Origin: Thermodesulfobacteriota bacterium
GTDB taxonomy: Bacteria > Desulfobacterota > Desulfobaccia > Desulfobaccales > 0-14-0-80-60-11
DNA length: 64,000 nucleotides
Assembly (NCBI GenBank): GCA_049322355.1
Contig: JBMORG010000001.1
Location: forward strand, 114,337 to 178,336
Reading direction: 5' to 3'
In this document: piece by piece, positions 1 to 64,000 of the stretch
Layout: each line of letters starts with the position of its first letter
Position numbering within the stretch: position 1 is the first letter of the stretch
Notes under the pieces: model-generated
Database searches by the model: none
What the model was told of the DNA's origin: nothing
The model's input: only the letters and a program-made list of their open reading frames with translations
Program-made: the position numbers and the translations under genes

Positions 1-1134
1 CAGGCGTTCCTTGGGGACGGTCAGGGCCAGGCGGACGTAACCTTCGCCCGGGGCGCCCAAGCCGTTGCCGGGAATGGTGACGATCCCGGCCTTTTCCAGC
101 AGGTGGGTGGTGAAAGTCATGGAGGTGAAACCCGGAGGCACCGTCAGCCAGACATAGAAGGTGGCTTTGGGGGGCTCCACGTCGTAGCCCAGTTTTTTCA
201 AGCCGCCCACCAGGATATCCCGGCGCTCCTGGAGAATGGCGCAATTTTCCCGGACGCAGCTCTGGTCCGAATCCAGGGCCGTAATCCCGGCAAACTGGAT
301 GGCATCGAAGGCCCCGGAGTCAATGTTGCTCTTGATCTTGCCCAGGGCCGCCAAAATCTCCCGGTTCCCCACCGCCATCCCCAGGCGCCACCCGGTCATA
401 TTGTAGGTTTTTGACAGGGAGTGGAATTCGATGCCGATTTCTTTGGCACCGGGGACCTCCAGAAAACTGGGGGGGTTAAAACCATCGTAGGCCAGCTCGG
501 TATAGGCGGCGTCGTGAACGGCGATAATCTTGTATTCTTTGCAATAGTCCACTACCTTGGCGAAAAAGGCTGTATCCGCCACCGCCGCGGTGGGGTTATT
601 GGGATAATTGAAAAACAGGGCTTTGGCGTCCCGGGAGATCAGCGGCGGGATATGGTCCAAATCAGGCAAAAAGTTGTTTTCCCGGGTGAGAGGCAGAAAG
701 TGGCAATAGCCGCCGGCGAACAGAGTCCCCATCTGATAAACGGGATAGCCCGGCGAGGTCATGAGATTGATGTCTTCCGGGTTGTTGATCCCCAAGGGCA
801 GGTGAGCGATGCCTTCTTTGGAGCCGATGAGGGTGAGGACTTCGCTCTCCGGGTCCAGGTCCACCGCGAAACGCCCCTGATACCAGCGAGCCACGGCCTC
901 CCGGAAGAGGTTCATGCCGGAGTAGGCCGGGTAGCGGTGGGTTTTGGGGTCTTGCACCGCTTCGATCATCCTGTCTATGATGAAGCGGGGGGTGGGCAGG
1001 TCCGGGTCGCCTACGCCCAGGTCAATGATATCCACCCCTCGGGCCTTGACTTCGGCCTTTTTATCGTCGATGGCCTTAAAGAGATAGGGCGGAATCAAGC
1101 CCAGGCGCGCCGCGGGTTCAAAAAAATCAGTCAT
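1..1134 (-). CDS. dapL: LL-diaminopimelate aminotransferase-type class I PLP aminotransferase (3' end cut by window edge)
   Basis: Not in the ORF track because it runs off the window. My reverse-strand translation from ATG (comp. 1132-1134) reads MTDFFEPAARLGLIPPYLFKAIDDKKAEVKARGVDIIDLGVGDPDLPTP..., then EFHSLSKTYNMTGWRLG (PLP-lysine motif), then ...GYVRLALTVPKERL. It lies next to dapB/dapA/dapF/lysA. The + ORFs 103..414 and 421..1140 are antisense shadows. Confidence 0.75.
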   Translation of the reverse strand, partial: MTDFFEPAARLGLIPPYLFKAIDDKKAEVKARGVDIIDLGVGDPDLPTPRFIIDRMIEAVQDPKTHRYPAYSGMNLFREAVARWYQGRFAVDLDPESEVLTLIGSKEGIAHLPLGINNPEDINLMTSPGYPVYQMGTLFAGGYCHFLPLTRENNFLPDLDHIPPLISRDAKALFFNYPNNPTAAVADTAFFAKVVDYCKEYKIIAVHDAAYTELAYDGFNPPSFLEVPGAKEIGIEFHSLSKTYNMTGWRLGMAVGNREILAALGKIKSNIDSGAFDAIQFAGITALDSDQSCVRENCAILQERRDILVGGLKKLGYDVEPPKATFYVWLTVPPGFTSMTFTTHLLEKAGIVTIPGNGLGAPGEGYVRLALTVPKERL

Positions 1135-1173
1135 CTATGAGACCCTTTCTGATAAACACGTGAAAGTCATTTT

Positions 1174-1249
1174 CCTCTCCCCTGGTGGGAGGGGATTAAG
1201 GGGTTGGGGATTCACCCCCACCCTAACCCTCCCCCATCAGGGGGGAGAG
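1174..1249. repeat. palindromic GC-rich intergenic element, family A, copy 1
   Basis: Left arm cctctcccctggtgggaggggattaaggggttgggga. Right arm cacccccaccctaaccctcccccatcaggggggag (1213-1247), which is the near reverse complement. Lies between the FAH stop and the dapL start. Confidence 0.85.
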
Positions 1250-1262
1250 AATTTTAGACCCT

Positions 1263-2042
1263 TCAAGAAGCCAGCCTTTCTCCAGCTAATCGGTTTTTTA
1301 GGGTGCCAATACCTTCCACCCGGATTTCCACCACGTCGCCTGCCCGCATGGGGCCGATGCCCGAGGGGGTGCCGGTGGCGATGACATCGCCGGGCAAAAG
1401 CGTCATGATCCGGGAGATGAATGATACCAGGGTGGCCACCGGAAAGACCATATTTCGGGTGTTGGAGTGCTGCCGGTTTTCGCCGTTCAGATAAGCCTCT
1501 ACCGTAAGGTTGTCCGGGTCGGGGATATCGGTTTCGATCCAGGGACCCAGAGGGGCGAAGGTGTCAAAACCTTTGGACCGGGTGAACTGCCCGTCTTTTT
1601 TCTGCAGGTCCCGGGCAGTGACGTCATTGATGCAGGTGTACCCCAGAACATAGTCGCGAAAGTCTTCCTCCGGAACGTTATGGCAAGTACGCCCGATAAC
1701 CACGGCCAGTTCGGCTTCGTAATCCACCCGCCGGGACATGGCCGGATAGATGATGTCTTCATCAGGGCCGATCACTGCGGTGGATGGTTTGAGGAAGAGC
1801 AGGGGTTCATCCGGAATAGGGTGGCCAAACTCCGCGGCGTGGTCCCGATAATTCAAGCCCAGGGCCACGATCTTTGTGGGTTCGCAGGGCGCCAACAGCT
1901 TGACCGCCGGCAAGGACATGATCTCTCCAACAGTATTTTTCAAACCGCTGTCATAGGGAGTGCTCCATAAGACATTGATTTTCTCCCCTTCCAGGATGCC
2001 GTAACCGGTCCGGCCCGTCAGTTCAAAACGTACGATGCGCAT
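1263..2042 (-). CDS. fumarylacetoacetate hydrolase (FAH) family protein
   Basis: 259 aa. [19 protein letters not shown]..., [21 protein letters not shown] and the C-terminal [13 protein letters not shown] are typical of the FAH / 2-keto-4-pentenoate hydratase fold. Confidence 0.8.
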
Positions 2043-2074
2043 TGTTAGCCTTTCAGGCGTCAGTTACTCTAACC

Positions 2075-2101
2075 CGTTCCCAAGTGCAACTTGGGAACGA
2101 G
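2075..2101. repeat. GTTCCCAAG-N6-CTTGGGAAC hairpin word (family B)
   Basis: cgttcccaagtgcaacttgggaacgag, identical over 27 nt to 37713-37739. Related copies lie at 17736-17760, 17815-17837, 30881-30904 and 37764-37789. Confidence 0.85.
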
Positions 2102-2157
2102 GCTAAAAGTCCCCCTTTGGCAAAGGGGGATTTAGGGGGATTTTGTATAACCTGCGG

Positions 2158-2961
2158 CTACTTCAACCCCAGCACGTCCTGCATATCATACAATCCCGGC
2201 GGTTGAGTCACAATCCATTGGGCCGCTCGCACCGCACCCCGGGCGAAATTGTCCCGGCTGTGGGCCCGGTGGATGATCTCCAGGCGTTCACCCATGCCGC
2301 CGAAGAGCACTGTGTGCTCTCCCACGATGTCCCCGGCCCGCACCGTTTGGATACCGATTTCTTGATCGGTGCGCTGGCCGATGATCCCGTGGCGGGCATA
2401 AACCCCGGTCTTGTCCAACTCCCGGCCCAGGGCGTGGGCGATAACCTGCCCCAACTTGATGGCGGTGCCGCTGGGAGCGTCTTTCTTCAGGCGGTGGTGC
2501 GCCTCCACGATCTCCACGTCATAGCCGTCGCCCAGCACCCGGGCAATATCCGCCACCACCTTGAACATGAGATTAACGCCGACACTCATGTTAGGGGCGA
2601 ACACCAGGTGAGCCCGGGAGGCCAGGGCTTGAATTTCGGCGATCTGGGGGGGCGAAAACCCGGTGGTCCCCAGGACCATGGCCTTGCCGGCGTCGGCCAC
2701 GGCGCGCAGGTGAGTGAGAGAAGGCTCCGGATGGGTGAACTCGATGACCACATGGCCCTGGGGCAACACCTTGGCCATAGAATCTCCGATGGTGATCCCC
2801 TTGGCAGGGAGTCCCACAACTTCGCCCACATCTTTGCCCACCGCAGGATGCCCGGGGGACTCCACGGCCCCCGCCAACTGGATGCCTTCAGCCGCCTCCA
2901 TCATGTGGACGATGCGGCCGCCCATCCGGCCAGCCACGCCGGTTACGATCGCTTTAACCAT
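2158..2961 (-). CDS. dapB: 4-hydroxy-tetrahydrodipicolinate reductase
   Basis: 267 aa. N-terminal Rossmann motif VTGVAGRMGG, then EAHHRLKKDAPSGTA (DapB signature). AGGAG lies upstream of the ATG. Confidence 0.92.
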   Translation of the reverse strand: MVKAIVTGVAGRMGGRIVHMMEAAEGIQLAGAVESPGHPAVGKDVGEVVGLPAKGITIGDSMAKVLPQGHVVIEFTHPEPSLTHLRAVADAGKAMVLGTTGFSPPQIAEIQALASRAHLVFAPNMSVGVNLMFKVVADIARVLGDGYDVEIVEAHHRLKKDAPSGTAIKLGQVIAHALGRELDKTGVYARHGIIGQRTDQEIGIQTVRAGDIVGEHTVLFGGMGERLEIIHRAHSRDNFARGAVRAAQWIVTQPPGLYDMQDVLGLK

Positions 2962-3033
2962 AACGGTCTCCTGATTTAATTGAAGGGGAGGCCTGTAGGG
3001 ACGGGTTTTAAACCCGCCCCTGAAACAAGCTAT

Positions 3034-3909
3034 CTATTTAATGAGACCATACTTCTGCATTACCTGGCGAAGTTTATTTTCATTGGCCTCGGACATGGCC
3101 CACAGGGGTTGGCGCACTTCGCCGGTGATTTTGCCCATCAGCTTCAGGGCGGTTTTGACCGGGGCGGGGTTGGTCTCATAGAACATGGCCTCCATCAGGG
3201 GCCACATCTTATAGTGGAGTTCCCTTGCCTTCGCCAGGTCCCCGGCGAAAAAGGCGTTGCACATGCCCGCCATGTCGGAAGGCGTCACGTTGGAGACCAC
3301 CGAAATCACGCCCTGGCCTCCCACGCACAGCAGCGGAAAAGTGGTGAAATCATCTCCGGAGAGGACGGTGATCTTATCGCCGCACAACTCCAGGGTCTTG
3401 GCCCCCTGCTTCAGATCCCCGGTGGCGTCTTTAAGTCCCACGATATTGGGGATAGCCGCCAGCCGGGCCATAGTTTCCGGCAGCAGGTTGACACTGGTGC
3501 GGCCTGGCACGTTATAGACCACGATGGGAATTTTGGTCTTGGACGTTACGGTTTTATAGTGCTGGAAGAGGCCTTCCTGGGTCGGTTTGTTGTAGTAAGG
3601 AGTGATCATCAGGGCCGCGTCGGCGCCGGCGGCCTGGGCATGCTGGGTGAGTTCCAGGGATTCGGCGGTACTGTTGGAGCCGGACCCGGCGATCACGGGG
3701 ACCCGTTTTTTCACCTGGTCGATGCAGGTTTCCACTACCCGTTTGTGCTCGGCGTGAGACAGAACGGGGGATTCGCCGGTGGTGCCGCAGGGCACGATGC
3801 CATGAATGCCGCCCTGGATCTGCAACTCGATGAGTTTCCGGTAGGCCTCTTCGTCGAATTGGCCGTTCTTGAAAGGAGTAACGATGGCGGTGATGGCTCC
3901 CTTGAACAT
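3034..3909 (-). CDS. dapA: 4-hydroxy-tetrahydrodipicolinate synthase
   Basis: 291 aa. AIVTPFKNG..., GIVPCGTTGESPVLS and YNVPGRT match DapA motifs. GAGGAGG RBS. Confidence 0.93.
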   Translation of the reverse strand: MFKGAITAIVTPFKNGQFDEEAYRKLIELQIQGGIHGIVPCGTTGESPVLSHAEHKRVVETCIDQVKKRVPVIAGSGSNSTAESLELTQHAQAAGADAALMITPYYNKPTQEGLFQHYKTVTSKTKIPIVVYNVPGRTSVNLLPETMARLAAIPNIVGLKDATGDLKQGAKTLELCGDKITVLSGDDFTTFPLLCVGGQGVISVVSNVTPSDMAGMCNAFFAGDLAKARELHYKMWPLMEAMFYETNPAPVKTALKLMGKITGEVRQPLWAMSEANENKLRQVMQKYGLIK

Positions 3910-3921
3910 ATTGCTACCTCC

Positions 3922-4758
3922 TCACTTGAGTTCGTCGACCCACAGTTCGCCCTGGTAGGCCACCAGGGCATCGCCTTCCAGGAAGACTTCGTTGAAGGTC
4001 TCTCCTTGGGGCGTAAAATATATGATCAACGCTTCGCCGCCCCGGGTGTGGACGGTGACGGGAGAGCGGGCCTGCCCCAGCCGGGCGGCAAGCAGGGCCG
4101 AAGCCACGGCGCCGGTGCCGCAGGCCAGGGTTTCGTCCTCGACCCCCCGTTCGTAGGTGCGAATTCTTATGGCCTGGGGGCCTTCAACCTTAACGAAGTT
4201 AACATTGGTGCCCGCCGGCTGAAACAGCGGGTGAAAACGCACCGCCCGGCCCCATTGGGTGACGGGAGCCTGTTCCAAGTCATTTACCGGTACCGCCACA
4301 TGGGGCACACCCACCTTCATAAAATGGCCCAGAAGGGTTTCACTTTCCAGAGGGATGGTTTGGTCCAGGCGAAAATCACCCACCCCGGTCATGAGCAGCT
4401 TTACCCGGCGGCCCTTGACTTCGGCTTTGATGGTGCCCGCCAGGGTTTCAAAGGACAATTCAGGGGGGGCAATGCCTTTTAAAACCGCAAACCGGGCGGC
4501 GCAGCGCCCGCCGTTGCCGCACATTTCGGGTTCGGAGCCGTCGGCGTTATAAAACTGCCAGCGGAAATTGGCGGTGGGGCAGCCCTCGATGAGGATGAGG
4601 CCGTCGGCCCCCGCGCCCAACTGGCGATGGCAGACCCGGCGGGCAAACTCCGGCTGCTCGGCCTTGGGGATAAAGCCCTGCCGGTGGTCGATGAGCACAA
4701 AATCGTTGCCCCCGCCGTGCATTTTATAAAAGGGGAGGCGTTTCGTTTCTCTATTCAT
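3922..4758 (-). CDS. dapF: diaminopimelate epimerase
   Basis: 278 aa. FYKMHGGGNDFVLID, the catalytic-Cys contexts EMCGNGGRC and ACGTGAVA. Confidence 0.92.
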   Translation of the reverse strand: MNRETKRLPFYKMHGGGNDFVLIDHRQGFIPKAEQPEFARRVCHRQLGAGADGLILIEGCPTANFRWQFYNADGSEPEMCGNGGRCAARFAVLKGIAPPELSFETLAGTIKAEVKGRRVKLLMTGVGDFRLDQTIPLESETLLGHFMKVGVPHVAVPVNDLEQAPVTQWGRAVRFHPLFQPAGTNVNFVKVEGPQAIRIRTYERGVEDETLACGTGAVASALLAARLGQARSPVTVHTRGGEALIIYFTPQGETFNEVFLEGDALVAYQGELWVDELK

Positions 4759-4822
4759 GGCTTTGGAGAACGGACCTCTGTATCTCGTCCCTCAGAGACT
4801 TTAAAACGTTTGGTCATTTAAT

Positions 4823-4921
4823 TCCCCCTCCCTTGATTGGAGGGGGTTAGGGGGAGGGTGAAAACCGGTCAATCAAATGATGATCACCCCCACCCTGACC
4901 CTCCCCCATCAAGGGGGAGGA
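4823..4921. repeat. family A element, copy 2
   Basis: Left arm 4823-4860 (tccccctcccttgattggagggggttagggggagggtg), a 24-nt spacer, right arm 4885-4920 (cacccccaccctgaccctcccccatcaagggggagg). Lies between lysA and dapF. Confidence 0.85.
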
Positions 4922-4969
4922 ATTATAAGCCTTTACGTGTCCGCCCAAAGGGGCAAACGCAAGTGCGCC

Positions 4970-6256
4970 CTACGATCTCAAAAACTCCGGAATCGACTCC
5001 CCCCAGGTAAGCTGGCGGTATGTCTCCCGTTTTCTGATAACATAAAAATCCCCATCCTGCACCAAGATTTCCGCTACCCGGGGACGGGCGTTGTAGTTGG
5101 AGCTCATGGAAAAGCCGTAGGCCCCGGCGCTCAAAACCGCCACCAGTTCTCCCGGTTGAAAGGCCGGCATGAGGCGATCCTTGGCCAGGAAATCCCCGGA
5201 TTCACAGATAGGGCCCACGATGGAAGCCTTCACCTGGGGCCGGGGTGCTTCCACTACCGGCCAAAGCCCGTGGTACGAGCCATAAAGGCTGGGGCGGGCC
5301 AGGTCGTTCATCCCCGCATCCGCAATGATGAAATGCTTGGACTCGGTGGCCTTGGTGTATAGCACTTTGGTCACTAAAATCCCGGCGTTGCCCACCAGTA
5401 CCCGGCCGGGCTCCAGAATGAGGGTGCATTCCAGGCCCTTGAGATGTTCCAACAGTTCCTGGCCGTACTCCTGCGGGTGTGGCGGTTTCTCGTCGTGGTA
5501 TTGAATCCCTAACCCGCCCCCCAGATCCAGGTAGCGGATCCGGATGCCCAAAGTCCTCAGACGGTCGATAAGTTCTTTCAGGCGCTTCAAGGCATCCACA
5601 AAGGGCGTCACCTGAGTGATCTGAGAGCCGATGTGGCAGGCTACCCCCACCACTTCGAGATGCGGCAATTCCTGGGCCCGGCGATAATCCTCCACGGCCT
5701 GCTCGATGTCGATGCCGAACTTGTTTTTCTTAAGTCCGGTGGAGATGTAGGGATGGGTCTTGGCATCGATGTCCGGGTTGATCCTCAGGGCCACCCGGGC
5801 CTTAAGCTTCAAACGACCGGCGATGCGGTTGATGGCCTCCAACTCCTGGGAAGACTCCAGGTTGAATAGCAAGATGTTTGCCTTGAGGGCCGTCCTGATC
5901 TCCGCCGGTTTCTTCCCTACCCCGGAGTACACGATTTTGCCCGGGTCCACGCCGGCCTGCAGGGCCCGGTAAAGTTCGCCCCCGGAAACGATGTCCGCCC
6001 CGGCCCCCAAACGCCCAAACAGTCTCAAGATGGCCAGGTTGGCATTGGCCTTCACCGCAAAGCAGACGATGTGGGGAAACTCCGCGAAGGCGGCGTCGAA
6101 GACCCGAAAGTGATGGGTCAGGGTCGCGGCGCTGTACAAATAAAAAGGTGTGCCCACCGCCTGGGCAATTTTACGCACCGGCACGTTTTCGCAGTAGAGT
6201 TCTCCTGCCTGGTAATTGAAGTGATGCACCGACTGGTTCCTGTCCTTTCGCGGCAA
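4970..6256 (-). CDS. lysA: diaminopimelate decarboxylase (start probably the internal GTG at comp. 6229)
   Basis: HHFNYQAGELYCENVPVRKIAQAVGTPFYLYS, FAVKANANLAIL (PLP Lys), GPICESGD. The tracked start is TTG. A GTG 9 codons downstream gives the usual LysA N-terminus. Confidence 0.9.
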   Translation of the reverse strand: MPRKDRNQSVHHFNYQAGELYCENVPVRKIAQAVGTPFYLYSAATLTHHFRVFDAAFAEFPHIVCFAVKANANLAILRLFGRLGAGADIVSGGELYRALQAGVDPGKIVYSGVGKKPAEIRTALKANILLFNLESSQELEAINRIAGRLKLKARVALRINPDIDAKTHPYISTGLKKNKFGIDIEQAVEDYRRAQELPHLEVVGVACHIGSQITQVTPFVDALKRLKELIDRLRTLGIRIRYLDLGGGLGIQYHDEKPPHPQEYGQELLEHLKGLECTLILEPGRVLVGNAGILVTKVLYTKATESKHFIIADAGMNDLARPSLYGSYHGLWPVVEAPRPQVKASIVGPICESGDFLAKDRLMPAFQPGELVAVLSAGAYGFSMSSNYNARPRVAEILVQDGDFYVIRKRETYRQLTWGESIPEFLRS

Positions 6257-6365
6257 TTTACCATGGTATTTGGTAGCCGCAGGCTAGCCTGCGCCGGCCA
6301 AATCACCCAGAGATAGTCGCAGGATAAAGCCTGCGACTATCTAAAGACTTGCTTATTCCATTTAA

Positions 6366-7586
6366 TCAATAAGTTACCGCCGCCACCTCCGACGGCATAC
6401 TCTCGTTGGCTCTGGGAGAGTCGTCCACCGCGGTCACGTAGTAATGGTAAGTCCGGCCCCGGGTAACCTGGGAGTCTAAGAAATAGGGCTTCTTGACCAG
6501 CTCCGGGGTGAGCCGGCTATATTTTTCCTCCCCAGAGAAACGCCGGTAGAGCCGGTAACCGGCCACGTCGGGTTCCGGACTCAGCTCCCACCGCAATTCC
6601 ACCCCTTGGGAGGTGGGCACCGCCAGGAAATTCAACACCGGCGGCGGCGGGGTGCGCTTCTCCGGCATGGCCATCCGGGTGGGTGAATCAAGGCTGGCCA
6701 GCAGGTCGCCGCCTAACCGTCGCACCGCATTAACTTTATAATTATATTCCACATTGTTAAGCACTGCCAGGTCCTGGAATTGATTCTGGAGCACCGGCGC
6801 CGGTGTGACGCGAATCCAGGCCCCTAGGCCCGAGCGGCGGAAGACCAGATAACCCGCCAGGTCCCGGACCGGCGACCCGTCTTGCAGCAGAGTCACCGGG
6901 GCCCAGGACAGAGATACGACTTTATCGCCGGGCACGGCCTTGAAGTCTCCGGGGGTCCGGGGCAGCCAGCCCCAGGCATGGCTCAAGGTCTGGGACCAGC
7001 CCCCATTGTAACCATCTTGGTTATAGGCCGCCACCCGATAATAATAGCGCTGGTCCGGCACCAACTCCTGGTCCCGGAACAGCATGGCCTCCCCCTGGAC
7101 CTCCCCCTGCTGGGGATAGGCCAGGTCGATGTCGGCATATAAGCTAAAATCCGAAGACGCTAATGCTTCAGGGGTTAGCCCCTTGAGGGCAGCCCGATAC
7201 ACCCGGCAGCCTTGGACCTGAGTAAGAGGCTGGCCCAAAAGGTTTTCCCGGGGCAACAGCCAGCTCAAAACCAGGGCGTTGGCTTCCTGGTTCAATTGCA
7301 AATTACGTACCGGCGCCGGCAATACCCGGTCAGGGGCATGCGGCGTCATCCGCTTGCCGCAAGCGGTTGTAGTTAACAGAAGGCAGATGATGAAGAGGAA
7401 TAAGTATTTTGAAGAGAAGGCCGGGGAATGGCTAGTTGCGGTTCTCAGTAGAAAATACCCTGGGAATCGGGAAGTCGGCGAACCCGACCACCCCCCCAAG
7501 AACCCTGAACCCGGAACCCAGAACCTTCCCCTGGCCCCTGACCCCTGGCCCCTGACTCCTGACCCCTGCTTAAATCTCCTGCTCAT
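6366..7586 (-). CDS. fibronectin-type-III repeat lipoprotein (start uncertain)
   Basis: Signal/lipobox-like KYLFLFIICLLLTTTAC, then 3-4 FN3-like units (LSWLLP..YRVYR..YYYRVAAYN; VSLSWAP..YLVFRR..YNYKVNAV; VELRWE..YRLYRR..YHYYVTAVDD). The first ~60 codons of the tracked ORF are translated low-complexity repeat DNA (GSGVRGQGSGARG) and overlap the argH 3' end. Confidence 0.65.
   Translation of the reverse strand: MSRRFKQGSGVRGQGSGARGRFWVPGSGFLGGWSGSPTSRFPGYFLLRTATSHSPAFSSKYLFLFIICLLLTTTACGKRMTPHAPDRVLPAPVRNLQLNQEANALVLSWLLPRENLLGQPLTQVQGCRVYRAALKGLTPEALASSDFSLYADIDLAYPQQGEVQGEAMLFRDQELVPDQRYYYRVAAYNQDGYNGGWSQTLSHAWGWLPRTPGDFKAVPGDKVVSLSWAPVTLLQDGSPVRDLAGYLVFRRSGLGAWIRVTPAPVLQNQFQDLAVLNNVEYNYKVNAVRRLGGDLLASLDSPTRMAMPEKRTPPPPVLNFLAVPTSQGVELRWELSPEPDVAGYRLYRRFSGEEKYSRLTPELVKKPYFLDSQVTRGRTYHYYVTAVDDSPRANESMPSEVAAVTY
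7495..7570. repeat. low-complexity (cctga/cccctg)n repeat
   Basis: aaccctgaacccggaacccagaaccttcccctggcccctgacccctggcccctgactcctgacccctgc, immediately downstream of the argH stop. It translates to the GSGVRGQG-type 'N-terminus' of ORF 6366..7586. Confidence 0.8.
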
Positions 7587-8970
7587 GCAGATTTAATCCT
7601 AATTCTGCTTCCACCCGTTCTAGGGCCTCCCGGACCCTTTCCGGCGCGGTACCCCCCGGGGATTTTCTCCGGGACACGGAGTTTTCGATCTTGAGCCAGT
7701 CAAATACCTCGGTTGTGGCCAGGGGAGCAAACTGCCGAATTTCTTCCAGGCTTAGTTCCCATAACTCTTTGCCCGTGGATTCGGCGTAGCGTACCGTGTT
7801 CCCCACCTGTTCGTGTGCGGTGCGGAACGGCAGTCCCTTGGTCACCAGGTAATCGGCCAGGTCGGTGGCGGTGAGAAAGCCGCCATACAGGGCCGCGGCC
7901 ATCTTTTCCGGCCGCACTGTAAGATTCGCAAGCAAGCCGGCCATCAACTGCACCGCGGCCCTCACCGTGTCCACAGTGTCGAACAGGGGCTCTTTGTCCT
8001 CCTGGAGGTCCCGGTTATAGGCCAGGGGCAGTCCCTTCAGGGTCATGAGCAGGCCCATGAGATGGCCTGTGACCCGGCCGCATTTGCCCCGGATGAGTTC
8101 CGGAACATCGGGGTTCTTCTTTTGGGGCATGATGGAAGACCCGGTGGCATAAGCGTCTGGCAGCACCGCAAACCCGAATTCCGATGACGACCACAGGATG
8201 AGTTCTTCTGACAGCCGGCTCAAGTGCACCATGATGATACTGGCCTGAGCGAGAAATTCAATCACAAAATCCCGGTCGCTCACCGCGTCCAGGCTGTTCC
8301 GGAAGATTTTGGGAAAACCCACCTGGGCGGCCACCAAGTGGGGGTCGACGGGAAAGGTGGTGCCTGCCAGAGCCGCAGCCCCCAGGGGAGAAACCTTGAT
8401 GCGGCCCAAGGATTCGTGCAGGCGCTCCTGGTCCCGGCGCCACATTTCATCATAGGCCAGGAGGTGATGGGCGAAGAGGATGGGTTGGGCCCGCTGCATA
8501 TGGGTATAGCCGGGCATGATGGCGTCTTGATGGAGGTGGGCCAGGCGCACCCCGGCCATACGCAGGTCGCCCAGATCGGCAATGAGGCCTTCTGCTTCCT
8601 CGGCCAGGTAGAGACGCACGTCCAGGGCCACCTGGTCGTTGCGGCTACGGGCAGTATGGAGCTTGCGGCCCACCTCGCCGAGCCGGTCGGTGAGCCGGGC
8701 TTCAATGGCCATGTGGATGTCTTCCAAGGCGGGATCGAACTCGAACTCTCCAGCCTCGATTTCCCGCAGAATCTCGGTGAGCCCGGCCACGATCTGCTCG
8801 CCTTCCGCCGCAGTGATGATGCCCTGCTGGGCCAGCATGCGGGCGTGGGCCATGGAGCCGGCAATATCCTGGCGGTAGAGGCGCTGGTCGAAACTCAAGG
8901 AGGTGGTGAAATCCTCCACCGATTTTTCGGTTTCGTCTGCGAAACGTCCGCCCCAGGGTTTTTGGGCCAT
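7570..8970 (-). CDS. argH: argininosuccinate lyase
   Basis: 466 aa. WGGRF..., TARSRNDQVA, GSSIMPQKKNPD (fumarate-lyase signature). Confidence 0.93.
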   Translation of the reverse strand: MAQKPWGGRFADETEKSVEDFTTSLSFDQRLYRQDIAGSMAHARMLAQQGIITAAEGEQIVAGLTEILREIEAGEFEFDPALEDIHMAIEARLTDRLGEVGRKLHTARSRNDQVALDVRLYLAEEAEGLIADLGDLRMAGVRLAHLHQDAIMPGYTHMQRAQPILFAHHLLAYDEMWRRDQERLHESLGRIKVSPLGAAALAGTTFPVDPHLVAAQVGFPKIFRNSLDAVSDRDFVIEFLAQASIIMVHLSRLSEELILWSSSEFGFAVLPDAYATGSSIMPQKKNPDVPELIRGKCGRVTGHLMGLLMTLKGLPLAYNRDLQEDKEPLFDTVDTVRAAVQLMAGLLANLTVRPEKMAAALYGGFLTATDLADYLVTKGLPFRTAHEQVGNTVRYAESTGKELWELSLEEIRQFAPLATTEVFDWLKIENSVSRRKSPGGTAPERVREALERVEAELGLNLHEQEI

Positions 8971-9017
8971 AAGCTCTTCCTTAAATTCGGGTTCTGATGA
9001 ACCTGCAAAGAGTCACT

Positions 9018-9124
9018 TTCCCCGCCTCTAATGGTAGGGGATTAATGGGAGGGGGATTGTAAATAATCTTCAGAGGTTAATTATTCTACTCCCCCTAACC
9101 CTCCACCCATCCCAGGGGGAGGGA
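9018..9124. repeat. family A element, copy 3 (diverged)
   Basis: ttccccgcctctaatggtaggggattaatgggagggggatt ... ctccccctaaccctccacccatcccagggggaggg. Lies between the 9132..9788 gene and argH. Confidence 0.7.
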
Positions 9125-9131
9125 ATTCCCT

Positions 9132-9788
9132 CTAGGGCTTAAAAGACTGCAACTTATAGGTGCGGTTTTCAGAGGTTGGGGTTCCCTCTCTGGATTTTTG
9201 CTTGATGGTGACCAGGCTCTCGACTATGCCCACCTTGGGGGCATACCATTCGCAGCCCGTAACAGAGGCGCCGGCGTCATTGGAGCCCACTTGCTTAATT
9301 TTCAGACAGTCTTTGAAGGACCCGGCGGGAACCTTGACGTCCTCTGATACACTTTCAATCGTCAGGCTGACATTCAAAGGGTTGTTTCCCAACTTTGTGG
9401 TCATATTCCAGCTGTTGCCCTCGGCGATGGGAAACCTGAGATGACATTCTTTCGGAGTAACCAGGGTCGGCGTCCCCTTTTCGCCGATTTGCTCGGCATA
9501 GCGATAGACCCCATAATCATCCTTTTCCATAAATTCAATGAAGATGTGCCCGCCCAAGTCCCATCGGCGCGGGGTAACTTTCTTGCCCTGTACCTCCCGA
9601 GGCGCCAGGTTGGTAATGATTAATTTTTTCGTATCGCTCTTATCCGATATGACAATATACTCCCAACGCATGCCTTCTTTGAGGGGATAGTAGGACTCAC
9701 CGAGTTCATCGCACCAGGCACTGCCGGCCGTTACCAGAGAAAAAGCGATTACTAAGGAGGTGATGATCCCTGTAGTTCCCATGGCCAC
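9132..9788 (-). CDS. hypothetical secreted protein
   Basis: 218 aa. N-terminal signal-like MAMGTTGIITSLVIAFSLVTAGSAWC and a beta-rich body. Visibly lower GC than the flanking argH and argG. I recognise no motif. Confidence 0.55.
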   Translation of the reverse strand: MAMGTTGIITSLVIAFSLVTAGSAWCDELGESYYPLKEGMRWEYIVISDKSDTKKLIITNLAPREVQGKKVTPRRWDLGGHIFIEFMEKDDYGVYRYAEQIGEKGTPTLVTPKECHLRFPIAEGNSWNMTTKLGNNPLNVSLTIESVSEDVKVPAGSFKDCLKIKQVGSNDAGASVTGCEWYAPKVGIVESLVTIKQKSREGTPTSENRTYKLQSFKP

Positions 9789-9875
9789 CTCGTCTGGAAG
9801 TTCGAGATTTAAAGTTCAAAGTTCAGAGTTTTAAACTCAGACTTGAGTTTTGAAGCGTTGGCCTTGATCCTTAAA

Positions 9876-11078
<1,203 letters not shown>

Positions 11079-11164
11079 GGTTTTCGCCTGCTTTACTCGT
11101 TCCCAAACTTTGCTTGAGAACGTCATTTTTTGCCCGAGTTCTGCTTGGGCACCAGGAAAAAAAA

Positions 11165-11820
11165 TTACTGGCAAGGTTTTAGAAAGAACGCTGTATCAGT
11201 AACTCCGGAGGTGGTCCATATAAAACGCCAATTTTGTATGGCCGTCAGGAATTCCGCCCATTCTAAAGAAGCAGGTCCATCGGACCAAGTGCGAGAGTTG
11301 GGAGAATACGAATTAGATGGTAAATACCAGTTGGCGTTGTCCAAAACTAAAAACCCCCAGGCTTAATTTTCTCAATGACTTTATTGGCACAAGCTGCCCG
11401 ATAATCCTCTGAATCAACCGACACAAAATCCAAACTACAATCCGAAAAACTATTTATTATTTCTAGATATTTCGACAAAGCGCTTAAGGTATTGTTTTCA
11501 TCCTTGTGAACAAAGATATAGTCAACATTAAGTATCTTATTCTTATCAAGCATTTGCTTCACTTTTTTATACCAAAATTCATTATCCTCAATACTTTTCA
11601 ATGAAGAAATGCGTTGGGCAAACCAGATTGTGCTTTTCCCTGAGCCAAACTCTAATCCGAGGCCGGATTTCTTAAGTAACGAATCAAGAATTGAATTCGC
11701 AGTTGGCGTTAACCAAGGATATCCAGGATGGGTTTTTTCATAAATTATGTAATTAACTCTATTGAAAATATACCTCGGTGTCCAATGTTTAATTGATTTC
11801 ATTAATACCATCCTTAACAA
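11165..11820 (-). pseudogene. class I SAM-dependent methyltransferase, disrupted by a -1 frame change at a C5/A5 homopolymer (11349-11358)
   Basis: The tracked ORF 11347..11820 ends ...VIEKIKPGGF*. It carries LEFGSGKST (motif I). The -1 frame continues open for 62 codons: [62 protein letters not shown] (stop comp. 11165-11167). One extra G would restore the KPGGFLVLDN motif. The body is AT-rich (19/60 GC at 11461-11520). Confidence 0.7.
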
Positions 11821-11867
11821 ATTATTATTATGTAAACATTGGAGGTGAAAAAATAATCTAATTCACC

Positions 11868-12776
11868 TCAACTCAGCAACCACTCCAGCAGCGCTTTCTG
11901 GAAGTGCATGCGGTTTTCCGCCTGGTCCCAGGCTGCGGATTGCCGCCCGTCCAGCACCGCCGCGGTGATTTCCTCCCCCCGGTGGGCCGGCAGGCAATGA
12001 AGCACAATGGCCTGGGGCGAGGCTAATTTCAGAAGCTCGCTGTTCACCTGGTAGGGTTGAAAGACGAGACGCCGGGCCGCGGCCTCGCCTTCCTGGCCCA
12101 TGGAGGCCCAGACGTCGGTGTTGATCACCAGGGCCTCGGCCACGGCCTCTTTGGGGTCGTGGCCCAGGAAGACCCGGGCCCCTTCGGCTTTGGCCCGGTG
12201 CAACAGGTGAGCGTCGGGCTCGTAGCCTTGGGGACAGGCCAAGTGCAGGGGAAAATCCAGGTGCATGGCCGCGGTGATCCAGGAGTTGGCCATGTTGTTG
12301 CCGTCCCCCACCCAGGCCACCTTCAGGCCGGTAAAATCGCCGAAGCGCTCCTCCATGGTCATAAGGTCGCTGAGCACCTGACAGGGGTGGTGGGTGTCCG
12401 TCAGGCCGTTGATCACGGGGATGGTGGCATGGCGGGCCAGTTCTTCCACCGTCGCCTGGGCAAAGGTCCGCACCACCACGCCGTCCACATATCGCGACAA
12501 CACCCGGGCGGTGTCGGCCACGGGTTCGTTCCGGGACATTTGGGTCTGGCCTGGGGCCAGATAGATGCTGGTGCCCCCCAGTTGGGCAATTCCGGCCTCA
12601 AAGGAGACCCGGGTGCGGGTGGAAGGCTTGTCGAAAATCATGGCCACGGTTTTGCCCTGGAGCGGGGTGGGGTTCTGGCCGCGGCGATGCAGGGCCTTGA
12701 GTTCCCGGGCCCGGGCTAGAAGTGTAACGATCTCATCCCGGCTCAAGTCCAATATGGTCAATAAGTCTCGTTTCAT
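11868..12776 (-). CDS. argF: ornithine carbamoyltransferase
   Basis: 302 aa. FDKPSTRTRVSFE, HPCQVLSD, HCLPAHRGEE. Confidence 0.93.
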   Translation of the reverse strand: MKRDLLTILDLSRDEIVTLLARARELKALHRRGQNPTPLQGKTVAMIFDKPSTRTRVSFEAGIAQLGGTSIYLAPGQTQMSRNEPVADTARVLSRYVDGVVVRTFAQATVEELARHATIPVINGLTDTHHPCQVLSDLMTMEERFGDFTGLKVAWVGDGNNMANSWITAAMHLDFPLHLACPQGYEPDAHLLHRAKAEGARVFLGHDPKEAVAEALVINTDVWASMGQEGEAAARRLVFQPYQVNSELLKLASPQAIVLHCLPAHRGEEITAAVLDGRQSAAWDQAENRMHFQKALLEWLLS

Positions 12777-12857
12777 GGGAATGCTTCTTTAATGGGAAGG
12801 GCGGACCTATGTGTCCGCCCTAATCCAGGGCGCACCCGCGTGTGCGCCCCTACGCTC

Positions 12858-14063
12858 TTATAGCAAGGCCAAAGCCTCCGCCAGGATGCCCAACCCCTGA
12901 TTGAGTTCATCCTTCCCGACTGTGAGGGGCGGCAGCAACCGGATGACGTTCCCCTGGGTGCAGTTGACCAACAGACCCCGCTCCCGGCAGGCCGTAACCA
13001 CGTCCGCGCCTTCCTGGGCCAGTTCCAGACCCCACATGAGGCCTAAGCCACGTACTTCCTTAATGATGGGGAACTGGCTCTTAAAATCTGCGAGTTTCAC
13101 CTGGAGAAATTCTCCCTTCTCGCGCACTCCGGCCAGAAACTCCGGCCGGCTCAGGAGGTCCAGGGCGGTCTTGGCCGCGGCGGCGATCACCGGCCCGGCT
13201 CCGAAGGTGCTGGCGTGGGTGCCGGGAACAAAGGCCGCGGCCACCTCTTCGGTGGCCAGGAGCGCCCCCATGGGCAGCCCTCCCGCCAAAGCCTTGGCCA
13301 GGGTCATGACATCCGGGGTGATCCCGAAGTTTTCATAGGCAAAAAGCTTGCCCGTGCGGCCCAGGCCCGTCTGGATTTCATCCAGGATGAGCAAAAGACC
13401 CTTCTCATCACACAACTGCCGCAAACCTGTGAGATAATCCGGTGACGGCAGGTTGACCCCGCCTTCACCCTGGATGGGCTCCAGCATCACGGCGCACACA
13501 GTGTCGTCCACGGCCTGGGCTACCGCGTTTAGGTCGTTAAAGGGCACGAAGACAAAACCTGGCAGCAAGGGATCGAACCCCTGCCAGAATTTGGACTGGC
13601 CGGTGGCGGAGAGCGCCCCGAAGGTGCGGCCGTGGAAAGAGTTTTCCATGCTGATAATCCGGTGCCTCCCTTCCCCGAACCGCTCCCGGGAGTAGCGCCG
13701 GGCCAGCTTGATGGCCCCTTCGTTAACTTCAGCGCCGGAATTGGCGAAAAAGACCCGGTCCGCAAAGGACAGGCTAACCAGCGTTTCGGCCAGCTCCACC
13801 ATGGGGGTGGTATAATAGATATTGGAGACGTGGACCAATTGGGTCAATTGGGCCGCGGCGGCCTTGGCCACCTCCGGATGGGCATGCCCCAGATTGCAGA
13901 CCGCCAACCCGGCCACAAAATCCAAGTATTCTTTACCGGTATCGTCCCAAACCCGGCAGCCCTGGCCTTTGACCAACACCAGGGGCTGCCGGCCGTAAGT
14001 GTTCATGACGACTTTGTTCGACCGTTCCATCCAATTTTGATTAAGCAAGATCTTTCTCCGCAT
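12858..14063 (-). CDS. argD: acetylornithine aminotransferase (start ambiguous: 14078 TTG, 14063 ATG or 14030 ATG)
   Basis: VMNTYGRQPLVLVKGQG, NSGAEVNEGAIKLAR, DEIQTGLGRTGK, TLAKALAGG (class III aminotransferase). Confidence 0.9.
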   Translation of the reverse strand: MRRKILLNQNWMERSNKVVMNTYGRQPLVLVKGQGCRVWDDTGKEYLDFVAGLAVCNLGHAHPEVAKAAAAQLTQLVHVSNIYYTTPMVELAETLVSLSFADRVFFANSGAEVNEGAIKLARRYSRERFGEGRHRIISMENSFHGRTFGALSATGQSKFWQGFDPLLPGFVFVPFNDLNAVAQAVDDTVCAVMLEPIQGEGGVNLPSPDYLTGLRQLCDEKGLLLILDEIQTGLGRTGKLFAYENFGITPDVMTLAKALAGGLPMGALLATEEVAAAFVPGTHASTFGAGPVIAAAAKTALDLLSRPEFLAGVREKGEFLQVKLADFKSQFPIIKEVRGLGLMWGLELAQEGADVVTACRERGLLVNCTQGNVIRLLPPLTVGKDELNQGLGILAEALALL

Positions 14064-14065
14064 CA

Positions 14066-14158
14066 GTTCAAAGTTCAAAGTTCGAGGTTCAAAGTTCGAG
14101 GTTCAAAGTTAAAAACCTGGACTTGAAGGGCTAGGGGCAATCAACTTTGAACCTTGAA

Positions 14159-14160
<2 letters not shown>
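14066..14160. repeat. tandem gttcaaag/gttcgag low-complexity repeat with an inverted partner
   Basis: gttcaaagttcaaagttcgaggttcaaagttcgaggttcaaagtt (14066-14110) and the inverted aactttgaaccttgaac (14143-14160), in the argD-argB spacer. A related stretch lies at 9797-9870. Confidence 0.8.
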
Positions 14161-15049
<889 letters not shown>

Positions 15050-15091
15050 TCAGCTTTCAGCGGCCAGCTATCAGCTAAAAAGAAGTCTGAT

Positions 15092-15451
15092 TTAAGCATT
15101 GTAATGGGCCACACCTCTTGTAACTTTGCCATTTTTGTCGAAAAAGAGCAGTTCTATGGCACGTTTGCCAAGCACGGCATTGTAATAAATGGCGATACTG
15201 TCGACACTCGTGAGAACCTCAATAAGTTCAAAATGTAAATCCGGAATTCGCCCAAGTGCTTTTGCCCAGTAGGCGCGGACGTTTTGTTTGCCTTTAATTG
15301 TGCCAGCGGGCTCGTTTATCAGCCGCACTATGAAGGGTGAGGTTATTTCAAAATCATCGGAGTAGTGCGACATAATCCGGTCCAAATCATGGGAGTTCCA
15401 TGATTCGACCCACTCCCTGGCAAATATCTGGGCATCCGTTATAGATATCAA
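15092..15451 (-). CDS. SnoaL-like / NTF2-fold small protein
   Basis: 119 aa. AREWVESWNSHDLDRIMSHYSDDFEITSP is typical of SnoaL-like domains. TTG start preceded by GGGAGGG. Lower GC than its neighbours. Confidence 0.6.
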   Translation of the reverse strand: MISITDAQIFAREWVESWNSHDLDRIMSHYSDDFEITSPFIVRLINEPAGTIKGKQNVRAYWAKALGRIPDLHFELIEVLTSVDSIAIYYNAVLGKRAIELLFFDKNGKVTRGVAHYNA

Positions 15452-15556
15452 GGGTAGACCCTCCCTTCAAGCCTCAGATATCGAGGCCACAAACGACTTG
15501 CGGCTTTTGCCTTTGATCTTTTAGCTGATCGCTGATGGCTGACCGCTGACAGCTTC

Positions 15557-16909
<1,353 letters not shown>

Positions 16910-17048
16910 GTTGTCTGCCTTTGAAAGAAGCTGTCAGCTTTTAGCAGTCAGCTATCAGCTTAACAAATAATTATCAAACCGTAGGGCAGGCGCCGCCCGC
17001 CGGCTTTTGGTTGTGGTTTATGCAATGGCGGGCAATGCCCGCCCTACA

Positions 17049-17594
17049 TTACAATTCCTCAATCACTATCTCGCTATTGGTATACACACACAACGACGCG
17101 GCGATGTTCATAGCCTCCCGGCAAATCTCCGCCGCCCCCATCTTGGTATGAGCCATCAGCGCCCTTGCCGCGGCCAGGGCGTAGGGGCCGCCGGAGCCGA
17201 TGGCCATGACCCCTTCGTCGGGCTCGATGACGTCGCCGGTGCCGGACACGAGAAATGCCGCGCTGCCGTCCACCGCCAGGAGCAACGCTTCCAGGCGCCG
17301 CAGAATCTTGTCGGTGCGCCAGTCCTTGGCCAACTCCACCACGGAGCGGGTAAGGTTCCCCTGATGCTTTTCCAGCTTGGCCTCCAGGCGCTCGAAGAGG
17401 GTGAGAGCATCGGCCGCGGAGCCTGCGAAACCCACGATGATTTTGCCCTGATAGAGTTTGCGGACCTTTTTGGCGTGGTGCTTCATCACCATGTCGCCCA
17501 GGGTGACCTGGCCGTCGCCGGCCACCGCCACTTCATTGTCCCGGCGCACCATGAGGATGGTGGTGCCGCGGAATTTCGTATCTGAATGGTTCAT
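17049..17594 (-). CDS. hslV: ATP-dependent protease peptidase subunit HslV
   Basis: Trimmed to the ATG at comp. 17592-17594: [33 protein letters not shown] (Thr nucleophile context). The tracked extension to 17822 is translated repeat DNA. Confidence 0.92.
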
Positions 17595-17675
17595 ATCGGA
17601 TTTTTTCTCGTCACCAAGCCTCTTCTGTTCCCCAAAAATGTTTTTGGTCCCACAGGCGTCTCGCCTGTGCGGCGC

Positions 17676-17747
17676 TAAAGCCTGCGGCTGCCAAAACCTT
17701 TCATGGTTTTGGGTGTTCCTTGAACATGAGTGGCTCGTTCTCAAGTT
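17676..17747 (+). repeat. 72-nt dispersed repeat, copy 1
   Basis: taaagcctgcggctgccaaaacctttcatggttttgggtgttccttgaacatgagtggctcgttctcaagtt. Differs at 2 of 72 positions from 31263-31334. Contains the hairpin ccaaaacc/ggttttgg. Confidence 0.9.
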
Positions 17748-17966
17748 GCACTTGGGAACGGATTGAGGGCCAAGCTTAGCTTGGCACTCGCAGCAAAGCC
17801 GCGAGGAAATTGGGGTTCCCAAGCCCAGCTTGGCAACCAGTTAAGAGTTACTTTGGTGGCACAGGCGTCTCGCCTGTGCAATACTTAAAGTGCGTGCTGC
17901 GCAGCCCCCACGCCCTAAATGGCGGGCAGGGAGGCCCGCCCCACCGAATTTTTCCCCCTTTTCGCC

Positions 17967-18869
17967 CTACTTACTCCTGGGATGGGCTTTGTCGTACTCC
18001 TCCATCAAATAATCCAGGTTCAGATGCAGATACCGCTGGGTGCTGGAGATGGAGGCATGACCCAACATCTCCTGTACCGCCCTGAGGTCCGCTTGGCCCT
18101 CCAGCAGGTGGGTGGCGAAGCTGTGGCGCAGGCCGTGGGGCGTCAAGCCCGGAGAGATGCCTGATTTACTTACCCATTTGGCCACCAACCGGGACACCCC
18201 CCGGGTACTGAGGCGCCTTCCCCGGGAATTGACGAACAGAGCGGTTTCGTCCCCGGCGCCATGTTGCTCCAGATGCCGTTGGCGCAAAGGGAGATAGGCC
18301 GCCAGGGCTGCTTTGGCCGGGTCCCCCAAAAAGGCCAGGCGTTCCTTGCTGCCTTTGCCCCAGACCCGGAGGACTCCCGAACCCAGGTCCAGGTCTCCCA
18401 GACTGAGGCCGGCCAACTCTGAGAGCCGGAGGCCGCCGCCGTAAAACACCTCCAGTACGGCCTTATCCCGGCAGGCCCCGAAGTCGTCACCCTTGGGTTC
18501 ACCTAAAAGGTGAAAGGCCTCGTCCACGCTCAGGTAGTGGGGCAGAGGCTTTTCCAGCTTGGGGCTGGGGGCCAGTTTGGCCGGGTTCTGGTTCAGGACG
18601 CCGGTGCGCTGCAAATACTTGAAAAAGGTGCGCAGGGCCGAGAGCTTGCGGGCTACCGTGGTTTTGCGGCTTTTCTGCAGGGCTGTGGCCAGGAAGGCTC
18701 TTAAGTCTTGATAAGTTACTTGCTTAAGTTCGGCGTCGGCCCGCGCCGCAGCAAAAAACCCCAAAAACTGGCTAAGGTCAAGGCGGTAGTTTCTCAAGGT
18801 ATGGGGCGACATCTGCCGCTCCACCTTGAGGTACCGCAAAAAATCCTCTAAATAGGCCCAGCCACCCAT
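17967..18869 (-). CDS. xerC: tyrosine site-specific recombinase XerC/XerD family
   Basis: YLKVERQMSPHTLRNY, HGLRHSFATHLLEGQADLRAVQEMLGHASISSTQRYLHL (R-H-R-Y catalytic set). Classical xerC-hslVU synteny. The ATG at comp. 18869 has an AGGAAGG RBS. Confidence 0.85.
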   Translation of the reverse strand: MGGWAYLEDFLRYLKVERQMSPHTLRNYRLDLSQFLGFFAAARADAELKQVTYQDLRAFLATALQKSRKTTVARKLSALRTFFKYLQRTGVLNQNPAKLAPSPKLEKPLPHYLSVDEAFHLLGEPKGDDFGACRDKAVLEVFYGGGLRLSELAGLSLGDLDLGSGVLRVWGKGSKERLAFLGDPAKAALAAYLPLRQRHLEQHGAGDETALFVNSRGRRLSTRGVSRLVAKWVSKSGISPGLTPHGLRHSFATHLLEGQADLRAVQEMLGHASISSTQRYLHLNLDYLMEEYDKAHPRSK

Positions 18870-19150
18870 AACCAAGCCTTCCTGTAAAAGGCTCCCTTAA
18901 CTAATTTAAAATATAATTATTATCATGAAGTGGACGCAATGCCAAAGATTATCAGGAGCTGAGACCGAACCTTTGGACTTTCGTAGTTGGAGCCCAGGCG
19001 TCCTCGCCTGCGCCCTAATAAAGTCTGGACAGCCGAGGGCGCAGTCCTACAAAAGCCTTAATGAGGCACGGCAAGCCAAGGGTGGCTGTCCAACCTAGAG
19101 CAATTTCCAAATGTTTTTCCTCTTCGAGAGCCTCATGAGCCAGCTATGAT

Positions 19151-19222
19151 TGTCATTCTGAGGGAGCTAAGCGACCGAAGAATTTAAAAAAAGTGTGATT
19201 CTTCGCGGCGCTCACAATGACA
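19151..19222. repeat. inverted pair of tgtcattctgag...gaagaat motifs
   Basis: tgtcattctgagggagctaagcgaccgaagaat (19151-19183) and, inverted, gattcttcgcggcgctcacaatgaca (19197-19222). Confidence 0.75.
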
Positions 19223-19361
19223 AATCCAACCGATAACCAGCAACAACCTTCGGCAAACGCTATGAGATTTTTTCGAAGTTTCCAAATGTATAGGGCGGGT
19301 TTAACACCCGCCCCTGGCGTGGTCGGCACGGAAGCCGAAAGAAAAAACCAGGAAAGTCACC

Positions 19362-19643
19362 TCATGTGGTCAGCACCCGGGTCCGGGTGGGAGATTCCAG
19401 GTAGCTGTCGATTTCAGCGGCCAATTTCTGCCTCTCAGGGTTATTTTGCCAGTTCTGCCAGTCTGCCAGGGATTCCCAGGTGCTGATTACCAGGTAATAG
19501 TTGGGGTCATCCACCCCATGCAAGGTCTCGCCGGTGATATAGCCGGGTTGCTGCATAGCCATAACCCGGAGGTGACGCAGCAGACGCACGATATTTCCCA
19601 CGTTTTGTCCACGAATCGTCCTTTCCATCAACACCTTGACCAT
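19362..19643 (-). CDS. antibiotic-biosynthesis-monooxygenase (ABM) domain protein
   Basis: Trimmed to the ATG at comp. 19641-19643, which has an AGGAGAGG RBS: MVKVLMERTI...YYLVISTWESLADWQNWQNNPERQ, an ABM-type ferredoxin-like fold. Confidence 0.65.
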   Translation of the reverse strand: MVKVLMERTIRGQNVGNIVRLLRHLRVMAMQQPGYITGETLHGVDDPNYYLVISTWESLADWQNWQNNPERQKLAAEIDSYLESPTRTRVLTT

Positions 19644-19855
19644 GTTCCTCTCCTTCTGAGTGAATAGGGTTGGAGGAAATGCCGCTCCGGCAGACGCCTT
19701 GGATTCCAGGCGGTCCGGAAAGGGGTCCACTGTCGCCAAGTTATTTTATCTTTATTATAAACAGATAGTCTGCAAGTTCAATGGCTATTGCTGTTATACT
19801 CTCTTGAGGGCTGTCAGACTCTGTGGTATAATTGCCTGGGGAAAGTGGGTGCCTG

Positions 19856-21019
19856 ATGGTTAAGCTATCAGAATTACGCCAAATCCTGGATAAACAGGAA
19901 GAAGGCTGGCTCTCGTCATATGCCTGCCGCAGTGTGGCGGCTATCCGGCGGCGTTATGAAGAACGCATTGCCGAGGGCCACCGCCAGAATTTTGCGGTGG
20001 ACGCCGACCGCATCCTCCACTCCCAGGCTTACACCCGCTACATCGACAAAACCCAGGTCTTTTACCTCATCGACCACGAGCATATCAGCCACCGGGTTCT
20101 CCACGTTCAGCTATTATCCAAGATCGCCCGGACCATAGGCAAGTTTCTCCGCTTAAACGAAGACCTCCTGGAGGCCATCGCTTTAGGCCATGACATTGGG
20201 CATCCGCCCTTCGGCCACGATGGAGAGCGCATTCTCTCAGGCCTCTGCCAGGCCCACGGTATCGGTCCTTTTCTCCACAGCATCCAGGGCGTATGGTTTC
20301 TCGACAGCCTGGAAAAACAAGGGCGCGGTCTCAACCTATCTTTGCAGGTCCTGGACGGCATTCTCTGCCACGATGGTGAGACCCACCTGGAACGCCTGTC
20401 GCCCCAGGGGGACAAGACCTTTGCGGTCCTTACGGATGAGATCCAGGCCAAGTTGGCCGACCCGGAAATGTCTCTGAAGCCCATGACCCTGGAGGGGTGT
20501 GTGGTGCGCCTGGCGGATACTATAAGTTATATCGGCCGAGACCTGGAGGACGCCATTACCCTGAAGCTGGTGCAGCGGGAGGAGATGCCGCCGGAAATCT
20601 CCCAGGGCCTGGGGCGGACCAACGGCGCCATCGTCTATAGCCTGGTGGCCGACCTCATCAGCCACAGCTTCGACAAAAACTACGTGGGTTACAGTCCAGA
20701 AGTGGGGGGTCTCTTAAAGCGGCTTAAGGAGTTCAATTACCGGCGTATCTACGATAATACTCGCATTAAACAGGAGACTCCTAAGATCGAGGCTTTGTTC
20801 CAGCATCTCTTTGACCGGTTTTTAATGGATCTGGAGACGGGCCGGGAAGATTCGCCCATCTGGGTGGATTTTCTGGCCGCGATGGCTCCTGGTTACCAGG
20901 ATACCCACCAACCCGCCGAAATCGTCCGGGATTTCCTGGCCTCCATGACGGATGCCTATTTTTTGCGCACGTCCCAGGCGCTGTTCTTCCCCCAGCCTTT
21001 GCGGGTGGGATTTGGTTGA
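19856..21019 (+). CDS. dGTP triphosphohydrolase-like HD-domain phosphohydrolase
   Basis: DADRILHSQAYTRYIDKTQVF, HRVLHVQLLSKIAR, ALGHDIGHPPFGH (HD motif). Confidence 0.85.
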   Translation: MVKLSELRQILDKQEEGWLSSYACRSVAAIRRRYEERIAEGHRQNFAVDADRILHSQAYTRYIDKTQVFYLIDHEHISHRVLHVQLLSKIARTIGKFLRLNEDLLEAIALGHDIGHPPFGHDGERILSGLCQAHGIGPFLHSIQGVWFLDSLEKQGRGLNLSLQVLDGILCHDGETHLERLSPQGDKTFAVLTDEIQAKLADPEMSLKPMTLEGCVVRLADTISYIGRDLEDAITLKLVQREEMPPEISQGLGRTNGAIVYSLVADLISHSFDKNYVGYSPEVGGLLKRLKEFNYRRIYDNTRIKQETPKIEALFQHLFDRFLMDLETGREDSPIWVDFLAAMAPGYQDTHQPAEIVRDFLASMTDAYFLRTSQALFFPQPLRVGFG

Positions 21020-21026
21020 TGTAACC

Positions 21027-21788
21027 ATGCGCCTTATGACCTTTAATCTCAGATTTGCCACTCCCTTAGACGGTCCCAATGAATGGGAGTTCAGGAAGGA
21101 ACTGGTGGCGGAGGTTATCTTAAACCATCTGCCGGACCTGTTGGGCACCCAGGAAGGCACGGTGCCCCAACTCCAATACCTTGAGGGGCATCTGCCGGGC
21201 TATTTGCCTTTGACGGCCCATCGCCAGGTGGACCCTACTTGTCAATACCCTACTATTTTTTATCGCGGCGACCGCTTTCACGTGCACGAAAGCAACGAAT
21301 TCTGGCTCTCCGAAACTCCAAAAGAGCATCGCAGCCGCAGTTGGGGCTCGGCCTTCCCCCGCCTGGCCACCTATGGACTTTTTCAGGAAAAAGGTCTGGC
21401 CGCCAGCTTTTACTTCATCAACACTCATCTGGATCACATCTCTGCGACGGCCCGGAGAGAAGGCTCCAGGATGATCCGGAAATTTTTCTTTTCCGTAAAT
21501 CTGCCGATTATTCTGGTGGGGGATTTTAATGAACCGCCGGACGGCGTGGTTTATCGGGAACTTATTAATCCAGACAGTCCCTTGCGTGATACCTGGAGAG
21601 AGGTGTACCCCCCGGGAGAAGAGACCCCGACTCAACATAAATTCGATGGGGAACTCTGGGGCAGCCGCATCGACTGGATTCTGGTGACCCCGCCCTTTCA
21701 GGTCCGGCGGGTGGCCATAGTCACTGACAATTTTGATGGCCGCTATCCTTCCGACCATTTTCCATATGAAGCAGAGGTCGAATATTGA
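21027..21788 (+). CDS. endonuclease/exonuclease/phosphatase (EEP) family protein
   Basis: MRLMTFNLRF...GTQE..., NTHLDH, GDFNE, SDHFPY (EEP catalytic motifs). Starts 7 nt after the HD gene. Confidence 0.85.
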   Translation: MRLMTFNLRFATPLDGPNEWEFRKELVAEVILNHLPDLLGTQEGTVPQLQYLEGHLPGYLPLTAHRQVDPTCQYPTIFYRGDRFHVHESNEFWLSETPKEHRSRSWGSAFPRLATYGLFQEKGLAASFYFINTHLDHISATARREGSRMIRKFFFSVNLPIILVGDFNEPPDGVVYRELINPDSPLRDTWREVYPPGEETPTQHKFDGELWGSRIDWILVTPPFQVRRVAIVTDNFDGRYPSDHFPYEAEVEY

Positions 21789-21790
21789 TC

Positions 21791-22777
21791 ATGGGTTTTA
21801 AATTCTGGTTTATCACTTTAATCTTGCTGACCCGAACTTTTGGCGCCAACGCCGCCGACTCGGCTCCGCCCCTCTATAACCAGGTGGCCGGAGGTGAAGA
21901 AAGGGTGGACGTGGCAAAACCTGCCAGTATCACCTCTCTAGCCTTGGAAAGGGGGATGCGTTGGACGGTGGTGGCCCGGCACAATGGTCTGAAGAAACCA
22001 TACCGGCTTAAGCCTGGCGACTCCATAAAGATCAACACCACTCACATCGTCCCCGCTGAGCTGCAAAGCGGCCTGGTAATCAATCTGCCGGAATTAAATC
22101 TCTACTATATCCAGGATGGGGTCTATCAGCGGCGTTATGCCCTGGCGGTGGGGAAACCCAGTTGGCCCACCCCCACCGGGACTTATAAGATTCAGGAAAA
22201 GCGCAAGAACCCTACCTGGAACGTGCCGCCGTCCATCCAGGAGGAGATGGAGGAGATGGGCCAGGAAGTGGTGGAAAAGGTGCCTCCCGGCCCCAAGAAT
22301 CCCCTGGGGAAGTTTTACATGGGAACTACTGCCGACGGAGTTGGTATTCATGCCACCAACCGCCCTTGGAGCGTGGGCTACTCTGTATCCCACGGCTGTA
22401 TCCGCATGCTCCCTCATGAAATCGAGCAACTCTTCCCCCAGATACCGGTGGGGACCCCGGTTAAGATAATTTACCGTCCCATCAAATTAGCCCTCACCCT
22501 CGAAGGCAGGGTTTATCTGGAGGCTCATCCCAATATCTACCAATGGGAGTTGGACTCCAGGGATTGGGTCAAGAGCATGGCAGAATACTACCAGATTGCC
22601 GACCGCATCGATTGGGACAAGGTCCCGGCCATCCTCAAAAAGCGGGAAGGCATCGCGCAGGATGTTACCAAGACCTCCTCTGCCCCTGCTCCGACCTCCG
22701 CCGGGTTCCATGCCCCCGCCGCCGCCACGGAAGTCAGGCTTTCTCCTTTACAAGGCAAGGCTACCAAGTTAGAATAG
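21791..22777 (+). CDS. L,D-transpeptidase (YkuD) with LysM-like domain
   Basis: Signal peptide, then a LysM-like segment (SLALERGMRWTVVARHNGL..LKPGDSIKI), then the YkuD core GIHATNRPWSVGYSVSHGCIRM. Confidence 0.88.
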   Translation: MGFKFWFITLILLTRTFGANAADSAPPLYNQVAGGEERVDVAKPASITSLALERGMRWTVVARHNGLKKPYRLKPGDSIKINTTHIVPAELQSGLVINLPELNLYYIQDGVYQRRYALAVGKPSWPTPTGTYKIQEKRKNPTWNVPPSIQEEMEEMGQEVVEKVPPGPKNPLGKFYMGTTADGVGIHATNRPWSVGYSVSHGCIRMLPHEIEQLFPQIPVGTPVKIIYRPIKLALTLEGRVYLEAHPNIYQWELDSRDWVKSMAEYYQIADRIDWDKVPAILKKREGIAQDVTKTSSAPAPTSAGFHAPAAATEVRLSPLQGKATKLE

Positions 22778-22875
22778 GTTCCGTCTGGTGACCCCCGGAC
22801 GGGAGCAAAGACAGGGGGAAAGTTTTCACCCGGGTTTGCTCCCGCCGATTTCCAGGGAGAACATCTTTGCCTGAC

Positions 22876-23124
22876 ATGGATGAGGCGGCTCGGCGCCAGG
22901 CGATTATGGAAGAGAACCGGAAGCTCAGATACCTGCGCTTCATGGTGGATCTGGCCATGCTGGAAATCCGCTCTGGGTCTTTTTCCCTGTCCCAGGCCAG
23001 GAAGGTGGTGGAAAATCTGCGTAACCAGGCATTGATGCTGTTCCCTGGGAAAGAAACGGCTTTTGATATCATCTACCGACCCCGGCTTCAACGGGCCATC
23101 ACGGAGACGTATCAGCTTCATTGA
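22876..23124 (+). CDS. hypothetical small helical protein
   Basis: 82 aa from ATG: MDEAARRQAIMEENRKLRYLRFMVDLAML... Protein-like amphipathic composition. The overlapping minus ORF 22588..23121 looks like a shadow. No motif recognised. Confidence 0.4.
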   Translation: MDEAARRQAIMEENRKLRYLRFMVDLAMLEIRSGSFSLSQARKVVENLRNQALMLFPGKETAFDIIYRPRLQRAITETYQLH

Positions 23125-23141
23125 CTACAAAGGACGTTATT

Positions 23142-23666
23142 ATGATTCGATCCCGGTTTGTGCCAATAATTTTTGGAGCGCTTTTGGTGTGGGGGGTGTT
23201 GGGTTCAGCCCAGGCCCAACAAGCTCCGGTCAAGTGTGGACCGGATCACGCCATCCTCTACAAGCGGGCGGTGAAGCTTCTGGATAACGCCGAAAAGAAA
23301 TTGACTTCGGGTTATACCGCAGAAGCCAAATCCCTGGTGAAGGAAGCCAATTCCCTGTTCACCATCCTGCAGAAAGAATGCGGCCCTGAGCAGAAAGAGC
23401 GGCCCTTGACGGATAAAGAGAGCCAGCAGGAAGCCATCAATCAGAAGCTGGCTGCGGATGAATTGGCCCAGGCGGAACGCCTGATGCAGTCTGCAGATGA
23501 AAAAGAAAAAAAGGCTGCCAAGATCGAAGTGTCCCAGCCTGACCTCTACCTGAAATATCAGAGGGAAGCCAAGAGCGAATACGAGCAGGCCCACAAGCGC
23601 TCCGTCAAATCGGCAATCTATGCCCTGCGCAATCAGCAGATGGTGTTCGGTTTTCTGAATAAATGA
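23142..23666 (+). CDS. hypothetical secreted coiled-coil protein
   Basis: The ATG with an AAGGA RBS gives the signal peptide MIRSRFVPIIFGALLVWGVLGSAQA. The mature part is K/E/Q-rich and helical. Confidence 0.55.
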   Translation: MIRSRFVPIIFGALLVWGVLGSAQAQQAPVKCGPDHAILYKRAVKLLDNAEKKLTSGYTAEAKSLVKEANSLFTILQKECGPEQKERPLTDKESQQEAINQKLAADELAQAERLMQSADEKEKKAAKIEVSQPDLYLKYQREAKSEYEQAHKRSVKSAIYALRNQQMVFGFLNK

Positions 23667-23692
23667 TCTTTAATTGCAGACTGTGGGGTTAG

Positions 23693-24343
23693 ATGTTGCG
23701 TCTCAGGGTGACTGCGGCGACAACGGGTCCCCTCCAGGTGCTTTCCTACCTGGTGGCCTGCCAGGACTCCGGGGAAGCGCTCCTTATTGATCCCGGGGGG
23801 CCCTCCGACGAGTTGTCGGCCAAACTTCGGGACGAGGGCTGGCAACTACGTTGGATCGTCAATACCCACGGACATGCCGATCATATTGCCGGCAATGAAG
23901 AGTGGGCCGCGGCCACCGGCGCCCGCATCATCATCCACGAATTGGACTGGGAATTTTTCCGGACGCCCGAAATGCAGGCGGCGGCCATAGCCGAAGGGTT
24001 TCCGCCCCTGACCAGGGCGGATGTGTTGGTGGCCGATGGCCACCGCATACCCTTGGGCGCGGGCGAGGCCCTGGTCCTGCATACCCCGGGCCATACGCCG
24101 GGTGCCATATGCCTTTATCTTTCCGGTCACCTATTCACCGGGGATACCTTATTCGTGGGCGCTGCCGGCCGCACCGATCTGCCTGGAGGCTCCCTTATCC
24201 AACTGATTTCCTCCCTGGAAGAAAAGATTATGCCTCTTCCGGATGAAACCCGCATCTGGCCGGGGCACGATTACGGCGAGACCCCCTTTTCCACTCTGGG
24301 AGAGGAAAAAGTCAATAATCCCTACCTCACCGATTTTTTCTAG
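23693..24343 (+). CDS. MBL-fold metallo-hydrolase (glyoxalase II-like)
   Basis: 216 aa. NTHGHADHIAGN (HxHxDH), HTPGHTPG, GDTLF. Confidence 0.88.
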   Translation: MLRLRVTAATTGPLQVLSYLVACQDSGEALLIDPGGPSDELSAKLRDEGWQLRWIVNTHGHADHIAGNEEWAAATGARIIIHELDWEFFRTPEMQAAAIAEGFPPLTRADVLVADGHRIPLGAGEALVLHTPGHTPGAICLYLSGHLFTGDTLFVGAAGRTDLPGGSLIQLISSLEEKIMPLPDETRIWPGHDYGETPFSTLGEEKVNNPYLTDFF

Positions 24344-24523
24344 TAGACCCCTTAAGGAACAGCCCTTCGTTTTTATTGGAAATTAATACAATTCCGGTAA
24401 AATAAAACTCTTTGCGCGTCCGCCCTTTTTCCCGGATGTTGGCGGTGTGCCGGACCAGTTGATTCTACCCAAAACCCCTTGCTTTGTCCTCGGCGGGGGA
24501 CTACATTAGCACTTGAGGACAAC

Positions 24524-25996
24524 ATGACCTCATCCCAAACGTCCTGCACCTTGACACGCAAGCCGCCGGAGGAACTTTTCGCCCGCCTCCTGGAAAGCAC
24601 TGCGGATATTTATGCCCTGGTGCTGGACCAGGATTACCATATTACCTATGCCAATATTTCTTTCTTGGACCATTTCGGTCTAAAGTGGGAAGAAATCTGC
24701 GGCCGAAGCTGCCGCGATCTGGGGATGCCCTTTCGGGGGACCGATGGCCTGGAAGTGGGTTTTTACCCCACCGCCATGAGCCCTCGATATCCGGCCAAAA
24801 CCCTCCTGACCCGGAAGGTTGAAGAAAAGGATTATGTTTATGAATGCACCATGTACATTCTGGATGGCAAGGATAAGCCTGCTTGGACCCTGTGGTCCCT
24901 CCGGAATGTCAGCGACCGCTTCAGGCTGGAATCCCAGGTCCGGCAGTTGGACGATTTGGAGCGTAACCTGGTGCAAGCCTCCATGGATGGGGTCATCGTC
25001 AACGACATGCTGGGAAACGTCCTTATCTTTAACGACGGTGCCGCTAAAATTTTAGGTTACCGGCCGGATGAGGTCGTGGGCAAACTCAAGGTTTATGAAT
25101 TTTATCCCAATAATACTGCCCATGAAATCAAACGGTTAATTTACGACCCTGCCCATGGTGGCGTTGGTGTCTTGGAAAATTATGAGACCCAGGCTCGCCA
25201 TAAAGACGGTAACCTGGTGCCCATCTGGCTGTCAGCCCGCCTCTTGCACGAAGGTAGCCGGGAGGTCGGCATCGTCGGCTATTTCCGGGACCTCCGGGAA
25301 CGGCAGCGCTTGGAGAAGGAGCTCCTGAGGAATGAACGGCTGGCAACCCTGGGGAAGATGGTGGCTCATATCAGCCATGAAATCAAGAATCCCCTGGTGA
25401 CCATCGGGGGATTTGCGGCCCAACTGGGGCGCCTGCCTGACTTGCCTGATAACGCCCGGCGCCGCCTGACCCTCATCCATCAGGAGGTGCAGCGCCTGGA
25501 GAAGTTTCTCAGCGACATGAGCACCTTTACCAAAGGTGCAGAGCCCCAAAAAACCGTGGGGGACCTCCTGACCTTGATCCGGGAGGTGGCCGAACTCATG
25601 GACAGTGCCTTCAAAGAGCGGGGAATCGCTTTTAACTTACACACCCCGTCCCAGGTGCCCACTTTTGCTTTCGATCCCGGACAGATACGCCAGGTGCTCA
25701 TCAATCTTTTTAAGAACGCCCAGGAGGCCATGCCCCGGGGCGGGCAGCTTAACGTAACTACCGAAGTCCATTCCGGTACTCTCGTCCTTAAAGTAACCGA
25801 CACGGGCCTCGGCATCGCCCCGGAGCAGTTGCACAACCTGTTTACGCCGTTTTATACCACCAAGCAAGGAGGCACCGGTTTGGGCCTGACCATCTCTCGG
25901 GGCCTCATTTCTCAGCATCAGGGTGAGATTAGCATCGAGAGCCAAGTGAATCTGGGCACTACGTGCATAATAAGCTTACCCTTGGTCTCAAGCTAA
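24524..25996 (+). CDS. PAS-domain sensor histidine kinase
   Basis: Two PAS-like segments, H-box HISHEIKNPL, N-box LINLFKNAQEA, G-boxes DTGLGI / GGTGLGLTIS. Confidence 0.88.
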   Translation: MTSSQTSCTLTRKPPEELFARLLESTADIYALVLDQDYHITYANISFLDHFGLKWEEICGRSCRDLGMPFRGTDGLEVGFYPTAMSPRYPAKTLLTRKVEEKDYVYECTMYILDGKDKPAWTLWSLRNVSDRFRLESQVRQLDDLERNLVQASMDGVIVNDMLGNVLIFNDGAAKILGYRPDEVVGKLKVYEFYPNNTAHEIKRLIYDPAHGGVGVLENYETQARHKDGNLVPIWLSARLLHEGSREVGIVGYFRDLRERQRLEKELLRNERLATLGKMVAHISHEIKNPLVTIGGFAAQLGRLPDLPDNARRRLTLIHQEVQRLEKFLSDMSTFTKGAEPQKTVGDLLTLIREVAELMDSAFKERGIAFNLHTPSQVPTFAFDPGQIRQVLINLFKNAQEAMPRGGQLNVTTEVHSGTLVLKVTDTGLGIAPEQLHNLFTPFYTTKQGGTGLGLTISRGLISQHQGEISIESQVNLGTTCIISLPLVSS

Positions 25997-26018
25997 GGGC
26001 GCGGCCTGGTACAATTCC

Positions 26019-26972
26019 CTATTTCTTATCACACCCCAAATCCTCTGGCAGGAAAATCACCTCCCGCTCCAGGGCCACTCCCTGGGTCCGCCACACCGTT
26101 TCCTGAATTTCATGAATAAGGGCCTTGACCTGGGCCGCGGTGGCTTGACCCCGGTTTAGGATAAAGTTGGCGTGCTTCCGGGAAACTACCGCGTCCCCGG
26201 CGCTATGCCCCTTGAATTTGGCTTGGTCGATGAGCCACCCTGCGCTTGGCCCCCCCGGCGGATTTTTAAAGACGCTGCCACAACTCCGGGGGTTGGCCGG
26301 CTGCCGGGCTTTCCGGGCCTTAAGCAATTCTAGCATGCGGGCCTTGATGGCCTCGGGACTGGCCGGCTGGGTTAGCTGAAACTCCGCTTCCACCACCAGC
26401 CAGTGGGGGAAGTTGAGCAACAGCGATGACCGGTAACCAAGATTCAGTTCCTCGGGCTGAAATTCCAGGAGTTGGAGCCGGGGAGTTGCCACCCAGACCC
26501 GCTTGAGCAGGTCACCCAGGCTGCATCCTTCCGCCCCGGCGTTGAGGCGCACCGCCCCGCCCACGGTCCCGGGGATGCCGGCCAAGAACTCAAACCCGGC
26601 AAAACCCAGCCGGGCGGCGGCCTGGGCTAACCGGGGCAGGGCCACCCCAGACCCCGCCCGCAGAGTGTCGCCGCGCCGGTCGATCCCCTGAAGACTTTTC
26701 GCCAGGTGGAGGGTGAGCCCTGGCAGCCCCGCGTCATCAATAAGGACATTGGACCCCCGCCCCAAAAAAAACCGCGGCCAGCCCCGTTCTTGGGCCAGAC
26801 CCATTAAGCGGTAGATGTCCTCCAGGTCCGCGGGCACTGCCAACCGCGCCGCCGCCCCGCCGATCTTCCAGGTGGTCAAGGGCGCCAGGGCAATATCAGC
26901 AAAAACCGGACCTCGAATACCCTTAAAGTTTAATAGTTGATTTTGAGGAGATGAATATGCGGGGTTGTTCAC
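26019..26972 (-). CDS. murB: UDP-N-acetylenolpyruvoylglucosamine reductase
   Basis: 317 aa. LAPLTTWKIGG, GRGSNVLIDD, AGIPGTVGGAVRLNAGA, SCGSVFKNP. Confidence 0.9.
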   Translation of the reverse strand: MNNPAYSSPQNQLLNFKGIRGPVFADIALAPLTTWKIGGAAARLAVPADLEDIYRLMGLAQERGWPRFFLGRGSNVLIDDAGLPGLTLHLAKSLQGIDRRGDTLRAGSGVALPRLAQAAARLGFAGFEFLAGIPGTVGGAVRLNAGAEGCSLGDLLKRVWVATPRLQLLEFQPEELNLGYRSSLLLNFPHWLVVEAEFQLTQPASPEAIKARMLELLKARKARQPANPRSCGSVFKNPPGGPSAGWLIDQAKFKGHSAGDAVVSRKHANFILNRGQATAAQVKALIHEIQETVWRTQGVALEREVIFLPEDLGCDKK

Positions 26973-27002
26973 GGTCGGGAATTTTCTTTATGGTTTTTTC
27001 GG

Positions 27003-27848
27003 TCAACTGTAAACATATCCTTCAATGGCATATTCTCTTTTCCAGCCCGGGGGGAAAGGAAAAGTCGGATTAAGCAAGGAATTACCAACGGCATAAGCAG
27101 CAATGGCACTATCGAGAGCGTCCCCTTCGATATCTCCGCAGATCAACCGGAAAAGGTTTTCGGGGATGGCAACATTCTTCTCACTCAATCTATTGAGTAT
27201 ATGCCGTCGATTTTGCCAATGTTCCTTGGTTTTACCTTTATATTTTTTGTCAGCAATCTTTTCCCTCACCAAGGTAGATCTGGGGCAGATCTCCAAAATC
27301 AAGGACCTGTCGCCAATAATTTCTTGCATAGGTATAACCCAGGCGCCGCCATTCTTTAAGAGCGGATAAAGAACGCCGGTAATCCCGAAATAAGTTTGCT
27401 TAAAGAGACGCAAATTATAGGGAGAAAACGGAGTTTTGCTTTCTATATCAGTTGTTCGCTTTGCTTCAGGCCTGCCAAAAACTTGCTTACATTCATGTTG
27501 GAACTCATGGGGGCCGTTGAATTTTGCCGGAAAGGAATAAATAAATCCGGTCCAAGTTTTGCAGCCAAAGTGCTCAGCAATGGCGCAGGGTAAGCCAAAA
27601 GGGAAGTCCAAGCCAAATATACTGTTCTTGTGACTAGCAATGAAGGTGACTAAGGCTGCTAAACAATCATGCAAGCGTTTTCCCGAATTAGGCAAGGAGA
27701 GACCTCGAAAACAATCCTTAATTTCAAGAACTTCTCCTTTGATCATCGCCAATGTTATCCAGATCTTACGGCCCGCATATACCGCCCCGCTAAAATCGAT
27801 TCCATAAATTGCCGTGGGATTCCAGGACGGATTATTAAACAGCTTCAT
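27003..27848 (-). CDS. hypothetical protein, possibly RNase H-like fold (DUF429-like)
   Basis: 281 aa. N-terminal IYGIDFSGA and C-terminal GDALDSAIAAYAV resemble, from memory, the first and last acidic motifs of DUF429 / RNase H-like proteins. AT-rich (22/60 GC at 27181-27240) relative to murB. Confidence 0.45.
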   Translation of the reverse strand: MKLFNNPSWNPTAIYGIDFSGAVYAGRKIWITLAMIKGEVLEIKDCFRGLSLPNSGKRLHDCLAALVTFIASHKNSIFGLDFPFGLPCAIAEHFGCKTWTGFIYSFPAKFNGPHEFQHECKQVFGRPEAKRTTDIESKTPFSPYNLRLFKQTYFGITGVLYPLLKNGGAWVIPMQEIIGDRSLILEICPRSTLVREKIADKKYKGKTKEHWQNRRHILNRLSEKNVAIPENLFRLICGDIEGDALDSAIAAYAVGNSLLNPTFPFPPGWKREYAIEGYVYS

Positions 27849-28031
27849 CCTGATACCTTAATGCATGTTTGATTCTTTTCAGATTCATATAATATTATCT
27901 TAGCGTCTTCAAGAAACTTTCATCCATAGATATTTTTTTAACCAAATCAGATTACTATTGTCATGTCCCCCCTGCCTTGACAATTCCTTACAAACCAGAT
28001 AGCGTAATTTCGATGGATCAAGGGGGAGCAC

Positions 28032-28868
28032 ATGGTAGGAAGCCGGTTTTGGGGAGTGGTGGCAGGCATCCTTCTGGGGGTGCTGCTGGGAGTGTCAGGG
28101 GCGCAGGCTGCCGAACCCCAGCCCGTAGCCTATGTGGGGCTTAAATACAGCCTGGTGCGCCAGGGGTTGAATAAAGATTACGTTTTTAAGACTTTTGCCG
28201 ATCCCCGCAATCAATTCCTGCCGGAGGTGGTCCGCAAAATCGCCTACCTGCGCAAAGAAACCCCGGATATCTATAAGAAATTCCTGACGCCGGAGACCGC
28301 CGCCCGGGGCCGGGCCTATATGGCCAGCCACAAAGAGGCCTTAGCCCGCGCCGAAGCCCGCTATGGTGTGGCCCAGGAAGTTATCGTAGCCATCCTCACG
28401 GTGGAGTCCGGCCTGGGCACCAATACCGGTAAGTATCCGGTTTTCAACGTCTTTGCCTCCTTGGCTGTCATGGACAACCCGGAGGTCATCCGTGAACTGG
28501 GGTTGACTGCGTCGCCGGACCGCCTGAAAAAAAAGGCGGCCTGGGGCCGGCGTGAGCTGGCCATTTTCCTGGAATACTGCGCCTCCCACCAGGTGGACCC
28601 GTTTTCCCTGTGCGGCTCCTGGGCCGGGGCCATGGGCTTCTGCCAATTCTTACCCTCCAGCCTGAACCGCTGCGGCGTTTCGGCCAGCGGCAAAGGCCCG
28701 GTGGACCTCTTCACCCATGATGACGCCATATTCAGCATTGCCTGTTATCTCCACAAGAGCGGCTTTAAGATTAATAACCGGGCATCCTGGGCCCGGGCAG
28801 TCCATAGCTACAACCACTCAGATGCCTACGTGGACACGGTGTTAACCCTGGCCAACTGGTATCAGTGA
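28032..28868 (+). CDS. mltB: lytic murein transglycosylase (MltB family)
   Basis: Signal peptide. ILTVESGLGTNTGKYPVFNVFASLA (catalytic Glu context), GAMGFCQFLPSS, YNHSDAYV. Confidence 0.8.
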   Translation: MVGSRFWGVVAGILLGVLLGVSGAQAAEPQPVAYVGLKYSLVRQGLNKDYVFKTFADPRNQFLPEVVRKIAYLRKETPDIYKKFLTPETAARGRAYMASHKEALARAEARYGVAQEVIVAILTVESGLGTNTGKYPVFNVFASLAVMDNPEVIRELGLTASPDRLKKKAAWGRRELAIFLEYCASHQVDPFSLCGSWAGAMGFCQFLPSSLNRCGVSASGKGPVDLFTHDDAIFSIACYLHKSGFKINNRASWARAVHSYNHSDAYVDTVLTLANWYQ

Positions 28869-29006
28869 TTGCCAACAGATAAGGAAGAGTAACGGCCGTC
28901 CTGGAAGAAATTCGCTCGCTCCTGGAGTTGGCCGAAGAAAAAAGGTTGGAGCTTATGAGGCCGGGTTCGGGCCGTCCAGCTCGCATAACCCAATAAAGGC
29001 AGGCAT

Positions 29007-29522
29007 ATGACCGCACCAGTAGACGTCGGCATCGTGTTGGGCAGCGCCTCTGATTGGCCCCAGGTGGAGGCCGCCGCGGTACTGCTCAAGGATTGGGGTA
29101 TCGCATGCGAAGTTGTGGTGGCCTCCGCCCACCGAGCTCCCCGCAAGGTCCAGGCTTATGCCCGGGATGCGGTAGCCCGGGGTGTAAAGGTCATCATTGC
29201 CGCGGCAGGGATGGCGGCCCATCTGGCGGGGGTATTGGCCGCAGAGACCACCTTGCCGGTGATCGGTGTGCCCATGCCCGGATCCAGTCTCCAGGGGTTG
29301 GATAGCCTGCTGTCCACGGTGCAGATGCCCGCGGGCGTGCCTGTGGCCACCATGGCCATAGGCAGCTCAGGGGCCAAAAACGCCGCCATCTTTGCTGCCC
29401 AGATCCTGGCGCTCAGCGACCCCCGACTTCAGGAAAGGCTGAAGCGTCATAAAGAGGACCTGGAACAGCAGGTGGCTCAGCAAGCTGATAAGATTCCGGC
29501 CGATTATCGCAGCAAAGATTAA
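29007..29522 (+). CDS. purE: 5-(carboxyamino)imidazole ribonucleotide mutase
   Basis: VGIVLGSASDWP, VASAHRAP, AGMAAHLAGV, PVIGVP. Confidence 0.92.
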   Translation: MTAPVDVGIVLGSASDWPQVEAAAVLLKDWGIACEVVVASAHRAPRKVQAYARDAVARGVKVIIAAAGMAAHLAGVLAAETTLPVIGVPMPGSSLQGLDSLLSTVQMPAGVPVATMAIGSSGAKNAAIFAAQILALSDPRLQERLKRHKEDLEQQVAQQADKIPADYRSKD

Positions 29523-29542
29523 TCAACAGGGAAAGTACGCTC

Positions 29543-30667
29543 ATGATGATCACCACCATGGTGGACCTGGCCATCGACTTGGCGGCCCTGGAGCACAATT
29601 ACCACCAGCTGCACCGTCTCTGTGATCCCCAGGTCAAGATGCTGGCGGTGGTCAAAGCCGATGCCTACGGGCACGGACTGCTTCCTGTGGCCAAGAGACT
29701 GGTCGCCGCCGGTGTGGATTATTTGGGGGTAGGTTCCCTGGAAGAAGGCCTGATGCTGCGGCGGGCGGGGATTACCCTGCCGGTATTGTTGCTGTTGGGA
29801 ATTCTTCCAGAGGAAGCCGGATGTGCCGTGGCAAATGACCTGGAAGTGGCTCTTTTCCGCCTGGACGTGGCCCAGGCTCTGGCGGCCGCGGCCCACAATC
29901 AAGGCAAAAAGGCCCCGGTGCATCTGAAGGTGGACACGGGCATGGGCCGCCTGGGAGTGTTACCGGCGGAGGTCTTGCCGTTTCTGGCTAGTCTCAAAAA
30001 ATTGCGCCACCTCAAGGTCGTAGGCCTGATTTCTCATCTGGCGGTGGCAGATGAGGAAGACAAGACCTATACTTTAAAGCAGGTCCGTGAATTTACTTCG
30101 CTTCTGGCCGCGGCCCGGGAGGACGGCTGGAAGCTGCCGCTGAGCCATATTACCAACAGTGCGGCGCTGTGGGAGGTCCCCGAGGCCCACTTAGGCCTGG
30201 TGCGGCCGGGCCTTATGCTCTATGGCTCCTCTCCATCTCCTCAGCGGCCGCTGCCGGTGGACCTCAAGCCGGTGATGTCCCTGACGGCCCAGGTGCTCCA
30301 GGTGAAGCGCCTGCCCCCCGGGAGCAGCATCAGCTATGGCTGCACCTATACCACCCCCGATTGGTGCGACCTGGCGGTGCTCCCGGTGGGTTACTGCAAC
30401 GGCTACAGCCGCCTGTGCTCCAACCGGGGCGAGGTCCTGATTCATGGCCGCCGGGCCCCCATCCGGGGCCGGGTGTGCATGAATCTCACCATGGTGGACG
30501 TCACCGGCATCCCGGAGGTCAAGGAAGGGGACCGGGCCGTGCTCCTGGGCCAGGACCAGGAAGATATTTTGCGCGCCGAAGATCTGGCCGAATGGGCCCA
30601 GACCATTAGTTATGAGATTTACTGCGCCTTGGGCACTGCCAATATCAGGCGCTACACCGGAGTGTGA
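29543..30667 (+). CDS. alr: alanine racemase
   Basis: 374 aa. AVVKADAYGHG (PLP Lys), SHLAVADE, GYCNGYSR. Confidence 0.92.
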   Translation: MMITTMVDLAIDLAALEHNYHQLHRLCDPQVKMLAVVKADAYGHGLLPVAKRLVAAGVDYLGVGSLEEGLMLRRAGITLPVLLLLGILPEEAGCAVANDLEVALFRLDVAQALAAAAHNQGKKAPVHLKVDTGMGRLGVLPAEVLPFLASLKKLRHLKVVGLISHLAVADEEDKTYTLKQVREFTSLLAAAREDGWKLPLSHITNSAALWEVPEAHLGLVRPGLMLYGSSPSPQRPLPVDLKPVMSLTAQVLQVKRLPPGSSISYGCTYTTPDWCDLAVLPVGYCNGYSRLCSNRGEVLIHGRRAPIRGRVCMNLTMVDVTGIPEVKEGDRAVLLGQDQEDILRAEDLAEWAQTISYEIYCALGTANIRRYTGV

Positions 30668-30668
30668 C

Positions 30669-30845
30669 ATGGAAAGAAAACCCGACACCCAGGAGGCCAG
30701 CATCTGCCTGGTCTGCGCCTGGCGGGAGAACTGCGTCAAAAGATTCACCTTCACCGGACAGCACTGCCTGGAGTTCACCCGGGACCTCACCCTCAAGGCC
30801 AAGCCGGTGGGGGAAGTTCCGCCGAAGGAAGGGGAAAAAGGGTAA
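30669..30845 (+). CDS. hypothetical small 4-Cys protein
   Basis: 58 aa: MERKPDTQEASICLVCAWRENCVKRFTFTGQHCLEFTRD... The ATG is 1 nt after the alr TGA (TGAcATG), with GGAG 6 nt upstream. CxxC...C...C spacing. Confidence 0.4.
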   Translation: MERKPDTQEASICLVCAWRENCVKRFTFTGQHCLEFTRDLTLKAKPVGEVPPKEGEKG

Positions 30846-30975
30846 AAGGAGAAAAGGCGAAGAGTGAGGAGAAATCATCTCGTTCCCAGGTTGTTTTGGG
30901 AACGCCCAAGTAAAATCTAGGGCGGGCACTGCTCGCCATTAGTGTAGTGTCTCACAAATATAAGGACATTAATTT

Positions 30976-31066
30976 TCCCCCTCCCCTGGTGGGAGGGGGT
31001 AGGGGGAGGGGGAAGTTCCAACGCCATTCCACCCCCACCCTAACCCTCCCCCATCAAGGGGGAGGG
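30976..31066. repeat. family A element, copy 4
   Basis: Left arm 30976-31012 (ccccctcccctggtgggagggggtagggggaggggg). Right arm 31030-31066 (cacccccaccctaaccctcccccatcaagggggaggg). Lies upstream of argS. Confidence 0.85.
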
Positions 31067-31262
31067 AACTCTAAGGCCATCTAATTGTGATACGGACCAC
31101 TAGGAGGTTGCCTTTACCCTTGCTCTGAAAGTGTTTGGTGGCACAGGCGTCTCGCCTTTGCGGCGCAGGCTAAACGGTCATGGCCGATTTTGGCCACCCC
31201 CGAACGATGAAAATCTTCAGCGGGCGAGCCACCGGCTCGCCCCTGCAGTGGGACTTTCACGG

Positions 31263-31334
31263 TAAAGCCTGCGGCTGCCAAAACCTTTCATGGTTTTGGG
31301 TGTTCCTTGAACATTAGTGGCTCGTTCCCAAGTT
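31263..31334 (+). repeat. 72-nt dispersed repeat, copy 2
   Basis: Same orientation, 70/72 identical to 17676-17747 by my hand comparison. At both loci a cacaggcgtctcgcc(t/g)tgcggcgc hairpin lies upstream (17651-17675; 31143-31167). Confidence 0.9.
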
Positions 31335-31491
31335 CCGCTTTGGTACGCACAAATTCGGCCCAAGCTCTGCTATGGCACCTTAATTATTGAAATATTTGAG
31401 AGATGCAGTGCGCATCGCGCACCATCTTTGGCGGGCAATGCCTGCCCTACATTTTCTCAAAACAGAAAACGGAAAATAGAAAACCTTATCA

Positions 31492-33159
31492 ATGCGACTT
31501 AAAAAAACCTTACGTGACTTAATTACTGCTTCGGTTGAACAGGCCCGCGGCGCAGGCCAACTGGCCTTTGAGACCCTGCCCGCCTTTGAAGTGGAGGCCC
31601 CCAAACACGCCGACCATGGCGATCTGGCCACCAACCTGGCCCTGGTCCTGGCCAAGCAGGCCAAGATGCCGCCCCGGAAGGTGGCCGAGGTCATCATTCA
31701 AAACCTCGCCGCCCCGGAGAACATGCTCCAGAAAGTGGAGATCGCCGGGCCCGGCTTTATCAACTTCTTCATCGCCGACACCTATTGGTACCGGGTGATT
31801 CCCGAAATTCACCAACTGGGACGGGCCTATGGTAACAGCGACCTGGGCACAGGGCGGAAGGTGCAGGTGGAGTTCGTCAGCGCCAACCCCACCGGCCCCC
31901 TGCACATCGGCCATGGCCGGGGTGCCGCCCTGGGGGATGCTCTGGCCAATCTGCTTACCGCCACGGGTCACGGAGTGGTGCGGGAATACTATATCAACGA
32001 TGTGGGCCTGCAAATTTTTAACCTGGGAAGGTCTCTCTATTTTCGCCTGTGCGAACTTAAAGGGGAGAAAATCGAACTGCCCCATGATTGCTACCAGGGC
32101 GACTACATGAAGGACCTGGCCCGGGACTACTTGGCCGAAGGGCGGACCATCCCCCCGGCGCCGCCCGGAAAAGACGATTTAATCACGCTGGGAAGGTACG
32201 CGGGGGACGTCATCCTGGCAGGCATTAAGCAGGACCTGGAGGACTTCGGCGTCGGGTTCGATACCTGGTTCAGCGAAACCGAACTCTACGATCAGGGTCT
32301 GGTGGACCAAAGCTTTAGCCTGCTTCGGGAGCAAGGCTATCTTTACGAGGCCGAAGGGGCCCTCTGGTTCAAGGCCACCGCCTTCGGCGACGAAAAGGAC
32401 CGGGTGGTGCGCCGCAGCAACGGGGCCACCACCTACTTTGCCTCGGATATCGCCTACCACCTGCACAAATTCCGGCAAAGTTATGATCTGGTAGTGGATA
32501 TTTGGGGGGCAGACCACCATGGCTATGTGCCCCGGCTCCAGGCCGCAGCCCAGGCGTTAGGATTTACCGGACGCCTCAAGGTCATCCTGGTGCAACTGGT
32601 GTCGCTCTTGCGCCAGGGGGAGCCCGTGGCCATGACTACCCGGGGTGGCACTTTTGTCACCCTGCGGGAGGTCATGGATGAAGTGGGGAAAGACGCGGCC
32701 CGCTTTATCTTTCTTTCCCGGCGGCCTGACGCCCACCTGGAGTTCGACCTGGAAGTGGCCAAGCAGCAGAGCAGCGAGAACCCGGTCTATTACGTGCAGT
32801 ATGCCCACGCCCGGCTGGCCTCGGTCTTTCGCCAGGCCGCGGCCCAGGGCCTCGAAATGGCGGCCGTGGACCCCGCCCGGTTTGGCCTTTTGTCCCTGCC
32901 CGAGGAGCTGACCATTCTCAGGATGCTGGCCAATTATCCCGAACTGGTGGAAGGCGCGGCCCGCAATCTTGAGCCCCACCGCATCACTTATTTCTTGACG
33001 GAACTGGCTGCCCAATTGCATAGTTATTATTACAAACATCGCTTTATTTCTGAGGACGCCGGGTTGACCCAGGCCCGGCTTTGGCTGGTGAGCAGCGTGA
33101 AGACCGTATTGGCGCATGGTTTGGGGATTTTGGGGGTGGAGGCCCCTGAAACCATGTAG
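31492..33159 (+). CDS. argS: arginine--tRNA ligase
   Basis: 555 aa. SANPTGPLHIGHGRGAALGD (HIGH motif) and the C-terminal anticodon-binding DALR-like region. Confidence 0.94.
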   Translation: MRLKKTLRDLITASVEQARGAGQLAFETLPAFEVEAPKHADHGDLATNLALVLAKQAKMPPRKVAEVIIQNLAAPENMLQKVEIAGPGFINFFIADTYWYRVIPEIHQLGRAYGNSDLGTGRKVQVEFVSANPTGPLHIGHGRGAALGDALANLLTATGHGVVREYYINDVGLQIFNLGRSLYFRLCELKGEKIELPHDCYQGDYMKDLARDYLAEGRTIPPAPPGKDDLITLGRYAGDVILAGIKQDLEDFGVGFDTWFSETELYDQGLVDQSFSLLREQGYLYEAEGALWFKATAFGDEKDRVVRRSNGATTYFASDIAYHLHKFRQSYDLVVDIWGADHHGYVPRLQAAAQALGFTGRLKVILVQLVSLLRQGEPVAMTTRGGTFVTLREVMDEVGKDAARFIFLSRRPDAHLEFDLEVAKQQSSENPVYYVQYAHARLASVFRQAAAQGLEMAAVDPARFGLLSLPEELTILRMLANYPELVEGAARNLEPHRITYFLTELAAQLHSYYYKHRFISEDAGLTQARLWLVSSVKTVLAHGLGILGVEAPETM

Positions 33160-33232
33160 AGCGGTGGGAGGATGTTTGGGCCGACAATTGCGCTTACCGG
33201 GTTTCAAGGAGAAACAACTCACAGGAGGTGAA

Positions 33233-34096
33233 GTGGAGAAAGGCCGGGGGAAAAAGAGCAAAAGGGCAGGGTGGCATTTGACCCTGGGGCTTAAGGAGGC
33301 CATCTTTGCCGGAATCGGCGTGGTGGGATTGATGATGATGAGTTTCGCCCTGGGCGCGCTCGCGGGCCGGGGAGACATCTACCGGGCGGCTTCCTCCTGG
33401 GGGCTGATGTCCCCGGAGGCACCTAAAGTGGCCCAGTGGACGCCGGCCAACGGGGTTACCGGCGGGCCCCCGGCCACTGCTCCGGCGGCTCCCGGGGGGC
33501 CGGAAGGGGTTCCCGGGTCTTTACCGCCAGCGGCAGTGGCGTCTGGGTCCACTCCTGCCGTTGTCCCCTCAGCTCAAACTCCAACAATCGCTCCGGGGCC
33601 TGTTACGGTGGCAGCCAAGCCGGAGCCTCCAGCTCCGGTCACCGGGTCCATTGCTCCTCTGGCCCCACCTATAGCTCCGGTAACCGCCAAGAAAAAGGAT
33701 AAAACCGCCGCCGGGCCCAAAGACCCAAAGGCCCGGGAAGAAGAACTGCGGAAAGTGCGACAGGAAGTGGTCAAGAAGCTCAAGTTCCAGAACAGCTTCG
33801 ACACGGCCCCCAAGCCCAAGCACTCCAAGCCGAAAGAATCTGAAAAAGCCCAAGCCAAGGCCAAATCTCAACCCTCGCAGATTCGGGTAGCAGAATATCG
33901 GACCAGCAAAGAGGCTCAGGCTAAAATGGCCGAGTTGCAGAAAAAGGGGGTAAAAGCGACTCTTAAAAAGAGCAAGGACTCCAAAGGGACCCTGTATATT
34001 GTTTGCAAACCGGGGAGCCCTACTCCGGCCGACTCTGAAAAGCTGGTCAAAAAACCGGAAAAAAGCCCCAGCGCCGCTAAAAAGCCGGCGGAATAA
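33233..34096 (+). CDS. SPOR-domain membrane protein
   Basis: GTG start 4 nt after AGGAGG. One TM helix (IFAGIGVVGLMMMSFALGALAG), a P/A-rich linker, and a C-terminal SPOR-like segment IRVAEYRTSKEAQAKMAELQKKGVKATL...YIVCKPG. Confidence 0.75.
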   Translation: MEKGRGKKSKRAGWHLTLGLKEAIFAGIGVVGLMMMSFALGALAGRGDIYRAASSWGLMSPEAPKVAQWTPANGVTGGPPATAPAAPGGPEGVPGSLPPAAVASGSTPAVVPSAQTPTIAPGPVTVAAKPEPPAPVTGSIAPLAPPIAPVTAKKKDKTAAGPKDPKAREEELRKVRQEVVKKLKFQNSFDTAPKPKHSKPKESEKAQAKAKSQPSQIRVAEYRTSKEAQAKMAELQKKGVKATLKKSKDSKGTLYIVCKPGSPTPADSEKLVKKPEKSPSAAKKPAE

Positions 34097-34243
34097 GGCA
34101 GTTATTGGTCAGATAGCGAATCGTTGGAGTCTTTAAATTATCCCGCATCTCCCGGCACCCCTTTTTTCTTCTGAGTTAAGGGGGCCGTCAATTCCTTTCC
34201 GGCTCCTTGGCCTAGCGCTCCTCCTTGGTTACAATGATTCCAT

Positions 34244-35323
34244 ATGCGTATTATCGGCCACTTGGACATGGACGCCTTTTTTGCGGCCATTGAAGAGCGG
34301 GACCATCCAGACCTCAAGGGGCGGCCCCTGGTGGTGGGGGCCGATCCTGCGGGGGGCAAGGGCCGGGGGGTGGTGTCCACCGCCAACTACCCGGCCCGAG
34401 TTTACGGCATTCATTCGGCCATGCCCATATCCAAGGCCTGGCAGTTGGCCGAAGCCGCCAGGCGCCGGGGCCAGCCCGCCACGGTTTTTACCCGGGGAAA
34501 TTACTCGAAATATCGGGAGGTTTCCGACCGGATCATGGCGATTTTAGGCAGCTATGTGCCAGTGGTGGAGGAGGCCGGCATAGATGAAGCCTATGTTGAC
34601 CTGAGCTTTGCCGGATCATATGAGCGGGCCACAGAATTTGCCCGGCAGATCAAAGCGGAAATCCTGGCAAAAGAAAAGCTCACTGCGTCAGTGGGTATCG
34701 GTCCCAACAAGCTGATTGCCAAGATCGCCTCGGACTTCCGGAAGCCCGACGGTCTGACGGTGGTTACACAGGCGGAGGCGGAAGATTTCCTGGCGCCCAT
34801 GGCGGTGCGCAAAATCCCCGGCATCGGCCCCAAGACGGAAAAGTACCTGGCCCGCTTGGGCATTAAGACCGTCCAGGATTTAAAGAGGTTTTCCCCGGAA
34901 GAATTGGAGGAGCGGTTCGGCAAGTGGGGGCCGGAGCTGTACGAGCGGATTCGGGGCCGCCACGACAGCCCCCTCGTAACGGAATGGGAGCCCAAGTCTG
35001 TGGGGGAGCAGGAAACTTTTGCCAAAGATACCCGAAACCTGGAGTTCATCTTCCAGCGCCTCTGGGCCCTGTGCCGGGAGGTGCACCGGCGCTTTACCGC
35101 TGAAGGTTTTCATAATTTTCGCACCGTGGTGGTGACGGTGCGCTTCGCGGATTTCGATACCCGCAGCCGCTCGCACACTCTGGCGCAGCCCACGACAGCG
35201 CTGCGCACCCTGACCTTTGAAGCCATGAAACTGCTCATGCCCTTCCTGGACCGGCGGGAGAATCCCAAACATAAATTGATTCGCTTGATCGGGGTAAGGA
35301 TGGAGAAGCTGGGGAAAAAGTGA
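34244..35323 (+). CDS. dinB: DNA polymerase IV
   Basis: MRIIGHLDMDAFFAAIEERDHPDLKGRPLVVG, IDEAYVDL, SVGIGPNKLIAKIASD. Confidence 0.93.
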   Translation: MRIIGHLDMDAFFAAIEERDHPDLKGRPLVVGADPAGGKGRGVVSTANYPARVYGIHSAMPISKAWQLAEAARRRGQPATVFTRGNYSKYREVSDRIMAILGSYVPVVEEAGIDEAYVDLSFAGSYERATEFARQIKAEILAKEKLTASVGIGPNKLIAKIASDFRKPDGLTVVTQAEAEDFLAPMAVRKIPGIGPKTEKYLARLGIKTVQDLKRFSPEELEERFGKWGPELYERIRGRHDSPLVTEWEPKSVGEQETFAKDTRNLEFIFQRLWALCREVHRRFTAEGFHNFRTVVVTVRFADFDTRSRSHTLAQPTTALRTLTFEAMKLLMPFLDRRENPKHKLIRLIGVRMEKLGKK

Positions 35324-35563
35324 GAAACGAGAAAGATTTTGAAGGAAGGCCAAGGACAACTGATCCATGACATCCCCTAAGCCCCCCTCCAAACCCGCAT
35401 AAGTTATGAAGGGGGGGCATCTGCCCGCCAAAGCTGGTGGGTACGCACTCTTAGGCTGAGGCCAGCCTCGGGGAAGGGGGCCAGGGCTTTTCCCAGGCCA
35501 GCAGCTTGTGCCACTAGGGAGTGGTTAACTAAGGGCAGACACCCAGTTCCCCCACCGCAAACC

Positions 35564-35595
35564 AGGAGGGCCATTTAATGGCCCTCCTTATTTTT
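35564..35595 (+). terminator. rho-independent terminator
   Basis: 11-bp stem aggagggccat/atggccctcct with a 3-nt loop, followed by tattttt. Lies 240 nt downstream of the dinB stop. Confidence 0.8.
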
Positions 35596-35680
35596 GCTGC
35601 AGGCGGTAATTTTCCACAAAATCAATCTTCTGCATGGCTTGCTTTGTATTATTTATAATAAATAAATTTGTAATAAATAA

Positions 35681-35709
35681 TTGACATTTAATCATATGGC
35701 CTTATATAA
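35681..35709 (+). promoter_or_regulatory. sigma70-like promoter candidate for the 35.9-37.5 kb unit
   Basis: TTGACA (35681-35686), a 17-nt spacer, then ATATAA (35704-35709), inside a very AT-rich stretch. Confidence 0.5.
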
Positions 35710-35936
35710 AAAATAAGGTTCAAGTGCTTTCTCTGCGATTTTAAAAATTGCCACATTCCTGATTCAAGCCCCTCTTAGCTGACGCGCCACAAGCTCGATA
35801 AATCTTAATGTGGAGGAAATACCCACAGAACCCAAATTCACCGAACGGAAGTGAAATACCCTTAACTTTTTGAGTATTTGTTCGGAAGAAGGCAGGTTCA
35901 TTTCTGCAAATGAAAACTATTGTTGGAGGCCGCACC

Positions 35937-36419
35937 ATGAATTTTCGACAGATAGTGTTCATCGTATGTTTACTCGTAAGCTTAGCCGGGACCAGCTATT
36001 CACAAACTCCACAGCCCCCGCCGGTATCGAAAGGGGACATCATTAAGGCTTTGGGGACATTGAAGCTGGAAGATCTCAGGAAAGCCGTTCCAACCGGTGT
36101 GATAAATCTCATCAAGCCGGAGTCCGGCTCTCATTTGGACAAAACAGGGGCGGTAACCCGCTTTACCGAACCAGGCGGCCATGTGGCCTATTACTTCAAC
36201 CGCGCCGGCATCCTGGTGAGCGCTATGACAACTGCCAAGCGCCCCATTCCCAAAGAAAAGTTACTAAGAGAAATTAAGGGATTGAATTTTAAAAAGTATC
36301 CTCCCAACAATCTATCCGCCGCATTTGTCCGTCGGTCACCTCATGTGGTGCAAGGCTTTTACCTGGACAAAGCAGAAAAAAATGTAGTCATCACTACGTA
36401 CGACTTTCTCCCCCGCTGA
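35937..36419 (+). CDS. hypothetical secreted protein
   Basis: The ATG 7 nt after GGAGG gives the signal peptide MNFRQIVFIVCLLVSLAGTSYSQ. No motif recognised. First gene of the AT-richer unit 35.68-37.53 kb. Confidence 0.55.
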   Translation: MNFRQIVFIVCLLVSLAGTSYSQTPQPPPVSKGDIIKALGTLKLEDLRKAVPTGVINLIKPESGSHLDKTGAVTRFTEPGGHVAYYFNRAGILVSAMTTAKRPIPKEKLLREIKGLNFKKYPPNNLSAAFVRRSPHVVQGFYLDKAEKNVVITTYDFLPR

Positions 36420-36666
36420 ATCTCCCCCAACAGAAACGGGGGTTTGCATCAAGCTTTGAGGGGCAAGCCCACTCTTGCAGTAGGGATGGAGCAGTACCCG
36501 GGCAAACATGCCTGGCCGTAAATAACTTTCCCCAGTTTTTTGAGGGAACAGGAAAGGGGGTGCATTACGCGTAAAAACAATCAAAACCCACAAAGATTAT
36601 GGAGGTGAGCGGCCCTGTATTAGCGGACACTAACCAGAATGAGGTTCCAAGGAGGAGGAACGTAAC

Positions 36667-37476
36667 ATGAAAACTTTCTTCGCAGCTTTATTGGTAATGG
36701 CATGGCTGGCAGCCTTTGCTCTGCCGGGGTTGGCACAGTCGACAATTCCCCCCGAGGATTGCGATTTGAGCTTCGATGTGAATGCGCTAAAAAACAAGAA
36801 TATCGAAATCAACAAAACAGTGAATAAGGATTTCGACTTTTCGTTCGACATTACTGTGGAAGTTGTGGGTTTTCCTGTATGGGCCGAGGTCGAAGCCTTC
36901 AAATGCGACCATAACACCGAAAATCAGGTTGCCGTCTCGGGAATTGTTCCGACGAATAACATCAACAATTCCTTTGTTAGCTTCCTCGGGGTCGCCCAAG
37001 TCAATCAGACCGCCGGCTTCCTGAACAACCAGGGCAACGTGCTGGCCGCCGGCTTTACCGGCCAGTTAGGCTTTCCCCTTTCAATGGTGGAAGCCGCGGT
37101 GGAAAAAGCCAATGTTGACAACGTCCTATCGATAGCAGGTTCCGTGTTTGCGGACAATATTGTTTCGTCCTTCAACAGCTTCACAGGCCTGGCGCAAGTG
37201 AATCAAGCCTCAGGCATCCTGAACAACCAGGATAACGTCTTAGCCCTGGCGACGAACCTCCAAACCGGGGGAGATGTGCAGCGCCCGATGGTGGCAGAAA
37301 ATGACACCTTTCTCAGCATGGCGAACACTGGCAATGTAGTCATGGTAGCCAATACCGTCACTACCGCCACCATCCGAAATTCTTTTAACAGCTATACCGG
37401 CTTTTCCCAAGTCAACCAGGCTTCCGGCAGTCAGAACAATCAAGCCAACATAACATCGATTAGCCTGGCTCGCTAG
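36667..37476 (+). CDS. secreted Q/N-rich repeat protein (curlin-like motif; function unknown)
   Basis: Signal peptide MKTFFAALLVMAWLAAFALPGLA. Three copies of NSFxS[FY]xGx[AS]QVNQ[AT][AS]GxxNNQxN[VI] at aa 101-127, 167-193 and 238-264 (nt 36967-37047, 37165-37245, 37378-37458). Strong RBS AAGGAGGAGG. A terminator follows. Confidence 0.7.
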   Translation: MKTFFAALLVMAWLAAFALPGLAQSTIPPEDCDLSFDVNALKNKNIEINKTVNKDFDFSFDITVEVVGFPVWAEVEAFKCDHNTENQVAVSGIVPTNNINNSFVSFLGVAQVNQTAGFLNNQGNVLAAGFTGQLGFPLSMVEAAVEKANVDNVLSIAGSVFADNIVSSFNSFTGLAQVNQASGILNNQDNVLALATNLQTGGDVQRPMVAENDTFLSMANTGNVVMVANTVTTATIRNSFNSYTGFSQVNQASGSQNNQANITSISLAR

Positions 37477-37499
37477 CCCACAGGCTAGAAGTTATGGAG

Positions 37500-37530
37500 G
37501 GAGGGGTCCCAAGTGGCCCCTCCTTTTTTC
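37500..37530 (+). terminator. rho-independent terminator of the 35.9-37.5 kb unit
   Basis: ggaggggtcccaagtggcccctcc followed by tttttt, 24 nt after the stop of 36667..37476. Confidence 0.8.
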
Positions 37531-37682
37531 GATTGTCATGTCCGGTTCCTCAAGCTCCAGCCTGGGGGCACTCGCCCAAGCTATCTTAAATGAAACGCAC
37601 TTGCCCATATATTTGTTGGGGAAACCTGAGGAGGATAGGGTGCCGAAAGGGTAGAGCGGTGTTGCTTAAAAGAATAATTAAG

Positions 37683-38020
37683 GTGCCCAAGCAGAGCTTG
37701 GCCCAATAATTGCGTTCCCAAGTGCAACTTGGGAACGAGAGAAAGAGCTTGGGCCAAAATTAGCGTTCCCAAGCCAGAGCTTGGGAACGAAGGGAAAACT
37801 CGAGGTGGCGGGCGGGGACGCCCGCCCCACCAAGGGTTCGCAGCCAGACAAAAAACCATGCAGGAGCTTAGGAACGAGAAAAAAGGGCGACCCAGCGGGT
37901 CGCCCCTACTTTTGGAGGCTGGGGGTGTGGGGCGGGGCAGGGGTCCCCACGCGAGACGTCTGCGCAGTTAGCCCCTTGCCTTTCCCCAAAAAACCAAAGG
38001 GTGCGCCAGGCGCACCCTTT
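37683..38020. repeat. cluster of heterogeneous hairpin words (families B, C and others)
   Basis: gtgcccaagcagagcttggcc; cgttcccaagtgcaacttgggaacg; cgttcccaagccagagcttgggaacg; ggcgggcggggacgcccgcccc; gggcgacccagcgggtcgccc; aaagggtgcgccaggcgcacccttt. All are short perfect stems placed in tandem. Confidence 0.8.
37985..38020 (-). terminator. rho-independent terminator after nfnB
   Basis: On the minus strand: aaagggtgcgcc-t-ggcgcacccttt followed by ggttttttgggg, starting 27 nt after the nfnB stop. Confidence 0.8.
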
Positions 38021-38046
38021 AGCGGCATACTTTTAGTGGTTGTTTT

Positions 38047-39465
38047 TTACCAGCCGTAGGTCAGGAAGTCGTGGATGGAGTTTGAGGCAATGCGTCCCGC
38101 GCCCATGGCCAAAATGACGGTGGCGGAGCCGGTAACGATGTCGCCGCCGGCCCAGACTCTCGGTTTCATGGTTTTGCCGGTCTTGGGGTCGGCCACGATG
38201 TAGCCCCATTTATTCAGGGCCAGGCCCGGGGTGCTCTTGGTGAGCAGGGGGTTGGAGCCGGAGCCGATGGAGATGACCGCGGTGTCGATTTCCACCACGA
38301 ATTCTGAGCCCGGGATTGGCACCGGACGCCGCCGCCCGGAAGCGTCGGGTTCACCCAATTCCTGGCGCAGGCACTCCACTCCGGTTAAACGCCCGGTGGT
38401 ATCGTCGCCCAGGAAGCGCACCGGGTTGGTGAGCAGCAGGAACTCGACGCCCTCTTCCTCGGCGTGGTGGACTTCCGCTGTCCGAGCGGGCAGCTCGTCA
38501 TGGGAGCGCCGGTAGATGATGTAGGAATGTTCGGCCCCCAGCCGCAGGGCGGTGCGGGCCCCGTCCATGGCCACGTTGCCGCCGCCGAAGGTGGCTACGT
38601 TTTTGCCCCGGACGATAGGGGTGTCATAGTTGGGGAAGTCGTAGGCCTTCATGAGGTTGGAGCGGGTGAGATACTCGTTGGCGGAGTAGACCCCGATGTA
38701 GTGCTCGCCGGGAATTTTCAAGAATACCGGCAGGCCGGCGCCCACACCCAGAAAGACGGCGTCGAAACGTTCCAGCAATTCATCCACGGTCTCTGAGCGG
38801 CCGATGACCGAGTTGACCTCGATCTTGACTCCCAGTTGTTCCAGGAAATTGCACTCCTGGAAGACAATGGCCTTGGGCAGACGGAATTCCGGGATGCCGT
38901 AAAGCAGCACCCCGCCGGGACCGTGCAGGGCCTCAAAGATGGTGACGTCATGGCCCTTGAGGATCAAGTCGCCGGCCACGGTCAGGCCTGCGGGGCCTGC
39001 GCCTACTACCGCCACCTTCTTGCCGGTGGGGTCGGCCTTGGGAGGCAAAATCTGCCTGCCGTGCTCCCGCTGGTAGTCGGCCGCGAAGCGCTCCAGGTTG
39101 CCGATGGCCACCGGCTCGTCCTTCTTGCCGACGATGCACATGCCTTCGCACTGTACTTCCTGGGGGCAGACCCGGCCGCACACCGCGGGCAGGGAGTTTT
39201 TCTCCCAGAGCTTACGGATGGCGCCTTCAAAATCGCCTTCCTTAATTTTCAGGATAAACTGGGGTATGTCGATTTCCACGGGGCAGCCCTGTTTGCAGCG
39301 GGGGTCTTTGCATTGAATGCAGCGCTCCGCTTCTTTCATGGCCAATTCCGGAGTGTAGCCGTAAGGCACTTCCTCGAAATTGCGGGCCCTGACCTTGGGT
39401 TCCTGCTCCGGCATTTTTTGCCGGGGAATTTTTTCTTTTTTGGGAGCCTTTACTTCCTCAGTCAT
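38047..39465 (-). CDS. nfnB: NADH-dependent reduced ferredoxin:NADP+ oxidoreductase large subunit (GltD-like)
   Basis: Trimmed to the ATG at comp. 39463-39465 (RBS AGAAGGAGAAAG). CIQCKDPRCKQGCPVEIDIPQFI, VCPQEVQCEGMC, VAVVGAGPAGLTVAG, TFGGGNVAMD, WAGGDIVTG. Paired with the nfnA-type gene upstream. Confidence 0.8.
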   Translation of the reverse strand: MTEEVKAPKKEKIPRQKMPEQEPKVRARNFEEVPYGYTPELAMKEAERCIQCKDPRCKQGCPVEIDIPQFILKIKEGDFEGAIRKLWEKNSLPAVCGRVCPQEVQCEGMCIVGKKDEPVAIGNLERFAADYQREHGRQILPPKADPTGKKVAVVGAGPAGLTVAGDLILKGHDVTIFEALHGPGGVLLYGIPEFRLPKAIVFQECNFLEQLGVKIEVNSVIGRSETVDELLERFDAVFLGVGAGLPVFLKIPGEHYIGVYSANEYLTRSNLMKAYDFPNYDTPIVRGKNVATFGGGNVAMDGARTALRLGAEHSYIIYRRSHDELPARTAEVHHAEEEGVEFLLLTNPVRFLGDDTTGRLTGVECLRQELGEPDASGRRRPVPIPGSEFVVEIDTAVISIGSGSNPLLTKSTPGLALNKWGYIVADPKTGKTMKPRVWAGGDIVTGSATVILAMGAGRIASNSIHDFLTYGW

Positions 39466-39509
39466 TATCTTTCTCCTTCTTGACTTATGGTCTCGGCAAA
39501 AATTGTTTT

Positions 39510-40364
39510 TTAGCGGGAGCAGGAGCATCCCGGAGCGTGGCTTGCCTTAAACTGGTCGTATGAAATTTTTTCTTCCATAGTATAGGAACGCAGGCGCAGA
39601 TCCAGTTCGTCCCAATCGACGTCATGGCCTTCAAATTCCGGGCCGTCGACACAGGCGAACTTCATCTGGTTTGCGACCTTAACGCGGCAGCAGCCGCACA
39701 TGCCGGTGCCGTCCACCATGATGGGGTTGAGGCTCACCAGGGTCTTGACGCCAAAGTCCTTCGTAACCTTGCAACAGAACTTCATCATGGGCACGGGGCC
39801 GATGCAGACTGCCAGCTTGATGTCTTTATCCTTTTCCAGGGTTTCCTTGAGCTTGTCGGTGACGAACCCCTTATGGCCATAGGTGCCGTCGTCGGTGCAG
39901 ATCATCAGTTCATCCGAGGCGGCCTTCATTTTGTCTTCCAGGATGAGCAGGTCTTTGGAGCGGGCCCCGATGACGGAATAGACAAAATTGCCCATCTGCT
40001 TTAAGCCCCGGGTGATGGGGTGCAGAACCGCGATGCCGGTGCCGCCGCCAACGCAGATCACTTTGCCCACATTTTCCAGGTGGGTGGGCTGGCCCAGGGG
40101 GCCGATGACATCCAGGTAGGAGTCCCCGACCTTCAAGGTCTTAAAGAGTGCGGTGCTCTTGCCCACCACCATATAAATGATGTTTATCAGGCCCTTGGCC
40201 GGGTCGGTGTCCGCCATGGTCAGGGGGATGCGCTCTCCCTTCTCATTGGCGCGCAGGATGACGAACTGCCCCGGCTTGGCCTTGGCCGCGATTTTGGGGG
40301 CTTTTATCCAGTTGCTGACGATAGTGCCCTGGGCCATTTCGCTGCGTTCCACTATTTCAAACAT
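39510..40364 (-). CDS. nfnA: NfnA / sulfide-dehydrogenase-beta-type FAD, [2Fe-2S] subunit
   Basis: 284 aa. GQFVILRANEKGERIPLT, VGGGTGIAVLHPI, C-terminal MCGCCRV...CVDGPEF (PyrK-like 2Fe-2S cluster). Confidence 0.8.
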   Translation of the reverse strand: MFEIVERSEMAQGTIVSNWIKAPKIAAKAKPGQFVILRANEKGERIPLTMADTDPAKGLINIIYMVVGKSTALFKTLKVGDSYLDVIGPLGQPTHLENVGKVICVGGGTGIAVLHPITRGLKQMGNFVYSVIGARSKDLLILEDKMKAASDELMICTDDGTYGHKGFVTDKLKETLEKDKDIKLAVCIGPVPMMKFCCKVTKDFGVKTLVSLNPIMVDGTGMCGCCRVKVANQMKFACVDGPEFEGHDVDWDELDLRLRSYTMEEKISYDQFKASHAPGCSCSR

Positions 40365-40720
40365 ACGAAACTCTCCTTACTTCGCAAAATTTATTCCCAA
40401 TTCTGTTTGCATTATAGAGGGGCAATCCCCCGTACAGACAAATTATGGCCGCCACCCAGTTCTTGCGGGTTGGGGCTGGTGAGGCCGCCTTGCCGGGCAT
40501 AAAACCCGGATGGGCTGCCGTCAGTCCCCGGCCGGCCCCAATCTGAACCTGCCTTGATCTCTTCTACATCGCATGTTTATTACCATGACCGGGGGGATGG
40601 ACGCAAGTGATAAATATCACAAATAGAGGTTTTCTGGTTTCGGTTTTCATAATCAGGAGAGGGACGCGTCGATAGCCCAGGCTTTCCAGGATAGGGGTGG
40701 TAGGGGTTTGCCTTCTTGCC

Positions 40721-40765
40721 AAAAAAGAACCGGCTCCCAGGGGCCGCAGCCTGAGGGAGCCGGTT
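40721..40765 (-). terminator. rho-independent terminator after fhs
   Basis: On the minus strand: aaccggctccc...gggagccggtt followed by cttttttgg, about 40 nt after the fhs stop. Confidence 0.8.
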
Positions 40766-40805
40766 TGGTTATGTATAGGTGGTGCGCGGGGCGCACCTTA
40801 CATGC

Positions 40806-42590
40806 TTAGAACAGACCGGTCACGGTGCCTTTCTTGACATCCACGTCGACGCGGCGGAAGGCCGGGTCGGAACCAGTGCCGGGCATCAGAGAAATAGCGC
40901 CGCACACCGGGCAGATGAACTTGGCGCCGCCGTACACCAGGAAGTCCCGGACGGGGAGCCGCCAGCCCTTGGGGGTGCCTTTCTTGGTGGGATCGGCGGT
41001 CAGGGACAGGTGCGTCTTCACCATCATGGTGGCGTATTCGTTGTACTTGGGATCCGCCTCGAACTTCTTGGCTTTGGCCACGGCTTCGGGGGCGAAGTCC
41101 ACGCCGTCCGCGCCGTAAACTTCCTTGGCGATGAGTTCAACGCGCTGCCGCAGCGGCATCTCGTTGGGATAGAGGAACTTGAATTGCGGCTTGTCTTTGC
41201 AGGCATCCATGACTGCGTCGGCGAATTCCAGGGCGCCTTCACCGCCATACTGCCAGTGCCGGGACACGGCCACCCGGGCGCCTTCCGCTTCGCAGGCCCG
41301 GCGAATCACCGCGTGCTCTTCGTCGGAATCGAAATGGAAGGAGTTGATGCACACCACCGGGTTGATGCCGGCTTTCTTGATGGTGCGGACATGGTGCACC
41401 GCGTTCTCCACGCCCTCTTCCAGCCATTTCATGGTTTCTTTGGAGGCCGAGAAGTATTCTTTGGGGACCGGCTTGCCCGGAGGACACGGCAGAGCGCCCG
41501 CATTGACCCCGTGGTGCTTCAGGCCGCGCACGGTGGCGGTGAGGACCGAGACATTGGGGATGAGGCCGCTGAACCGGCATTTGACGTTCCAGAACTTCTC
41601 AAAGCCGATGTCGGCGCCGAAGCCGGACTCAGTGATGTGGTAATCGAACAGCTTCAGGCCGATCTGGTCGGCGACGATGGAGCTTTGTCCCACCGCGATG
41701 TTGGCGAAGGGGCCGGCGTGCACGAAGCAGGGCTGCTTCTCCACGGTCTGCATCAGGGTGGGGTTGATGGAGGGCAGCATCCAGGCGGTCATGGCATTGC
41801 CAACTTCCAGGTCGCCGGTGGTGATGGGGTTGCCCTTCTTGTCGTAGCACACCACCATGTTGTTCAGCCGGGTGCGCAAGTCTTCCAGGGAGGTGAATAC
41901 TGACAGAATGGCCATGACTTCCGAGGACACCGCGATGCCGAAGGAGGACTTCATCATGAAGCCGTCCATCTTGCCGCCCATGCCGATGATGATGTGGCGC
42001 AGGGCCTGGGCGCAGTAGTCCATGATCCAGCCCATTTCAAAGTTTTTAGGGTCGATATTCAGGCGCTTCAGATTCCGCTTGGCCAGCTGGGCGTCGTCAT
42101 AGTTGAACTCGTGCTGCAGCCGGGAAGTGGCGGCCACCATGGCCAGGTTGTGGGCGTTCATAATGTTGTTGATGTCGCCGGTCAGCCCCAGGGAGAACTC
42201 GGTCATGGGGATAAGCAGCGAAATGCCGCCGCCGGCCGCAGTACCCTTGACGTTCATGGTGGGGCCGCCGGAAGGCTGACGGATGCAGCCGCCCACATTC
42301 ACGCCCCGTTTGCCCAGGCCCTCGATGAGGCCCATGGAGGTGGTGGATTTGCCTTCCCCCAGGGGAGTGGGGGTGATGGCGGTTACTTCGATGTAGTAGC
42401 CGTCGGGTTTGCTTTTCAGGCGCTCCAGACACTTCATGTAGTCAACGCGGCCGATCTTTTGACCATGGGGGATGCGCTCATCTTTGGGGATTTCCAACTT
42501 ATCGCACATCTCGTCAAACGGGATCATCTCCGCTTCGGCGATTTCGGCAATCTGCCAGTCTTTCTGTTGTACCGGATCATACTTCGCCAT
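40806..42590 (-). CDS. fhs: formate--tetrahydrofolate ligase (long form)
   Basis: The ATG at comp. 42588-42590 is 8 nt after [26 protein letters not shown] (P-loop), [22 protein letters not shown]-terminal ...GTVTGLF. At about 594 aa it is longer than the ~560 aa forms I remember. Confidence 0.9.
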
Positions 42591-42736
42591 AAACACTGCC
42601 TCCTTAAGGTATGGTAATTATTGACTATTTTAAAAGCCATCCCCCCGGCGGCCCGGGTGATGCAAAGCATACTCTAGCCCTCCATCCCCGCTCAGGGGAC
42701 AGACCAGAGCTCATACTTTTTTTCACATAGTCCCCC

Positions 42737-42765
42737 ATATAAACGACCTCAAGTGCATTTGTCAA
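42737..42765 (-). promoter_or_regulatory. sigma70-like promoter candidate for fhs (divergent from metVF)
   Basis: Minus strand: TTGACA (comp. 42760-42765), a 17-nt spacer, then TTATAT (comp. 42737-42742). Confidence 0.4.
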
Positions 42766-42818
42766 TAAAATTTTAACTCTCCAAATCAGATAGCTAAAAA
42801 TTCTTCAGATTTTTATAT

Positions 42819-42848
42819 TTGACAACAGCCCCGGTTTCGCCATAGAAT
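42819..42848 (+). promoter_or_regulatory. sigma70-like promoter candidate for metVF
   Basis: TTGACA (42819-42824), an 18-nt spacer, then TAGAAT (42843-42848). It would give a ~170-nt leader. Confidence 0.5.
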
Positions 42849-43025
42849 TAAGTGAATAGTAGTACAAGGCTTGCCTGCTGGTCTTCCAGATGAGATTGAG
42901 ATAAGCCGGTCTGCAATCCGGTTTGGTCCCAGCCCCCGGGGTCAATTACGGGGGCCTGATTAGCACAAAGTTGAGAAATAAACAAATTTTTTTTTGCTCG
43001 GGAATAATGGAATAGGAGGAACGCT

Positions 43026-43697
43026 ATGGTTATAGCGGAATCGAAACCCCTGGCGGAAATCCTGGATATGGTCAAGGATTTCAAAAAGATCGTGGTGGCC
43101 GGCTGCAAAGGCTGCGTGACCGTATGTTGTGCGGGAGGCGAAAAAGAGGTGGCCATCCTGGCCTCCGAACTCCGCATCGCCCGCAAAGCCGCCGGGAATG
43201 ACTTGGAAGTAAAGGAATACACCTGTGAACGGCAGTGCGATCCCGAATATATCGAACCGCTGGACGACCTGGTGGACGGTGTCGATGCCGTAGTCTCCAT
43301 CGCCTGCAGCGTCGGACCCCAGTATGTCGCAGCCCGTTATCCCTATCTCCGGGTTTATCCGGGCCTCAATACCACCAGCATCGGCGGGGCTACGGAGCAC
43401 GGGGTCTGGAAAGAGTTCTGCCAGGCCTGCGGCAGCTGTATCATCGGCAATTTTGGCGGGCTGTGCCCCATTGCCCGCTGCGCCAAGCAACTTCTGAACG
43501 GGCCCTGCGGCGGCTCTTCCCAGGGCATCTGCGAAGTGGGCAAGGGCTCCATCCCCTGCATCTGGCAGCTGATTTACGATCGCCTGAAAAATCTCGGGGA
43601 GCTCCACAAGCTCACCGAGGTGCAGCTCTACAAAAATTGGTCTACCAGCCGGGACGGCGGGTTACGCACTACGATACGGGAGGAATTGAAACAATGA
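43026..43697 (+). CDS. metV: methylenetetrahydrofolate reductase C-terminal-domain (Cys-rich) subunit
   Basis: 223 aa. Multiple Cys clusters (CKGCVTVCC, CQACGSC) and the hallmark CPIARCAKQLLNGPCGG. AGGAGG RBS. Its stop overlaps the metF start (ATGA). Confidence 0.8.
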   Translation: MVIAESKPLAEILDMVKDFKKIVVAGCKGCVTVCCAGGEKEVAILASELRIARKAAGNDLEVKEYTCERQCDPEYIEPLDDLVDGVDAVVSIACSVGPQYVAARYPYLRVYPGLNTTSIGGATEHGVWKEFCQACGSCIIGNFGGLCPIARCAKQLLNGPCGGSSQGICEVGKGSIPCIWQLIYDRLKNLGELHKLTEVQLYKNWSTSRDGGLRTTIREELKQ

Positions 43698-44638
43698 CCG
43701 CCGAATACTCCGCGGGAAGCAAACTGGAAAAAATCTTCAAGAGCGGCCAGAAGGCTGTCACCGGCGAATGCGGTCCTCCCCGGGGCTGTGATGCCGAACA
43801 TTTCAGGCATAAGGCGTCTTTCTTAAAACCCGTCGTGGACGCAGTCAACGTCACCGACAACCAAACCGCGGTGGTGCGTTTCTGCTCCATGGCCGCGTCC
43901 AAGATCCTCCTGGAAATGGGCGTGGAGCCGGTGATGCAGATGGTAACCCGGGATATGAACCGCATCGGGCTCCAGAGCAACATGTTGGGCGCCGCGGCTT
44001 TGGGCATCAAGAACCTCTTGTGCCTCACCGGCGACCACCAGTCCTTTGGCGACCATCCCCAGGCCAAGAACGTGCACGACCTTGATTCCGTCATGTTGGC
44101 CCACACCTTAAAGACCATGCGGGATGAGGGCAAGATGATCAGCGGCACCGAACTCCAGGGCCGGCCCCGGATGTTCATCGGCGCCGCGGCCAACCCCTTC
44201 GCCGACCCCCAGGAATTCCGGGTGGTGCGCATGGGCAAGAAGATCGCCGCGGGCGTCCAGTTCATCCAGACCCAGTGCATCTATAACATGGAGCGCTTCC
44301 GGAAGTTCATGGAAATGGCCAATGATATGGGCCTTACTGAGAAATGCTACATCATGGCCGGCATCACCCCGCTGAAATCCGTGGGTATGGCCAACTACAT
44401 GAAGAAATTCGTCCCCGGCCTGGATGTGCCCGATTCTTACATCACTCGCCTGAAAGGCGTGCCCAAGGACAAGGTGGCCGCGGAAGGCATCAAGATCGCG
44501 GTGGAACAGATTCAGGAATGCCTGGAAATGAAGGGCATCTCCGGCATCCACCTCATGGCCATCGAATGGGAGGAACGGGCCCCGGAGATCATCGAAGCCG
44601 CCGGCCTCCTGCCCCGGCCCAAGGTGGAAGCGGACTAA
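43694..44638 (+). CDS. metF: methylenetetrahydrofolate reductase, acetogen-type small MetF
   Basis: Trimmed to the ATG at 43694 (MTAEYSAGSKLEKIF...). VNVTDNQTAVVR, LCLTGDH, VQFIQTQCIYN. The tracked upstream extension from 43235 is out of frame with, and overlaps, metV. Confidence 0.85.
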   Translation: MTAEYSAGSKLEKIFKSGQKAVTGECGPPRGCDAEHFRHKASFLKPVVDAVNVTDNQTAVVRFCSMAASKILLEMGVEPVMQMVTRDMNRIGLQSNMLGAAALGIKNLLCLTGDHQSFGDHPQAKNVHDLDSVMLAHTLKTMRDEGKMISGTELQGRPRMFIGAAANPFADPQEFRVVRMGKKIAAGVQFIQTQCIYNMERFRKFMEMANDMGLTEKCYIMAGITPLKSVGMANYMKKFVPGLDVPDSYITRLKGVPKDKVAAEGIKIAVEQIQECLEMKGISGIHLMAIEWEERAPEIIEAAGLLPRPKVEAD

Positions 44639-44686
44639 ACGCAATAAAACTTTGGTGGGGCGGGCCTCCATGCCGCCACCTCTTTC

Positions 44687-44718
44687 AAAGCCCGGTCCGG
44701 GAGGATCGGGCTTTTTTT
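44687..44718 (+). terminator. rho-independent terminator after metF
   Basis: Stem agcccggtcc/ggatcgggct, loop ggga, then a T7 run. Confidence 0.85.
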
Positions 44719-44800
44719 GCGATGAGGTTGACCAAGGTATCCGAATAAAATATAATGACCATAGTAATTTGACCATAATCAATTCTATAAGGAAAGCACC

Positions 44801-45025
44801 ATGGACTCTTTATCGGTGTCAAAATTTAAAGCTACCTGCCTGGCGGTGGTGGAAGAAGTGGCAAGATCCAAAAAGCCGGTGATCATTACCAAGCGGGGCA
44901 AGCCCGTCGCCGAGTTGATCCCTTATGAAGCGGAAACCGAGCCCGTGCCCTTGAAAGATACGGTGGCGTTCATGGGTGATATCATCTCTCCGGTGGCCCC
45001 GGAGGATTGGGAAGCACTCCAATGA
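44801..45025 (+). CDS. type II antitoxin, Phd/YefM family
   Basis: 74 aa. SVSKFKATCLAVVEEVARSKKPVIITKRGKPVAELIPY is the typical Phd/YefM N-terminus. Its stop overlaps the toxin start (ATGA). Confidence 0.85.
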   Translation: MDSLSVSKFKATCLAVVEEVARSKKPVIITKRGKPVAELIPYEAETEPVPLKDTVAFMGDIISPVAPEDWEALQ

Positions 45026-45411
45026 GGCCGGTTCTCCTGGATACTCATGTCTGGATTTGGCTTAGCATCGGCAATCTGCACGCCCTTTCCGCCCAGGCCC
45101 AACTGTCTTTAACTGGCGGAACCCGCTGGATTTCGGCCATCTCCTGCTGGGAACTGGCCAAGCTGGTGGAGCGGCACCGCATCGGTTTCACCATTCCCAC
45201 CTTGGACTGGATGCGCCGTTCCTTGAGCGAAAATCGTATCCGCATCGCGGAGTTGACCCCGGAAATCGCAGTGGAGAGCACCAGTCTCCAAGGGTTTCAC
45301 CGGGACCCGGCGGACCAGATCATTGTTGCCACCTCCCGGCTGTTGGGGATACCTTTGGTGACTGCGGATCAGAGAATTATCCAGTTCGGCGACGTGGAGA
45401 CCATCCACTAG
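45022..45411 (+). CDS. vapC: type II toxin, PIN-domain VapC family
   Basis: MRPVLLDTHVWIWL..., ISCWELAKL, HRDPADQIIVATS..PLVTADQRI carry the PIN acidic residues. Confidence 0.85.
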   Translation: MRPVLLDTHVWIWLSIGNLHALSAQAQLSLTGGTRWISAISCWELAKLVERHRIGFTIPTLDWMRRSLSENRIRIAELTPEIAVESTSLQGFHRDPADQIIVATSRLLGIPLVTADQRIIQFGDVETIH

Positions 45412-45476
45412 CGGGGCGGGCTTGGCCTCCCCGCTGCATTCGTAGGGGAAAGAGCCTCCTGCCCCGCCACTGTTCA

Positions 45477-45507
45477 AAAGCCTGGTTCGGTAGGATCAGG
45501 CTTTTTT
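45477..45507 (+). terminator. rho-independent terminator after vapC (paralogous to 44687-44718)
   Basis: Stem agcctggttc/ggatcaggct, loop ggta, then T6. It differs from the metF terminator by a compensatory C-G to T-A pair. Confidence 0.85.
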
Positions 45508-45627
45508 ATTGGGACGATTTGTTGTAGAGTGGAAACACTGAAGGTCACCAAGACCTCGGGCTGCGGCCACGAAGGCCGGCTAAATCATAAAAACTCAAAC
45601 CAATTTTCATTTTGGGAGAATTTCATA

Positions 45628-47520
45628 ATGAATATGAAGACCCCCAAGCAATCCTCTCCGGCCCATTCCATCCACCCCGACACCCTGGCTATAATTGATA
45701 AAGCCCGAACCGAAGGCCTGGAAATTATCTGGGACCGGGCCGCAGCCCAGGAGCCCCAGTGCGGTTTCTGTGAGTTGGGGCTCTCCTGCCGCATCTGTGT
45801 CATGGGCCCCTGCCGCATCGATCCCTTCGGCGACGGCCCCCAGCGGGGCATCTGCGGCGCCGACGCCCACATTATGGTGGCCCGGAACCTGGGGCGCATG
45901 GTGGCCGCAGGCGCGGCCTCCCACTCCGATCACGGCCGGGACCTGGTGGAGACGCTTTTAGCCGTGGGTGAAGGCAGGGCGCCGGGATTTGGCATTGCGG
46001 ATCCCGCCAAGCTGGACCTTCTGGCCGCGGAGTTTGGGGTGCCGGCAGAGCTTCCCACCCTGGCCAAGGCCAAGGAACTGGCCCTGGCCATGATGGAAGA
46101 ATACGGCATCAAGAAGGGTTATCTCACCTTCACCCGGCGGCTGCCCGCAGTGCGCCTGGAGAAATGGCGGGCCCTGGGGATCGAGCCCCGGGGGGTGGAC
46201 TGGGAAGTCACCGAAATGATGCACCGCACCCACATGGGGGTGGACAACGACGCGGTCAACCTCCTGGTCCAGGCCCTGCGGGTGGCCCTGGCGGACGGCT
46301 GGGGCGGCTCCATGATTGCCACCGAGATCTCCGACGTCCTGTTCGGCACTCCCAAACCTACGGCCTCCCAGGTAAATCTGGCGGTGCTCAAAGAGGACCA
46401 GGTGAATATCATCCTCCACGGCCACTCCCCCCTGGTCTCCGAAATGGTGGCCCGGGCGGCCCAGGACCCGAACCTCTTGGCCCGGGCCCAGGAACTGGGG
46501 GCCGGCGGCATCAACCTGGCGGGCCTGTGTTGTACCGGCAACGAGGTCCTCATGCGCCGGGGCATTCCCATGGCCGGCAACCATTTGGTGCAGGAGTTGG
46601 CCCTGATTACCGGCGCGGTGGAGGCCATGGTGGTGGATTACCAGTGCATCTTGCCATCGCTTGGCGATCTGGCTGCCTGCTACCACACCAAATTTTACAC
46701 TACCGCGGCCAAGGCCAAATTCCCCGGGGCTACGCACCTGCCGTTCTCTCCGGAAAACGGCGAGGCCCTGGGCCGGGAGCTGGTGGTCCAGGCGGTGGAG
46801 AATTTCGCCCGGCGCCGGCCGGAGCGGGTGCTCATCCCCGGCGCCCCTGTGTCCCAGGTGAGCGGCTTTTCCGTGGAGATTATTAAGGCAGCCCTGGGCG
46901 GCACCTGGGACCCCCTGCTGGATGCCATCAAGGCCGGGCAAATCCGGGGCGCGGTGGGTGTGGTGGGCTGCAACAACCCCAAGGTGCAGCATGACTACGG
47001 TCACACCACCCTGACCCGGAAGCTTATTGAGAACGACATCCTGGTGGTGGACACCGGCTGCGCTGCCGTGGCCCACGCCAAGGCGGGCTTCAAACAGGCG
47101 GAGGCCGCAAGCCTGGCAGGCCCGGGCTTAAAGGCCGTATGCCAGGCCCTGGGGATTCCGCCGGTCCTGCACATGGGGTCGTGTGTGGACAATACCCGTA
47201 TCATCAACCTGGCCGCGGCCCTGGCCCAGGCCCTGGGAGTGGACCTGGATCAACTGCCCCTGGCCGCAGCAGCCCCGGAGTGGTACTCGGAGAAAGCCGC
47301 CACCATCGCCTGCTATGCCGTGGCCAGCGGCGTCTATACGGTCCTGGGGGTGGTGCCCCCGGTCCTGGGGTCCAGCGCGGTCACCGATCTGCTCCTCAAC
47401 GGCCTGGAAGCGCATGTAGGGGCTACCTTTGCAGTGGAGACCGACCCCGCCAAGGCCGCGGACCTAATCATCGCACATGTGGAGGGTAAGCGTAGGGCGT
47501 TGGGTCTGGAGGCGCGGTAA
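45628..47520 (+). CDS. cooS: anaerobic Ni-Fe carbon monoxide dehydrogenase catalytic subunit
   Basis: Start trimmed to the ATG at 45628 (GGGAGAA RBS). CGFCELGLSCRICVMGPCRI (B/D-cluster Cys), HSDHGR, HGHSP, GLCCTGNE, GSCVDN (C-cluster ligand contexts). Confidence 0.9.
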   Translation: MNMKTPKQSSPAHSIHPDTLAIIDKARTEGLEIIWDRAAAQEPQCGFCELGLSCRICVMGPCRIDPFGDGPQRGICGADAHIMVARNLGRMVAAGAASHSDHGRDLVETLLAVGEGRAPGFGIADPAKLDLLAAEFGVPAELPTLAKAKELALAMMEEYGIKKGYLTFTRRLPAVRLEKWRALGIEPRGVDWEVTEMMHRTHMGVDNDAVNLLVQALRVALADGWGGSMIATEISDVLFGTPKPTASQVNLAVLKEDQVNIILHGHSPLVSEMVARAAQDPNLLARAQELGAGGINLAGLCCTGNEVLMRRGIPMAGNHLVQELALITGAVEAMVVDYQCILPSLGDLAACYHTKFYTTAAKAKFPGATHLPFSPENGEALGRELVVQAVENFARRRPERVLIPGAPVSQVSGFSVEIIKAALGGTWDPLLDAIKAGQIRGAVGVVGCNNPKVQHDYGHTTLTRKLIENDILVVDTGCAAVAHAKAGFKQAEAASLAGPGLKAVCQALGIPPVLHMGSCVDNTRIINLAAALAQALGVDLDQLPLAAAAPEWYSEKAATIACYAVASGVYTVLGVVPPVLGSSAVTDLLLNGLEAHVGATFAVETDPAKAADLIIAHVEGKRRALGLEAR

Positions 47521-47585
47521 GGTTTAAAATTGCAGGGTGTGCAATCCACACCCTGCAATTGTAGCACTTGACAGAGGACAAAGAG

Positions 47586-48320
47586 ATGGAAGACGAGATC
47601 AAAGTTCGTTTTGAGGAACTGGACAAACGCCTGGCCAGCGCGGAAAAACGCTTTGACGACATTAAATGGTATTTCGGCGGGGTGACCGGCGTATTCATGA
47701 TCGTCTTCAGTTTGTTGACCATCATATTGAGCTGGAACTACAAAGGGGAAAGAGATTCCCTCAGGGAATTCCAAAAGGATATCAAAACCGAATTGGGCAA
47801 GGTTGAATCCCCCCCTGAAATCGAATTACTTGGCACAAATGGCTCAGCTCTGGCTAACCAGGAAATGGAGGTTACTTTTGGGAGGGAATTGTCGGTTCGT
47901 TCTAGTTGGGATCCGGAGGGAAAAGAACAAAAAGGTAACATTATTATTTTTATAAATTTTTTTCTTAGAAATGCTGGAAACGCTTCAAGTGGACCATTAA
48001 ACTTAAAATTATATACCAATGAACCAATAAAATTTAAAGATCCCACAAAAAGTACAGATGAACCAAAATTCCAATATGAAACATATTTACTCCCTCAATA
48101 CTTTGTCCCGAACGAATTGCCTGGTCGGTATTCATGTGATTTGAGATATGGCTGGACAATGGATACTGCTACTATTCCACCAAATGGCAAGTATCCCGCC
48201 TTGATTAAAGTTTTTTATGGAAAAGGGAAAATCGCCCAGGCGCATTTTACGATCGTTATTACTGAAAAGCAGCGCATGGCGCCCCCGGAGCTCCGCATTG
48301 GGCCCCCGGAGCTCCGCTGA
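47586..48320 (+). CDS. hypothetical single-pass membrane protein
   Basis: Cytoplasmic coiled-coil N-terminus, a TM helix (YFGGVTGVFMIVFSLLTIILSW), then a ~190 aa beta-rich ectodomain. Strongly AT-rich (15/60 GC at 47941-48000). The C-terminus PPELRIGPPELR is encoded by a 16-nt direct repeat. The TTG at 47568 is an alternative start. Confidence 0.55.
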   Translation: MEDEIKVRFEELDKRLASAEKRFDDIKWYFGGVTGVFMIVFSLLTIILSWNYKGERDSLREFQKDIKTELGKVESPPEIELLGTNGSALANQEMEVTFGRELSVRSSWDPEGKEQKGNIIIFINFFLRNAGNASSGPLNLKLYTNEPIKFKDPTKSTDEPKFQYETYLLPQYFVPNELPGRYSCDLRYGWTMDTATIPPNGKYPALIKVFYGKGKIAQAHFTIVITEKQRMAPPELRIGPPELR

Positions 48321-48335
48321 GGCGGGGAAATTCAT

Positions 48336-48569
48336 ATGACCAATGGCATCGATAAATTGGGCCCCAAAGATTTTATCACGGGATGCCTGGTTGTAATTGT
48401 CGCCTTATTCGTGGTGCCCATACTGGTACTGCTGTTTAAGGTAAGTATTTATCTGGCCGTAGTCATTGCGGTGATTTTGGCCGTCCTGTTAGGCATAGCC
48501 TTATTGGGGAGGGTGATAAGATTAATCTTTTTCAGAAGCCGGTCGGATGATCGGAGCGTAAACAATTGA
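48336..48569 (+). CDS. hypothetical small two-TM membrane protein
   Basis: 77 aa. Two hydrophobic helices (ITGCLVVIVALFVVPILVLLF; IYLAVVIAVILAVLLGIALLG). Starts 15 nt after the preceding gene. Confidence 0.45.
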   Translation: MTNGIDKLGPKDFITGCLVVIVALFVVPILVLLFKVSIYLAVVIAVILAVLLGIALLGRVIRLIFFRSRSDDRSVNN

Positions 48570-48729
48570 CTCTGGTTTTTCTTAGAAAATTTAGAAGCCA
48601 GCGGTAACCGTCAAGTCCTGAATTGACGCTGCGATGCTGGCTGTGGCCCCACGAAAGTCATTGACAAAAAGCGGCGAAAAAAGATAGTAATAATAAAATT
48701 GGGTCCTAATCTATCCTAGGAGGAAGAGA

Positions 48730-49053
48730 ATGGCTGAACCTCTTCAGGTAAGCGACGCAGAATTCGAACAAGAAATCCTGAAATCCGATATTCCGGCTTT
48801 GGTGGATTTTTGGGCGGCCTGGTGCGGCCCCTGCCGGGCCATTGCCCCGGTGGTGGAAGAACTGGCCCGGGACTACCAGGGCAAGGTGAAAGTGGCCAAG
48901 ATGAACGTGGATGAAAATGCCAAAACTCCAGCGAAATACGGCATCAGGGCCATCCCGACCCTGATCATCTTCAAAGGGGGGCAGGTGGTGGAACAGATTA
49001 CCGGCGCCGTCTCCCGTTCCATCATCGAGAACGCCTTGAAAAAAGCCCTCTAA
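48730..49053 (+). CDS. trxA: thioredoxin
   Basis: 107 aa. DFWAAWCGPCRAIAP. AGGAGG RBS. Confidence 0.94.
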   Translation: MAEPLQVSDAEFEQEILKSDIPALVDFWAAWCGPCRAIAPVVEELARDYQGKVKVAKMNVDENAKTPAKYGIRAIPTLIIFKGGQVVEQITGAVSRSIIENALKKAL

Positions 49054-49067
49054 GCTATTGGTCTGAT

Positions 49068-49997
49068 ATGTCTTTGTGGGATTATGATTTAATCATTATT
49101 GGCGGCGGCCCTGCCGGCCTTACGGCAGGCATTTACGCCGGCCGGGCCCGTCTCAAAGCCCTGCTTCTGGAAAAACTCATCCACGGTGGGCAGATGATGA
49201 CCACCGATCTTATTGAGAACTACCCGGGATTCCCAGAGGGGATCACGGGCTTCGATCTCAGCGACCGGATGCGGAAGCAGGCTGAACGTTTCGGCCTGGA
49301 ATTTCGCAGCCAAGAAGTAATGGAATTGAAACCCGGGAAACCGCACACGTTGGTCCTGGAAGACGGCCAACTCACCGCGGGCGCGGTAATCATCGCCACC
49401 GGGGCCCATTATCGGCGTTTGGGGGTCCCGGGGGAAGACCGGCTCGTGGGCCGGGGGGTAAGCTTCTGCGCCACCTGTGACGGCGCCCTCTTTAAAGACC
49501 AGGAAATCGCCATGGTGGGGGGCGGAGACAACGCCCTGACGGAAACCCTATTCCTGGAACGTTTTGCCAAAAAGATCCACCTGATCCATCGCCGGAACCA
49601 ATTCCGGGCCGCCAAATATCTCCAGGAGCGGGTCTTCCAGTTGGACAAAGTGGAAATTCATTGGGACAGCGAGGTCCAGGAGTTCCTGGGTCGGCAGGAC
49701 CTGGAAGCCGTCAAACTATTGAATGTCAAAACCATGGAAACCACGGTGCTTCCGCTGACCGGGGTCTTTGTCGCCATCGGCATGCTTCCCAACACAGGTT
49801 GGCTCAAGGATCTCCTACCCCTGGATGAATGGGGGTTCATTTTTACTGACGCGATTATGGCCACCGAGTATCCGGGCATCTTTGCCGCCGGGGATGTGCG
49901 GTCCAAACTCTGGCGGCAGGTCAGCACTGCCGTGGGAGACGGGTCAGTGGCAGCCATAGCCGCGGAAGAATACCTGGAACGGCTGAAGGGAGGGTAA
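49068..49997 (+). CDS. trxB: thioredoxin-disulfide reductase
   Basis: IIIGGGPAGLTAG, redox-active CATCDG, GGGDNALTE, AAGDVR. Confidence 0.93.
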   Translation: MSLWDYDLIIIGGGPAGLTAGIYAGRARLKALLLEKLIHGGQMMTTDLIENYPGFPEGITGFDLSDRMRKQAERFGLEFRSQEVMELKPGKPHTLVLEDGQLTAGAVIIATGAHYRRLGVPGEDRLVGRGVSFCATCDGALFKDQEIAMVGGGDNALTETLFLERFAKKIHLIHRRNQFRAAKYLQERVFQLDKVEIHWDSEVQEFLGRQDLEAVKLLNVKTMETTVLPLTGVFVAIGMLPNTGWLKDLLPLDEWGFIFTDAIMATEYPGIFAAGDVRSKLWRQVSTAVGDGSVAAIAAEEYLERLKGG

Positions 49998-50000
49998 CCA

Positions 50001-50729
50001 ATGAAGAAAAAAACCATCGTCCAAGTTCTTTTGGCAATGGTCCTGGTATTCGCTCTCAGCGGTTGCGGTACCGTCAAGGGCTGGTTCTCCAAAAAGAAAC
50101 CCGATCAGCCCCCGGAAGTATTAGCCGAGGAAGGGATCAAAAATTTAAAGAAGAAGAAATATGATGATGCCATCGAAACCTTTGAAAAAGTGAGGGACCG
50201 TTACCCTTACAGTGAGCATGCCACCCTGGCCCAGCTCAAAGTGGCGGACGCTTATTTCTTCAAGAAGAAGTATGACGAAGCCTTCCAGGCGTACCGGGAA
50301 TTCGAAAAACTGCATCCCACCAATAAAGCCGTAGCTTACTGCATTTACCGGGAAGGGCAATGTTTCTACCGCCAGCGGTCCACCATTGACCGGGACCAGA
50401 CTTTTACTCAAAAGGCTATAGATGAGTTCAAGCGGTTAAAACAGAAGTTCCCCGATTCCGAATATATCCCCAAGGCCGATGCTTATCTGGCCCGTTGCCG
50501 CAGGGACCTGGCGGAACATGAATTTTATGTAGCGGAGTTCTATTATAAGACGAAGCGCTACCAAGCCGCCATTGAGCGTTATCAAACCTTATTGCAGGAT
50601 TACCCCGAGTTTCCCAAAACTGCGGAAGCCAAGCAGCGCCTCGAAGAGTGTCAGACCCTCGCGGCCAACCAGGACAAGCCCCAAGGCATCCTCTCCAAGG
50701 TGGGCAGTATTTTCGACGCCAGATGGTGA
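50001..50729 (+). CDS. bamD: outer membrane protein assembly factor BamD
   Basis: Lipoprotein signal LVFALSGC. TPR-like repeats (YDDAIETFEKVRDRYPYSEHATLAQLKVADAYFFKKKYDEA...). Typical YfiO/BamD length. Confidence 0.85.
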   Translation: MKKKTIVQVLLAMVLVFALSGCGTVKGWFSKKKPDQPPEVLAEEGIKNLKKKKYDDAIETFEKVRDRYPYSEHATLAQLKVADAYFFKKKYDEAFQAYREFEKLHPTNKAVAYCIYREGQCFYRQRSTIDRDQTFTQKAIDEFKRLKQKFPDSEYIPKADAYLARCRRDLAEHEFYVAEFYYKTKRYQAAIERYQTLLQDYPEFPKTAEAKQRLEECQTLAANQDKPQGILSKVGSIFDARW

Positions 50730-50748
50730 TGATTACCAGCGGCAGTTA

Positions 50749-50783
50749 AAAACCCCTCGGCCCGGCTCCCGAGGGGTTTTTTA
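50749..50783. terminator. bidirectional terminator between convergent bamD and the baeRF-like gene
   Basis: aaaaa-cccctcgg-cccggctc-ccgagggg-tttttt, with an A-run and a T-run flanking an 8-bp GC stem. Confidence 0.8.
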
Positions 50784-50818
50784 TTTCAGGATATTTTAGG
50801 ACCTTTCGGCCGCAGCGC

Positions 50819-51970
50819 TTAATAACGAAAGACGGCAGTGAGCAGGGCGGTGCCCGGCACTGCGGCGGGCTCCACAGCGTAGACTGTACCGCCGTGCAGC
50901 AAGGTTTGAGTGGCGGCCAGGTCCAGGAGATCGAAGCTGCCGGGCTGGGGCGCCGAATGGAGGTCCACCCGATTGGCTCCCGGGTCGTAGTCTCCCCATT
51001 GTTGGCGGCCCACGGCCACAAAGAGGAACTCCACCCGGCCGTGATAAGCTGCAGGCACAATCTCCCCGGCATCATGGGAGGTTCTGCCGGTGCCTGCCAG
51101 TTGCCGGTAGCGGGCCGCGGCCTGCTCTTGCTCCCGCTTAAAGTAAGGCTCCACCAGGTCCCAGGCCTGCCGGTGCAGGTCTTCGGGATTCACCCCTTCA
51201 GGGTTGCCGGTTACCCCACCGTTCAGCAAATGCTGGTAAGTATTGATTTCCTTGTAGATGGGCAGGAGGTACTCCACTCCGGCCAGCACCAGGGGCGCCT
51301 GGGCCTCCCGGAGCAAGTCACGCAATCCCTGGTCAATCTGGCGGAAATACCTTTGAATCCGTTCTTTGGCATCAGCCACATCCTGGCCGTGAAACATGGC
51401 GGCCCGCTCTCCTCTGGCGCCCCCTGCCCCGATGCCGGTGCGGAACTGCAGCTGTTTGATCAATTCCTCGTATTTCAGGGCGTCGGCCAGACTTTTGGGC
51501 ACCCCCTCCACATCGTCGATGGCGCTTAAACCAAAGCGGGAACCCTCGAAGAGCCTGACGGCGTTCTGGCTCAGGGCCAGGAGGAAGAACTCGTTGCCGC
51601 CCAGGAAGGTCAAGAGCGGCTTAACGTGAAAACGGTGCGCCACCACCACCAGGGGGTCAAAGGAGGTGGGCATCTGGTATAGCCGGAACATGGCGGGAGA
51701 GATGAACAAGGCCAGCCCGTCCCGTTTTTCTCTCCAGAAAGGGAGGGCCCCCAACAGCCTGGAGGCCGGTTCCAGGAGCGACTCCGCTTCCGCCGAGCGC
51801 AGGCCATAGGCCTGAAGGGATTCCTGGGCTTGACGGATCAAATTCTTCAATCGGGTGCGATCTTGTTGATTTTCCGTGGGAACCCGGTGAGTGGGCATGT
51901 AGATGGACACGCACGGCCCCAGGGGCGACTCGGTGAGAGTTCTCAACTCATCTCTGGTAAATATTTTCAT
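50819..51970 (-). CDS. eRF1-like 'baeRF' family protein (bacterial archaeo-eukaryotic release-factor-like), function unknown
   Basis: 383 aa. The N-terminus CVSIYMPTHRVPTENQQDRTRLKNL and the overall layout match my memory of baeRF-family proteins. GGAGGAGG RBS. The assignment is recollection-based, not searched. Confidence 0.45.
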   Translation of the reverse strand: MKIFTRDELRTLTESPLGPCVSIYMPTHRVPTENQQDRTRLKNLIRQAQESLQAYGLRSAEAESLLEPASRLLGALPFWREKRDGLALFISPAMFRLYQMPTSFDPLVVVAHRFHVKPLLTFLGGNEFFLLALSQNAVRLFEGSRFGLSAIDDVEGVPKSLADALKYEELIKQLQFRTGIGAGGARGERAAMFHGQDVADAKERIQRYFRQIDQGLRDLLREAQAPLVLAGVEYLLPIYKEINTYQHLLNGGVTGNPEGVNPEDLHRQAWDLVEPYFKREQEQAAARYRQLAGTGRTSHDAGEIVPAAYHGRVEFLFVAVGRQQWGDYDPGANRVDLHSAPQPGSFDLLDLAATQTLLHGGTVYAVEPAAVPGTALLTAVFRY

Positions 51971-52183
51971 AATCCGCCTCCTCCTATGTCTTCAGGGATT
52001 TAAGGAAGTTCAAAGGAGGGTAAACCTCCTGGCGGGGAAAGAAAAACGTATAGGCTATGCGGCATGCGCCTTGCCATCCCAGGCAGAGCCGGTGCCTTGA
52101 TTAACCTTAAAGGCCGGTACTCCCCCCTCTCCTGAACCAGAAAAGGGGGGATGACAGGTGCGCATCGAGCCCGGGCATTTAGC

Positions 52184-53179
52184 TCACGCGGCTCCAGCCA
52201 GCCGCAGGACTTCCCTGACCATCTGGTTGGTATAGCCCCATTCGTTGTCGTACCAGCTCATGACCTTCACCATGTCGCCATCTACCACCTGGGTCATGCT
52301 GGGGTCGAAAATGGACGCATGGGGGTTCATGATGATATCGGACGATACGATCTCATCTTGGGCGTATTCCACGATTCCTTTGTAGCGGCCCTCGGCCTCT
52401 TCCTTAAAGACCCGGTTGATCTCTTCCACCGTGGTGGGCCGTTCGGTCAGGAACACCAGGTCCGCCAAAGAGCCGCAGGGCACAGGACAGCGCACCCCGG
52501 TGCCGTCGAACTTACCCTTATATTGAGGCAGAACATTGGTGGTGGCCACGGCGGCGCCGGTGGAGGTGGGTACCAGGTTGGCCGCGCCGGCCCGGCCGCG
52601 CCGCCATTTCTTGGCTGGGCCGTCCACTATGGCTTGGGAAGAGGTATAGGCGTGAATGGTGGTCATCATGGCCTTTTTGATCCCGATCCTCCGTCCCATG
52701 ATCTCCACCACCGGGGTGATGCAATTGGTGGTGCAGGAGGCACAGGAAATGGCGCGGTCCTCGGTCCCCGGCTGGGTGACGCCGTGGACGATGCAACAGA
52801 CCTCGCCTCCCTTGGGCGGCGCCGACAAGATGGCATAATTAGCTCCGGCGGCTATATGTTTGCTCAAGCCTTCCGAGGAGGTAAACAGCCCGGTACACTC
52901 CATAACAATCTCTACCCCCAGGTCTTTCCAGGGAAGTTGCCCCGGATCCTTGACACTTAAATATTTTATAGACTTGCCGGCGACCGAAAGATGGTCGCCA
53001 CTGGCGGAAACCCGATGCTTATATATTCCATACACCGTGTCGTAATTCAACAAGTAGACCAGGTTACCCAGGTCCATGAGGTCGTTGACCGCCACCAACT
53101 CCAATTCGGGTTTGTCCATAATGACTTTTAAGGCTGCCCGGCCAATCCGTCCCATGCCGTTAATTGCCACTTTAGTCAT
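52184..53179 (-). CDS. gap: type I glyceraldehyde-3-phosphate dehydrogenase
   Basis: Trimmed to the ATG at comp. 53177-53179 (GAGGAGG RBS). MTKVAINGMGRIGR, ASCTTNCITP (catalytic Cys), WYDNEWGY. Confidence 0.93.
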   Translation of the reverse strand: MTKVAINGMGRIGRAALKVIMDKPELELVAVNDLMDLGNLVYLLNYDTVYGIYKHRVSASGDHLSVAGKSIKYLSVKDPGQLPWKDLGVEIVMECTGLFTSSEGLSKHIAAGANYAILSAPPKGGEVCCIVHGVTQPGTEDRAISCASCTTNCITPVVEIMGRRIGIKKAMMTTIHAYTSSQAIVDGPAKKWRRGRAGAANLVPTSTGAAVATTNVLPQYKGKFDGTGVRCPVPCGSLADLVFLTERPTTVEEINRVFKEEAEGRYKGIVEYAQDEIVSSDIIMNPHASIFDPSMTQVVDGDMVKVMSWYDNEWGYTNQMVREVLRLAGAA

Positions 53180-53255
53180 AACCAGCCTCCTCAACAATAT
53201 TCATAATGGCTCATTATATTCACAAGTTTTGATGATACGCAAATGAGCTTTTTGA

Positions 53256-53723
53256 TTATTTTTGTTCCAAGGGCGCCGTGATAGTCAACACTGGGCAAGA
53301 AGCGTGGCGGACCACCTTTTCGGCCACAGACCCGAATATCAGCCGGCGCCAGCCCGTCTTCCCGTGAGAGGCTATGACAATAAGGTCCACGTGTTCCGCG
53401 GCGGCAATCCCCAGGATTTCCGAAGCAGCCTCTCCCGTGGTCACCAGGTCCCTGGTCCGCACTTCAGACGACACCTGATGGGAGACCAATTCTTTAAGGA
53501 GATTTTCCGCATAAATGGCCAGCTCTTGCTGATACAAAGGTACGTCAAAACTGGAAGCCACCGGCGGGTCGGCGTAGGCATGAGGGCCCGGCACCTCGGG
53601 AATGGCATGGGCTATGATTAATTCTGCTGAAAAATGTCTGGCCAGTTCCTCGGCGGATTTTAAAGCAACCAGAGCCGGATCGCTAAAGTCGGTGGGGCAG
53701 AGAATTCGCCTAAAAGGCAACAT
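53256..53723 (-). CDS. universal stress protein (UspA family)
   Basis: Trimmed to the ATG at comp. 53721-53723: MLPFRRILCPTDFSDPA..., ADLIVIASHGKTGWRRLIFGSVAEKVVRHASCPVLT. Confidence 0.85.
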   Translation of the reverse strand: MLPFRRILCPTDFSDPALVALKSAEELARHFSAELIIAHAIPEVPGPHAYADPPVASSFDVPLYQQELAIYAENLLKELVSHQVSSEVRTRDLVTTGEAASEILGIAAAEHVDLIVIASHGKTGWRRLIFGSVAEKVVRHASCPVLTITAPLEQK

Positions 53724-53992
53724 TGACAAGCATTTCCCCCTGAGCGTTTTACTCAATTTAACCACCCTGGGGGACAGTTGCAAGGTCTTATTATCCATAA
53801 ATATTTCGGCAAACCTTTAACTCTGGGAATCGTGGTTCCCCCAGGGGTTACTGTCTGCCCGCCCTTCCTTGCAATAAGGGGTAACAGGAAAATATGCGAA
53901 TTTCTTATGGTGACAGTTGCCAAAGCTGGTAGGTAACCCTAGCTTATTAAAATAAGGAATGTAGGACCGATTATTAGCGGGAGGGGTCGCTG

Positions 53993-55582
53993 ATGCCCAA
54001 GGAATCTATAGTTTTCAAGGCCCACGAGCTTCAGGATGGCGACATGCGGGAAGTGGTCGTGGGGAAAACCAAGGTATTGGTGGTCCGTATTAAAGGGCGA
54101 TTTTATGCCATTGGGGCGGAATGCACTCATTATGGCGGTCCCTTAATCGACGGCGCCTTGAACGGGCACCGGATAGTCTGTCCCTGGCATCAAGCTGTTT
54201 TCAATGTGATGAACGGCAACCAGGAGGAACCTCCGGCCCTGGATGCCCAGCCGTGTTACGAGGTGCGGGTGGAGGAAGGTGATGTCATTGTCACGGTGCC
54301 TGATATTGCGGAAAGCCGGCGTACGCCTTATATGGTGCGGCGTGACCCTGCCGACGGTCGCACCTTTGTGATTCTGGGGGCCGGGGCCGCGGGCAGTGTC
54401 GCCGCGGAAACCCTGAGGCAGGATGGTTTTGTCGGCCGTGTCGTGATGATCACCGGGGAGCAGCGCCTGCCTTACGACCGCCCCAACCTGAGCAAAGGCT
54501 ACCTGAGCGGGGAAGCCGGCCCCGATACCCTGCCCTGGAGGACTCCGGAGTTTTACCGGGAACACGATATCGAGGCGATTTTGGGGCGGCCCGTTGCCCG
54601 GGTGGAGCACCCACGGAAAACCCTCACCTTTGAAGACGGCGGCTCCATGTCGTATGATGCCCTGCTCCTGGCCACCGGCGGCGTGCCCCGTCCCCTGGAA
54701 ATACCCGGAGCAGGCCTGGCCAAGGTCTTCACCCTCAGGAGCGCCGAGGATGCCGATGCCATCATTGAAGCCGCAGGCCAGGCAGCTCGGGTGGTGGTCA
54801 TCGGGACTGGCTTCATTGCCATGGAAGCGGCGGCCGCCCTCACCAAGCGCGGTCTGGCTGTGACCGTGGTGGGTTCCCGGCCCGTGCCTTTGGAAAGGCA
54901 ATTGGGACCGGAGATAGGCGGGATGCTTAAGGAAGTCCATAAAGAACAGGGTGTCGCTTTTCGCCTGGGCCGGACTCCCATACGTCTGGAGGGTGCCAGC
55001 CAGGTGGAAACTGTGGTCCTGGAGGACGGGGAAGTCCTGCCTGCCGATTTAGTGGTGGTGGGCTTGGGGATTAAGCCAGCCACCGGGATGCTCCGGGGCA
55101 TCAAACTCAACGCCGACGACAGTGTTACCGTGGACCGGCATATGCGGGTCGCCGAGGGCTTGTATGCCGCCGGGGATGTGGCTCGGTTTCCGGATTGGCG
55201 GGACGGCACGCTCATACGCATCGAGCATTGGCGGCTGGCCCAACAGCATGGCCGGGTGGCGGCCCACAACCTGGCAGGCCAATGGGTGGAGTATGCCGGG
55301 GTGCCGTTTTTCTGGAGCGAACAGTTCGATCTCTTCCTCCAGTACGTGGGCTACGCCTCGAGTTGGGATGAAATAACTATTCATGGCGAGTTAAAGACGC
55401 GCAACTTCCTGGCCTACTATATGAAAGGCCCCCGGGTGCTTGCCGCGGCGGGGCTCCAACACGACCGCCAACTGGCGGCCCTGGCGGAATTAATGCGTCT
55501 GGACCGGTTGCCCTCAGCGGAAGAAGTGCGTCGGGCCCCGGGGTTTGATCCAGTGGCGCATCTAAAAACCCTGCAAAGTTGA
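53993..55582 (+). CDS. Rieske [2Fe-2S] domain fused to FAD-dependent pyridine nucleotide-disulfide oxidoreductase
   Basis: N-terminal CTHYGGPL...CPWHQAVF (Rieske ligands), then FVILGAGAAGSVAAE, VVVIGTGFIAMEAA and YAAGDVA (ferredoxin-reductase / AIF-like). Confidence 0.85.
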   Translation: MPKESIVFKAHELQDGDMREVVVGKTKVLVVRIKGRFYAIGAECTHYGGPLIDGALNGHRIVCPWHQAVFNVMNGNQEEPPALDAQPCYEVRVEEGDVIVTVPDIAESRRTPYMVRRDPADGRTFVILGAGAAGSVAAETLRQDGFVGRVVMITGEQRLPYDRPNLSKGYLSGEAGPDTLPWRTPEFYREHDIEAILGRPVARVEHPRKTLTFEDGGSMSYDALLLATGGVPRPLEIPGAGLAKVFTLRSAEDADAIIEAAGQAARVVVIGTGFIAMEAAAALTKRGLAVTVVGSRPVPLERQLGPEIGGMLKEVHKEQGVAFRLGRTPIRLEGASQVETVVLEDGEVLPADLVVVGLGIKPATGMLRGIKLNADDSVTVDRHMRVAEGLYAAGDVARFPDWRDGTLIRIEHWRLAQQHGRVAAHNLAGQWVEYAGVPFFWSEQFDLFLQYVGYASSWDEITIHGELKTRNFLAYYMKGPRVLAAAGLQHDRQLAALAELMRLDRLPSAEEVRRAPGFDPVAHLKTLQS

Positions 55583-55614
55583 GATATGAGGTGGATAAGG
55601 CAAGGTGGTCGCGA

Positions 55615-58398
55615 CTATGAGGCTGCCGCGGATTTTTCGTTGGCAGTTCTAGAGGTCAGGCCGAGAATTTCCGCCACATGGTGGGACAGAGCGTCAATTC
55701 GATAGGGTTTTTGAATGAACCCCTGGGCGCCGGCTCCCATGACTTTTTGGGCCTCGCCGTTCAGGGAATAGCCGCTGGACAGCAGCACCTTGACCTTCGG
55801 GTTGAAGGCTTTCACCTCTTGGAAAAATTCCGCTCCCCCCATGCCGGGCATGATCATATCCAGGATTATCAGATCAATGCGGGGTTGCTCGCGGCGGTAG
55901 ATTTCCAGGCCCTCATCCCCGTTTGAGGCCACCAGGACGCGGTACCCCAACTGCTCCAACATTCTCCGGGCCACCATCCTGACGCTATCCTCATCGTCCA
56001 CCAGGAGCAGGGTCCCGGTCCCCCTCACGAACCTTTCATCTCCGGATTTTTCGGCAATCACCAGTTTTTCGGAAACCGGCAAAAAGATGTGGAAAGTGGA
56101 TCCTTGGCCCGGTTTGCTCTCCACCTTGATGATACCCCGGTGTTGCTGGATAATGGCATAAACCGTGGCCAGCCCTAAACCCAGTCCTTTGCCGATGTCT
56201 TTGGTGGTGAAAAACGGTTCAAAGATTCGAGCTGTGGTGATCTCATCCATGCCGGTACCGGTATCAGTCAGGCTGAAGTGAATATAGCGGCCGGGAGGAC
56301 GGTTGTGGGCCTCACAAAAGGCCTTGGAGAGGGTCACCTCACGGCTCACCAGGGTCATTTCCCCTTTCCGGGACATGGCATGCCAGGCGTTAACGAACAG
56401 ATTGAGGATCACCTGTTCCATCTGACTCCGGTCAACTTCCACCGGCGGCAGATTTGGCGCCAGCTTCTTCGTAATGAGGATATCGCTCCGGGTCCGGCAA
56501 AAGAGATTGGAGGCCTTATCCAGGATATTGTTGAGATCAAGGGGTTTGGGGGAGAAATGGCCGCCCCGCCCCAAGGACAACAACTGTTTGGTGAGCGCGG
56601 AGCCTTTCACCACTTCTTGCTCGATAAGCTTAAGATCGTCATAAGCCGGATTGTCGGAGTCAGTTGAAGCTAGGATCAAACTGGCCAGCCCCATAATATT
56701 CATGAGCAGATTATTAAAATTGTGGGCAATCCCACCGGCCAGGGTACCGATGGCCTCCATTTTCTGGTGTTGCCAGATCTGCTTTTCCATCGCCTTTTTT
56801 TCGCTGATATCGCTGAACATGGCGAAGGTTCCCAGACACCGGCCATTTTCCATGAGGGGAACAGAGCTCATGATTACCGCGACCGGGCCGCGTTTTTTGG
56901 AACAAATCTCCAATTCCTTTTGCACTACTTTGCCATCCCGGTTTTGAGCCAGAATCTTTTTGACGGTTCGCTGGTTTTCGGCATCCCAGAAATCCGCCAG
57001 GTTTTTACCCGCCAAAACCACCTCATCCGTGATTTCATGCATGCGCCGGTTGGCGAATTTAATGGTGCCGTCAAGTTCCACTATCCAGATGCCCTCGTGG
57101 GCGTTTTCCACCAATCCTCGGTACTGGCGCTCCGAGGCTTCCAACTGGCCGTAAAGTTTAGCGTTTTCCAGGGCGATGGCCAGTTGGTTGGCAAAGCTGG
57201 TGATGAACTCCTGATCCACATCGTTAATGGTGCCCCGACGTTTAACCCCGGCCAGCAGAACGCCGATAATCTTGTGTCGAATGGTTAAGGGCACAGCCAG
57301 ACCAGCCGGGAAATTCAAGAGGGTCAGCAAGGCATCGGATCGCTGGGAAACCGCCGGGGTTTTCTCAGAAAACACTGCCGGGTTGCCATCCAACGCTACT
57401 CGGGCGACGAGTTGATCATGCTCCAGCAGGGAAATCTGCCGCCCTTGCACCCGTTCCAGCAGTTCCGGATCAAGGCCGATGGCCCCCCCCACGCGAAGCA
57501 TCATCTGTTTTTCGTCCAGAAGGAAGATCACTGCCTGGTCCAGTTTGGCGAATTGCATAAGGAGCTTCAAACTGGTGGGGATAATGTCTTCAGGCCGCTG
57601 TAAGGACAGGGCTGCATTACTGGCATGATACAGGCAGAGGAGATGATCGACTTTTTCCCGCAATTGCAGGTTTAAGGTATGAATTTCGTTGAATTTATTT
57701 TTCAGGAGTTCCTTGTCTTGTTCCAGTTCCTCTATGGTGGATTTGAGCAAGGACCAAGGTACCAGCATTCGCAGCAAGGATTCCCGGAAGAAGGATTTCT
57801 TTTCCCATTTCAAATGGTATTCGCAATAATCGTCTCCTGCGAAACAACACCGGGTTTCCACCACCTGGGCCGGCGGCAGGTTCCAGATTGTAGGAATGCC
57901 GGAGTAAATACCCTGGTTGAATTTGCAGAAATCATCGATGGCGGGAATGTCAGGGAGCCAATGCAGTCTGATGACTGCCTGGTCCCGGGTGGTCTCTACC
58001 AGCTCAACGGTTTTATTTTTATTAAACTTGTCATTGATGGCCTGTACGCGTCTCAGAGTACGGCGGGGATTCTTATATGCAAACATGATTATCCGCTGCA
58101 CATAACCCAGCTTTTTGCGGGCCGCGGATTGAAAACCGATATCAAAGGCGACGTCCGGGTTCCCGGTTATCCGCCTGGCATTGTCAAACATTTGGATCAT
58201 GACCGCACTGGAGACCCAGTTATTGATCTCCATGAGAAATGCCTTGGGGTCGGAAAGGTCTGCAATTTCCGGGCCGAGCCCTTCCAATAAGTCAGGAACT
58301 GCTTCGGGGAAACGTTCTTCGAAATACTCGATAATGGCCCGGCTGTTGATGCAGCTATGATGCTTTTCCACGGTTTGTGCCGGCCTGTTCTCAGTCAT
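55615..58398 (-). CDS. hybrid sensor histidine kinase / response regulator with N-terminal Cys-rich sensor, GAF and PAS domains
   Basis: 927 aa. The N-terminal ~200 aa end in ETRCCFAGDDYCEYHL (V4R-like GDxxC pattern, tentative). GAF-like and PAS-like regions follow, then H-box IAHNFNNLL, GLGLGLATVY, and a C-terminal receiver LLVDDEDSVR...DLIILDMIMPGMGG. Confidence 0.88.
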   Translation of the reverse strand: MTENRPAQTVEKHHSCINSRAIIEYFEERFPEAVPDLLEGLGPEIADLSDPKAFLMEINNWVSSAVMIQMFDNARRITGNPDVAFDIGFQSAARKKLGYVQRIIMFAYKNPRRTLRRVQAINDKFNKNKTVELVETTRDQAVIRLHWLPDIPAIDDFCKFNQGIYSGIPTIWNLPPAQVVETRCCFAGDDYCEYHLKWEKKSFFRESLLRMLVPWSLLKSTIEELEQDKELLKNKFNEIHTLNLQLREKVDHLLCLYHASNAALSLQRPEDIIPTSLKLLMQFAKLDQAVIFLLDEKQMMLRVGGAIGLDPELLERVQGRQISLLEHDQLVARVALDGNPAVFSEKTPAVSQRSDALLTLLNFPAGLAVPLTIRHKIIGVLLAGVKRRGTINDVDQEFITSFANQLAIALENAKLYGQLEASERQYRGLVENAHEGIWIVELDGTIKFANRRMHEITDEVVLAGKNLADFWDAENQRTVKKILAQNRDGKVVQKELEICSKKRGPVAVIMSSVPLMENGRCLGTFAMFSDISEKKAMEKQIWQHQKMEAIGTLAGGIAHNFNNLLMNIMGLASLILASTDSDNPAYDDLKLIEQEVVKGSALTKQLLSLGRGGHFSPKPLDLNNILDKASNLFCRTRSDILITKKLAPNLPPVEVDRSQMEQVILNLFVNAWHAMSRKGEMTLVSREVTLSKAFCEAHNRPPGRYIHFSLTDTGTGMDEITTARIFEPFFTTKDIGKGLGLGLATVYAIIQQHRGIIKVESKPGQGSTFHIFLPVSEKLVIAEKSGDERFVRGTGTLLLVDDEDSVRMVARRMLEQLGYRVLVASNGDEGLEIYRREQPRIDLIILDMIMPGMGGAEFFQEVKAFNPKVKVLLSSGYSLNGEAQKVMGAGAQGFIQKPYRIDALSHHVAEILGLTSRTANEKSAAAS

Positions 58399-58564
58399 GC
58401 AGCACTCCAGGCCCCCTCAAACGGAGGAGCGCAGTGGCATTGAATTCACATTAACCGGACTCGATCTTAAATCCATTTTTATCCATCTTAGATAATAAAA
58501 TAAAAGCTCCTGAATAACGAGCAAAATTGATTAATTTTTAAATGATATGTCATAAAAAAAATCA

Positions 58565-58591
58565 TTGACTAGATAATCAATATATTATAAT
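58565..58591 (+). promoter_or_regulatory. sigma70-like promoter candidate for hdrCB-hdrL
   Basis: TTGACT (58565-58570) and TATAAT (58586-58591; 15-nt spacer, or TAATAT with 17 nt), within a 380-nt AT-rich divergent intergenic region. Confidence 0.45.
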
Positions 58592-58778
58592 ATATAAATA
58601 ATTAAATATAACCTGGGGATTGATTTCTGTAAGAAAATCCCTGACAATAAAATCAGTGATTATCGGCTTGCCTACCTGCGCCAGCCGAGGTAGTTTTTGA
58701 ATTATGGTGAAATAGACTGTGTGCCCGGTCATGAAAAAAATCTTGGGCTTGCCTTAATTTAGGTTCCGGCTTTTTTTC

Positions 58779-59423
58779 ATGGTTGGGAAAACAGAATTTG
58801 AACTCTCTTTAACGGATTGGGCAACAATTATGCCATCTGCCTTTCAAGAAACGCTGGAGCCTTCGGGTGCCTTAGCCGAAAGGCTGGCAGGGCTGACCAA
58901 TGTCTCGACCTGCTACCAGTGTAAAAAGTGTTCCAGCGGCTGTCCCCTGACCTTCGCCATGGATTTCTACCCGGACCAAGTTATCCGGCTGGCACTGTTG
59001 GGTCAGGAAGCCCAGGTGTTGGGCTGCCGGACCATCTGGGTCTGCTCTTCCTGTGAAACCTGCACCACCCGCTGCCCCAATAACATTGATATCGCGGGGG
59101 TCATGGATTGGCTCAAGGAAGCAGCCCTTCGGCAGGGATTCTCTTCTCCCCAACCAGCGGTCACCCGCTTCCACCAGACCTTTCTGGACACGGTGCGTCT
59201 GTCCGGCGGACGCTTGTCGGAACCAGTGCTCCTGGGCCTCTACCAATGGCGGCGCGGGGGAACTCTCCATAAGCTCAAGTCCGGCGATTTGGTGGAGGAT
59301 CTTAAAATGGCCTGGGAACTGGCCCGGCGCCGCCGGCTGATGCCCAAGCTGCCCCACCGGTTAAAGGGCGTCAAGGAAATCAAGGACATCTTCAAAAAAA
59401 CCCGGACACAGGAAAAGCCGTGA
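58779..59423 (+). CDS. hdrC: heterodisulfide reductase subunit C-like
   Basis: Two ferredoxin-type motifs, CYQCKKCSSGCP and CSSCETCTTRCP. Overlaps hdrB (GTGA). The ATG at 58830 is an alternative start. Confidence 0.82.
   Translation: MVGKTEFELSLTDWATIMPSAFQETLEPSGALAERLAGLTNVSTCYQCKKCSSGCPLTFAMDFYPDQVIRLALLGQEAQVLGCRTIWVCSSCETCTTRCPNNIDIAGVMDWLKEAALRQGFSSPQPAVTRFHQTFLDTVRLSGGRLSEPVLLGLYQWRRGGTLHKLKSGDLVEDLKMAWELARRRRLMPKLPHRLKGVKEIKDIFKKTRTQEKP

Positions 59424-64000: not shown

Follow-up and report, generated by a model that had tools for sequence, protein, structure and literature searches.

Fhs interconverts formate and formyl-THF, MetVF interconverts methylene- and methyl-THF, CooS couples CO/CO2 to ferredoxin, and NfnAB, an NADH-dependent ferredoxin:NADP+ oxidoreductase, equilibrates NADPH with NADH plus ferredoxin. 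The described methylene-THF reductases closest to those considered here are the 6S-type MetFV-HdrABC-MvhD of Moorella thermoacetica (Mock et al. 2014, as cited in PMC8515935 and PMC6295475) and the 2S-type MetFV of Clostridium ljungdahlii, C. formicoaceticum and Thermoanaerobacter kivui (PMC8515935, PMC8578170). The purified two-subunit MetFV of C. ljungdahlii is non-bifurcating and depends on reduced ferredoxin, with no partner (PMC8515935); in view of this enzyme, the original prediction goes too far in assuming that MetVF requires a bifurcating partner. In 2009, HdrL of Desulfobacterium autotrophicum HRM2 was believed to exist in no other organism, and it was considered in the context of sulfite reduction (PMC2702500).

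The window analyzed here, a stretch of 64,000 nucleotides, comes from a Desulfobaccales bacterium, an uncultured relative of sulfate reducers. It carries a block of C1 genes (NfnAB, long-form Fhs, MetV/MetF, a toxin-antitoxin pair and CooS), all of which were found where they had been predicted, on the basis of matches to Pfam, NCBIfam and solved structures. The features of the block are:

38047..39465, minus strand: nfnB, large subunit of NfnAB (Fer4_20 and Pyr_redox_2 domains; 581 bits to TIGR01316)
39510..40364, minus strand: nfnA, small subunit (FAD/NAD-binding, [2Fe-2S]; 403 bits to PRK06222)
40606..40621, minus strand: palindrome TGTGATATTTATCACT, about 240 nt upstream of nfnA, one copy in the window
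40721..40763, minus strand: intrinsic terminator 3′ of fhs, stem CCGGCTCCC / GGGAGCCGG followed by TTCTTTTTT, read from the sequence
40806..42590, minus strand: fhs, long-form formate-tetrahydrofolate ligase of 594 aa (PF01268, 683 bits; PRK13507, 1017 bits)
42591..42729, minus strand: fhs leader, beginning with the invariant motif GTGAAAAAAAGTATGAG (42726 to 42710)
42736..42765, minus strand: fhs promoter-like box, TTGACA (42765 to 42760), 18 nt, TATATG (42741 to 42736), read directly
42819..42848, plus strand: metVF promoter-like box, TTGACA-18-TAGAAT, 11 of 12 positions matching
42852..43025, plus strand: metVF leader, beginning with the motif GTGAATAGTAGTACAAG (42852-42868)
43026..43697, plus strand: metV (MetV1), Fe-S subunit of methylene-THF reductase (PF12225, E = 1e-33; NGPCGG and Cys clusters)
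43694..44638, plus strand: metF (MetF1), flavin subunit (full-length PF02219 match)
44694..44722, plus strand: terminator-like hairpin and T-run after metF (consensus scan)
44728-44756, plus strand: toxin-antitoxin promoter-like box, TTGACC-17-TATAAT (consensus scan); the whole unit spans 44728..45411
44801-45025, plus strand: Phd/YefM antitoxin (PF02604, TIGR01552)
45007-45411, plus strand: PIN/VapC toxin (Pfam/NCBIfam)
45529..47520, plus strand: cooS, monofunctional Ni-CODH (TIGR01702, 683 bits)
47530..47560, plus strand: perfect hairpin TTGCAGGGTGTG / CACACCCTGCAA just 3′ of the cooS stop codon, read from the sequence

Every ORF of at least 150 aa in the window, alternative strands included, was scanned against Pfam, and no acs/cdh, cooC, cooF or folD gene was found; tblastn with four MvhD queries gave no match in the window. 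Both results agree with the claim that neither acsB/C/D/E nor cooC, cooF, folD or mvhD accompanies metVF, and the Pfam scan likewise bore out that the only Hdr genes in the window are hdrC, hdrB and an HdrL-type ORF at 58.8 kb. The remaining window genes are of housekeeping type (dap/lys and arg biosynthesis, hslUV, xerC, murB, argS, dinB, trx-trxB, bamD and gap), the trx-trxB pair lying at 48730-49997.

The metVF pair at 43 kb can be likened to the 2S-type MetFV by gene arrangement, its ferredoxin dependence being a prediction. The metV gene, whose product contains a DUF5981 domain, the NGPCGG motif and Fe-S cysteine motifs, lies upstream of metF, which encodes an MTHFR domain and whose start overlaps the metV stop in ATGA; fhs is next door, and hdr, mvhD and rnfC2 are not adjacent. 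Solved MTHFR structures were only distant matches to MetF1. No hdr or mvhD gene was present within 15 kb of the window metV, and this site, lacking adjacent copies, does not encode a 6S-type MetFV-HdrABC-MvhD. Unlike the known 2S-type enzymes, MetV1F1 has its closest relatives in a Desulfobacterota clade that is linked to mvhD and hdrA/hdrL, so its bare state is derived. In other Desulfobacterota orders, 45 of 46 loci carry mvhD immediately before metV, with hdrA or hdrL ahead of it in each case where the sequence further upstream was examined; none of the 37 loci from the Desulfobaccales has mvhD next to metV. An HdrL-type protein is linked to MetVF in the order fhs>hdrL>mvhD>metV>metF, which is seen in Desulfocarbo indianensis and in many more non-Desulfobaccales loci, and many loci of other orders read nfnB<nfnA<>fhs>hdrL>mvhD>metV>metF. 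Most complete Desulfobaccales loci keep the order nfnAB<fhs<>metVF (MetV 78-98% identical).

The Hdr genes at the far end of the window are:

58779-59423, plus strand: hdrC (Fer4_8 domain)
59420-60271, plus strand: hdrB (two CCG domains)
60349..64000, plus strand: hdrL, running off the window end with about 272 aa missing, collinear with homologues of 1489-1503 aa

HdrL resembles HdrA but has a GltD/NfnB-like NAD(P)H module inserted into it and carries an additional HdrA-like half (FAD_oxidored 12-49, Fer4_20 159-236, Pyr_redox_2 252-549, second FAD site 1068-1105). Its architecture is that by which HdrL of D. autotrophicum was defined, a fusion of heterodisulfide reductase and glutamate synthase that has an NAD(P)H-binding site (PMC2702500), and the mvhD gene that follows was seen in relatives, lying beyond the window end here. 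Unlike in the D. autotrophicum account, HdrL in this and many other Desulfobacterota loci is linked to metVF and hdrCB. Every close relative whose sequence extends far enough has the order hdrC-hdrB-hdrL-mvhD-metV2-metF2-hdrA′. Two loci (L084 and L090) are syntenic with positions 50.8-64 kb of the window at 69-89% amino acid identity, and in L090 hdrL (1489 aa) is followed by genes for FlpD/MvhD, a DUF5981 MetV2 (45% identical to MetV1) and an MTHFR MetF2 (32% identical to MetF1). The same order recurs in eight further loci, while another, with a 61% identical HdrL, reads hdrL-mvhD-metV2. In a congeneric MAG the second cluster shares a 666-kb contig with metV1F1 (MetV 94% identical to that of the window), and it is also present in a sequencing-run contig encoding the exact HdrL protein that NCBI names for Desulfobacca acetoxidans. 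We infer mvhD-metV2-metF2 in this genome from relatives with 81-88% identical HdrL. Of the 6S-type string in its HdrL variant, the window, which ends inside hdrL, holds hdrC, hdrB and hdrL, and mvhD, metV and metF come from syntenic or congeneric relatives. Together these make up the full subunit set of the Moorella complex, from which the cluster differs in having an HdrL of about 1490 aa instead of HdrA; its order is hdrC-hdrB-hdrL-mvhD-metV-metF, then hdrA-like and Fer4-MvhD genes (mvhD onward from relatives).

Since hdrCB-hdrL heads a cluster with metV2-metF2 in relatives, the HdrL in view most likely serves another MetVF copy. The original prediction had proposed that the methyl branch is coupled through the HdrL-type protein and/or NfnAB, and had named an Hdr-mvhD partner beside another metF copy as evidence to the contrary. 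Such a partner occurs in relatives, and the hdrCB-hdrL set there adjoins metV2F2; what stands of the proposal is that NfnAB is tied to the locus and that HdrL and MetVF are linked within the phylum. The most likely reading, in which we have moderate confidence as a whole, is that the block represents the version of the Wood-Ljungdahl methyl-branch locus proper to the Desulfobaccales and that the organism would possess two methylene-THF reductase systems: MetV1F1, which is bare, and MetV2F2, which is linked to HdrL.

It is possible, if rather unlikely, that MetV1F1 uses HdrL-MvhD(-HdrBC) in trans, forming an NAD(P)H-linked reductase that bifurcates or confurcates, with one Hdr module serving both MetVF pairs or mainly MetV1F1. 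The mvhD-linked MetV1F1 orthologues of other orders (45 of 46 loci) are 57-67% identical, and their HdrL has the same architecture as that of the window, at 50-53% identity. MetV1 shows no indels relative to these orthologues, so it may have retained the ability to dock MvhD/HdrL provided in trans. The distance between hdrC-hdrB-hdrL and mvhD-metV-metF is 5 kb in Desulfacinum infernum, and one deep-branching locus (L036) retains an hdrA-like gene and mvhD in its fhs-nfnAB string. However, the hdrCB-hdrL cluster has its own metV2-metF2 in all close relatives, the mvhD linkage is gone in all 37 Desulfobaccales loci, and the two clusters are about 85 kb apart on the single contig of the congeneric MAG, which shows that the closeness seen in the window is not a conserved feature.

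The preferred reading, with two reductase systems, also assigns a role to the adjacent transhydrogenase. The nfnA and nfnB genes, separated by 45 nt, encode full-length homologues of the small and large subunits of characterized NfnAB (NfnSL) from T. maritima and P. furiosus. The listed nfnB ORF extends to 39528, the Met at 39465 being the likely start; its best solved structure is T. maritima NfnB (4ylf_B; 576 bits, full length, residues 16-472), and those of nfnA are 4ylf_A (313 bits, residues 3-272) and P. furiosus NfnI (5jca_S). Predicted activity is that of a ferredoxin- and NADH-dependent NADP+ reductase. Upstream of nfnA or of Stn-like genes, the palindrome TGTGATATTTATCACT is conserved in 25 Desulfobaccales loci, and in a rearranged locus it travelled along with nfnAB; as a candidate operator, it may bind a CRP/FNR- or Rex-like regulator of the transhydrogenase promoter. 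In six relatives an unrelated Stn/Bfu-type transhydrogenase occupies the nfnAB slot behind the same palindrome, which argues for selection on transhydrogenase function beside fhs. The replacement genes best match Stn and NfnABC structures (8oh5, 9bov, 9n5u) and differ from StnABC/Nfn-Bfu (PMC7483475, PMC10482914, PMC12018979) in that the NfnB-like subunit carries a NuoE-like subunit as a C-terminal fusion. The fixed slot beside fhs and the conserved palindrome are specific to this lineage, unlike the known NfnAB/Stn systems. With a neighbourhood that most complete loci of the Desulfobaccales share and that is found again in many loci from other Desulfobacterota orders, and with the Stn/Bfu swap, NfnAB is genuinely tied to the methyl-branch locus.

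The fhs gene starts at an ATG at 42590 with a GGAGG box, and its product exceeds the cutoff of the long-form model PRK13507 (938 bits). It appears to be monocistronic, having its own promoter and an intrinsic terminator, which the consensus scan skipped because its loop is longer than 8 nt. The fhs/metV intergenic region measures exactly 435 nt (42591-43025). Neither -35 box varies among 27 aligned relatives, and the metVF -10 box is conserved; the leaders, as placed from the promoter-like boxes, would be about 139 nt (fhs) and 171 nt (metVF), close to the 140 and 170 nt predicted. Downstream of both divergent promoters lies a 17-nt motif common to the two sides, and the metVF leader has a U-run ahead of the ribosome-binding site. 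The fhs leader can fold a 5′-terminal hairpin, with 71.8% of cells paired versus at most 49% when slid, a covariation score equalled by 2 of 500 shuffles and a folding z-score of -2.1; RNAalifold gave no consensus structure for it. No consensus structure was obtained for the metVF leader either (folding z-score -0.4). The Rfam search that had been proposed for the two leaders returned no match at gathering score in the whole window, the only hit in 42400-43200 being a chance lncRNA match (E = 6.6), so that no known riboswitch or leader RNA (e.g. THF riboswitches) was recognized in either.

Between metVF and cooS a vapBC pair had been predicted; the PIN toxin was confirmed, but the antitoxin is of Phd/YefM rather than VapB type (AbrB/RHH), which rules out a classical VapBC. 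By its domains the pair is a type II system of a hybrid Phd-VapC kind, and it is sporadic among relatives. The start codon of cooS is placed only tentatively, as residue 39 is the first with homology. CooS has the prismane fold and the ligand motifs of the B-, C- and D-clusters, and matches Desulfovibrio vulgaris CODH (6b6v; 795 bits) over its full length, retaining the CxxC D-cluster motif, the B-cluster motif, CCTGNE, GCNNP and GSCVDN. A bifunctional CODH/ACS is not encoded here, the closest structure being a monofunctional CODH and acs/cdh being absent from the window. In contrast to the D. vulgaris gene, cooS here has no adjacent cooC/cooF and lies between metVF and trx, not in a coo operon.

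The terminators and promoters divide the block into five separate transcription units, not operons. Such self-contained units would fit mere juxtaposition, with cooS, the toxin-antitoxin pair and perhaps nfnAB placed by accident of genome history and functionally unconnected to fhs/metVF; cooS and the toxin-antitoxin pair are indeed present in some Desulfobaccales loci and missing from others, a low-GC strain-specific ORF occupies the same gap, and outside the Desulfobaccales cooS is not adjacent to metVF. We nevertheless consider this improbable, given the nfnAB-fhs-metVF adjacency across several orders, the non-orthologous exchange of NfnAB for a Stn-type enzyme in one slot, and the presence of cooS at the same position across the order's full depth, in loci with MetV identity as low as 78%.

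A route from NfnAB through NADPH, TrxB and Trx to MetV1F1 is very improbable: metF is directly followed by trx-trxB in relatives without cooS and the toxin-antitoxin pair, the same trx-trxB pair is in the window, and C. ljungdahlii MetFV took electrons from reduced thioredoxin (7.4 U/mg; PMC8515935), but trx-trxB-bamD resembles a housekeeping string, the adjacency is limited to one order and may be mere inheritance, a terminator-like site ends metF, and the thioredoxin activity of the only enzyme tested was more than 10-fold below that with ferredoxin (PMC8515935).

With two methylene-THF reductase systems, the fhs-linked MetV1F1 has lost the mvhD and hdrA/hdrL genes found ahead of its orthologues in the rest of the phylum and would work with its two subunits alone and a carrier of low potential, probably ferredoxin; the adjacent transhydrogenase would rebalance the pyridine-nucleotide pools. 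The second system would be a six-subunit-like HdrC-HdrB-HdrL-MvhD-MetV2-MetF2 complex, of which the window holds the first three genes and in which HdrL, with the NfnB-like NAD(P)H module built into its HdrA framework, would stand in for the Moorella HdrA; further hdrA-like genes follow metV2/metF2 in relatives. Transcription would proceed from fhs alone, from nfnAB under its own palindrome-bearing promoter region, and from a translationally coupled metV-metF divergent from fhs. As the nearby Hdr genes most likely serve the second folate reductase copy beyond the window edge, the locus is an informative variant, not a new system. For an acetate oxidiser, the oxidation of methyl-THF with ferredoxin as acceptor is strongly endergonic, and a bare ferredoxin-dependent MetV1F1 would therefore be sensible only if the enzyme runs reductively or uses a different carrier.

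All genes that the original prediction had placed in the C1 block, i.e. nfnAB, a long-form fhs, a metV/metF pair and cooS, were recovered by Pfam and NCBIfam searches, and NfnAB and CooS also by PDB alignments. Features of the block and of the Hdr set further downstream are listed below.

Predicted features of the C1 block and of the hdrCB-hdrL set
38047-39465, minus strand: nfnB (Pfam and NCBIfam)
39510-40364, minus strand: nfnA (Pfam and NCBIfam)
40806-42590, minus strand: fhs, long-form formate-THF ligase (PRK13507, 1017 bits)
43026-43697, plus strand: metV (Pfam/NCBIfam)
43694-44638, plus strand: metF (Pfam/NCBIfam)
44801-45025: Phd/YefM antitoxin (Pfam/NCBIfam)
45007-45411: PIN toxin (Pfam/NCBIfam)
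45529-47520: cooS, anaerobic CODH catalytic subunit (Pfam/NCBIfam)
58779-59423: hdrC (Pfam)
59420-60271: hdrB, overlapping hdrC in the window
60349 to beyond the window end: HdrL-type ORF

NfnA (313 bits) and NfnB (576 bits) align over their full lengths with the crystal structure of NfnAB from T. maritima, and the end of metV overlaps the start of metF in the sequence ATGA. The nearest relative of CooS is the monofunctional CODH of Desulfovibrio vulgaris (795 bits), and all metal-cluster motifs are retained. The pair of small genes preceding cooS had been taken for vapBC. It is indeed a toxin-antitoxin pair with a PIN toxin, but the antitoxin is of the Phd/YefM type, so the pair was reassigned as Phd-VapC. 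All components (NfnAB, Fhs, MetFV, CooS, HdrBC and HdrL) come from known families.

A Pfam scan of all window ORFs of at least 150 aa, alternative strands included, revealed no acs/cdh, cooC, cooF or folD gene, and tblastn with four MvhD queries found no mvhD in the window. These absences had been predicted, as had the status of hdrC, hdrB and the HdrL-type ORF as the only Hdr genes of the window. The remainder of the window has a housekeeping character (dap/lys and arg biosynthesis, hslUV, xerC, murB, argS, dinB, trx-trxB, bamD and gap), and the BamD lipoprotein gene is consistent with a diderm cell. The closest MetV homologues (94-98% identical) are encoded by MAGs labelled Desulfobaccales, Thermodesulfobacteriota or "delta proteobacterium".

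With transcription starts placed according to promoter-like boxes, the block would comprise five transcription units and not operons. The divergent 435-nt region contains the boxes TTGACA-18-TAGAAT (42819-42848, 11/12 match) for metVF and TTGACA-18-TATATG (42765 to 42736) for fhs. From these boxes the leaders would be about 171 nt (metVF) and 139 nt (fhs) long, in agreement with the lengths estimated originally. A strong intrinsic terminator (40763-40721) closes fhs, a terminator-like hairpin lies 3′ of metF (44694-44712), a separate box (TTGACC-17-TATAAT) serves the toxin-antitoxin pair, and a perfect hairpin is located at the end of cooS.

The Rfam search that had been proposed for the leaders gave no match at gathering score anywhere in the window, and a permissive scan of the fhs-metV intergenic region yielded a chance match only. 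RNAalifold applied to 19-27 orthologous leaders found no consensus structure for either the fhs or the metV leader, and folding of the latter was at the level of shuffled sequences (z = -0.4). A hand-drawn 5′-terminal hairpin is possible in the fhs leader (z = -2.1). It has modest comparative support: 71.8% of cells were paired, versus at most 49% with the partners slid, and its covariation score was equalled by 2 of 500 shuffles.

Directly 3′ of both -10 boxes there is a 17-nt motif, GTGAA-N5-GTA-YR-AG (42726 to 42710 on the minus strand for fhs; 42852-42868 on the plus strand for metVF). Most Desulfobaccales loci carry two copies and nearly all carry at least one, with a spacing of 123-129 nt, and the motif is almost absent elsewhere in 2.03 Mb of related loci. 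We infer that it is either an operator common to both promoters or a conserved 5′ end. For the copy that follows the metV -10 box, a Rex operator was rejected, since a canonical Rex box requires more than three mismatches at this site and a scan allowing three gave only chance-level matches.

The genomic context of metVF was compared in 80 genome loci around MetV homologues, searched by tblastn with the window proteins (compared loci carry L-numbers). The order nfnB<nfnA<fhs<>metV>metF is kept within the Desulfobaccales (MetV 78-98% identical). Gene content varies in the slot from metF to trx-trxB-bamD: cooS is found in about two thirds of the loci that cover this slot, over the whole depth of the order, and the toxin-antitoxin pair occurs sporadically. 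A first view based on locus L002, that the toxin-antitoxin pair and cooS are a recent insertion, was rejected: cooS occupies the same position order-wide, down to 78% MetV identity, and is therefore likelier an old resident that has been lost repeatedly. The slot also holds a 244-aa ORF (47586-48320; GC 0.43, versus 0.65 for the adjacent cooS) that is predicted to have a single membrane helix and carries a APPELRIGPPELR repeat at its C-terminus. Pfam gave no match and tblastn no homologue in any of 163 related loci, and the ORF thus looks like a strain-specific insertion.

Outside the Desulfobaccales, many loci show the order nfnB<nfnA<>fhs>hdrL>mvhD>metV>metF. One example is Desulfocarbo indianensis, whose 1490-aa HdrL shares its architecture and 53% identity with the window HdrL. 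In the Desulfobacteraceae the arrangement is hdrA>mvhD>metV>metF. By a strict count, mvhD lies directly 5′ of metV in 45 of 46 non-Desulfobaccales loci versus none of 37 Desulfobaccales loci, so the bare state of the window pair at 43 kb (MetV1F1) is a derived, order-wide trait. In one deep-branching relative (L036:50-7544), fhs, nfnA, nfnB, a split hdrA-like gene, mvhD and an FrhB/FdhB-like gene all point in the same direction, a string that may be a remnant of linkage to Hdr genes beside fhs.

The Hdr set was traced in 80 metagenome loci around HdrB homologues. Two of them, L084 and L090, are syntenic with window positions 50.8-64 kb (69-89% amino-acid identity) through baeRF, gap, usp, Rieske-FNR, a histidine kinase, hdrC, hdrB and hdrL. 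In L090, a 1489-aa hdrL is followed by FlpD/MvhD, a DUF5981 MetV, an MTHFR MetF and more hdrA-like genes. This second pair (MetV2F2) is 45% (MetV) and 32% (MetF) identical to MetV1F1 of the window. The order recurs in L094, L097, L109, L130, L131, L140, L141 and L144, and L145 has hdrL-mvhD-metV2. A protein search with the window HdrL returned full-length homologues of about 1489 aa (86-88% identity), two of which were traced to contigs (L164 and L165). L164 comprises gap, usp, Rieske-FNR, hdrC, hdrB, hdrL, MvhD, MetV2, MetF2, an hdrA-like gene and a Fer4-MvhD fusion, on a 666-kb contig that also carries metV1F1 (L017; MetV 94% identical to that of the window) about 85 kb away. L165 (hdrC, hdrB, a 1503-aa hdrL, mvhD, metV, metF, hdrA′ and Fer4-mvhD′) encodes the exact HdrL protein named by NCBI for Desulfobacca acetoxidans. 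Judging from these relatives, the window appears to be cut within the third gene of a predicted six-subunit MTHFR cluster, which resembles that of Moorella but has HdrL in place of HdrA.

The MvhD gene 3′ of hdrL (L090:15626-16084; also L164:14274-14735) has an in-frame TGA at a Cys conserved in relatives (…FVGG*EAGSCHF…), and it therefore probably encodes a selenocysteine-containing MvhD; an independent gene caller splits it into FlpD pieces of 65 and 64 aa. About 1.3 kb between hdrC and hdrB of L090 (8559-9899), absent from the window, has long ORFs on both strands, the minus-strand one lacking a Pfam match, and may be an insertion. Two further window genes are kept in the syntenic L090 and L164: that for a bacterial archaeo-eukaryotic release-factor-like (baeRF) protein (50819-51970), adjoining gap and usp, and that for a Rieske [2Fe-2S] domain fused to a ferredoxin-reductase-type flavoprotein (53993-55582).

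A palindrome, TGTGATATTTATCACT (40621-40606), is situated about 240 nt 5′ of nfnA and is the single such site in the window. In 25 Desulfobaccales loci TGTGAT-N4-ATCACT precedes the transhydrogenase genes, whether nfnAB or Stn-type. In L027, a rearranged locus, it has moved along with nfnAB, and L029, L030 and L035 contain an extra perfect TGTGAT-N4-ATCACA copy. The palindrome resembles CRP/FNR- or Rex-type operators and is a candidate operator; no gene for its regulator was found in the window. In six loci (L006, L007, L012, L025, L032 and L035) nfnAB is replaced 3′ of fhs (at about 2.1-7.6 kb in each locus) by genes for a NuoF-like protein and a Fer2-GltD-NuoE fusion, whose best structural relatives are the Stn/Nfn-Bfu transhydrogenases 8oh5, 9bov and 9n5u (PMC7483475, PMC10482914, PMC12018979). 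The tblastn matches of these genes to HdrL, due to a GltD-like domain common to both, were rejected as HdrL by Pfam and PDB searches. Non-orthologous replacement of this kind, behind a single candidate operator, provides good evidence of selection for a ferredoxin/NADH/NADPH transhydrogenase at this position, and suggests a functional link between that activity and the methyl branch. A Desulfobaccales-like contig (L110:2124-13960) carries fhs, nfnA, nfnB, hdrC, hdrB and a double HdrA of 1032 aa that lacks the GltD insert, so that separate NfnAB genes stand beside an HdrA devoid of the NfnB-like module that HdrL carries. The 728-aa ORF between its fhs and nfnA encodes an unrelated secreted protein.

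The original prediction held that MetVF needs a bifurcating partner. This was too strong, as the purified two-subunit MetFV of C. ljungdahlii does not bifurcate electrons and works with reduced ferredoxin, with flavodoxin and thioredoxin serving less well (PMC8515935). Its proposal of methyl-branch coupling through HdrL and/or NfnAB holds in so far as both are tied to that branch in the phylum, but in L090, L164 and L165 the hdr-mvhD set stands beside a metF copy of its own, an arrangement that the prediction itself had named as counter-evidence. With electron carriers assigned from family knowledge and gene context, we somewhat favour the view that a bare MetV1F1 and an HdrL-linked MetV2F2 form separate systems. 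That one Hdr module serves both pairs, MetV1F1 borrowing MvhD/HdrL in trans, is rather unlikely, though MetV1 shows no indels versus its mvhD-linked orthologues. Small weight is given to a thioredoxin route to MetV1F1, suggested by metF adjoining trx-trxB in relatives without cooS, and likewise to mere juxtaposition of the block genes.

Building on the two-system reading, we tentatively propose a fuller scheme, itself unlikely to hold as a whole. In the Desulfobaccales, including D. acetoxidans, the fhs-linked MetVF would have been uncoupled from the MvhD/Hdr module kept in nearly all other Desulfobacterota loci examined, and two mechanistically different reductases would run. Bare MetV1F1 would work with Fhs, CooS and either NfnAB or an Stn-type transhydrogenase in a module centred on ferredoxin and NADPH, co-regulated via a lineage-specific 17-nt operator common to the fhs and metVF promoters. 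The other reductase would be an HdrCB-HdrL-MvhD-MetV2F2 complex. Possibly, each methylene-THF reductase serves one direction of the Wood-Ljungdahl pathway.

Our literature search found no paper describing the Desulfobaccales arrangement. The papers searched mention neither that fhs-linked metVF has lost its mvhD/hdr linkage order-wide, nor that this bare metVF coexists with a six-subunit-like cluster of the HdrL type, nor that NfnAB and Stn-type genes interchange behind a conserved palindrome; the HdrL-linked type is not among the five MTHFR groups of Yi et al. Apart from this interchange and the natural experiment described below, the locus is made up of known enzymes from an uncultured bacterium of soil or groundwater.

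Which electron carrier MetVF-type methylene-THF reductases use physiologically has long been uncertain, and the answer bears on the energy balance of both acetogenesis and acetate oxidation by the reverse Wood-Ljungdahl pathway. This lineage offers a natural experiment, in which one genome has a MetVF stripped of Hdr/MvhD genes and a second MetVF that keeps them, with HdrL for HdrA. D. acetoxidans carries the HdrL cluster, and its fhs<>metVF arrangement was judged from a MAG assigned to the species. As it is available in culture, both enzymes could feasibly be purified and compared, which makes the question testable.

Follow-up and report, generated by a model that had tools for sequence, protein, structure and literature searches.

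In a 64,000-nucleotide stretch of a Desulfobaccales genome (hereafter the window), a vapBC-like toxin-antitoxin (TA) cassette lies between metF and cooS and is bracketed by two copies of one module, in which a first hairpin (H1) is followed by a terminator hairpin (T). We think it likely that the two modules are paralogous copies of the metF 3' flank, a REP-type H1 plus T, and that they arose when the cassette was inserted with a long target duplication.

The metF-vapBC-cooS locus

The genes of the locus are intact, and their calls were verified against Pfam and NCBIfam (Table 1). MetF homologues at 84-96% sequence identity belong to Desulfobaccales MAGs, and an independent assembly (L001, SRR32167786; relatives and other compared loci are referred to by such numbers) is identical over 1335 bp, with both copies of the module included. 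An exact-protein look-up returned no match for MetF and, for VapC, a single 1.3 kb contig.

Table 1. Features of the locus, in window coordinates.
Feature	Position	Strand	Evidence
metV, small subunit / C-terminal-domain protein of methylene-THF reductase	43026..43697	+	Pfam PF12225, E 1e-33
metF, methylene-THF reductase; its 3' flank is the duplicated target	43694..44638	+	Pfam PF02219, E 1e-38
H1a, degenerate REP-type palindrome GGTGGGGCGGGCCTCCATGCCGCCACC, left first hairpin	44654..44680	+	24/28 identical to REP; fold
T1, metF intrinsic terminator (predicted): 12-bp stem, GGGA loop, 7 T	44687..44718	+	terminator scan, fold, covariance model 53.6 bits
vapB promoter-like site TTGACC-17-TATAAT, left end of the inserted cassette	44728..44756	+	11/12 consensus matches
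Direct repeat TGACCATAGT / TGACCATAAT over the -10 box, putative antitoxin operator	44756..44779	+	read from sequence
Phd/YefM-type antitoxin gene (vapB-like), 74 aa	44801..45025	+	Pfam PF02604, NCBIfam TIGR01552
PIN-domain toxin gene (vapC-like), 129 aa	45022..45411	+	Pfam PF01850
H1b, long composite hairpin, right first hairpin	45412..45470	+	fold, alignment
T2, duplicated metF terminator ending the vapBC operon (predicted)	45476..45507	+	fold, covariance model 47.1 bits
D, conserved block GATTTGTTGTAGAGTGG	45516..45532	+	same or near-same block after T in relatives
cooS, anaerobic CO dehydrogenase catalytic subunit, downstream neighbour	45628..47520	+	NCBIfam TIGR01702, 683 bits
Canonical REP of the lineage (GGTGGGGCGGGCGTCCCCGCCCGCCACC on the minus strand), reference for H1	37804..37831	-	fits REP consensus GGGGCGGGCGTCYCGCCCGCC

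Within the cassette the antitoxin gene comes first and is joined to the toxin gene by an ATGA overlap, and the catalytic acids of the PIN domain (D7, E44, D98 and D116) are shared by all 11 homologues compared, whose identity goes down to 48%. Near vapB, the promoter-like site is accompanied by a repeated TGACCATA(G/A)T motif. The TTGAC(T/C)...TATAATGACCATAG block upstream of the gene is also present in L004, L006 and L128-L131 and, more diverged, in L132, and variants of the operator-like repeat (TGAC(C/T)ATAGT, TTACTATAAT) recur in relatives; the direct repeat over the -10 box is probably the antitoxin operator. With its promoter, Pfam hits and PIN catalytic residues the cassette looks autonomous and intact, and it appears to carry a sigma-70-type promoter and a probable operator, without a terminator of its own.

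A repeated flank on either side of the cassette

As the first-pass annotation of the window had noticed, the sequence 3' of metF recurs 3' of vapC. A repeat finder delimits the two stretches to 44664-44717 and 45454-45507 (54-56 nt) and reports no other long direct repeat in the interval 44000-46200. In a gapped local alignment, 46 of the 56 aligned columns are identical, which slightly corrects the earlier hand count of 45 of 56, and the score of 54 compares with 16.4 ± 2.4 for shuffled sequences (maximum 32); the flanking copies of five genomes align with scores of 42-70, against a null of about 16 ± 2. Because these scores lie far above the null and the similarity reaches past the stems into the flanks, the alignments indicate that the two copies are homologous, not convergent.

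Both stretches are predicted to form a pair of hairpins with a T run behind them (left, -37.6 kcal/mol, z = -2.8; right, -56.7 kcal/mol, z = -4.4). The 9-mer GGGGCGGGC starts both first hairpins (at 44657 and 45413); as a marker of the repeat it was discarded, as its six occurrences in the window do not differ significantly from the 3.7 expected. The observation that no other terminator in the window resembles the pair holds: a 31-nt degenerate pattern with up to three mismatches (≤3) is found at two sites, where none is expected, and a covariance model of the terminator finds, at E ≤ 1 in the 64 kb window, nothing besides T1 and T2 except the reverse strand of T1.

The second hairpin and metF

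T1 begins 49 nt past the metF stop codon and T2, which has a 13-bp stem and six T, 65 nt past that of vapC. Run over 240 kb of sequence from the window and its relatives, the covariance model finds T nowhere except at the metF locus. In a pattern scan of a genome collection, and among the matches listed, metF stands directly upstream of T in every Desulfobaccales-type locus that covers that flank; L016, whose T sits at the border of the retrieved segment, and L049, a rearranged fragment rich in REP/RAYT that has a remnant of cooS and lacks metF, give no information on this point. Since metF directly precedes T in the informative loci and the covariance model finds T only there, comparison across these sequences identifies T as the intrinsic terminator of metF, conserved across the Desulfobaccales clade, and both T1 and T2 are predicted to terminate transcription. 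The first-pass annotation had named a genome-wide terminator family, found after many unrelated genes, as a finding that would contradict its reading; in the 240 kb, T is at the metF locus only, and in the informative Desulfobaccales loci of the pattern scan it lies next to metF. The pattern scan itself returned at least 119 loci from many phyla and is usable only after a tblastn filter for metF, and it gives no copy number per genome because the pattern is too generic.

The compensatory change seen between the two window copies is real: columns 10 and 25 pair as C-G in 24 of the 25 clade copies and as U-A only in the right copy of the window, which also has one C-G to U-G change. The conclusion drawn from it, that both copies are maintained as structures, needs other support, as one compensatory pair is thin evidence; better evidence is that across the 25 copies of T 94% of the cells are paired and the loops vary freely; one change is compensatory and 10 are alternations between G-C and G-U. 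There is little covariation, and 39 of 500 shuffles reach the observed value. An Rfam scan of 44000-46000 gave one match, of T1 to RF02278, which at 26 bits falls below the gathering score of 50 and was taken as generic terminator similarity. T also combines perfectly palindromic arms with a short spacer that varies, a layout that recombinase core sites share.

The first hairpin and the block behind the terminator

H1 had been described as part of a two-hairpin terminator module, but is instead a REP-type palindrome that is gained and lost between relatives. The match of H1a to the reverse complement of the canonical REP of the window scores 34, against a null of 10.5 ± 2.6. Copies with the REP consensus flank a Y1_Tnp (RAYT-type) gene inside the metF locus of L004, and canonical copies are found in L004, L006, L034, L038, L049 and L077. 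The 64 kb window has one canonical and two degenerate copies; the canonical one was missed by a search at ≤3 mismatches (0 matches) because it has a 1-nt insertion, and was found with four substitutions.

The outer stem of H1b pairs CGGGGCGGGC with GCCCCGCC, and its 3' half, GCCTCCTGCCCCGCCAC, is the portion homologous to H1a. The 33 extra bases reported for the right copy are present, between the 9-mer and CCTCC; by their similarity, judged by eye, to the vapC 3' flank of L129, they look like old flank sequence, not like the insertion into a hairpin as which they had been described. The 3' arm of H1b was also considered as a relic of the metF coding end, as it has the 13-nt GCCTCCTGCCCCG in common with 44600-44612; this is suggestive, but the REP variant itself resembles GCCTCCTGCCCCG, which leaves the relic no more than a candidate.

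Block D is identical or near-identical after T in L032, L129, L072, L078 and L083, and follows the lone terminator in relatives with an empty site. It may represent a TAnnnT -10 region for the downstream gene. A sigma-54 or standard sigma-70 promoter was rejected for this block, as its spacing and GG/GC elements do not fit by eye and a promoter scan gave nothing there.

Empty and filled sites among relatives

The proposal that vapBC is an insertion at the metF terminator, with the module duplicated on both sides, is borne out by L032 and L072, in which metF, T, D and cooS follow each other with a single T and no vapBC. A second concern of the first-pass annotation, relatives that carry vapBC at this site without the duplication, does not hold either: cassette and duplication mostly occur together, as in L004/5, L006, L031, L034, L128, L129 and L132, while the second T is unrecognisable in the vapBC-bearing L050, L130 and L131, and L127 retains half a copy.

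When L128 is compared with the empty site of L072, 61 of 75 positions are identical between the left copy and the empty site, 62 of 75 between the right copy and the empty site, and 57 of 75 between left and right; the repeat in L128 starts within the coding end of metF and spans the stop codon. For the window and the empty L078, the corresponding values are 52/66, 43/66 and 47/65. The left flank departs from the empty site right after TTTTTTT(AT), and the right flank runs on into D. A lone empty-site copy that aligns with both filled-site flanks is, as far as sequence comparison goes, the signature of a target duplication.

The cassette does not split a metVF-cooS unit, as had been thought: T already parted metVF and cooS in the empty-site relatives, so that no operon was split, and adjacency of metF and cooS is not universal (exceptions are L002, L078 and L098). 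Loci bearing vapBC span the metVF tree, and the vapBC gene tree is roughly congruent with it. As vapBC is found across the whole clade and the gene trees roughly match, phylogeny indicates that the gain of vapBC is old and vertically inherited, not recent. The empty L072 is sister to the vapBC-bearing L128 in the tree and may be a revertant instead of a never-occupied site; L032 is the only clear outgroup.

Three T copies each are present in L004, L006, L034 and L038, one behind every cassette. T copies also follow cassettes of a non-addiction type, namely a 204-aa lipoprotein gene and a RAYT gene, so that TA modules are not alone in this mode of insertion.

Flanking repeats of distant PIN cassettes

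Long direct repeats flank 12 of 56 distant homologous PIN cassettes, about one in five of the metagenomic loci of this one family, compared to 3 of 152 control intervals (p = 1e-5). All eight cassettes examined closely have duplicated either a tRNA gene or the 3' portion of an adjacent gene; in one distant cassette the copy comprises an entire tRNA-Gly gene. The targets of these related cassettes are unrelated to each other and 28-326 nt long, and the right repeat begins 6-70 nt past the toxin stop codon. The repeats of L171 (81/82) and L158 (94/96) are regarded as young events. Synteny of the distant vapBC loci, compared against all ORFs of the window, revealed only a MetV-like neighbour in L146 in common. 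It is conceivable, and we put it forward tentatively, at slightly less than even confidence, that solitary type II TA cassettes have a general route into chromosomes by long target duplication, without a mobility gene; cassettes with a promoter and without a terminator would land at tRNA genes or gene 3' ends and place a duplicate of that end, with its terminator, on their other side. We found no precedent for TA cassettes with long target duplications in the open-access literature, our coverage of which is incomplete.

Origin of the duplication

We propose that, in an ancestor of the Desulfobaccales clade, a Phd/PIN cassette devoid of mobility genes entered the locus a few bases past the T run, and that tens of bases of the target, comprising the metF end, the 3' UTR and T, were directly duplicated in the process. 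T1 would have kept ending the metVF transcript and T2 would end that of vapBC, and cooS is predicted to stay insulated because T2 preserves the original junction of T, D and the cooS leader. Vertical inheritance would have followed, with REPs gained and lost beside T; gene conversion probably evened out part of the differences between the two copies, some lineages lost vapBC, probably via recombination between the repeats, and more cassettes would have entered the same spot, each again with a T copy behind it. Gene conversion is assumed here because, if the duplication dates back to the origin of the clade, the resemblance of the copies beyond the selected stems requires it; the stretches concerned are the metF stop region in L128 and the 3' half of H1 in the window. 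As for the route, we favour two candidates, a RecA-type single crossover that integrates a circularised fragment and a template switch during replication, either of which may have led to the observed arrangement; we know of no enzymology for long target duplications.

Site-specific integration is an unlikely alternative source of the repeats, in which T, or the metF 3' flank, would be the attachment site of a trans-acting recombinase, T1 and T2 would correspond to attL and attR, and vapBC and the neighbouring cassettes would be remnants or integrase-less satellites of integrative elements, possibly in tandem. T, whose inverted arms of 12-14 bp enclose a spacer of 4 nt, does resemble a recombinase core site, and the cassette arrays, with a T copy after each cassette, resemble tandem accretion; duplication of a host gene 3' end is typical of att sites, and the duplicated tRNA-Gly gene of the distant cassette fits the same picture. 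However, the insert has no integrase, and the Pfam lists for all genes within ±10 kb of the locus in L004 and L006 contain no integrase, only Y1_Tnp. Besides, the length and boundaries of the repeats vary between genomes (30 to ~75 nt) and between events, the loops of T differ within a genome although a shared crossover spacer would start out identical, and the unrelated targets of related PIN cassettes do not fit a single recombinase specificity.

We regard it as quite improbable that nothing was duplicated at insertion and that vapBC arrived with an unrelated terminator, which was later replaced through gene conversion by the sequence of T1 or came by convergence to the same generic type of strong terminator. 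Conversion requires pre-existing homology, the right copy of L128 still contains traces of the metF coding end with its stop codon, and D carries on the empty-site sequence exactly after T2; in the distant cassettes, moreover, the right repeat follows so closely on the toxin stop codon that no room is left for a terminator of the cassette's own. In favour of this alternative stand the generic nature of the T stem, since the matches listed for its 27-nt degenerate pattern include more than 100 unrelated genomes, and the similarity of loops and flanks within single genomes (window, L031 and L132), which implies that the copies exchange sequence or are young.

Even less credence is given to a REP/RAYT-driven origin, by which a Y1 transposase acting on H1 would have made the duplications and insertions and the two-hairpin module would spread in linkage with REPs. 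The metF-cooS interval, or a rearranged piece of this locus, contains a REP-flanked Y1_Tnp gene in L004/5, L031, L038, L049 and L132, the distance from H1 to T is a constant 7-10 nt in many copies, and repeats of H1 and T, in part with D, are seen in L006, L038, L129 and the window; but the vapBC-flanking repeat contains T and no REP in L128, L004, L031 and L132, and no RAYT homologue was found in the 64 kb window. To our knowledge, RAYTs act on REPs and REPINs and are not known to move cargo genes. Finally, although H1 does belong to a dispersed REP family, it is highly improbable that the module as a whole is a MITE- or REP-like 'portable terminator' that flanks vapBC by chance, as T occurs only twice in the 64 kb window, is confined to the metF hot spot in 240 kb of related sequence, and adjoins metF in all informative Desulfobaccales matches listed in which the flank upstream of T is covered.

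Relation to known systems

Insertion with long target duplication was reportedly described by Nobusato et al. in 2000 for restriction-modification gene complexes. Restriction-modification genes have been found inserted with ~30-400 bp target duplications at gene 3' ends, without mobility genes (Furuta et al., 2010, PMC2853133; Mruk and Kobayashi, 2014, PMC3874152). The criteria of Furuta et al. (2010) are repeats of >30 bp, present as a single copy in an insert-free relative, an insert of <20 kb without mobile-element genes, and a repeat unique in the genome. The direct repeats around vapBC are 54-56 nt long in the window and reach 70-75 nt in L128 and 70 nt in L129, both flanks align with the empty site, and the small insert (736 nt, from 44718 to 45454) contains the promoter and vapBC and no mobile-element genes; the repeat is unique within the 64 kb window and within 240 kb of the window and relatives. 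As in the restriction-modification insertions (Furuta, Abe and Kobayashi, 2010, PMC2853133), a small addiction-type module without a mobility gene lies between direct repeats in the ~30-400 bp range, each of which aligns with the one copy of an insert-free relative, and the repeats often overlap the 3' end of a host gene. Unlike them, vapBC is a type II TA pair with an RNase-type PIN-domain toxin, the event is ancient and not a strain polymorphism, and the duplicated target is a functional terminator by prediction, both copies of which appear to be under selection. DNA double-strand breakage, proposed as a common property of restriction-modification systems, cannot apply here because the toxin is of the RNase-type PIN family.

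The locus shares with REP/RAYT (TnpA_REP) systems a GC-rich imperfect palindrome with a GT(A/G)G head, H1, placed between stop codon and terminator, and REPs of the same consensus flank the Y1_Tnp gene in relatives; it differs from them in that only H1 is REP-like and T is not, and in the lack of a RAYT gene in the window. Integrons, including chromosomal superintegrons with TA cassettes, likewise have arrays of short cassettes in one orientation, a similar hairpin repeat after each, and TA cassettes with their own promoter. Unlike in integrons, the surroundings of the locus in relatives show neither an integron integrase nor attI, the repeat is the terminator of a host gene and not an attC, and the array has only 2-3 units. 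As with integrative elements that target tRNA genes or gene 3' ends, and with their integrase-less derivatives, the direct repeats copy the 3' end of the target gene, which thus remains whole, and the related cassette at tRNA-Gly parallels tRNA targeting; in contrast to such elements, the insert is only 0.65-0.9 kb and has no recombinase, and both the length of the repeats and the choice of target differ widely among cassettes of a single toxin family.

The movement of chromosomal TA modules is poorly understood, and the majority of them lie outside recognisable mobile elements. The locus described here provides a clean pair of empty and filled sites, in which a promoter-bearing vapBC would have gained its terminator by duplicating that of the host gene. 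Long target duplication, documented so far for restriction-modification systems only, would thereby extend to a module whose toxin does not cut DNA and, since this PIN-toxin module shows the same flanking repeats, DNA breakage by the cargo is argued against as their cause. For the Desulfobaccales, the metF-cooS interval of the Wood-Ljungdahl gene region emerges as a hot spot of both cassette insertion and REP/RAYT activity, and the similar repeats around about one in five related cassettes elsewhere hint at how such modules may enter chromosomes.

Organisation of the metF-cooS interval

In the window, a Phd/YefM-type antitoxin gene and a PIN toxin gene (vapBC) lie between metF and cooS, and the longest direct repeat returned by a repeat search within 44000-46200 (44664-44717 and 45454-45507) has one copy after metF and the other after vapC. 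This recurrence had been noticed in the first-pass annotation; in a gapped alignment 46 of 56 columns are identical (score 54 against 16.4 ± 2.4 for shuffles), and both copies are predicted to fold alike, into a first hairpin (H1; H1a left, H1b right) and a terminator hairpin (T; T1 left, T2 right) followed by a T run. Its further observations were reproduced as well: H1b contains 33 extra bases, the stem of T2 carries a compensatory C-G to U-A double change, and no similar terminator occurs elsewhere in the 64 kb, where a degenerate 31-mer, searched allowing at most 3 mismatches, and a terminator covariance model (53.6 and 47.1 bits) match only the T1 and T2 sites. The T2 stem also has one C-G to U-G change. 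Over 1335 bp the locus agrees base for base with a second, independent assembly of another sample.

Positions of genes and repeats in the window and in related loci (L-numbers)
Locus	Feature	Position	Support or identity
Window	metV	43026-43697	Pfam, NCBIfam
Window	metF	43694-44638	Pfam, NCBIfam
Window	Phd/YefM-type antitoxin gene	44801-45025	Pfam, NCBIfam
Window	PIN toxin gene	45022-45411	ATGA overlap with antitoxin gene; Pfam, NCBIfam
Window	cooS	45628-47520	Pfam, NCBIfam
L004	Y1_Tnp (RAYT-type) gene, 150-200 aa	12700-13340	
L031	same	6568-7017	
L038	same	3980-4417	
L049	same	3306-3755	
L132	same	4648-5100	
L171	Whole tRNA-Gly(CCC) gene duplicated	3561-3632 and 4437-4508	81/82 over 82-nt repeat
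L158	Last ~70 nt of 700-aa gene plus 26 nt duplicated		94/96
L161	176-179 nt, 3' end of opposite-strand gene duplicated		162/179
L162	120 nt ending at stop codon duplicated		92/123
L205	Response-regulator gene 3' end duplicated		64/75
L146	218 nt, 3' end of MetV-like gene, opposite strand	946-1164 and 2090-2307	about 87%

Downstream of cooS, the window has a hairpin without a T run and unrelated to T (47527-47560, TTGCAGGGTGTG-CAATC-CACACCCTGCAA, then TTGTAGCACTTGACA). The 250-aa ORF directly 3' of cooS (47568-48320; GC 35-47% against ~65% in its neighbours) gave no match in Pfam or NCBIfam, has a homologue 3' of cooS in the related locus L128, and is possibly another inserted gene.

The predicted metF terminator and the REP-type element

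About 25 related loci were gathered by looking up exact proteins, scanning genomes for a sequence pattern and searching metagenomes with VapC; the MetF homologues (84-96% identity) come from Desulfobaccales MAGs. T consists of AAGCCCGGTCC, a loop (mostly 4 nt; three loci have 5-6 nt), GGAYCGGGCTT and T7, and in the collected loci covering its upstream flank it lies directly 3' of metF in every clade member, regardless of downstream content. Its stem is 94% paired across 25 copies, with a loop sequence free to vary, and a covariance model run over 240 kb of the window and its relatives finds it at the metF locus only. Because of this placement, the conserved stem and the confinement to one locus, T is predicted to be the intrinsic terminator of metF and not a dispersed repeat; the genome-wide terminator family that the first-pass annotation had considered as a refutation is not borne out in these 240 kb. 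In the outgroup locus L032, two differing intrinsic terminators stand in tandem in the metF-cooS interval (3763-3837), the second being T.

Both hairpins had originally been taken for one terminator module, but H1 is different in kind from T: it is a REP-type element, and such elements build up at a distance of 7-10 nt on the upstream side of T. H1a is identical in 24 of 28 positions to a canonical palindrome at window 37804-37831 (GGTGGGGCGGGCGTCCCCGCCCGCCACC), and after metF the relatives show H1 present, absent, doubled or as another REP type. Palindromes of the same consensus are found in L004 on both sides of a RAYT-type gene inside the metF-downstream locus, and canonical REPs (GGGGCGGGCGTC(C/T)CGCCCGCC), which flank this gene, also lie around the RAYT gene in L031 and L049. 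RAYT homologues occur in this locus or its rearranged fragments in L004/5, L031, L038, L049 and L132; none was found in the window's 64 kb.

The intergenic region that holds the REP at 37804-37831 also contains another palindromic repeat, GCGTTCCCAAG-N5/6-CTTGGGAACG, in two copies (37712-37737 and 37763-37789) and a partial third near 37866-37876. A 13-mer within H1b's 3' arm (GCCTCCTGCCCCG, 45454-45466) also occurs among the final codons of metF (44600-44612), and the match reaches 15 nt against the L004 metF; an originally longer duplication may have left it behind, or it may resemble the REP variant by chance.

Empty and filled sites

The core interpretation of the first-pass annotation, that vapBC landed at the metF terminator and the module was duplicated in the process, holds. 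Relatives without vapBC do have metF and cooS with a single terminator: in L032 and L072 the order is metF-T-D-cooS, where D denotes a block conserved between loci (GTTGTA(G/T)(A/G)GTGG; window 45516-45532). Since T already separates the genes at these empty sites, no metVF-cooS operon was split, contrary to what had been supposed. In the window, D comes after T2, not T1, and ~9 nt past T1 lie a promoter-like TTGACC-17-TATAAT and repeats of the motif TGACCATA(G/A)T; most relatives with vapBC have kept the promoter block and carry variants of the motif. The insert comprises the promoter and vapBC, and nothing else.

In three-way alignments, the lone empty-site copy matches the left flank as far as the T run; its match to the right flank begins 5' of T and continues through D and beyond. 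Identities for filled L128 against empty L072 are 61/75 (left-empty), 62/75 (right-empty) and 57/75 (left-right), and for the window against L078 52/66, 43/66 and 47/65; the right copy in L128 retains a relic of the final codons and stop codon of metF. These alignments show the classical signature of a target duplication.

The interval 3' of metF is an insertion hot spot whose content differs from relative to relative. It holds vapBC alone in the window, L128 and L129, and in other relatives vapBC with a 204-aa lipoprotein gene, a RAYT gene, a CBS-domain gene or a low-GC two-gene insert; L038 has a RAYT cassette without vapBC, and cooS is absent altogether downstream of metF in L002, L050, L078 and L098. 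L004, L006, L034 and L038 carry three copies of T each, one after each cassette, and the repeated unit varies between T, T+D, H1+T and H1+T+D, with a maximum of 95 columns, which argues for repeated insertion beside T with duplication of T and differing boundaries. L006 has a low-GC insert between its third T copy and cooS (12992-14688); its two ORFs, of 154 and 411 aa, lack Pfam matches and are membrane-protein-like by eye. L006/L007, not L004, also have a BrnT/BrnA pair, another small addiction module of this gene neighbourhood, inserted beside the formate-THF ligase gene (L006 6419-6923).

History and proposed working of the locus

Among the retrieved loci, vapBC with VapC identity of at least 73% occurs at this locus only; remoter homologues lie elsewhere, without T. 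In the metVF tree, vapBC-bearing loci cover the whole ingroup and the vapBC-less L072, L002, L038, L098, L077 and L083 are nested among them, and the vapBC tree is roughly congruent. This nesting and congruence point to a single old gain followed by several losses, which would have proceeded by recombination between the flanking repeats. Some features are common to both copies of one genome but not to orthologous copies, such as the loops (window, L031, L132), a REP in each copy (window, L129) and the metF stop region (L128); occasional gene conversion between copies may account for them. The insertion is ancient and vertically inherited, and in the 240 kb scanned the T module is specific to this locus.

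T1 would end the metVF transcript, vapBC would be driven by the cassette's own putative promoter and probably autoregulated via the TGACCATA(G/A)T repeats, and T2 would end vapBC and restore the original T-D-cooS junction, so that cooS would be expressed separately from the toxin-antitoxin operon and without disturbance by it. The residues of the PIN active site are preserved, which makes a functional module probable; for terminator activity, autoregulation and toxicity we rely on inference.

Known systems and related PIN cassettes

The phenomenon belongs to an already known kind. Insertion with long target duplication was described for restriction-modification genes without a mobility gene by Furuta, Abe and Kobayashi (PMC2853133) and Mruk and Kobayashi (PMC3874152), with direct repeats of ~30-400 bp for which a relative's genome has a single matching copy, and which frequently reach into the 3' end of host genes; that the cargo breaks DNA was suggested as the cause. 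The window locus fits this description; for the further criterion, uniqueness of the repeat in the genome, the 64 kb window and 240 kb of window plus relatives were covered, and T lies at no other locus there. Its cargo toxin, in contrast, is a PIN RNase, and DNA breakage by the cargo therefore cannot be the common cause. In the literature searched (open-access, incomplete), we found no report of long target duplication for type II toxin-antitoxin cassettes. REP/RAYT action, att-site duplication by integrases and integron cassettes remain rivals to such insertion, although each misses a defining feature: repeats occur without REP, boundaries and targets vary, and there is no integrase (none within ±10 kb in L004 or L006).

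A census of 56 metagenomic loci with distant PIN toxin homologues (43-68% identity) found long direct repeats flanking a 0.65-0.9 kb antitoxin-toxin cassette in 12, against 3 of 152 shifted control intervals from the same loci (Fisher p = 1e-5), or 8/56 against 2/152 at a stricter score cut-off. In L171, two near-identical tRNA-Gly(CCC) genes bracket a 795-nt antitoxin-PIN cassette without an integrase. The unrelated contig L146 has a vapBC homologue (60% VapC identity) inside repeats from a MetV-like gene (methylene-THF reductase C-terminal domain), apparently a second, independent link of the PIN toxin family to a methylene-THF reductase gene end. A truncated far-side copy of an intact neighbour gene is direct evidence for duplication. 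The right repeat mostly begins 6-70 nt past the toxin stop codon (356 nt in L205, with a second cassette between), so the repeat-flanked cassettes lack a terminator of their own. What the analysis adds is evidence that related PIN cassettes often carry this footprint, which merits a proper genome-wide test.
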